Source: a bacterium
GTDB taxonomy: Bacteria; Babelota; Babeliae; Babelales; JAUPTZ01
Length of the DNA stretch: 29,784 nucleotides
NCBI GenBank assembly: GCA_037139275.1
Contig: JBAXGS010000001.1
Coordinates: forward strand, 1-29,784
Direction of reading: 5' to 3'
In this document: piece after piece, positions 1 to 29,784 of the stretch
Position numbering within the stretch: position 1 is the stretch's first letter
Layout of the letters: each line of letters opens with the position of its first letter
Notes under the pieces: generated by a model
Databases searched by the model: none
What the model was told of the DNA's origin: nothing
Seen by the model: the letters and a program-made list of their open reading frames with translations, nothing else
Program-made: the position numbers and the translations under genes

Positions 1-1515
1 ATCATAATACGCAATGCCCGACTTAAACGTATATGGACTATACGCAGAATCGTTTCCAGGGACGGTGCCTGCATCGGTTGTCATTTTTTTTGATTGATGA
101 ACTGTTCCCGCAATATGCGTATCGGTACTACTGGTAGGAGCCCCACACCGTATCATGGCGCCTTGCTCCTCAGGAGAACGATGAGCATTTACATGACTCA
201 GTTCATCTGAAACATAATATGCTCGATAGGGCAAAAACTCTCCAGAATGAACATAGGCAGATGATTCTGGATCAGTCGTCGTAATACCAAGCATAACATG
301 ACTATGGTACACTGCTGGCGTTCCGCGTGTAACATCAAGACGCCCTGACGTTACTGATTGTTGCGCCACAGAACCATCATATTCTGTTGCTGTTTCTGTA
401 TAATACGCATCATCAAACACCAGATGGTTGCGGTCTATCGCATGCATCGTTTGATGACCAAACTGCAATCCTATTTCTGCATTCACTCTCCATCCATTGT
501 ATCGCCAATCAACCATGCATCCCACCGTTGCGAGTCGTGCACTTGCATCTACTTCAAATTCAACAGTCAATTCTGGTGCTTTTACATACACAAGATACGG
601 TTCGGCATACAAAGAAAATCCATCAAGGCCGGAGGCGTGTGATATCATTGCACGCAGCGCAAACAAATCACGATCAGCTGAGTAGCCTCGCTGAATTGTG
701 GCAGGATCATTTAAAAATTCATCACGATCAAGTCGCCGCGCGCGAAGTTCTTTGCGAGTATGATCTGGTCCCTGCGAATGACTCTTCCATTTTGAATAAT
801 ATGCTTGAATTGCGCACTGTGCAGGATCACCACAGGTGAGGGTCAAACCAGGAGACCGCTGTGTTGTATTTCCTACATCGCCCTCTTCCTTCCAGCCAAG
901 CATGTCAACAGCACCACCGTAGTAATCACCCAGAGCAAGTCCTCGGCCTATCAAAAAAGGAAAGTACCCTATACGAAACGCTGTTTTAACCGTAAGTGGT
1001 AAAAATTTGTCGAGCTTCACATCAACATACCCATCCTCAAGATACGCAAGCGTCACCGTACTATCATGCTGATGATCGCCAATCTCTGACTTGCGAATAT
1101 AATTTTTTGAATGGAATGCTATAGGCTCAAGAACAATCGGCGTATACACATCATAATTATCAGTGACGTTAAATGAAGTAATTCGGATCCGTGCATCAAT
1201 AACCGATTCTCCATGCGTACGACGACCAAAACTACTTTCAATATCAAGATTGAACTTTGCGCGCTGAAACGTATATTTATCAAAGTAATCAGAGCGGAAT
1301 ACCAGCGGAGAGGTAAAATTAAATGTTTCGTGCCGCACCCGACCACCCAGTGTCATATCAACATCATAACTGGATAAAAATAAAGAACTTTTTTTTACTT
1401 GCTCAAGCACACTTTTTTGCAGTAACAACGGTTCTTGATCAACTGCTGCCATAGCGGTAAGCCCCATACCCCAGGCCAGTATAGCTGCAAACATTATTAT
1501 TCTCTGATATGTCAT
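1..1515 (-). CDS. Exported protein, probable outer-membrane beta-barrel/porin-like; 3'-truncated by window edge (>=505 aa)
   Basis: Hand-translated and absent from the ORF track because no stop lies in the window. ATG at 1515 is preceded by GAAAGAGGGA, and the frame is open to position 1. It has an N-terminal signal peptide (MTYQRIMFAAILAWGMGLTAMA-AVD) and amphipathic strand-like segments (FRIGYFPFLIGRGLALGD, VGCMVDWRYNGWRVNAEIGLQFG). The barrel call is inference. Confidence 0.75.
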   Translation of the reverse strand, partial: MTYQRIIMFAAILAWGMGLTAMAAVDQEPLLLQKSVLEQVKKSSLFLSSYDVDMTLGGRVRHETFNFTSPLVFRSDYFDKYTFQRAKFNLDIESSFGRRTHGESVIDARIRITSFNVTDNYDVYTPIVLEPIAFHSKNYIRKSEIGDHQHDSTVTLAYLEDGYVDVKLDKFLPLTVKTAFRIGYFPFLIGRGLALGDYYGGAVDMLGWKEEGDVGNTTQRSPGLTLTCGDPAQCAIQAYYSKWKSHSQGPDHTRKELRARRLDRDEFLNDPATIQRGYSADRDLFALRAMISHASGLDGFSLYAEPYLVYVKAPELTVEFEVDASARLATVGCMVDWRYNGWRVNAEIGLQFGHQTMHAIDRNHLVFDDAYYTETATEYDGSVAQQSVTSGRLDVTRGTPAVYHSHVMLGITTTDPESSAYVHSGEFLPYRAYYVSDELSHVNAHRSPEEQGAMIRCGAPTSSTDTHIAGTVHQSKKMTTDAGTVPGNDSAYSPYTFKSGIAYYD

Positions 1516-1752
1516 ACCATTCCCTCTTTCAGCGCATTGTGACCGAATGAAAGAGGATGCTAATATAATAAAAATCAACGACTCAATGGTTTAATAAAGA
1601 ATTAACGATCACCAAAAAGCAGTCGTCAAAAGGGAGGAAAAACAAATTCAGTAAATGATCGACAAAAAGAGTCATGTAATGCCAATACTGCGCGTATGCA
1701 CTCCTCCCTTACACTGTAGAGTTAGACGACTACAACGGATACAAGGATCATT

Positions 1753-4700
1753 ATGAATCGTACATTACAAAACTGCCTGCTCTTCTTCTCTGCCACTTTC
1801 ATTTCAAGCGCTCTCTCTGCAACCATTTCTTGGGAACTCACCGATACAGGAGCACTCGGAACTGACTCCACAAAAACATATGCGTACACCCCAGCATCGC
1901 CAATAAATTATGAAGCATTTTCAGGACCACTAAAATGCGCTGATACAGAAACAAGCATTGAATGGATAGCAACTATTCACGCGACACCCTATCGCGACCT
2001 CGGAGAATTTTTCTGGAAAGCAGGAGATGTTGAATGGAGCTATAATCCACTGACCCGTGAATGGGGTGTTATTAATAATACACTCGTATGGTTTCATAGT
2101 GTTGACTTTGATGCAACCAATATTACCCACACCAAACATACATGGTCCCATAATGCAAAACACGATACCTGGATATTTAAACCATTAGACCCTCTGGGGG
2201 AATTTTCTCACTACTGGCAACACACTATAAATAGAAAATCTGTTGGCGACACCGATTATCCTTTTTTTTCAGAAAAGTGGGGCTATAATAAAAGTACTAA
2301 TGAATGGACCAATGTCACCCGTAATCAAGTAGTGCAAGATAACAACTGGCAATTCGATCAAGAAACCATGAGGTGGACGCGCGTTGGGACCAACGAAGTA
2401 TGGGAGTGTAATCCACTCCTCGAAACTTTTACCTTAATTGGAGACGGCGTTGCACGTAACAGATGGCGACATCTTGATAAAAATATATGGCTTGAAGAAG
2501 CAGAAGGTATTGAATGGGAATATCTGCAACCAGAAGGGGATGATCAGCTGAGCATGTGGCAAAGTAGAGTAGTAAAGCGCAACTGGATTTTTGATACAGA
2601 AACACAGCAATGGATAACCAATACCCCCGGCCAGCCCTCCAGATACTTTCCTCCGCTGGTTCCACCAGTCTTTGCCACCCAAGTGGAACATATCGTTGAT
2701 CTGTACAACGAGCTGAGCGCTCAAGTAATATCGCCGACAGTCAGCAGTGAATGCATACTTAATGATGGAATACACACCGCACGATTTTATAGCGATAACT
2801 CATTTGATCTTTCAATACCAGCACTCTCTGCAAGTATTGGCGGAGGGCCACACTATGGATACACCGAAAATTTTGAAACATCATTTGGTGAAAAATGGCA
2901 CAAAGAATCATCCCTCTCTCCTCTTGATGATACCTCGTATACTAACGTAAGCAACACAGTAACAGTTCGCTACAAAGTCGCGCATAATTCCTCAGTAGGC
3001 TACTGGTATATCACGGGAACATATTTTCGATGGCACTACAATCCAGATACTAATCTCTGGCTTGATACCATCCTTGGCATAGAATTTACATTCGATCTTG
3101 ATACGCTCACATGGACCAATACGGCAACCGGCACAGAATGGCAGTATCTCTTTAATCATGATCTCAATGCATGGGTCTGGAGAAATACTACCGCAGAAGA
3201 AGACTGGGTTCTTGAAGAACAAACTGCTGCAACAAAAGGCGGGGGCGGCACTCCTAAATTTCCTGTATGGAAGAATACTAGTAACAATCGTCGATGGTAT
3301 CCCTTTGGACGATACGACACAGAACTTCAAACCCCAATATTTCTGGAAACTACTGATGAGTTAGATTTTACAAATCAACATCCTTGGGAGTACAATCCGA
3401 CAGATCATCTGTGGTATGCAGCAGATAATCTGAGCGGTGAAGGCCTTGAGCTCTTCCCTTGCGTCCCCGGAAATCTTGCAGGGTGCATCGAAACTCTTAA
3501 AAAAATTGGCTTGGCAGATACCACTTCAACATCTCCGCTGAGTACCGCACTAGGAATCATCAATCGAAATACAGAAGCGCAATCAGAGTTGGCGGATCTT
3601 GCCACGTCACTCGACACGAGCATTGCAAATGCTACCAGCCCCATAGCACTCTACGATGCGCTACTTCCTCAATTACCGGCAACTAAACATTTTGCAGAAA
3701 AAAACTTATTACTCTGGAATGAATATACTCGCTTGACTAATCCATTAGGCGAAACAGGATCATATTTTGAACCTACTATCGATGTAGGATTTACCTCTTG
3801 GAATCCCACAACATGGAAATTTGACACCGCAGGAAAGGGAGCAATTACATTTGAACTTGCCCGTCCAATTGGCTGTAAAATTGGATTTGCTCCTGAACCA
3901 ACAAATGATAATAGCGCAACGTATACACTCAAGATTTACTTAGAACAATCAAGCTACGCTAGCCAAGAATTTCCTGATGACTCTGATTTTACCGCCTACT
4001 ACACGGTGTATATTGTGACACTTTTCAAGGGAGAAACTCAACTCTCAGAGCAAGGCCGTCCTTTTATCATCATCGGAAAGCATTACCCCGATGCGCAAAA
4101 AATATGGTGCACCTACGATAATGGTCATATTAAAGTGGGTGTTGGCGATCCATTAACCGCTGTATTAAAAGAAAATGGAATCGCTCTTCTTTTTGATTAC
4201 CAGCTCGACGATGGCGACACTCCGAGTAGTATCAATTATTTTTCATTCGCCGATTCATATTCATGGGTTGGTAGTGTAGATATTAATACATTCATGACCT
4301 ATCACAACACAGGGCCGATTCACTCAATACAAGTACATAACTACGATCTTTTCTCAACGCAAGTAGACGCAGTAGATATTGCAAACAACTGCCAAGATTA
4401 TGTCAATCTTGCTCCATTGGAATTACAATGGTTGCACCTCAAAACGGAACTCAATGCTCTGACAACATATGGACTAACCTATCGAGACAAAAGTGAGTTG
4501 TCAGAAAAACTCTTTGGCGATCTTTTGGCCAGAAGAACAATTGCGCCTCCCAGTGGGCTGAGTACACGTTCGCAAACATATACTGATTATGTTTTTTCTG
4601 GACTCTTATTTGGCACTGAAACGCTTAAAGTTTTTACGGATTATGCGACACAAAAATTATATAGGTATGATGATAGTATTACCGCACTTCTCACCGCAAG

Positions 4701-7212
4701 CACACGACCACTCAGTAGTGACGATAAACAAGAGCTCTTTGATGTTGCAAGTGCAGCTATTTTAGAATTTATTCTTTTTGCTCAAAATGATGCGTTTACT
4801 GCATTAAATAATGATATGGATGAGCTCAGCAATACGAATAAAAATGATGACTTCCTGCCCTATAAAGCATTTATAAAAGAAGAAAATGATATTCTGCAAA
4901 ATATGAGCGCAGGGCTTGAAATACTTGGTCCGCCAATGCTTCAACGTTTTTTTGCTGAAATTCCGGTTACCGTTGGAGAACCAGACCTTGACCCAGGACT
5001 TGCCACACTTGAAGAACTGATTGCTGCAGAAGCACAAGCAAAGCTTGATACGATGCATGCACTCATACAAAGAATTGTTGATGGCATCTCAACACCATTT
5101 TCTGCACTCACTGGAATGGCAATGCTCTTTTTAATAGATAGCAACTTTGATAACATTCGTCTGACTATAAATGACTATCTTACTGCAAAAGGATACACTA
5201 CCTTTCACCTCGTGTCAGAACCAGGCTCCACACTCAGAAATCATACCTATCTGTACACATTATTTACCCAGATACTCAAAGACCTTGAGCCTCTTCTTAA
5301 AACAACCGGTAATACATTTGCTCCCCCGTTTCAAGGAGATCCAAACGCACCGCAACTCAGCAGTGAGACGATCTATGTAGCTCAAACTGTTACTCCCACA
5401 AATACCACAACAGTCAGTGATCAACAAAAAAATCTAGATAATGGATCTTCTGATTATCCCAAAAATACCTCCGTACTCACGCCGACCAATGCAGCAACAA
5501 GAGCTACCATCAGAGAAATTCTTGCTTCAGATGTGCCCAAAACAGAAGTCTACTCTCGCATCTACATTAAAGATGCACTCATTGCGCTCGGAAATGGTAA
5601 CTTCACGAAAGAATCCCGTCGCGCACTCTCGCTCTTTGGTTCAGCAGATATAACACCTGAAGGGAACTGTATGATAACTCTCAATAGCGACATTCTTATT
5701 TCTGGACCAAACTTCCTTCATCCCTCAAATAGCTTTGGGTATGATAAAAATAATGCCACACGTTGTATTCCTGCAATTCCTGCATCACGTCGCGGTCACC
5801 ATGAAATTATTTTTTATTCACCAGTCGAACGCACCATTACTATTGCAAGCGAAACTGAATTAGATCTTACTGCGTTTGCGCAGGGGCTGGTTCTCAATGG
5901 TCAACGTATTACTTTTGCGGGCAAAGTCAAACTTGTATTTGAGCCAAATACGCGCTTGCGGCTTCCGTATACCCCGCAAAATAAGCGTGATTATTGTTTA
6001 ACGGTAGCATTTAAAGATGAGGCAGAACTTATCTTTGAAGGTATTGAAAATTATGATATCAGTTCGTGGACTGATGCATTAAATGGACCTGATTTAGTTC
6101 GATCAAAAATACTAGGCTGCGGCGTTTTAGAATTTTCAGGACATGCACAAGCAAAAATTTTAAAATCTGCACTGGTAGGCATTGAAGCTGACTATACCTC
6201 AAATATCACAAACATTGAGATAAAACTTGCTGACAGCAGTAAGTGGCTTATGGGCACCAGTACCATTTCTGGTGGTGGTCTTCAAGTGGGTAATATTCAA
6301 GATGGTGGGAGTAATAACCTCGATGAAGATATGTATCCCAATAATACTACGCACCCTCGGTATGGCTCCCTCGATGATCCATTTATACCTCGCACAACAC
6401 AGATCGACTTCTCGCTTACCCTTGCAGGAACCAATGCACAATTTTATATAGGACGAGGAGCCTTTGTTGGATTTGGCGCAGGAACTATTAATAAAGAAGG
6501 AATAATAAATGGCACAGAAACAACCACTCCATGGTCACTCCAGTCGCTGTACAACATGGGCGGCATTTCGTTCAACTTTTTAAACGGTACCTTCTGGCAT
6601 CAAAATATTGCAGAAGGATCAAGCAGTGATGCCTCACTGCTTGCAATTGGACCACAAAAAGGAAGATCGCTGTATAAACTTATTATGAACAAAAAGAAGA
6701 ACACTCTTATTCGAGGAGGTGGAAACGTTATGTTTATTCGCACCAATTATACACTCCCTCAAGAGATCTCCGTATTACATACTATCCAGCCCTTGATCGG
6801 AGATATGACCGATAGCGGCAAATATTCACTGCTTGCGCCGCCACCAGTTATTATGCTGAGACAAGAAATAGATGCTGATCACCCTGGTTACAAAAAATAT
6901 GGTAATGCTTTTATTCTTGAAACACCGACCACCTATCTTCTGAGTGGTCCGTCTGATGATTTTTTCCGTGCAATCACCCTTCAAAACCTATCAAATAATG
7001 GAAAATATGCGCTTGCATACAACCAAGAAAGCCAAAATAAGTTTACGTTGATTGATAGCGCAGGAATAGTTCTCACAAGCCCAATAAAACTGCGACAAGT
7101 TAAAGACCAAAGTAATAAGCGCATAACACCTAAAAACGTTACCTCAGAAGGCATTGTACGCTCCAATACAACCACTGCGCGCCCGCTGCGGCTGATTAAA
7201 CCAAAAGCGTAG
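1753..7212 (+). CDS. 1819-aa exported multidomain protein: Trp-rich repeats, putative Methyltransf_FA-like beta domain, helical region, C-terminal beta-rich region
   Basis: Long ORF with AAGGA RBS and signal peptide MNRTLQNCLLFFSATFISSALS-A. Recurrent W-x-[YF]-[ND]-x-x-T-x-x-W motifs. Function unknown. Confidence 0.9.
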   Translation: MNRTLQNCLLFFSATFISSALSATISWELTDTGALGTDSTKTYAYTPASPINYEAFSGPLKCADTETSIEWIATIHATPYRDLGEFFWKAGDVEWSYNPLTREWGVINNTLVWFHSVDFDATNITHTKHTWSHNAKHDTWIFKPLDPLGEFSHYWQHTINRKSVGDTDYPFFSEKWGYNKSTNEWTNVTRNQVVQDNNWQFDQETMRWTRVGTNEVWECNPLLETFTLIGDGVARNRWRHLDKNIWLEEAEGIEWEYLQPEGDDQLSMWQSRVVKRNWIFDTETQQWITNTPGQPSRYFPPLVPPVFATQVEHIVDLYNELSAQVISPTVSSECILNDGIHTARFYSDNSFDLSIPALSASIGGGPHYGYTENFETSFGEKWHKESSLSPLDDTSYTNVSNTVTVRYKVAHNSSVGYWYITGTYFRWHYNPDTNLWLDTILGIEFTFDLDTLTWTNTATGTEWQYLFNHDLNAWVWRNTTAEEDWVLEEQTAATKGGGGTPKFPVWKNTSNNRRWYPFGRYDTELQTPIFLETTDELDFTNQHPWEYNPTDHLWYAADNLSGEGLELFPCVPGNLAGCIETLKKIGLADTTSTSPLSTALGIINRNTEAQSELADLATSLDTSIANATSPIALYDALLPQLPATKHFAEKNLLLWNEYTRLTNPLGETGSYFEPTIDVGFTSWNPTTWKFDTAGKGAITFELARPIGCKIGFAPEPTNDNSATYTLKIYLEQSSYASQEFPDDSDFTAYYTVYIVTLFKGETQLSEQGRPFIIIGKHYPDAQKIWCTYDNGHIKVGVGDPLTAVLKENGIALLFDYQLDDGDTPSSINYFSFADSYSWVGSVDINTFMTYHNTGPIHSIQVHNYDLFSTQVDAVDIANNCQDYVNLAPLELQWLHLKTELNALTTYGLTYRDKSELSEKLFGDLLARRTIAPPSGLSTRSQTYTDYVFSGLLFGTETLKVFTDYATQKLYRYDDSITALLTASTRPLSSDDKQELFDVASAAILEFILFAQNDAFTALNNDMDELSNTNKNDDFLPYKAFIKEENDILQNMSAGLEILGPPMLQRFFAEIPVTVGEPDLDPGLATLEELIAAEAQAKLDTMHALIQRIVDGISTPFSALTGMAMLFLIDSNFDNIRLTINDYLTAKGYTTFHLVSEPGSTLRNHTYLYTLFTQILKDLEPLLKTTGNTFAPPFQGDPNAPQLSSETIYVAQTVTPTNTTTVSDQQKNLDNGSSDYPKNTSVLTPTNAATRATIREILASDVPKTEVYSRIYIKDALIALGNGNFTKESRRALSLFGSADITPEGNCMITLNSDILISGPNFLHPSNSFGYDKNNATRCIPAIPASRRGHHEIIFYSPVERTITIASETELDLTAFAQGLVLNGQRITFAGKVKLVFEPNTRLRLPYTPQNKRDYCLTVAFKDEAELIFEGIENYDISSWTDALNGPDLVRSKILGCGVLEFSGHAQAKILKSALVGIEADYTSNITNIEIKLADSSKWLMGTSTISGGGLQVGNIQDGGSNNLDEDMYPNNTTHPRYGSLDDPFIPRTTQIDFSLTLAGTNAQFYIGRGAFVGFGAGTINKEGIINGTETTTPWSLQSLYNMGGISFNFLNGTFWHQNIAEGSSSDASLLAIGPQKGRSLYKLIMNKKKNTLIRGGGNVMFIRTNYTLPQEISVLHTIQPLIGDMTDSGKYSLLAPPPVIMLRQEIDADHPGYKKYGNAFILETPTTYLLSGPSDDFFRAITLQNLSNNGKYALAYNQESQNKFTLIDSAGIVLTSPIKLRQVKDQSNKRITPKNVTSEGIVRSNTTTARPLRLIKPKA

Positions 7213-7408
7213 GCCGTGTCCGAGAATTATATACAAAGCTGAACTTCTCTGGACCTCACCGTCTTTACTGACTGCCCGCCAAAGCTATTACGCGAAGGCC
7301 GGGAGGCCGCGATGACGCATGGTGCACGTTCGTATCTTTTGACAGTTAAAGGCTTAGATTCGCGTAATTTCGGACTATTATTTGATATTGATTTCTCAGA
7401 CACGGCCT
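7212..7408. mobile_element. MITE-like element (~197 bp) with terminal inverted repeats and a probable TA target duplication
   Basis: AGGCCGTGTCCGAGAA (7211-7226) versus the reverse complement of 7393-7408, AGGCCGTGTCTGAGAA, gives 15/16 identity. TA lies at 7210-7211 and 7409-7410. No transposase ORF inside. Confidence 0.55.
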
Positions 7409-7470
7409 TAATCGAAATCAAGATTTTAAACTCATTCAAGACTCTATTTCATGCACATGCTGCAGATATC

Positions 7471-7513
7471 AAAAAGAATATGGTGCATATGCTAAAAAAC
7501 ATATACACCATAT
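7471..7513 (-). terminator. Intrinsic terminator of the 8775->7540 bicistron
   Basis: Minus-strand hairpin ATATGGTGTATATG / CATATGCACCATAT (14 bp including one G.U that forms only on the minus strand), 8-nt loop, followed by TCTTTTT. It lies 26 nt after the stop of 7540..7716. Confidence 0.7.
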
Positions 7514-7539
7514 AAACACCAAAGGGAAATCAATAAAGA

Positions 7540-7716
7540 TTACGCGGCATTATTTATTTCGTCGGAAACTTCAGGTTCTGCTTGGATGGCAGAAATATTA
7601 AGATTACTTGTATTCACAACCTTACCTGAAATATCCCCACCAAAACTAACTACGGGCGTAAAAACACTAATCAACAAGGCTTGTAATAGAAAATTGCTGT
7701 ATTTCTTGATAGTCAT
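7540..7716 (-). CDS. 58-aa secreted microprotein (paralogue of 22495..22677); not in the ORF track
   Basis: Hand translation: MTIKKYSNFLLQALLISVFTPVVSFG-GDISGKVVNTSNLNISAIQAEPEVSDEINNAA*. ATG is 3 nt after the upstream TAG, and an AAGGA SD lies in the last codons of the upstream gene. Signal-peptide-like N-terminus; mature part resembles 22495..22677. Confidence 0.75.
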   Translation of the reverse strand: MTIKKYSNFLLQALLISVFTPVVSFGGDISGKVVNTSNLNISAIQAEPEVSDEINNAA

Positions 7717-7719
7717 ATA

Positions 7720-8775
7720 CTATTCCTTTCTCTCTGGTACCTTAAATTTTCTGCTAATCGGATCACGTTCAGCTTCAGGCAGCGGCCATTTAAATTCCAA
7801 AACAATATCAGGATTATTCTTCATCTCCTCAAGAACAGTAGCAGAAAGTGTAGGGAGCATAAAATAATTTACTATAACCTCCCGCGGGTCAGTTGAAGAA
7901 TGACTAAGTGTTTTTACTGGTTGCCGCCCCGGCCATATATGCTCATACCACCCTTGTCGCACCATCTGAATAACATCTGGAACCACTCGTAGTTGATTTT
8001 TGCGCCGTATTAGAAAAGCTGCCCCATTACTAAGGCCATCATCTTCGTTACTACTAAGTACCATGCGTTTAGGGTATGCCTGGCTGCAGCGATACACCAA
8101 ATGAGGTTCCCATTCAGTCGGAATCCAAGCACTTGAAACTATATAGCACTGTGCAATATTTTGACTCACACAGGTAAGCAGCTCTTCTTTGCTTGATACT
8201 TGCTGCACAACAGGAACAAAGCCTATGCGAATCAAATCAGCCACCGCTCCCTCAACATCTAATTTAAGTAATGCTGCTGCTTCGTTCCCCCACGCCGCAA
8301 GATCATATGGAATCAATATCTTAGAAGACACCGGCAACAAAAACCTCAGCGGCTCCTGAAGCCCTTCATGCAAAAAAGGCTGTGGTGTTATATCAAGACC
8401 TCGAACCCCAGACATCCAGCCTCCGGGCCGCTCAAATGAATCAATAATTCCAAGGTCAAGTGCCTCATTATTCGGCATACCAAAAAATGTAGTAGGAAAT
8501 GGACTAATCTCTTTATACACATCACGGAGTGCCAGTGTTATATCGCGGCCAATAGCCACTACCCAATTACACTGCGCCTTACTAAGCGCCTCTTTTACTG
8601 TTTCTCGTTTTTCATCATGAAGCAACATCCATTGCGGTTGATATGCTTCTCCCCCACGCAAATCATTAATGCTTTGAAACGCTTTCACAAGCTCCATTGC
8701 ATATTTTTTATGACTCACACGTGTTTCATAGCCCATGATATACACGTGACATATAGGCGGTTTAGATACAGACAT
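7720..8775 (-). CDS. ABC transporter substrate-binding-like protein (ABC_sub_bind/PF04392-like, type I periplasmic-binding fold) lacking a signal peptide
   Basis: Motifs VVAIGRD...PTTFFGMPN...LGIIDSFERPGGWMSGV resemble the family signature GLV.s..rPGgNiTGv. No hydrophobic N-terminus and no adjacent permease or ATPase. AAAGGA RBS present. Confidence 0.7.
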   Translation of the reverse strand: MSVSKPPICHVYIMGYETRVSHKKYAMELVKAFQSINDLRGGEAYQPQWMLLHDEKRETVKEALSKAQCNWVVAIGRDITLALRDVYKEISPFPTTFFGMPNNEALDLGIIDSFERPGGWMSGVRGLDITPQPFLHEGLQEPLRFLLPVSSKILIPYDLAAWGNEAAALLKLDVEGAVADLIRIGFVPVVQQVSSKEELLTCVSQNIAQCYIVSSAWIPTEWEPHLVYRCSQAYPKRMVLSSNEDDGLSNGAAFLIRRKNQLRVVPDVIQMVRQGWYEHIWPGRQPVKTLSHSSTDPREVIVNYFMLPTLSATVLEEMKNNPDIVLEFKWPLPEAERDPISRKFKVPERKE

Positions 8776-8868
8776 TTGGTATCCTTTTTTAATAATGAAA
8801 CTCTGGCTTCCCCCAAACCTTTATTACTTTCAACAACGCATACGAATAACATCGCGCACGCAGTTGAA

Positions 8869-8896
8869 AGTCTATGCCGATCTTACTAAAAGTCAA
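8869..8896 (-). promoter_or_regulatory. Candidate sigma70 promoter for 7720..8775
   Basis: Minus strand TTGACT (8896-8891) - 16 nt - TAGACT (8874-8869). Confidence 0.45.
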
Positions 8897-8998
8897 ATTT
8901 TGAAATGTGAAAACAAAAAAACTCATTATTTAATGCTACTTTATTGCTCAATACACTGAGCTAGAGCATCACTTAAAAAGATACGCTGCGCGCAAAAA

Positions 8999-9838
8999 CT
9001 AGGTACCCCCGAGCGACACACAGCCGAAGGCATCAATCACCACCATCTCTTCTGCTGCAAGCCCCTCAAGAATTGTAGTGAATGTTACCTCACCAATTTC
9101 TCGTTTAATATCATGGATAACAATTTCACGTAAAACATCTACTGATCGCGGGAGAGACACAAGGGTAAGCGCCCGCAAAATACTGCCCCTTACTTGTCTA
9201 TCTGAGCCTTCAAAGCGAGACTGGGTTGTATGATGCTTACTTTTTCGACTTGGATTACCATGTTCTTTTTTAAGCATCACCCCATAATCCATTAATGCAT
9301 AATACCACTGACGAGGATTTTCCTGATCAACGGTTGATCTAATTAATGGCTCTAGATCACGGTCATGCACCTGGGTAGAATCCTTAAAAAAGAACTCTAT
9401 GTAGACTGATCGAATATTAGTCTCAATAAAAACAGTTGGTTCATTATATGCAAAAGCAAGAATGGATGATGCGGTTGCTTTACCAATTCCCGGAAGCGCA
9501 TTGAGTGCTGCCAGGTCACGCGGAATGATTCCCTGATGAGTACGAACAATCTCTTGTGCCGCTTGGTGTAAAAATTTTGCACGCCGATTATAACCCAGAC
9601 CCTGCCATACGGTTAAAACATCTGCAAGGGATGCTGCGGCGAGTGCATTAATAGTTGGAAAGGCGTTAATAAACTGCTCAAATTTTACCACAACCCGCTG
9701 GGTCTGCGTTTGCTGTAACATCACTTCCGATATAAAGACATAATAAGGATTTTCAACATCACGCCATGCAAATACACGCTTATGCTGCCTGTAGTATGTC
9801 TTAATCGTTTCAACAAAGGTAATAAGCTTCTTATCCAT
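8999..9838 (-). CDS. mutY: A/G-specific adenine glycosylase, MutY-like HhH-GPD; no 4Fe-4S motif and no MutT-like C-terminal domain
   Basis: SEVMLQQTQ, WQGLGYNRRAKFLH and HhH LPGIGKATA are present. Start moved to ATG 9838 (MDKKLITF), preceded by GTGGTGG; the ORF-track start at 9904 is probably too long. Confidence 0.85.
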   Translation of the reverse strand: MDKKLITFVETIKTYYRQHKRVFAWRDVENPYYVFISEVMLQQTQTQRVVVKFEQFINAFPTINALAAASLADVLTVWQGLGYNRRAKFLHQAAQEIVRTHQGIIPRDLAALNALPGIGKATASSILAFAYNEPTVFIETNIRSVYIEFFFKDSTQVHDRDLEPLIRSTVDQENPRQWYYALMDYGVMLKKEHGNPSRKSKHHTTQSRFEGSDRQVRGSILRALTLVSLPRSVDVLREIVIHDIKREIGEVTFTTILEGLAAEEMVVIDAFGCVSLGGT

Positions 9839-9930
9839 ATACCACCACATAATAAGGAGATGCAAAGCACAATACTTTTCGATATACTTCTTTGCAGGTA
9901 TCACTATTTTTCGTTTTTCAGGAATGTTTT

Positions 9931-10857
9931 ATGAACGGCATTATAATTCTTTACTACAAATATGTAACCATCGATAATCCCACAGAAATAATGGCGTGGA
10001 TTCGGCTTCTCTGCACAAAACTCAATCTCAAGGGACGGATTCTTATTAGCACTGAAGGCATTAATGGCACACTTGGTGGTATGCCCCAAGAAATTGAAGA
10101 ATTCAAGAAAATATTTTTAACCCACCCGCTATTTGGTGATACCGACATCAAAGAAAGTCCTGGCTCGGCCAATGATTTCCCGCGGCTTATGGTCAAAGTA
10201 AAAAAAGAAATTGTCGGCATGGGAATTGCCCCCGAAGCATTAACTGTCAAAGATACCGGGACGCATCTGACTCCAGAAGAAACTCACGCACTGATTGCAA
10301 ACAATAAAGATCTGATTATTCTTGATACACGCAACGATTACGAATCACGTATTGGCAAATTTGTAGAAGCGGTGATTCCACCACTCAAGACATTCCGCGA
10401 TTTTCCTCAATACATTGAAGACAATTTAGAATCATTTAAAGACAAAGAAGTACTTATGTACTGCACTGGCGGCGTCCGCTGCGAGCGAGCAACCGCACTT
10501 CTTAATGTAAAAAAAGTAGCAAAACAAGTGTACCAAATAAATGGTGGCATCTGCCGCTATGTAGAAAAATACCCTGACGGATTTTTCCGTGGCAAAAATT
10601 ATGTGTTTGATGATCGCATTGCGCTTCCCGTCAATAACGATATTTTGACGGATTGTGATGTGTGCCATAACCCCGCAGACACGTACACCAACTGTATGAA
10701 TACACAGTGTAATGTGCAATTTGTTGCGTGCATGGACTGCCGTGCACAATTTGATTACACCTGCTCGCAAGAATGCCATGATGCTATTATTGCAGGAACG
10801 GTAAAGCCACGCAAAAATAAAGTAGGTGTTATTGCATCTATGCACCACTCACAGTAA
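9931..10857 (+). CDS. trhO: Rhodanese-related tRNA U34 hydroxylase TrhO (YceA/UPF0176)
   Basis: LYYKY...LKGRILISTEGINGT, LDTRNDYE, YCTGGVRCE and a Cys-rich C-terminal domain are present. Start at ATG 9931 after CAGGAA. Confidence 0.9.
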   Translation: MNGIIILYYKYVTIDNPTEIMAWIRLLCTKLNLKGRILISTEGINGTLGGMPQEIEEFKKIFLTHPLFGDTDIKESPGSANDFPRLMVKVKKEIVGMGIAPEALTVKDTGTHLTPEETHALIANNKDLIILDTRNDYESRIGKFVEAVIPPLKTFRDFPQYIEDNLESFKDKEVLMYCTGGVRCERATALLNVKKVAKQVYQINGGICRYVEKYPDGFFRGKNYVFDDRIALPVNNDILTDCDVCHNPADTYTNCMNTQCNVQFVACMDCRAQFDYTCSQECHDAIIAGTVKPRKNKVGVIASMHHSQ

Positions 10858-10895
10858 TTTAAAACATGTCCCCGCAGCATTAAGAGGGACTTATT

Positions 10896-11699
10896 ATGAT
10901 AACAAAACATATTATTGCACTTATGTGCATCACAATCATCGGCATACAATATGCACAGCCTAGTTCGCCACCTTATAGCGTTGAAATACGCACAGAGGAG
11001 GAGTCCATTGCTCAAAACCAAAAAGCAAAAGAATTGCTCGCATTTATTTTCATAGACATTGACCCTGCTGCAAGATTAACCGAGCCGGAAATCTATGCTG
11101 CGGTCTGGAGGCACATTGATTCTATACTTGGCACCTGGTACCATCAGATTACCAAGACGAAACCAGATAGCACGCTTACACAGCGCAATGAACAAGTAAT
11201 GTTTTTTATTATCAACGCACTTATATTGCATGCACACGATACAGTAGAACAAGCAATGGCAAGGGGCACAGATGTTGATTGTAATAATATTGATATCAAA
11301 TACTACAAAGCAACAATAAACTTATTTCTCCGTGTTATGTATCAAACAATTATGATTAAAAAAAGAACAAGGCATAGAAGACATTACCGAGTCAGAGCCG
11401 AAGCATACAAGCACCACATATGCCGCTTAGAATGGATACTTTGCAACATGATCGATGATCTGCGCCCATCAGATTACGATACAACTGAAACCAGTAGTGA
11501 GAGCACTGATGAGTGCGGTAAAATAAGGCCTGTTTCTTTTGGATTTGAATCACAACTGCAGCGTTTGATAAAAAATTTTCCCGAATACGATTTTAGAACA
11601 ATACTTTCTAAATATTATAACGATGGCATGGATAGTGAAGATCCTGTGCTTAAAGCAATTCCAGTATTTCCTGATGCAGTACCTTTTACCATGGCATAA
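10896..11699 (+). CDS. Hypothetical exported, largely helical protein (267 aa)
   Basis: ORF with AGAGGGA RBS and signal-peptide-like N-terminus (MITKHIIALMCITIIGIQYA-QP). No recognised family. Confidence 0.75.
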   Translation: MITKHIIALMCITIIGIQYAQPSSPPYSVEIRTEEESIAQNQKAKELLAFIFIDIDPAARLTEPEIYAAVWRHIDSILGTWYHQITKTKPDSTLTQRNEQVMFFIINALILHAHDTVEQAMARGTDVDCNNIDIKYYKATINLFLRVMYQTIMIKKRTRHRRHYRVRAEAYKHHICRLEWILCNMIDDLRPSDYDTTETSSESTDECGKIRPVSFGFESQLQRLIKNFPEYDFRTILSKYYNDGMDSEDPVLKAIPVFPDAVPFTMA

Positions 11700-11781
11700 G
11701 ATGGCTGCTAAGGCCGCGTCCTTTGTTGAACTAAATCATGCGGCGGCCCTGCTGCTAAACCGCAACCGTGGTATTTTTAAA

Positions 11782-12627
11782 TTATCTACTGACTACCGAT
11801 TGTGATAAATCCTCTTGTGCCTTGGCAGCCGCAATCGCCCTTGCAAATTCTTTATTCAATTGCTCCACGCCACCTTTTTTGCGCATCAAACGGGTAATAA
11901 GTGGTTTTGCTCCCAGACTCATTATAGGCAACCATACTAACGATATAAAATTTCTCATGTTCCGCATATTTCCCGTAGTATCAGGCTTCATCTGACCCTG
12001 CTCATATGCATAATATGCATCATAGCCAGCCTTAAGTATTTTTTGAATAGCAAAAAAATAGAGCATAAATACAATAAAAGACCCTATTGTTTGAGTACAG
12101 AGACCAACAACCTCAGCTTTCTTACGATGACGACGCACGCTTTCCCAACTTACCACACCCATTCTCTTTTTAAACTCAGGGTCTTGCAGCAATGCGTACA
12201 ATACATCTGCATGTTTTGCATGTAGCTCGTGCATTTTTTTGCGTTTAAGGGCACCAGGAATACTAGCAGCGTATGCAACCATTGCAGGTGTCGCTAAAAT
12301 ACCCACTTGCTGGGCAAATGCTTTATCATCATTAGAACTAGCAGTAAAAGCACCATTTGTAGCAATGGCCCATATTACACTTGTTACTGCGCCACCTGTT
12401 GCCGCCAGCGGAATTACTTTTCCTTCTGCCGCTGCAGCAGCTAGTTGTTTCTTTTTAAACTCTTCAGCCGATTTAGCGGCAAGTGACCGTCCCTCAAGAT
12501 TACGGCTTACCGTATGCATCCAGCTTGGTGTAGCAAATACGGCGCACTCAACTACAGAAGAGGTCCAGAACGCCATTACAGCACAGTAAATAATTCTTGC
12601 ACATATTTGCAGCTTTCTCATCTTCAT
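11782..12627 (-). CDS. Hypothetical membrane protein (signal peptide plus two hydrophobic hairpins), tandem paralogue B
   Basis: Shares three near-identical blocks with 12624..13448. ATGA start/stop overlap at 12624-12627. Confidence 0.85.
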   Translation of the reverse strand: MKMRKLQICARIIYCAVMAFWTSSVVECAVFATPSWMHTVSRNLEGRSLAAKSAEEFKKKQLAAAAAEGKVIPLAATGGAVTSVIWAIATNGAFTASSNDDKAFAQQVGILATPAMVAYAASIPGALKRKKMHELHAKHADVLYALLQDPEFKKRMGVVSWESVRRHRKKAEVVGLCTQTIGSFIVFMLYFFAIQKILKAGYDAYYAYEQGQMKPDTTGNMRNMRNFISLVWLPIMSLGAKPLITRLMRKKGGVEQLNKEFARAIAAAKAQEDLSQSVVSR

Positions 12628-13448
12628 AAACTAACCATGCATACTGGCTCGGCATCTACTGCCACAACAGATTCATTCTTGTGCTTTTTTTTCGCCTCAG
12701 CCGCTGCAATTGCTTTTGCAAATTCTTTATTCAATTGCTCCACGCCACCTTTTTTACGGATTAAACGTGCAATAAGTGGCTTTGCTCCCAGGCTAATAAG
12801 AAGCGGCAGTAGCGCACAACCACTGATTGTCAGAATACCATAAAGATGTCCATCTCCTGTATGATGACCCTTATGCTCAGCATTACTAGCTAAAACCACC
12901 ATTACGAAAAAGGCTAAAACAGAGCCAATAGTCTGTACTGAGAGTCCAATTGCCTCAGCTTTCTTACGGCGGCGTCGAACACTTTCCCAACTCTCCACAC
13001 CCATTTTCTTTTTAAACTCAGAGTTTTGCAATAACGCATACAGTACATCTGCATGTTTTGCATGTAGCTCATGCATTTTTTTGCGCTTAAGCGCACCGGG
13101 AATATTTGCAGCATATACAGCAGCAGAAGCAACCATTCCTCCACCTATAATAAGTGGTTCCAACAAACGGTATTTATGGCTCGTATTAGAAGTATAGACA
13201 TTAATACCTTCCTTGACACCCATCCCAGTCATTGCCACTGCACCTGTTGCTGCCAGCGGAACTACTTTTCCTTCTGCAACCGCAGCTGCTAATTGTTTCT
13301 TTTTAAAATCTTCAGCTGATGTGGCAGTAAGTGACCGCCCCTCAAGATTACGGCTTGCCGTGTGCATCCAGCTTGGTGTAGCAAATACGGCGCACTGTAC
13401 TGATGGCACTACAGATAACAAAAACATCACATACATATAAAATTTCAT
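12624..13448 (-). CDS. Hypothetical membrane protein (signal peptide plus two hydrophobic hairpins), tandem paralogue A
   Basis: GAGGG RBS. Blocks CAVFATPSWMHT.SRNLEGRSL, IPGALKRKKMHELHAKHADVLYALLQ and SLGAKPLI.RL.RKKGGVEQLNKEFA are shared with paralogue B. Confidence 0.85.
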   Translation of the reverse strand: MKFYMYVMFLLSVVPSVQCAVFATPSWMHTASRNLEGRSLTATSAEDFKKKQLAAAVAEGKVVPLAATGAVAMTGMGVKEGINVYTSNTSHKYRLLEPLIIGGGMVASAAVYAANIPGALKRKKMHELHAKHADVLYALLQNSEFKKKMGVESWESVRRRRKKAEAIGLSVQTIGSVLAFFVMVVLASNAEHKGHHTGDGHLYGILTISGCALLPLLISLGAKPLIARLIRKKGGVEQLNKEFAKAIAAAEAKKKHKNESVVAVDAEPVCMVSL

Positions 13449-13617
13449 ACACCCTCATGGATTTTCATAAAAATTACGTGTCGCAAAAAACCCCAATCAC
13501 GCAGACGACTAGCAGCTGATTAGCAATGTTTATACTACTATATTACCAAATATACTAAAGCAAATACTATATTTTAAAACTTTAACTATTTATAAGAAAA
13601 GCCCTTCTTACCTCTCT

Positions 13618-13654
13618 AAAAAAAGCGAGAGGAAATATATATTTCCTCTCGCTT
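13618..13654 (-). terminator. Intrinsic terminator of nusA-infB
   Basis: Perfect 32-bp palindrome AAGCGAGAGGAAATATATATTTCCTCTCGCTT (13623-13654). The A7 run at 13618-13624 gives a U7 tail on the minus strand, 44 nt after the infB stop. Confidence 0.85.
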
Positions 13655-13698
13655 CATAAGTCATATATCTAAAAATACCGATTCAGTCACGGCGCAGA

Positions 13699-15993
13699 CT
13701 ATTCTTCTTCTTGTTGATGAGTAAAAATTGTTATGCGATCGCCTACAGCCCAGCCATGAAAGGTATCAGTAACAAATCCACAATCAAGCCCTGCGTAAAT
13801 CTCTTTCATATCTTTACGATCACGCTGTAATGTGGTTACTTTGCCGCTACCAATCTCTTCACGAGCACGAATACACACAACCTTGTCACCAACCTTCAAT
13901 ATGCCTTCTTTAATCATACAACCGGCAATGACCTTGTGGCCTTTGATTGGGAATATCTTGAGCACTTCTGCCTTACCTGCTTCAACCAGATGAACAATCT
14001 TGCAACGCTCTGTTTTAATAAGCGCTTCAACTTGCTCAAACAGATGATAAATAATCTCATGAAGGACAATTTCAACACGTTTTTCTTTAGCCATCAATTG
14101 TGCATTTTTATCCGCACGAACATGAAGTCCAAATAAACGCGCGCCAGTATCTGCAGCTCGAATCACATCATTTTCAGTAATCGGTCCTACTTCGCATGAC
14201 AGCAGCTCAACACGGATCGATTTATTCTTAGCATGTTGCTCCATCTTGTTTACTGCATCAATAATCGCTTGGCATGACCCTTGCATATCTGCTTTAAACA
14301 TAAGCCGAATGCCCGGCATGTCTGCCGCTTGCGTTTGAAGCGATGCGCTCGCCATAGAAATTGGCTTACGTGTATGCGTTTCTGCTCGCGCATCTTGATA
14401 TTGAGCAGCAGTCACCACTTCCAAATAATCGCCAAGCCCGTGCGTTTCATCAAATCCAATAACTTGTACCGGAATCGATGGTCCCGCTTCATCAATACAT
14501 TCACTATAACTATCAATCAGCAACCGAACTTTACCGGTTGTTTGTCCACAAATAAAATGATCACCTCTTCGAAGTGTTCCTTCTCTGCAGATCACCGTAA
14601 CGGCAAGGCCGTGTCCTTTTAATTGACGTGTTTCAAGAACAAATGCTCGTGCTGGCACAACCTTTGATGTTTTAAGATCAAGCATATCCGCCACAAGTCC
14701 AATCATATCAAGCAAATCGCTTACACCTTGACCTGTTTTTGCAGAAATTTGCACGCACACTGTTTCACCACCCCATTCTTCTGGCGTCAAGCCATGCTGG
14801 GCAAGTTGTGTGCGTAGTGTTTCCAATTGAGATTCTGAAGAAAGACGATCAATTTTATTAATCGCCACAATAATAGGCACTTCCGCTTGCTGAGCAAGCT
14901 TAATAGCCTCAACAGTTTGCGGCTTAATACCGTCATTAACTGCCACAATAATAATTGCAATATCAGTAACACGAGTTCCTCGCGTACGCATCGCAGAAAA
15001 CGCTTCGTGACCAGGTGTATCCAAAAAGATAGCACTGCGACCACCGGTTTTCACTTCATAAGCGCTCAGATGCTGCGTAATGCCACCTTTTTCTTTTGCA
15101 ACCACATTAGTCTTGCGTAAATAATCAAGCAGCGTAGTTTTACCATGATCCACGTGCCCCATCACTACCACAACAGGAAGCCGCTGTTCATACGTTTTAT
15201 CAGTAGGTGCTTGCGCTTTTTTATCAGCAGCCATTAACAGCGAAGTAGCTTCACCCTTCACCGGAGTGTTTACTTCTAATTCAATGGTAAATACTCCACA
15301 GAGCATTTTCATATCATCAACAGAAAGTGTCGCATGGATATTTTTTGCAATCCCATTTTTCAGCAAAACAAAAATAACTTCACTCACCGCTTTTCTCAGA
15401 AGCACAGCAGCATCAACAAGCAGTAAATCTCCTGCTATAGCCACTTTAGCAACAAGTGGTGGCGTAATGAGTGTTTCACGATTTGCGCGTGTTTGCTGTT
15501 GAACTTGTACTGACTCAACTTCTTCGTCATGCAAATCTTTTGTTTTTGCGGTACGTTTTTTAGATTGCGGAGTCTTTTTAGTCGATGCTTTTTTTTCAAG
15601 TAATGTTGTTGGTGCCGGGACCACATCACGTGATATTCCTGCTCCAGCTGGCCGCTTCCACGGCCCTTTCTTGTCATCACCAGCAGCATCAGGACGCGCA
15701 TCACCACTTCCCATTGGACGCGGAGTCCGCGCATAAGGCGCTGCAGGCCGATCGCTCGCAGTACTACCTGCTGGACGAGGTCCACGCGGCGGCGCTCCTT
15801 CTGCTCCCGCAGGGCGAGGCCCACGAGGACGAGCATAATTTCTATTGCCCCCAATAGTACGATTCAATAATGCTTCCATGTCCGCATTTAATTCAGACAT
15901 ATGATCAGTAACTTGATGTCCATTTTGCTTCAGGGTTTCAACAACATCCTTGCTCGATAGATTCTGCGCTTTGGCATACTCAATAATACGCAT
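13699..15993 (-). CDS. infB: Translation initiation factor IF-2
   Basis: IF2_N-like start, G1 MGHVDHGKTTLL, DTPGHEAF, NKID, C-terminal GLDCG. AAGGAG RBS lies in the end of nusA. Confidence 0.98.
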   Translation of the reverse strand: MRIIEYAKAQNLSSKDVVETLKQNGHQVTDHMSELNADMEALLNRTIGGNRNYARPRGPRPAGAEGAPPRGPRPAGSTASDRPAAPYARTPRPMGSGDARPDAAGDDKKGPWKRPAGAGISRDVVPAPTTLLEKKASTKKTPQSKKRTAKTKDLHDEEVESVQVQQQTRANRETLITPPLVAKVAIAGDLLLVDAAVLLRKAVSEVIFVLLKNGIAKNIHATLSVDDMKMLCGVFTIELEVNTPVKGEATSLLMAADKKAQAPTDKTYEQRLPVVVVMGHVDHGKTTLLDYLRKTNVVAKEKGGITQHLSAYEVKTGGRSAIFLDTPGHEAFSAMRTRGTRVTDIAIIIVAVNDGIKPQTVEAIKLAQQAEVPIIVAINKIDRLSSESQLETLRTQLAQHGLTPEEWGGETVCVQISAKTGQGVSDLLDMIGLVADMLDLKTSKVVPARAFVLETRQLKGHGLAVTVICREGTLRRGDHFICGQTTGKVRLLIDSYSECIDEAGPSIPVQVIGFDETHGLGDYLEVVTAAQYQDARAETHTRKPISMASASLQTQAADMPGIRLMFKADMQGSCQAIIDAVNKMEQHAKNKSIRVELLSCEVGPITENDVIRAADTGARLFGLHVRADKNAQLMAKEKRVEIVLHEIIYHLFEQVEALIKTERCKIVHLVEAGKAEVLKIFPIKGHKVIAGCMIKEGILKVGDKVVCIRAREEIGSGKVTTLQRDRKDMKEIYAGLDCGFVTDTFHGWAVGDRITIFTHQQEEE

Positions 15994-16002
15994 ACTGGGC
16001 GT

Positions 16003-17112
16003 TTACTCCTTTAACTGTTCAGCATCGCTATCAATGACAGCAGCGCTCTCTTTTTCTTGTACAACACCAAAACTCTCTGTTTCGGTATTTTTCTGCGACG
16101 TATCCTCTTGCAATTGCACATGCAAACCGGTCAAACGAGAAACTAAGGCGATGTTTTGTCCTTGTTTGCCAATTGCAAAAGAGCGTTGATCTTGAGCAAG
16201 CCATACTGTTGCACGACCATGAACTTCATCAACAAAAACTCGATCGATTTCTGCTGGCTTTAATGCGGTCGCAACTAATTGCTCGAGATCTTCGGTGTAT
16301 TCAATAAGATCGACTTTTTCTTGGCCAAGTTCTTTCAGGATGGGACGAATGCGGACACCGCCAACACCCACGCATGTTCCCACTGGATCAATGTCGGTGC
16401 TGTTTGATGCAACAACCACTTTTGATTTATAACCAGGAACGCGTACCACTTGCTTTACTTCAACAACTTTTTCAAAAATTTCTGGGATTTCAAGTTCAAG
16501 CAACTTCTGCACAAACAAACTTGAGGCGCGATCAAGCACCAACTGATGGTCGCCGCGTGCAGCAACAAGCACTTCTTTCAGCAATGCTCTCACAGGATAA
16601 CCAATACGCAAGTTCTCTTCAGGGATAGTACATGACTTTGGAAGAAACGCCATCGTTTCGCCCATTTTAACCACAAAGCCAGCACGCTCACGCTTATGAA
16701 CTCTACCGTTAACAATAGTGCCTTCTTTATCTTTAAATTCATCATATACCGCTTGCTGCTCAAGCGCGCGAATGCCGTGAGCAATAAATTGACGAGCTGC
16801 AGACATTTCAATGCGCCCGATTGTTTGGTCAAACGTCTCAAACACAGTACCACCAAGAGTTGCCGCATCATCAATCATTTTTGCTTTGCGGAGCGAAATC
16901 TCTGTAGCGCTTGTTGGACTACCTGCAACCACATGGCGCTGGACAAGAACTTCAACTACATTTGTTTTTGTGTTGTAGCGAGTCTGAAATACTAATTCAG
17001 GAAATTTTTTATGATAAGCCATGGCAACGCCATCTCGAATTACCGCAATGACTTTTTCTCGGTCAAGGCTCCGCTCATCAATTAATGATTCAATGACTTC
17101 AGCAAGATTCAC
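16003..17112 (-). CDS. nusA: Transcription termination/antitermination factor NusA
   Basis: IGRIEMSAARQ, S1 and KH motifs (RVPGYKSKVVV, DPVGTCVGVGGVRI, AIGKQGQNIALVSRLTG). Probable GTG start at 17112 with GGAG 8 nt upstream; the ORF-track start at 17160 is probably too long. Confidence 0.97.
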   Translation of the reverse strand: MNLAEVIESLIDERSLDREKVIAVIRDGVAMAYHKKFPELVFQTRYNTKTNVVEVLVQRHVVAGSPTSATEISLRKAKMIDDAATLGGTVFETFDQTIGRIEMSAARQFIAHGIRALEQQAVYDEFKDKEGTIVNGRVHKRERAGFVVKMGETMAFLPKSCTIPEENLRIGYPVRALLKEVLVAARGDHQLVLDRASSLFVQKLLELEIPEIFEKVVEVKQVVRVPGYKSKVVVASNSTDIDPVGTCVGVGGVRIRPILKELGQEKVDLIEYTEDLEQLVATALKPAEIDRVFVDEVHGRATVWLAQDQRSFAIGKQGQNIALVSRLTGLHVQLQEDTSQKNTETESFGVVQEKESAAVIDSDAEQLKE

Positions 17113-17202
17113 GATATAGACTCCAATATGCTTAAAAGAAAAATCCAGGGCAGCAAGCAAAACCCTGGAGGCTTGATACTATTGTACTTTGGTATGAGTA
17201 TC

Positions 17203-17230
17203 ATTCTACCTGTTTTGCTGAGAAAGTGAA
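17203..17230 (-). promoter_or_regulatory. Candidate sigma70 promoter for nusA-infB, directed away from the origin
   Basis: Minus strand TTCACT (17230-17225) - 16 nt - TAGAAT (17208-17203). Confidence 0.4.
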
Positions 17231-17261
17231 GTAACCAAGATATTTAGTTTTTTAGCCAGCC

Positions 17262-17570
17262 TTCTTATTACTTATTTATATATGATTATAGTATTAATAA
17301 TAATAAGGGAAGTCAAAATTGTGGATAAGTCGGCTCTCAGGGGCAGAAAAGCCTTTTGCAGTAAATATTTCTCGCCAGGCTCAAAATGTGGATAACTTGT
17401 GGATTCGTGTGGATAACTTGTGGATAACTTGTTCAGGCCGCTCGAATAAAGGCTCTGGGAGCTAGTTTTGAATCGGTGATGCCTCGATTTGCCTTGCTGG
17501 AGGCTTAATCCAAGCGCAATCAACAATGAATCCACAGCGAATCCACAAGTTATCCACAGAGTTATCCACA
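17262..17570. other. oriC: Probable chromosomal replication origin (oriC)
   Basis: Perfect TGTGGATAA at 17320, 17387, 17408 and 17419, variant TGTGGATTC at 17398. Opposite orientation: GAATCCACA at 17528 and 17539, perfect TTATCCACA at 17550 and 17562. AT-rich tract at about 17262-17306 with TAG-TAT-TAA-TAA-TAA-TAA trios (17289-17306) then GGG. Spot checks suggest the + strand turns G-rich to the right. Confidence 0.9.
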
Positions 17571-17635
17571 ATGGAATTCAGTTTGTTGTGATATTACAAC
17601 CTCGACAAAGTTCTCATTTCGATTTGTATTGTTCC

Positions 17636-18259
17636 TTATGGATTTGCTGCCAAAAATGCTTTGAGTCGCATAATATCATTTTTGACGGTGTTTATGGCTT
17701 GTCTATTTCTCAGCAAATAGGATGGATGGTAGGTAGGCATTATGGCAAAGTATTCTGTTTGTGTAATTTGACCGCGCAATTGAGAAATAGGGGGTGAGGA
17801 GGGGAAAAAGAGTGTTGTTGCGGTTGCACCCAGAGTACAAATGGCGCGTGGTTTAAGGTATGCAATTTCTTTAAGCAAAATGAGCGAGCTACAGGTGTTT
17901 CGTTCTTCTGCTGTAGGTGGTCTATTGAGTGGCGGGCGGCATTTTGTGGTATTTGATATGTACACATGTGCAGGATCACAGCCGATTTCTGTAAGAATAG
18001 TCCGCAGCAATCGGCCTGAGCGGCCGATAAAAGGAGTTCCTTGTTCGTCTTCATCTTTGCCGGGAGCTTCTCCAATAAAAAAGAGTTGGGCGTTTTCTGG
18101 GCCGACTCCAAAAACAACCTGTGTGCGTCCTTGTATGGCAAGGGGGCATTGGGTGCAGGCAGTGTATTGCTTCTTAAGACTTGCAAGCGATTGTGGGCTG
18201 TTTTGGGCGTAGAGATCTTTGAGTTGCGTTGCAAGTGCCGGGTTAAGCCTCAGCGTCAT
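17636..18259 (-). CDS. udg: Uracil-DNA glycosylase family 4 (4Fe-4S type)
   Basis: CTQCPL, FIGEAPGKDEDEQGTPFIGRSG, KCRPPLNRPP, C, PTYHPSYLLR. Confidence 0.95.
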   Translation of the reverse strand: MTLRLNPALATQLKDLYAQNSPQSLASLKKQYTACTQCPLAIQGRTQVVFGVGPENAQLFFIGEAPGKDEDEQGTPFIGRSGRLLRTILTEIGCDPAHVYISNTTKCRPPLNRPPTAEERNTCSSLILLKEIAYLKPRAICTLGATATTLFFPSSPPISQLRGQITQTEYFAIMPTYHPSYLLRNRQAINTVKNDIMRLKAFLAANP

Positions 18260-18298
18260 AGACTATCCTTTCTGTCTGTGTGATGCAGGATAGTCTAT
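18258..18298 (-). promoter_or_regulatory. 12-bp hairpin occluding the udg SD and start codon
   Basis: ATAGACTATCCT (18258-18269) and AGGATAGTCTAT (18287-18298) form a perfect inverted repeat. On the mRNA the 3' arm is AGGAUAGUCUAU(G), i.e. SD through the AU of AUG. Confidence 0.55.
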
Positions 18299-18308
18299 CA
18301 AAGGCGTC

Positions 18309-19763
18309 TTAAAAGATGCAGGAGGAGCTTGGCGATCTTTTTGCTCCGCATTCTCTTACAAAATCAAACCAATGTGTTTTTTTCGCAAAAGCGGTTTGAG
18401 CATATGACCAATGGAGCGAGCGACGAGGGAATGTGATGGACATTCCGCGTGCGCGAATTGGGTTACCCATAAAGGCAATTCCTGCTGTATAGAGCGGCAC
18501 AACTTTGTAGAGTAACTCAAGAGAGGTGAGGCAGAGTGTTATCGCTTCTTGTACGGTTGCGGCTGAGCCAGGATAATCATAGCGAAAGTTTTTTTGGTTA
18601 AGAAGTTGGCGTAAGTTGTTTTGAAGATTAAGCAGGAAAAAATGGAGATCGATATATTCATTGTCATAAAATTCGCAGAACAAGTTTTTTTTCGTTCGTA
18701 CGTCAGTTATGACCGGTCCAATAATTCGTTTTTCAGGGCATCGTAGTAATGCTTGAAGGGTAAGTGCGAGTGAGTCGATGCTTTGTGTGAGTAGTTCAAA
18801 ATATGTTGTACTTTGTCCTTCTGGTGTAGAGGAGAGATCGTACATTGCAAGTGTATAATCAACACTTGAGAGGTATTCCTCTTTATATGCTGCCACAATA
18901 TCATTCCCCAGCTCACTTGCACAGCGAACTTGGGTGGTAATTTTTGCAAATGCTTTGGCGTAGTTCCAACCAGATGCTAATTCTACTTCTTCTGATGCAA
19001 CAATATAATCAACTACATGATTTACTTGTGCTGCAATTTCTACCTGCCCGCCATGACAGATATCAAGACCAAGCATTGCTATCTTTTGATTGTTGAGCGC
19101 AGTGCGTGAAATAGTTTCAAGTGCATAGGTGAGATCTTGGTTTGAAAGGTAGTAATTATAGGTATCATTAAACGCCATGCCGCGCGTAGGATGCTTTCCA
19201 AAAAGTTCTTGATCATGGCACAGGATGCTGCGCCACTTGAGTGGATCCAAGCATCCTGTGCCATGATCCCATATTACTATGCATTGTTTTTTTGCTTTAA
19301 ATTGAGCCATTCCTGTTTGCAGAAAATCAATAAAGTTTTCTACTGCTCCGCTATTGTAGAGTCGCGGATTTTTGCTGCGCTCGAATGCAGTCGCATCAGA
19401 GGCTCGCCAGTATGGGGATATGCCTCCATTTTTAATTCGTGCGCGTATGACATCGCGTGTGCCAAATTTATCAACTTGAACAATGATATTACACAGAGAT
19501 CCAAAACTGACACTCATCAGCTGTGCGAGGTTTTGATCAATCGCAAAAAATAGGTCATTTTGGCCAGCCATATACACAAAAATATTCCATTCTTTTTCAT
19601 CACATATTTCGTACTCTCGCGTAGAGGTTTGTGTGGGTGTTTGAATGCGTGAAAAAGGAAGCGTCTGTTTTTTAACGAATGTTGTTTTACAATCCAGTGA
19701 TGGTATCAATACCAACAGTATGCTGAGAAAACATCCAAATATCGGTAGTGCCTGCATATACAT
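18309..19763 (-). CDS. Clostripain-family (C11) cysteine peptidase, exported
   Basis: WNIFVYMAGQNDL, catalytic-His motif IWDHGTG, catalytic-Cys motif LGLDICH, DYIVASEE. Hydrophobic N-terminus. Confidence 0.88.
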   Translation of the reverse strand: MYMQALPIFGCFLSILLVLIPSLDCKTTFVKKQTLPFSRIQTPTQTSTREYEICDEKEWNIFVYMAGQNDLFFAIDQNLAQLMSVSFGSLCNIIVQVDKFGTRDVIRARIKNGGISPYWRASDATAFERSKNPRLYNSGAVENFIDFLQTGMAQFKAKKQCIVIWDHGTGCLDPLKWRSILCHDQELFGKHPTRGMAFNDTYNYYLSNQDLTYALETISRTALNNQKIAMLGLDICHGGQVEIAAQVNHVVDYIVASEEVELASGWNYAKAFAKITTQVRCASELGNDIVAAYKEEYLSSVDYTLAMYDLSSTPEGQSTTYFELLTQSIDSLALTLQALLRCPEKRIIGPVITDVRTKKNLFCEFYDNEYIDLHFFLLNLQNNLRQLLNQKNFRYDYPGSAATVQEAITLCLTSLELLYKVVPLYTAGIAFMGNPIRARGMSITFPRRSLHWSYAQTAFAKKTHWFDFVRECGAKRSPSSSCIF

Positions 19764-19810
19764 TAGTCCTTATATTGATACACAAAAGAAAGAGTGGTGT
19801 TTTGTATACC

Positions 19811-21085
19811 CTATTTTTTTTTTGCGATGCAAGAAGACAGAAGAAACGATTGTTCTCTTCTGTAGCTTAAAAGCATAAGTACGGCGGTGAGGAAAAAACT
19901 TAATTGAAAATCTAAGCAAAATGCATACCATGGATTATGCAAAAGAAGTATGAGGATTACGTTGCATAATCCAACAAAAGGTGTTGCCTGTGCCTGTATA
20001 ATCCAAGACCCAATATAGAGAAACCACAGCCACAGAGCTCTATTAAATGAGATACTACACCATGATAAATGATCATACAGCACCAAAATAGTTCCTAGAA
20101 TAACTGCTTTCAGTGATGCTCCAAACGGGAGTAGTGTGAGTGCCGAGAGCCAGAGTGATATCAGTATTGAGATGTGAAGTCCTGAACGTGCAAGGTAATG
20201 AGTGAGCCCCCAACGAGTAAAATGAAGGCGCATAACCAGATAATTGCTGCATTGCTTGTTACCTAGAAAGAGTGATGAAAAATAAGTAAATGTCTTTTGA
20301 GGGAGCGTTTTTTGAAGCTTTTCGTACAGTTGTTTGCGCCAGCCATGCCACCATTTCGTCCAGCTACTTAAGAAGGAATCAATAGGGAGTTTTTTTGTCG
20401 AGATATAGGGACCATAAAAATTTCCTATGAGGTGCTCACGCAGAGCATACGCCTGGAGAAAACTTTTTTGCTTTGTGGCGACAGAGAGCGTGAAGCGAAA
20501 GAAACAAACATAATCGCCTACATGGACTTTCGAGGGAGTATAGAGAAACAATTTAAGCAGGCCATGGGTAGGTTGATGGTCAATGTGCGTGAGCGCACAG
20601 GTAATAACACACCCGTTGGCATGATCTGTCCATGGCGCATGATCAATAATAAGTCCCTGGAGTGTGTGTGTTCCTGTGGAGAGTAGATCTTGTTTTGCGT
20701 GATAACAGAAAGAGTCCAGCATGAGGATGCTTGCACTGCACAGCATGCAAAAAAATGCATGCATCCATAAAAGGCGATACCATGGTTTATAGTACATATG
20801 CCACAGCGCGGCGATAAGGGGGAGGTATCCTAGAATGAGGAGAGGGTAGCTAGACATACTAATGCCCATAAGAACGGCGGCAACCGGTATACACCACGAG
20901 AGTGGATTGATCACCAGGTTGCGTTGTGCTGCATAGTAAGTATAGAGATAGAGTGTGCTAAGGCTTGCAACTCCTGCAAGCGCGCTACACGCATGCTGTG
21001 CATATTCAGAAAGGCAAAGGAGGGTCATGTGTTCCGTCGCCGTTGATCCATGTTGTGTGTAAAGCATTATGGCGGCTTCAGTCAA
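19811..21085 (-). CDS. comEC: ComEC/Rec2-family membrane protein without a C-terminal metallo-beta-lactamase domain
   Basis: N-terminal TMs, OB-like segment, then GLTHYLARSGLHISIL and DFQLSFFLT (Competence-domain motifs). Ends right after the TM region. Start codon uncertain. Confidence 0.8.
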   Translation of the reverse strand: MTEAAIMLYTQHGSTATEHMTLLCLSEYAQHACSALAGVASLSTLYLYTYYAAQRNLVINPLSWCIPVAAVLMGISMSSYPLLILGYLPLIAALWHMYYKPWYRLLWMHAFFCMLCSASILMLDSFCYHAKQDLLSTGTHTLQGLIIDHAPWTDHANGCVITCALTHIDHQPTHGLLKLFLYTPSKVHVGDYVCFFRFTLSVATKQKSFLQAYALREHLIGNFYGPYISTKKLPIDSFLSSWTKWWHGWRKQLYEKLQKTLPQKTFTYFSSLFLGNKQCSNYLVMRLHFTRWGLTHYLARSGLHISILISLWLSALTLLPFGASLKAVILGTILVLYDHLSWCSISFNRALWLWFLYIGSWIIQAQATPFVGLCNVILILLLHNPWYAFCLDFQLSFFLTAVLMLLSYRREQSFLLSSCIAKKK

Positions 21086-21180
21086 TCATTAGTGCATTCG
21101 ATTGCCTTATCTGTAGCGAGTATCCGTACAAAATAGCCTTATACAATCGATGCTTTTGCTGTATATCTCTGAACAAAAAA

Positions 21181-21208
21181 TTGATTTTTATATGAAGGGG
21201 TATATAAT
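21181..21208 (+). promoter_or_regulatory. Candidate sigma70 promoter for 21457..22491
   Basis: TTGATT (21181-21186) - 16 nt - TATAAT (21203-21208). Confidence 0.55.
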
Positions 21209-21456
21209 TCGACTGTGTATCGCAGTCTTCATGCACAAAAAACAGAGTAATAAAAGTTTAAGCATCTTCAAGTTTTTATTATTAATGGAAGGGCAGATGA
21301 TGCCAACCCCCCGACAAAAAAACGCCGTAAAAAAGAAGCAATTCAACCGATTTGCTTTCTGTGATAGGTGTGTTCTTCGTAATCCAAAATCAGTTCAAAT
21401 AATAGATCTTAATTATTGTACGAGTGCCCATTCTAAGATACAGGAAGGGTTTGTGT

Positions 21457-22491
21457 ATGCGTAAGTGTATGGTGTATATACTCGGGTTTGCGAATCGACT
21501 ATCTCATGTATCTATGGTGCACGAAATTTTGACTCTTTTTCAGAAATCGGTAATGCGAGAAGACGAGGTATACAGTCCTAAGTTTTATTTACTGGAAGAG
21601 ACTGAGGCATCTGTACGAGCTGCACTTGAATACAAGGGAGCACCACGGGCCGACTATATTGTGAGTATTGGTACCGATATGTCTATGATTCTTAAGAAAT
21701 TGTATACAGAAATTGATCCTATTCCCACAATGTTTGTATGCCCTGAAAATCCTATAGGAAATGGGCTGATTAATTCTTTTGAGAAGCCTGGGGGATGGTT
21801 TTCGGGAGTTTATGGTGAAATCAAAAATACTGATTCCTATGAAGGCACGCAGGATATTTTCCGATGGTTGCTGCCGTATGTTACTAAAGTACTTATTCCG
21901 TATGACACACAAGCTGGAGGTCTTAATATTCTGGTTGTAGAAGCAGTTGCCGCAGAACTGAAAAGAATTGGGTTTGAGCCTATTATAGAGCAAGTGTCTG
22001 GTGATGATGAGGTTGTTGAGTGTGTGTATAAGCATATTGCCAGTGTACATGCAGTTGCAAGTTTTGCGGTTTCTTTAGCTGTGGAGCGTAATATTGGGTA
22101 TATGTGCGGTATGACTGAACCTAAAAGACTATTGATTAGTAACAATGGCGACTTTGGTGTAATAAAAAGTTGTGCAGCACTTGCGGTAAGGCGAACAGAT
22201 AATTTATATGCGTGTAAGCAGGTGGTTGCAATGGTACGTACAGGGTGGTATGAGCGTGTGTGGCCGGGGCTGCAACCAATTACCATAGTAGCTGATAAAG
22301 ACCTTGGAGAAATTGAATTAGTAGTAAATCAATTTATGTTGCCTCATCTTCCTGAGTATATTACTGAAGCGATGCATAATACGCCAGAGGTTGTGGTTGT
22401 TAGTTTTTGGCCATACCATCCTTTTAATAATCAAATAAAAGAAGACGAAGAGAGCAAAATGGGAAAAAATAAAGGTAAAGAAAGGAAATAA
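21457..22491 (+). CDS. ABC substrate-binding-like protein lacking a signal peptide; paralogue of 7720..8775
   Basis: IVSIGTD...PTMFVCPENPIGNGLINSFEKPGGWFSGV, collinear with 7720..8775 (LLP...LIPYD, RIGF.P, MVR.GWYE..WPG.QP, VVNQFMLP). Start at ATG 21457 after CAGGAAGG. Confidence 0.75.
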   Translation: MRKCMVYILGFANRLSHVSMVHEILTLFQKSVMREDEVYSPKFYLLEETEASVRAALEYKGAPRADYIVSIGTDMSMILKKLYTEIDPIPTMFVCPENPIGNGLINSFEKPGGWFSGVYGEIKNTDSYEGTQDIFRWLLPYVTKVLIPYDTQAGGLNILVVEAVAAELKRIGFEPIIEQVSGDDEVVECVYKHIASVHAVASFAVSLAVERNIGYMCGMTEPKRLLISNNGDFGVIKSCAALAVRRTDNLYACKQVVAMVRTGWYERVWPGLQPITIVADKDLGEIELVVNQFMLPHLPEYITEAMHNTPEVVVVSFWPYHPFNNQIKEDEESKMGKNKGKERK

Positions 22492-22494
22492 AAT

Positions 22495-22677
22495 ATGAGG
22501 AATACGGTGTTTAGTCTTCCAACATGTATATTATTTTTCTTCGGCTGTTTTTCTAGTTTTTGTTTAATGTATGCTAATAATGGCTATGTGGTTAAAAATA
22601 CTCAGCACAGTGTTAATACTGTTATTAGAAGCATTCAACCAGATATGGACGTAGACGTCGAAGAGCCATCGGCATAA
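22495..22677 (+). CDS. 60-aa secreted microprotein (paralogue of 7540..7716)
   Basis: MRNTVFSLPTCILFFFGCFSSFCLMYA-NNGYVVKNTQHSVNTVIRSIQPDMDVDVEEPSA*. ATG is 3 nt after the upstream TAA, and AAGGA lies in the last codons of the upstream gene. Confidence 0.75.
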   Translation: MRNTVFSLPTCILFFFGCFSSFCLMYANNGYVVKNTQHSVNTVIRSIQPDMDVDVEEPSA

Positions 22678-22697
22678 CAGCATATTAACTTTATGGT

Positions 22698-22729
22698 AAA
22701 AAGAGGTGTGTTTAAACACACCTCTTTTT
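22698..22729. terminator. Bidirectional intrinsic terminator between convergent genes
   Basis: Perfect 32-bp palindrome AAAAAGAGGTGTGTTTAAACACACCTCTTTTT with A-tract and T-tract flanks, between the stop at 22677 (+) and the stop at 22753 (-). Confidence 0.9.
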
Positions 22730-22752
22730 TGTGATTGTTTCCAAAGAACTTG

Positions 22753-25119
22753 TTATTTCAGAACTGACTGTCGCCGCGTTGCCAGATTCTTCTGTTGAGG
22801 GATATCGAACGCGTTCATAAACTCTGTATCAAATTCGTCATCCATAAGCCCTGGCGCAATATATGTTTCAGGATCAAGATGTGGCAGGCTTGCAAAGCCT
22901 TCTTCTGGTTCATACGTAATAGTATCTGTCTCTACGATTGATTTAAAGAAAGGATCTTTGCTCATTTCTACTTCGTTTGGCATGCGGCGTCGCTCGGCAA
23001 AATCATCAATAATTGGCATACGGCCAGATTTGAAATCTTTAATTTTTTGTTTTTGATCATAACGCGCAGGGCCAAAGAAATAGCGCTGAATAGGATCTTT
23101 GCTAAGAGTTACATGATCAGAGTTAAGCACTTGGTATTTAGCATAATCAAGCTTGAGTTGTGTGTATGCATCAGCACCAAGGCCTACATGGGGCTTAATT
23201 ACTGTGGGGCGTATAAAAATATAGAGGTTATTTTTTACACTGTTTTTTGAAGTATCTTTAAAGAGGTTTCCAATGAGAGGAATGGCGCTTAAGAAAGGTA
23301 CTGCCCATTGAGAGGTAGCATGCTTGCTGCTGGTTAATCCGCCTAATACAAGCACCTCTCCGGCCGCCATTGATGCTTGGGTAATGATTTCTCGGTTGGT
23401 GGTATTAGGTGAACTTACCGAACTTTCTTTAAATTCGTCTACGGTGATTTTAATGTCGAGCTTAATGATTCCTGATGCATTTGCGTGAGGCGTAATTTCA
23501 GTTGTAATGCTTGCTGGAGTGTTTTCATATTTTTTTACCGGTTGGGCAGCAGTATGTGCTTGCATGCTTGCAACACGACGTGTCACTGTACTTCGCTCAA
23601 CACCTTTTGTGTTATTGTTAACAACCAAATAAGGCTGCGAAATAATGTTGGTATGATTGGTAGAGTACATAGCGCGCAGGATTCCCCAAACTTTATCTCC
23701 TGCTGCATCACCAAATGAAAGAATTGATGAATTATCACCAATAGCAGTGGTATTGAGAAGATTTTGCTTAATCATGTCAGCTTGACTTGAGGAGGGCATC
23801 ATAAAACTTGATGCATGAAGTTTGTCTCCCAAGAGGCCATCTTGCAATCTAAATTGTGCGCCCATTCCTTTGATATCATCGGTACGCACGTCTACAATCA
23901 TCATTTCAATAGCAATCTGTGGTTGTGGTTTATCGAGTTGATCAATAAACGAAGAAAGTCTTTTCCAGTCTTCATTGTTGCATGCAATGATAAGTCTATT
24001 GCCCGCACCTCGGTTAGCATCTGATCCATCGGAAGATTCTGCAGTAATTACCACGTCTTCGAAAAATTTATACTGCCCCTCTATGGTTCCTGCTTGGCCA
24101 CCTTGCCCACGTGGCTGTGTAATCATTTTTTCGAGCAAATTTTTGAGGGCATCTGCGGTGTAATGCTTTAATTCATACACATGAATCCGTGATTGTGCTT
24201 TATCCAATGGCACATCTAAATATTTGTTTATAAAGCTAATAATTTTATTGATTGAATCTTCCATACCCATAAAAATCATTCGGTTATGACTGGGATCTGT
24301 AAAAATTTTGGTATCTTTTGCAAAGAATGACATTTCGCGGCGATTATCATCGGCAACAATTATTCGCAGCTTATTGTCCTGTGGTTGTTGTTGAAAAATC
24401 TGTTCGTTAAATAATTGTGCCAGCTGGTCAGCATCGGTATGTTTAAGCTCTAATACTTTTACCGCTTGTCTCATGCCGCCGATATCAAGCTCTTTAATAA
24501 TGCGCATACTTGCTTTAATAAGGTTACAATTGTCAGTAATAATACATGCTTGCAGCGGATTATTGATTTGCAGCGCGCGATCGTTAAGGAGAGGAGTAAG
24601 AATAGTTTGTGCAACGCTAATTTTTAGATTTTTAAAAAAATAAATGTAGCGACAAATCGCATTCGTATCTGGAAGATCTTCTGGTTGTATACCTCGCTCA
24701 GAGCTGTAGCAAGGAAGAGCATTTTGCTGCGCAGTACCCAGCGGAACCACCCGGCTTACACCATTTACGTTCACGATAGTAAAGTTATTTGCTTCCATTA
24801 AAATAAGTACTGTTTCCCATGCTTGGTCAATAGTCATAGGCTCACGAGACATGAGAGTCACTTTGATATTTTGAAGATCTTTATGCGGAATGACATCGAG
24901 ATTTTTTTGATCAATCAAGTAGTTGAGTACGCTTGATAGTGCTGCGTTATCAAAATTAAGATAGATTTTTGTTTCAGGCGTTGCTTCAATAACAGGAGCG
25001 GGTGCGCTGGTTAATGCTTCCTCAAGCGATTTGCTCGGCGCACTTGAAGATAGAGTAATTTCTGTGGCTGGAAATATGCCGGTACAGGAGAGTGTTAAAA
25101 ATATCAAAAATCCGATCAT
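22753..25119 (-). CDS. gspD: Secretin, type II secretion protein D-like (N0-N1-N2-N3-secretin), copy 2
   Basis: Signal peptide; N0 IYLNFDNAAL; N-repeat starts VKVLELKHTDA and IHVYELKHYTA; QPQIAIEMMIVDV; VLVLGGL; VPFLSAIPLIGNLFK; LYIFIRPTVI. Confidence 0.9.
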   Translation of the reverse strand: MIGFLIFLTLSCTGIFPATEITLSSSAPSKSLEEALTSAPAPVIEATPETKIYLNFDNAALSSVLNYLIDQKNLDVIPHKDLQNIKVTLMSREPMTIDQAWETVLILMEANNFTIVNVNGVSRVVPLGTAQQNALPCYSSERGIQPEDLPDTNAICRYIYFFKNLKISVAQTILTPLLNDRALQINNPLQACIITDNCNLIKASMRIIKELDIGGMRQAVKVLELKHTDADQLAQLFNEQIFQQQPQDNKLRIIVADDNRREMSFFAKDTKIFTDPSHNRMIFMGMEDSINKIISFINKYLDVPLDKAQSRIHVYELKHYTADALKNLLEKMITQPRGQGGQAGTIEGQYKFFEDVVITAESSDGSDANRGAGNRLIIACNNEDWKRLSSFIDQLDKPQPQIAIEMMIVDVRTDDIKGMGAQFRLQDGLLGDKLHASSFMMPSSSQADMIKQNLLNTTAIGDNSSILSFGDAAGDKVWGILRAMYSTNHTNIISQPYLVVNNNTKGVERSTVTRRVASMQAHTAAQPVKKYENTPASITTEITPHANASGIIKLDIKITVDEFKESSVSSPNTTNREIITQASMAAGEVLVLGGLTSSKHATSQWAVPFLSAIPLIGNLFKDTSKNSVKNNLYIFIRPTVIKPHVGLGADAYTQLKLDYAKYQVLNSDHVTLSKDPIQRYFFGPARYDQKQKIKDFKSGRMPIIDDFAERRRMPNEVEMSKDPFFKSIVETDTITYEPEEGFASLPHLDPETYIAPGLMDDEFDTEFMNAFDIPQQKNLATRRQSVLK

Positions 25120-25122
25120 GGC

Positions 25123-25680
25123 TTACTCTTCCCAAAATTGTTTTCGTTTTTTTGTTGCCAATATTATCTCAAAACTTATTGTTTTCTTTTCTTCTTTTTT
25201 GATATCAAGCTCTTTGATATAGACAATCTCGTTGCGCTCTAAAACATTGAGAAGAGCGACAAGGGACTGAGTTGTTTGTTTTTTGAATTGTGCGGTTAGT
25301 ATTATCTCATCAAAAGTATCATTGCCTTCAATGGAGCGCACTTCTGTTTCCCAACCAAGCTCAGGTTTGAGTTTTTGATCTAAAATAAGAGTTTCAAAAA
25401 ATGTTTTAATGCTAAAGCCTTTGTTTTCATCGAGTAGTTCTTTAATACGTTCTTCTTCTGCTTTTACTCGTTCGCTTTGCGCCATGAGGAGTTCATTTTT
25501 TTTAATTTGTTCTTGAATCTGGATTATCGTTTCAATATCTGCAGCGCGTTGCATATATAAATAGGTGAGAGACCCTCCAATAACGAGAGCTATGCTGCAC
25601 AGTACTGCTGCAATAAAAATTTGCTGCTGCTTGGTATTTTGTGAAGCAATATGAGTTGCGATTGTTTCTAAAAAATTCAT
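25123..25680 (-). CDS. GspM/PilO-like bitopic assembly-platform protein
   Basis: Single N-terminal TM, coiled coil, then a ferredoxin-like end (LVALLNVLE..IVYIKELDIKK..ISFEII). Directly follows the GspL-like gene with an ATGA overlap. Confidence 0.7.
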   Translation of the reverse strand: MNFLETIATHIASQNTKQQQIFIAAVLCSIALVIGGSLTYLYMQRAADIETIIQIQEQIKKNELLMAQSERVKAEEERIKELLDENKGFSIKTFFETLILDQKLKPELGWETEVRSIEGNDTFDEIILTAQFKKQTTQSLVALLNVLERNEIVYIKELDIKKEEKKTISFEIILATKKRKQFWEE

Positions 25681-27302
25681 TCTGATTCCTCACGCACGGT
25701 AAATCGAGCCACAAAGCTCACTCCTTTTTCAGGCAGTTGTGTTGGATCTATTTCCTCAGTAAGCATTAATGTTTTACTGGTGCTTATATCGGTGGCGAGC
25801 TCACTAAAATGTTTAAAGTCAGCTTTTCCTGGGCTTGTTTTTGAGCGGAAGACACCTTTTACTTCAATAGGGTTTTGTTGTGGAGAATCGCCGCCAATAT
25901 GAATATGCTCAATATCAATATCAAATTTTTTCTTATTAAACAAAGCGGTTAACTCTTGGAGGATTTCAAGAGGTCGCAGTCGCTGTGCGGCAAAGGTCGA
26001 CCATATTTCTTCTTGTTCTTGAATATGAGTTTCTACCTCTTTTGCAAGAGCTTTTAAATTACGTTTTTTGGCGCCTGGTGAATCGGAAGGCAGGGCGCTG
26101 CGTAGGCGTTTCATCTCTTTATTTTCTAGTGTCATAATGAGATCCATTTCTTCTTGTATCTGGAAATATATATGGGCACCAAGAAGCGCGCAGATACAGA
26201 AGATAATGCTGCCTGCGGTAATCAGATTACGGGTAATATAGGGAAGGGGAGAAATTTCTAATTCTTTGCGTCTCAGGGTGAAGGATTCAAATAATGGTTT
26301 CAAGAGTGCGGCACCAAGAACTCTGCTGTAGGTTTGCCAAGTTTGTGGAGGCAGAGTGACGGTTGATTGTATGGCTGGATTACTCATAATTTGCTCAGTT
26401 GCAAGCGTTTCACATGGGATATGAATTGATTTGACCGCATATTGTTCAAACTTTTCATACACCTCAGGCGAGCTGATACAAAATAATTTTTCTATATCGC
26501 CTCCTTTTACTTGCTTAATTTCAAATGAATTAAGCGTAAATGCGATCTCAGCAAATAATTTTGCGAGATGATCAGTGGTATCGATTGATACTTCAATTTC
26601 ATCAGTATGCTTGAGAGGTGTGTCGCTTCCTTTGGTAAGCGTTCGTGTGGCAACCATAACTTGGTTATTAATGAGAATCATACGTGTTGATTGCGGCCCA
26701 ATATCAATAAGCGCATACGCGTGTTTGAGTTTGTTATAGGCAGGAAGTTGATTGAATAATGAGAGCGAGCTGAACAGGTCAAGAGTAATAGAGTGTGCCT
26801 GAATATCAGCTTTAGCGAGTTGATCAAGAACTCTTTTTACTTCTTCTTTTTGTGCCGCAACAACCAGAATGGTTGACGATTCTTTGACTTCACTTTGGCT
26901 TATGATGATAAAGTCGATCAGTGCATTATCCAGTTTAAAAGGGATGATTGCTTCGATTTCATATTCGATAACCATTCTAATTTTTTCTGCATCGAGAAAT
27001 GGAAGCGTGAGTTCTTTAATAACTACTTTTGATGAAGGGAACGTGACAATGACTTCTGCATTCTTTTCAATTTTAGGGGCTATTTTTTTCAAGGTAGCGG
27101 TGAGCCGCTGGGTGTAGGTGCGATTATCCCCAGGATTGATTTGATATTCTTCAAGACTCGTAATTATTGATGTTGAGCGTGTGTCTTTAATGTGGGCAAC
27201 TTGGACCATTGTTTGCTCAATATGAATAGCGACTTTTTGCAGAGCGAAAAGGGGTTTGCCTTTGAGGTGAGATGGGAAGAATAATGAGCGAAGAACTGTC
27301 AT
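25677..27302 (-). CDS. GspL-like (PilM-PilN-type fusion) assembly-platform protein
   Basis: Actin-like cytoplasmic motifs (VTFPSSKVVIKELTLPF, IEYEIEAIIPF, LIDIGPQST), one TM (LITAGSIIFCICALLGAHIYF), periplasmic PilN-like end. ATGA overlaps at both ends. Confidence 0.75.
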   Translation of the reverse strand: MTVLRSLFFPSHLKGKPLFALQKVAIHIEQTMVQVAHIKDTRSTSIITSLEEYQINPGDNRTYTQRLTATLKKIAPKIEKNAEVIVTFPSSKVVIKELTLPFLDAEKIRMVIEYEIEAIIPFKLDNALIDFIIISQSEVKESSTILVVAAQKEEVKRVLDQLAKADIQAHSITLDLFSSLSLFNQLPAYNKLKHAYALIDIGPQSTRMILINNQVMVATRTLTKGSDTPLKHTDEIEVSIDTTDHLAKLFAEIAFTLNSFEIKQVKGGDIEKLFCISSPEVYEKFEQYAVKSIHIPCETLATEQIMSNPAIQSTVTLPPQTWQTYSRVLGAALLKPLFESFTLRRKELEISPLPYITRNLITAGSIIFCICALLGAHIYFQIQEEMDLIMTLENKEMKRLRSALPSDSPGAKKRNLKALAKEVETHIQEQEEIWSTFAAQRLRPLEILQELTALFNKKKFDIDIEHIHIGGDSPQQNPIEVKGVFRSKTSPGKADFKHFSELATDISTSKTLMLTEEIDPTQLPEKGVSFVARFTVREESE

Positions 27303-29784
27303 GATTGAGGACCTCCCAGCAGTGTTTGCAGCCCACTTGGTTTCCGCTGAGTAAGTGGCAATGGCGATGGTAACACTGGGTTTTGAGTTGAAGCTAATAA
27401 ATTTTTAATACCTTGTCGTCGTGACATCATAAATGTCGGCTCAGTTTCTGGAGTGAGTGTAACTTCTGTTGCTGGCTCAGCTGGAGGGAGTGGGGCTGAT
27501 TGAATGGGTGCTATTTCTGCAACAGGCTGCTCCGGTTTTTTTGTTTCAATGCCACCACTTAATAAATTGGGTAGAGAATTTTGTGAAAGCAGTGCACGCA
27601 AACGCGATCGATTTTCTGCAATTGAAGATTCAAGATCAAAGCTTGTGTCATTTGATTGCCCAAGAGTTTGGGTGATGTGAGCGTCGTCTGCCGGAGTACT
27701 TTGCTCTAAGACAACATTTTCAGGCTCTGTGCGTTCTGTTGCTGCAGGAGGAAGCAGCTCTTGGGAGGAAGTTTTTTCTGGCCCACTGCCATCTGCAAAA
27801 TAAGCGGATGCGGTCTCAGAAGTTTTTTTAACTGTTTTTTTGTCTGTCATTACGGGCAGCTTCTTTGTTTTGGTGCGGGCTGCTTTTATCGCCTCATTGC
27901 GCATGTAGGCGTCTGGTGATGAAGGGGTATCATCTACATGCAATACTTGTGTGTTTTTACTGCTGTCTACCGTAGTTGTCCGATAGTACGGGTCAAAACG
28001 AATATCAACGTTATTTGGCTGATATCGTGCATTGGCAAAATCGATAACTTTATGAGAGTAGTTTTCATTGCTCGAATTAAAAATGAAATTATGAATAGGG
28101 TCGTTGCTTTTGGTGGTTTGAATAGTCTCTTCAACTTCTTTTGCTGCTGCATGGAGGTTTATTTTGCTATACATACCAATTCCTGGAGTAGTACGCGGCT
28201 TGAGAATGGTGGGGCATAAAAATAAGAAGACATATTCCTTTTCAATATTTCGGGCTAGGTTTTTGGCAAGCCATCCTAAAATAGGAATAGAACCCCAGAA
28301 TGGTGTTTGTCCGCCAGAGTCAGTGACTTTTGTTTTAATAAACCCACCAATTGCAAGAACTTGTCCGTTAGCGACACTCACTGTGGTATCTAAATATTTT
28401 TGCTGAGTACTCAGACCATTAGAGTCGGGTACAAATTCTGTAATATCAGCTGATATTTTTAAACGAATAATTCCGTCGGTGTTTACTTGTGGCGTAAAAG
28501 TAATGGTGGTATTTGCAACCGCTTTTGTTTGACTCGTTAATTTAGTGTCTACTGTTCCGCCTGTTTCTTGATCGGTAATCCAAGTTGCTTCCCCTACGAG
28601 TATTTTTGATTCAGTGCAGTTTGCTGCTACTGCAAATGGCTGTGAAAGTACCGAGGCATCGGTTTCTGTTTTAAGTGCTTTTAAAATGCCCCAAATTCCT
28701 TCTCCGCCTACAAGTTTACCAATGCTCAGCATCGATGACCCTCGTTCTATTACAAGCGATTGAAGTAGGTTTCCTAGCAAACTCTTGCTGTTGCCGCCGC
28801 CATCAGTTTCAAACACTGTTTGGCCGAGTGGGGCTGTTTGGAAATCAATTTTTCCTCCAAGAAGTCCATGTGTATTGTTGCGCATTTGACCACCCAATTC
28901 ATTCACTGACTTTGCACTAATGGCCACAATAAGCATTTGCATAGCAACTTGTGGTTGAGCGGTATCAAGCTTTTGAATGGTCTCTTTTAGTAGTTGCCAG
29001 TCATTTTCATCTGTGCAAGATACGAGTAAGCGATTACTTTCCTTATCTGCTTGGAATGTCATGTTTTTAAAATATTTTACGCCATCTCTGATGGCACCAT
29101 ATTTAGCCGCTTGTTGGCCTGCAGCAGATGAATTAGACGAGTTTGTCACTTCTCTGAGAATGGTTACAATTTCTGTTGCTGAGGCATTTTGTAATTCATA
29201 AATACGAAGAGGGGATTGTGCTTGCTTTAGCTCTGTGTCTACATGCTCAACGATAAATGTTTTTATTTTTTCTAATGCTTGTCGCTGTCCCATCATGATG
29301 AGTGCATTAGTTCTGTCTTCAGCAATAAGCTTAGTGCCTGGAGTAAAATAGTCACTCGAGTCTTCTGGTTTTCCTAAGTACTTTGCCAAAGGATTGCTAT
29401 CTGATTTTTTAGTGAGGTTATCAAATAATGTTTTAACATTCCCTTGATTGTCCCACCAATAGCTATTTGTTAAAATGCTAAACATTTCATCATTATTGTC
29501 GTTATTTTGGTCTAGAAAAACTGTCAATGATTTGTCGTTTATTATTCTACCAGTGCCATTAGAACTTGTCATTCTCATCGTATGTGACTCATCAAACAAA
29601 TCAAATTCTCCATTTGGTGTAAATTTAAATTGTGGTCTAAATCCAGTATTAACTTCATTGTTGCTTTGAGCATTAAATGTTTGTATTTGCAATGTGCCGT
29701 CATAAGCACCAGAAATAATGCTTCCACCGTGTTGTGGTCCTGATAGTTTATAAAAAGTTGAAGCCCCTTCTGGATTGTATCTTG
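27299..29784 (-). CDS. gspD: Second secretin (GspD-like) with a long low-complexity C-tail; 5'-truncated by window edge
   Basis: The frame stays open from the TTG at 29692 to the window end (..RYNPEGASTFYKLSGPQHGGSIISGAYDGT-LQIQ), so the true start is upstream. Motifs LRIYELQNASA, QPQVAMQMLIV, VLAIGGFI, PFWGSIPILGWL, FLFLCPTIL. Confidence 0.88.
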   Translation of the reverse strand, partial: RYNPEGASTFYKLSGPQHGGSIISGAYDGTLQIQTFNAQSNNEVNTGFRPQFKFTPNGEFDLFDESHTMRMTSSNGTGRIINDKSLTVFLDQNNDNNDEMFSILTNSYWWDNQGNVKTLFDNLTKKSDSNPLAKYLGKPEDSSDYFTPGTKLIAEDRTNALIMMGQRQALEKIKTFIVEHVDTELKQAQSPLRIYELQNASATEIVTILREVTNSSNSSAAGQQAAKYGAIRDGVKYFKNMTFQADKESNRLLVSCTDENDWQLLKETIQKLDTAQPQVAMQMLIVAISAKSVNELGGQMRNNTHGLLGGKIDFQTAPLGQTVFETDGGGNSKSLLGNLLQSLVIERGSSMLSIGKLVGGEGIWGILKALKTETDASVLSQPFAVAANCTESKILVGEATWITDQETGGTVDTKLTSQTKAVANTTITFTPQVNTDGIIRLKISADITEFVPDSNGLSTQQKYLDTTVSVANGQVLAIGGFIKTKVTDSGGQTPFWGSIPILGWLAKNLARNIEKEYVFLFLCPTILKPRTTPGIGMYSKINLHAAAKEVEETIQTTKSNDPIHNFIFNSSNENYSHKVIDFANARYQPNNVDIRFDPYYRTTTVDSSKNTQVLHVDDTPSSPDAYMRNEAIKAARTKTKKLPVMTDKKTVKKTSETASAYFADGSGPEKTSSQELLPPAATERTEPENVVLEQSTPADDAHITQTLGQSNDTSFDLESSIAENRSRLRALLSQNSLPNLLSGGIETKKPEQPVAEIAPIQSAPLPPAEPATEVTLTPETEPTFMMSRRQGIKNLLASTQNPVLPSPLPLTQRKPSGLQTLLGGPQS

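Follow-up and report, generated by a model that had tools for sequence, protein, structure and literature searches.

Our computational analysis revealed that a gene for a leaderless binding protein of the PF04392 kind, followed closely by a micro-ORF, forms a real and conserved two-gene module with diverged copies. The pair is present twice in the window (the whole stretch of 29,784 nucleotides analysed here), with copy 1 on the minus strand and copy 2 on the plus strand. In the reading that we favour, with a probability of roughly 45%, each locus would be a co-transcribed, translationally coupled bicistron derived within an expansion of PF04392 paralogues, and the microprotein would be an envelope-side partner of the larger protein. 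The leaderless PF04392-type binding-protein gene is referred to as class A throughout. At both loci it is followed by a Shine-Dalgarno (SD) sequence within its own last codons, a 3-nt gap, the micro-ORF and a terminator-like hairpin. This common layout, proposed in the original prediction, was recovered when coordinates, stop codons, the 3-nt gaps and the AAAGGAA in both large genes were re-read from the sequence:

8869..8896, minus strand: copy 1 promoter candidate, sigma-70-like (TTGACT-16-TAGACT), a consensus match only
7720..8775, minus strand: copy 1 class A gene, 351 aa, leaderless PF04392-like type-I binding-protein fold, stop TAG
7723..7729, minus strand: copy 1 SD-like AAAGGAA in the final class A codons, 6 nt before the microprotein ATG, read from the sequence
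7540..7716, minus strand: copy 1 micro-ORF, 58 aa, 3 nt after the class A stop
7478..7513, minus strand: copy 1 terminator-like hairpin with T-run
21181..21208, plus strand: copy 2 promoter candidate, sigma-70-like (TTGATT-16-TATAAT), about 250 nt before the start codon, a consensus match only
21457..22491, plus strand: copy 2 class A gene, 344 aa from ATG, leaderless, stop TAA
22481..22487, plus strand: copy 2 SD-like AAAGGAA in the final class A codons, read from the sequence
22495..22677, plus strand: copy 2 micro-ORF, 60 aa, 3 nt after the class A stop
22698..22729, plus strand: copy 2 intrinsic-terminator-like hairpin, 14 pairs, with T-run

The copy 2 class A frame also contains an in-frame GTG at 21424, and a start there would give a protein of 355 aa. 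The promoters and terminators that had been proposed to frame both loci were found in place, but the number of promoter-like sites around the two copies showed no excess over the shuffle expectation. The module is transcribed, at least at copy 2. Contigs from metatranscriptome (RNA) libraries matched at 100% identity only on infB, nusA and copy 2, one of them lying inside the copy 2 class A gene (21998-22165) and another spanning the junction between the class A gene and the micro-ORF (22457-22612).

Outside the window the pair was observed at least 10 more times, namely after three more paralogues in this genome, after three in a sister species and on several metagenome contigs. The scan downstream of other paralogues and relatives that had been suggested as a check found the micro-ORF after five of the six close paralogues that could be assessed in this genome and after all three that could be assessed in the sister species. 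The same pair occurs in the independent metagenome contigs L038, L120, L121, L122 and L125 and also adjoins P0002, P0005 and P0012. A downstream ORF of 40-70 aa with a basic, hydrophobic N-terminus accompanies only 9 of the 499 long ORFs of the genome, and 5 of these 9 follow PF04392 paralogues, so the layout is more than chance. A search of the genome with a micro-ORF HMM returned no orphan micro-ORFs, all of them standing beside class A genes; class A genes that lack a micro-ORF exist as well (C68, L124). Furthermore, the micro-ORFs stay open over 43-60 codons and keep their SD sites while the large proteins diverge to about 30% identity. The two-gene module thus holds up as originally proposed, recurring in the genome, in the sister species and in independent contigs. 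The literature that we searched on PF04392, on substrate-binding proteins of Dependentiae and on signal-less solute-binding proteins gave no account of such a module, and the pairing of a leaderless binding protein with a microprotein of predicted export is undescribed in that literature, as had been supposed.

The large proteins of copy 1 and copy 2 share 39% identity. The copy 2 protein matched PF04392 (ABC_sub_bind) with 29.4 bits at a cut-off of 25.9 and belongs to the family on this measure; the copy 1 protein by itself gave no Pfam match. A family profile built from 30 sequences retrieved 6HNI and 3LFT from the PDB at an E-value of 2e-19. The AF2 model of the copy 1 class A protein (pLDDT 88.7) displayed the two-lobed type-I binding-protein fold, its top five Foldseek matches comprised 3LFT, 6HNJ, 6HNI and 3LKV at probability 1.0, and a search of the protein atlas returned likeness to PF04392 only. 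These structures are CD0873 of C. difficile (6HNI and 6HNJ), SP1069/TrpX of streptococci (3LFT) and VC_1101 of V. cholerae (3LKV). Beyond this single binding-protein domain the model contains only a disordered, strongly basic C-terminal tail. Pfam and NCBIfam gave no further domain on the class A proteins, and the expected absence of an HTH, phosphatase or other output domain was borne out.

A signal peptide cannot be accommodated in either large protein, since upstream of the listed starts the open frame is closed by an in-frame stop after 15 codons in copy 1 and after 6 in copy 2. The maximal N-terminal Kyte-Doolittle hydropathy was 0.3 and 1.1 in the two copies versus at least 1.9 in membrane-anchored paralogues, and all of the 18 independently called relatives begin right at strand 1. 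The class A protein, being leaderless, is hence probably cytoplasmic. No BPD_transp_2 permease or ABC ATPase gene flanks either copy. The original prediction of a leaderless PF04392-type protein with the type-I binding fold and without adjoining transporter genes therefore agrees with the upstream stops, the low hydropathy, the profile and Foldseek matches and the flanking genes.

The micro-ORFs encode putative pre-proteins of about 45-60 aa with a basic N-terminus, a hydrophobic segment of 15-21 residues and usually an AxA-like site, in keeping with the Sec-type N-terminus ascribed to them at the outset. Export was judged only from hydropathy, N-terminal charge and the AxA-like sites. By these features the microprotein is predicted to be Sec-targeted, yielding either a cleaved periplasmic peptide of 23-33 aa or a membrane-anchored stub; signal peptidase I is encoded in the genome. 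The copy 1 microprotein carries a basic N-terminus, a hydrophobic segment of 17 residues and a predicted mature part of about 32 aa with a net charge of -4, and that of copy 2 a Sec-like N-terminus ending MYA|NN and a predicted mature part of 33 aa with a net charge of -3. The charge of the mature part is not uniform across the set, reaching +4 in 2 of the 11 peptides.

Contrary to the original prediction that the two mature peptides align, their direct comparison was not significant (z 0.74, p 0.24). Among the 55 possible pairs of 11 mature peptides, 21 beat their shuffles at p<0.05, and the only robust common feature was a Gly-rich turn with a short strand-like motif after it, G-x-[STV]-[VI]-[KR]-x-[ST]. 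A cross-species micro-ORF HMM gave E-values of about 1-2, which are not significant, but placed three of the five micro-ORFs of the genome among the 13 best-ranked of 9057 ORFs. As judged from these sequence comparisons, the micro-ORFs are weakly conserved.

Small, fast-evolving peptides with predicted export, present in multiple diverged copies in an apparently host-dependent bacterium and found only beside class A genes, might be regarded as Sec-dependent bioactive peptides directed against the host or competitors, with the class A protein serving as an immunity, chaperone or maturation factor. We consider this very unlikely in view of the absence of adjacent maturation or export genes and of the properties of the mature parts, which are mostly acidic and show neither Cys pairs nor an amphipathic cationic character. 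Moreover, we know of no immunity protein or chaperone with a binding-protein fold.

The module is part of a very large expansion of PF04392 binding-protein paralogues that is specific to the lineage. All six genomes of the family contain 11-41 PF04392 matches each, compared with 0-5 in 35 genomes from 20 other families of the order. Genomes of the family measure about 1 Mb, and two near-complete relatives of 1.2 Mb carry 41 and 36 matches. The operons mix leaderless members (C and A) with membrane-anchored members (B), class B being a PF04392 paralogue of the same fold and 350 aa that is anchored in the membrane through its N-terminus. Operons of the sister genomes mostly run C-A-B, with B usually in the slot after A, and in the clade of the window the micro-ORF occupies this B slot. 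One sister genome (97% complete) contains C-A-B arrays together with one A-micro-B array in which the micro-ORF and B stand side by side. Since B usually fills the slot after A in the sister genomes, the microprotein is read here as a minimal envelope-side partner. A natural fusion of two adjacent leaderless paralogues into one protein was also found (P0024), from which a C/A'-A heterodimer would be predicted. Only one canonical PF04392 member lies beside an ABC permease (C26); the genome contains two PF02653 matches, one of which adjoins this canonical member on C26, and three BPD_transp_1 matches. Secretins were also observed among the genes of the genome.

The shared slot might also point to an evolutionary relic, in which the micro-ORF would be what is left of the 5' end (anchor and first strand) of a class B gene after its deletion, with hardly any function of its own or none. 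Position and coupling are as in class B genes, and so are the basic stub and the hydrophobic segment, with a strand-like motif at the place that strand 1 takes in class B. However, when an HMM was built from the N-termini of 16 class B proteins, the genuine micro-ORFs scored no higher than controls in which the part after the anchor had been shuffled, which leaves descent from class B unsupported, and the truncated-gene candidate was rejected. The persistence of the open frames and SD sites down to about 30% identity of the large proteins, the coexistence of micro-ORF and class B in one operon and the coverage of the copy 2 micro-ORF by RNA-library contigs also speak against such a remnant, and we regard it as highly improbable.

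The anchored class B proteins, as membrane-tethered forms of the same fold, lend some plausibility to a role of the microprotein in escorting or anchoring the class A protein. Its hydrophobic segment would tether the class A protein at the membrane or help it to cross, and the latter would act at or beyond the inner membrane. The translational coupling of both genes, which implies matched amounts of the two products, and the strongly basic, disordered class A tail are consistent with this role. Nevertheless, it appears quite unlikely, as only about 5-8 residues of the microprotein are predicted to lie in the cytoplasm and no twin-arginine motif for hitch-hiking export was found. When the copy 2 read-through product, with its stop read as Q, was folded from an alignment of 30 rows, confidence was high for the binding-protein domain, but the microprotein residues 349-406 were left undocked (pLDDT 26-39). 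Such a read-through fusion is not conserved either. The 3-nt gap is in frame at copy 1, copy 2, C23, L120, L121 and the P0002 locus, but L039 has three in-frame stops and the spacing is out of frame at C19 (+10), C115 (-4), L027 (-4), L038 (+26) and L122 (+38), and conserved stop-codon read-through was rejected on these grounds. Complex prediction for the copy 1 class A protein with its predicted mature peptide gave a score of 0.01, which speaks neither for nor against their binding.

The layout also recalls the RRNPP systems (Rap-Phr, PlcR-PapR, AimR-AimP), in which TPR receptors with HTH or phosphatase output respond to peptides imported via Opp. There, as here, the gene of a cytoplasmic protein precedes a short one that encodes an exported pro-peptide (export being predicted in our case), and multiple diverged, cognate-looking pairs occur. 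According to the corresponding explanation, the microprotein would be exported, undergo processing and be taken up again, its mature form would bind the cognate cytoplasmic receptor of binding-protein fold, and the divergence of the pairs would provide specificity. The peptides do co-diverge with their receptor-sized partners, as exemplified by the ANxNGY and EPSA motifs common to the copy 2, C23 and L014 peptides, although co-divergence is expected from linkage alone. In contrast to the RRNPP receptors, the class A protein has a type-I binding-protein rather than a TPR fold and is devoid of an output domain, and a search of the genome, which is only 84% complete, revealed no SBP_bac_5 (Opp-type) binding protein. 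What is conserved in the peptides is the Gly-rich strand motif near the N-terminus rather than a mature pheromone at the C-terminus. Furthermore, the genome encodes at least five TLC nucleotide translocases, so that the organism looks like an intracellular energy parasite; it appears to be obligately host-dependent, which is at odds with such signalling. Finally, sister operons place a 350-aa anchored paralogue in the very slot of the micro-ORF, and an occupant of that kind cannot be a pheromone. The RRNPP-like mechanism advanced in the original prediction is, on this evidence, unlikely. A more far-reaching proposal, that leaderless paralogues and their cognate exported micro-peptides constitute a new class of peptide-receptor systems, self- or host-directed, with the periplasmic-binding-protein fold replacing TPR and with many specific pairs having arisen by diversification in an obligately host-dependent lineage, or in a wider version a transporter-independent C-A-B/micro apparatus spanning the inner membrane, seems rather doubtful to us.

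In the favoured reading of the microprotein as an envelope-side partner, the PF04392 paralogues would act as multi-subunit sets divided between cytoplasm and envelope. The class A protein would bind a small, amino-acid-like ligand in the cytoplasm, and the microprotein, as the minimal envelope-side partner, would be produced in a fixed ratio with it. Such a set might sense or handle host-derived nutrients in an energy-parasitic cell and would not serve cell-cell signalling. Against this reading stand the predicted residence of the class A protein and the mature peptide in different compartments, the undocked microprotein in the read-through fold, the weak conservation and uneven charge of the microproteins, the class A genes that lack a micro-ORF and the operon in which micro-ORF and B coexist. 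The ligands of the three PF04392 members of solved structure are L-Tyr, L-Trp and L-Phe (PMC6816091; PMC10443332). An apparently nucleotide-parasitic bacterium of about 1 Mb carries dozens of members of one binding-protein family, many of them leaderless and usually paired with an anchored paralogue or a tiny peptide with predicted export. The role of the module would show how a transport fold is re-used in a reduced, host-dependent genome. The module also adds to the conserved bacterial microproteins a group with a defined genetic partner, which heterologous expression makes tractable despite the uncultured state of the organism.

Substrate-binding proteins are usually regarded as extracytoplasmic parts of transporters or sensors. 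The class A proteins share the two-lobed type-I fold and the sequence family with the PF04392 binding proteins CD0873, SP1069/TrpX and VC_1101. These are lipoproteins or periplasmic proteins that are exported and supply a neighbouring ABC permease, whereas class A proteins have neither a signal peptide nor an adjacent transporter, exist as many paralogues and are coupled to a micro-ORF or an anchored paralogue. The Bmp/PnrA-type lipoproteins of spirochaetes (6YAG and 4IIL among the Foldseek matches) have a related fold and likewise form paralogue clusters in small host-dependent genomes, but all of them are exported lipoproteins without a leaderless/anchored pairing or a micro-ORF. AmiC of Pseudomonas aeruginosa, like class A, has a leaderless type-I binding fold; it is a cytoplasmic ligand sensor that acts via its adjacently encoded partner AmiR, a soluble ANTAR antiterminator of about 200 aa. 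Contrary to this soluble regulator, the partner of class A is a protein of about 55 aa with a predicted export signal or a membrane-anchored paralogue.

Both loci in the window consist of a large leaderless gene and a closely following micro-ORF that encodes a microprotein:

7720-8775, minus strand: copy 1 large ORF, 351 aa, stop TAG
7540-7716, minus strand: copy 1 micro-ORF, 58 aa, 3 bases past the TAG
21457-22491, plus strand: copy 2 large ORF, from ATG, with an in-frame GTG at 21424, stop TAA
22495-22677, plus strand: copy 2 micro-ORF, 60 aa, 3 bases past the TAA

The duplicated two-gene layout of the original prediction was found as claimed, with ORFs, stops, 3-nt gaps and AAAGGAA within the last codons of the large gene at both copies, and the two large proteins share 39% identity over their full length. 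Since the upstream open frame ends 15 codons (copy 1) or 6 codons (copy 2) before the listed start and neither N-terminus is hydrophobic, the large proteins can have no signal peptide, as had been proposed. Hexamers and hairpins were present where promoters and terminators had been predicted, but in the regions of copy 1 and copy 2 promoter-like hexamers were no more frequent than in shuffled sequences. Between the stop of the giant gene and the copy 1 terminator lies a repeated element (7205-7415), with partial copies (84-96% identity) on eight other contigs, two copies being located just downstream of other PF04392 paralogues (contigs C69 and C68). Contigs of the DNA run break at the ends of this repeat and depth rises there, and the element is consistent with a MITE, as earlier suggested.

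A search against Pfam gave a weak match to PF04392 (ABC_sub_bind) for the copy 2 large protein and no match for that of copy 1. A family profile of 30 sequences matched the solved PF04392 proteins 6HNI and 3LFT (E 2e-19), and the AlphaFold2 model of the copy 1 large protein (pLDDT 88.7) was placed by Foldseek closest to 3LFT, 6HNI/6HNJ and 3LKV, with PnrA/Bmp, sugar-binding proteins and LacI cores ranking next. On the strength of these profile, model and structure matches, class A, the leaderless paralogues to which both window genes belong, is predicted to fold as a PF04392-like type-I binding protein. L-Trp, L-Tyr and L-Phe are the ligands of three solved PF04392 proteins (PMC6816091; PMC10443332). 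Among 1.84 billion representative proteins, the class A profile matched only 22 at E<=1e-30, a number that rose to 124 with the limit set at E<=1e-10, and all 18 matches inspected were leaderless. Class A combines a binding-protein fold with the lack of a leader.

Small signal-peptide ORFs, sought downstream of the paralogues, recurred widely. In the window's genome (a 0.9 Mb MAG of 169 contigs, 84% complete), 13 paralogues were found by query, and five of the seven closest are followed by a 54-60-aa ORF at an offset of -4 to +10 nt; one of the other two lies at a contig end and is not judgeable, and one has no small ORF. These five ORFs encode a basic N-terminus, a hydrophobic segment of 15-21 residues and mostly an AxA-like site, with a remainder of 28-33 aa that is mostly acidic. 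The pair was present at 3/3 assessable loci of a sister species (G002) and on the independent metagenome contigs L038 (micro-ORF of 43 aa), L120 (54 aa, 3-nt gap), L121 (start of the micro-ORF visible, 3-nt gap), L122 (47 aa) and L125 (45 aa); the micro-ORF is missing on L124 and ambiguous on L123. Small genes are also called directly after the database proteins P0002, P0005 and P0012. As background, such an ORF follows 9 of 499 long ORFs in the window's genome, and PF04392 paralogues precede five of these nine. An HMM of the micro-ORF recovered the five known copies in this genome and no orphan. The observation is confirmed and much stronger than could be known when it was made: this is a genuine bicistron, conserved and with translational coupling of its two genes.

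The claim that the two mature peptides of the window align was not confirmed, as their direct alignment fell short of significance (z 0.74, p 0.24). When 11 predicted mature parts were compared pairwise, 21 of the 55 comparisons scored above shuffles at p<0.05, with strong pairs between copy 2 and the peptides of contigs C23 (z 10) and C19 (z 6.6). An HMM built from other genomes only placed three of the five micro-ORFs of the window's genome among the 13 best-ranked of 9057 ORFs, yet with E about 1. The products have in common their position, their length, an N-terminus of Sec-like type and a short motif in which G-x-[STV]-[VI]-[KR]-x-[ST] comes after a Gly-rich turn; an acidic tail is frequent, not universal (+4 in 2 of the 11 peptides). 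The small product bears a predicted Sec-type N-terminus, and a signal peptidase I gene is present in the window's genome.

PF04392 matches numbered 41, 36, 32, 22, 17 and 11 in six genomes of the window's family (~0.8-1.2 Mb) and 0-5 in 35 genomes from 20 other families of the order, the genomes counted being about 0.8-1.9 Mb in size. Among them, the great expansion is limited to the window's family, and a single PF04392 member in the window's genome has an ABC permease neighbour. The paralogues fall into three classes:

class A: leaderless, 319-355 aa, includes both window genes
class C: leaderless, 356-390 aa, more distant, usually directly upstream of class A
class B: N-terminal membrane anchor, 345-375 aa

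In a 97%-complete sister genome (G001; 16 regions fetched, 52 family ORFs) operons typically read C-A-B, with stop and start codons that often overlap, and one operon reads A'-A-micro-B. The order C-A-micro occurs in the window's genome, in G002 and on related contigs, and the window itself has A-micro. The micro-ORF takes the slot of the anchored paralogues in sister operons. That it is a functionless relic of class B is very improbable, and class B N-terminal profiles fail to recognise micro-ORFs. In a database protein of 659 aa (P0024), counterparts of two neighbouring leaderless genes are naturally fused, which speaks for leaderless paralogues acting jointly within a single compartment. 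ORFs of 45-87 aa with a signal-like N-terminus also follow some class B paralogues (contig C30 of the window's genome, from 4945 onward; fetched regions L130 and L132 of G001), and microprotein partners may therefore extend beyond class A. On the syntenic contig L038 (1866-2957) ComEC is followed by class C, class A and the micro-ORF, and then by a secretin. The corresponding ~370 nt of the window (21086-21456) are non-coding, without a class C gene or a remnant detectable by tblastn, and hold a promoter-like site that precedes the start of copy 2 by 250 nt.

A freshwater metagenome run contains the locus, and parts of it occur in two metatranscriptome runs from that study. Within 7300-22800, where contigs of these runs were placed, RNA-library contigs (at or near 100% identity) fell only on infB, nusA and copy 2. 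One (21998-22165) falls within the large gene of copy 2, and another (22457-22612) runs across the stop of that gene and the 3-nt gap into the micro-ORF, two thirds of which it covers; copy 1 had no RNA contig in the two runs. Being confined to two housekeeping genes and copy 2, these contigs, which carry no strand or transcript ends and might include DNA carry-over, argue for copy 2 RNA and co-transcription. The metatranscriptome contigs over parts of infB and nusA (13792-17139) indicate that the organism was transcriptionally active in the sampled community. One DNA contig within infB (15021-15137; depth 170 vs about 8) omits 115 bases and most likely represents the conserved GTPase region of another organism rather than a variant of the window's genome.

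At least five genes for TLC nucleotide translocases, some in tandem, were found in the window's genome (contigs C108, C127 and C25) and no SBP_bac_5 (Opp-type) protein in its 84%-complete assembly, which fits a host-dependent energy parasite. We propose, with a rough probability of 0.45 for the joint reading, that the paralogues act as sets divided between cytoplasm and envelope. Inside the cell, class A would bind a small amino-acid-like ligand; the microprotein would be a minimal envelope-side partner kept in fixed ratio with it, and the system may serve the sensing or handling of host-derived nutrients. The main weakness of this proposal is that it pairs a cytoplasmic protein with an exported peptide without an explained route of communication.

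The original prediction had likened the pair to RRNPP signalling (Rap-Phr, PlcR-PapR, AimR-AimP), in which an exported peptide meets a cytoplasmic receptor. Its new module with diverged pairs stands; peptide signalling is not shown and not favoured by the context. We regard it as unlikely, since an output domain is absent, no Opp-type binding protein for peptide import was found in the 84%-complete assembly and the anchored paralogues would be left unaccounted for. Complex prediction yielded no contact but also no verdict (score 0.01), and so counts neither for nor against it. Tethering or escort of class A by the microprotein is somewhat more doubtful still, given how short the cytoplasmic stub of the latter is, and a secreted, bioactive peptide served by its own cytoplasmic partner has as slender a chance as the class B relic. 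In the predicted fold of an in-frame read-through product the microprotein part was unplaced, and, judging by the offsets at other loci, read-through fusion is not a conserved feature.

Our literature searches turned up no account of a module like this one. PF04392 transporter components have an export signal and permease or ATPase neighbours, whereas class A lacks the signal and, as predicted, neither gene adjoins either copy. The fold family is already known; new is that a PF04392-fold protein is coupled to a conserved microprotein, in the setting of an exceptional expansion of paralogues.
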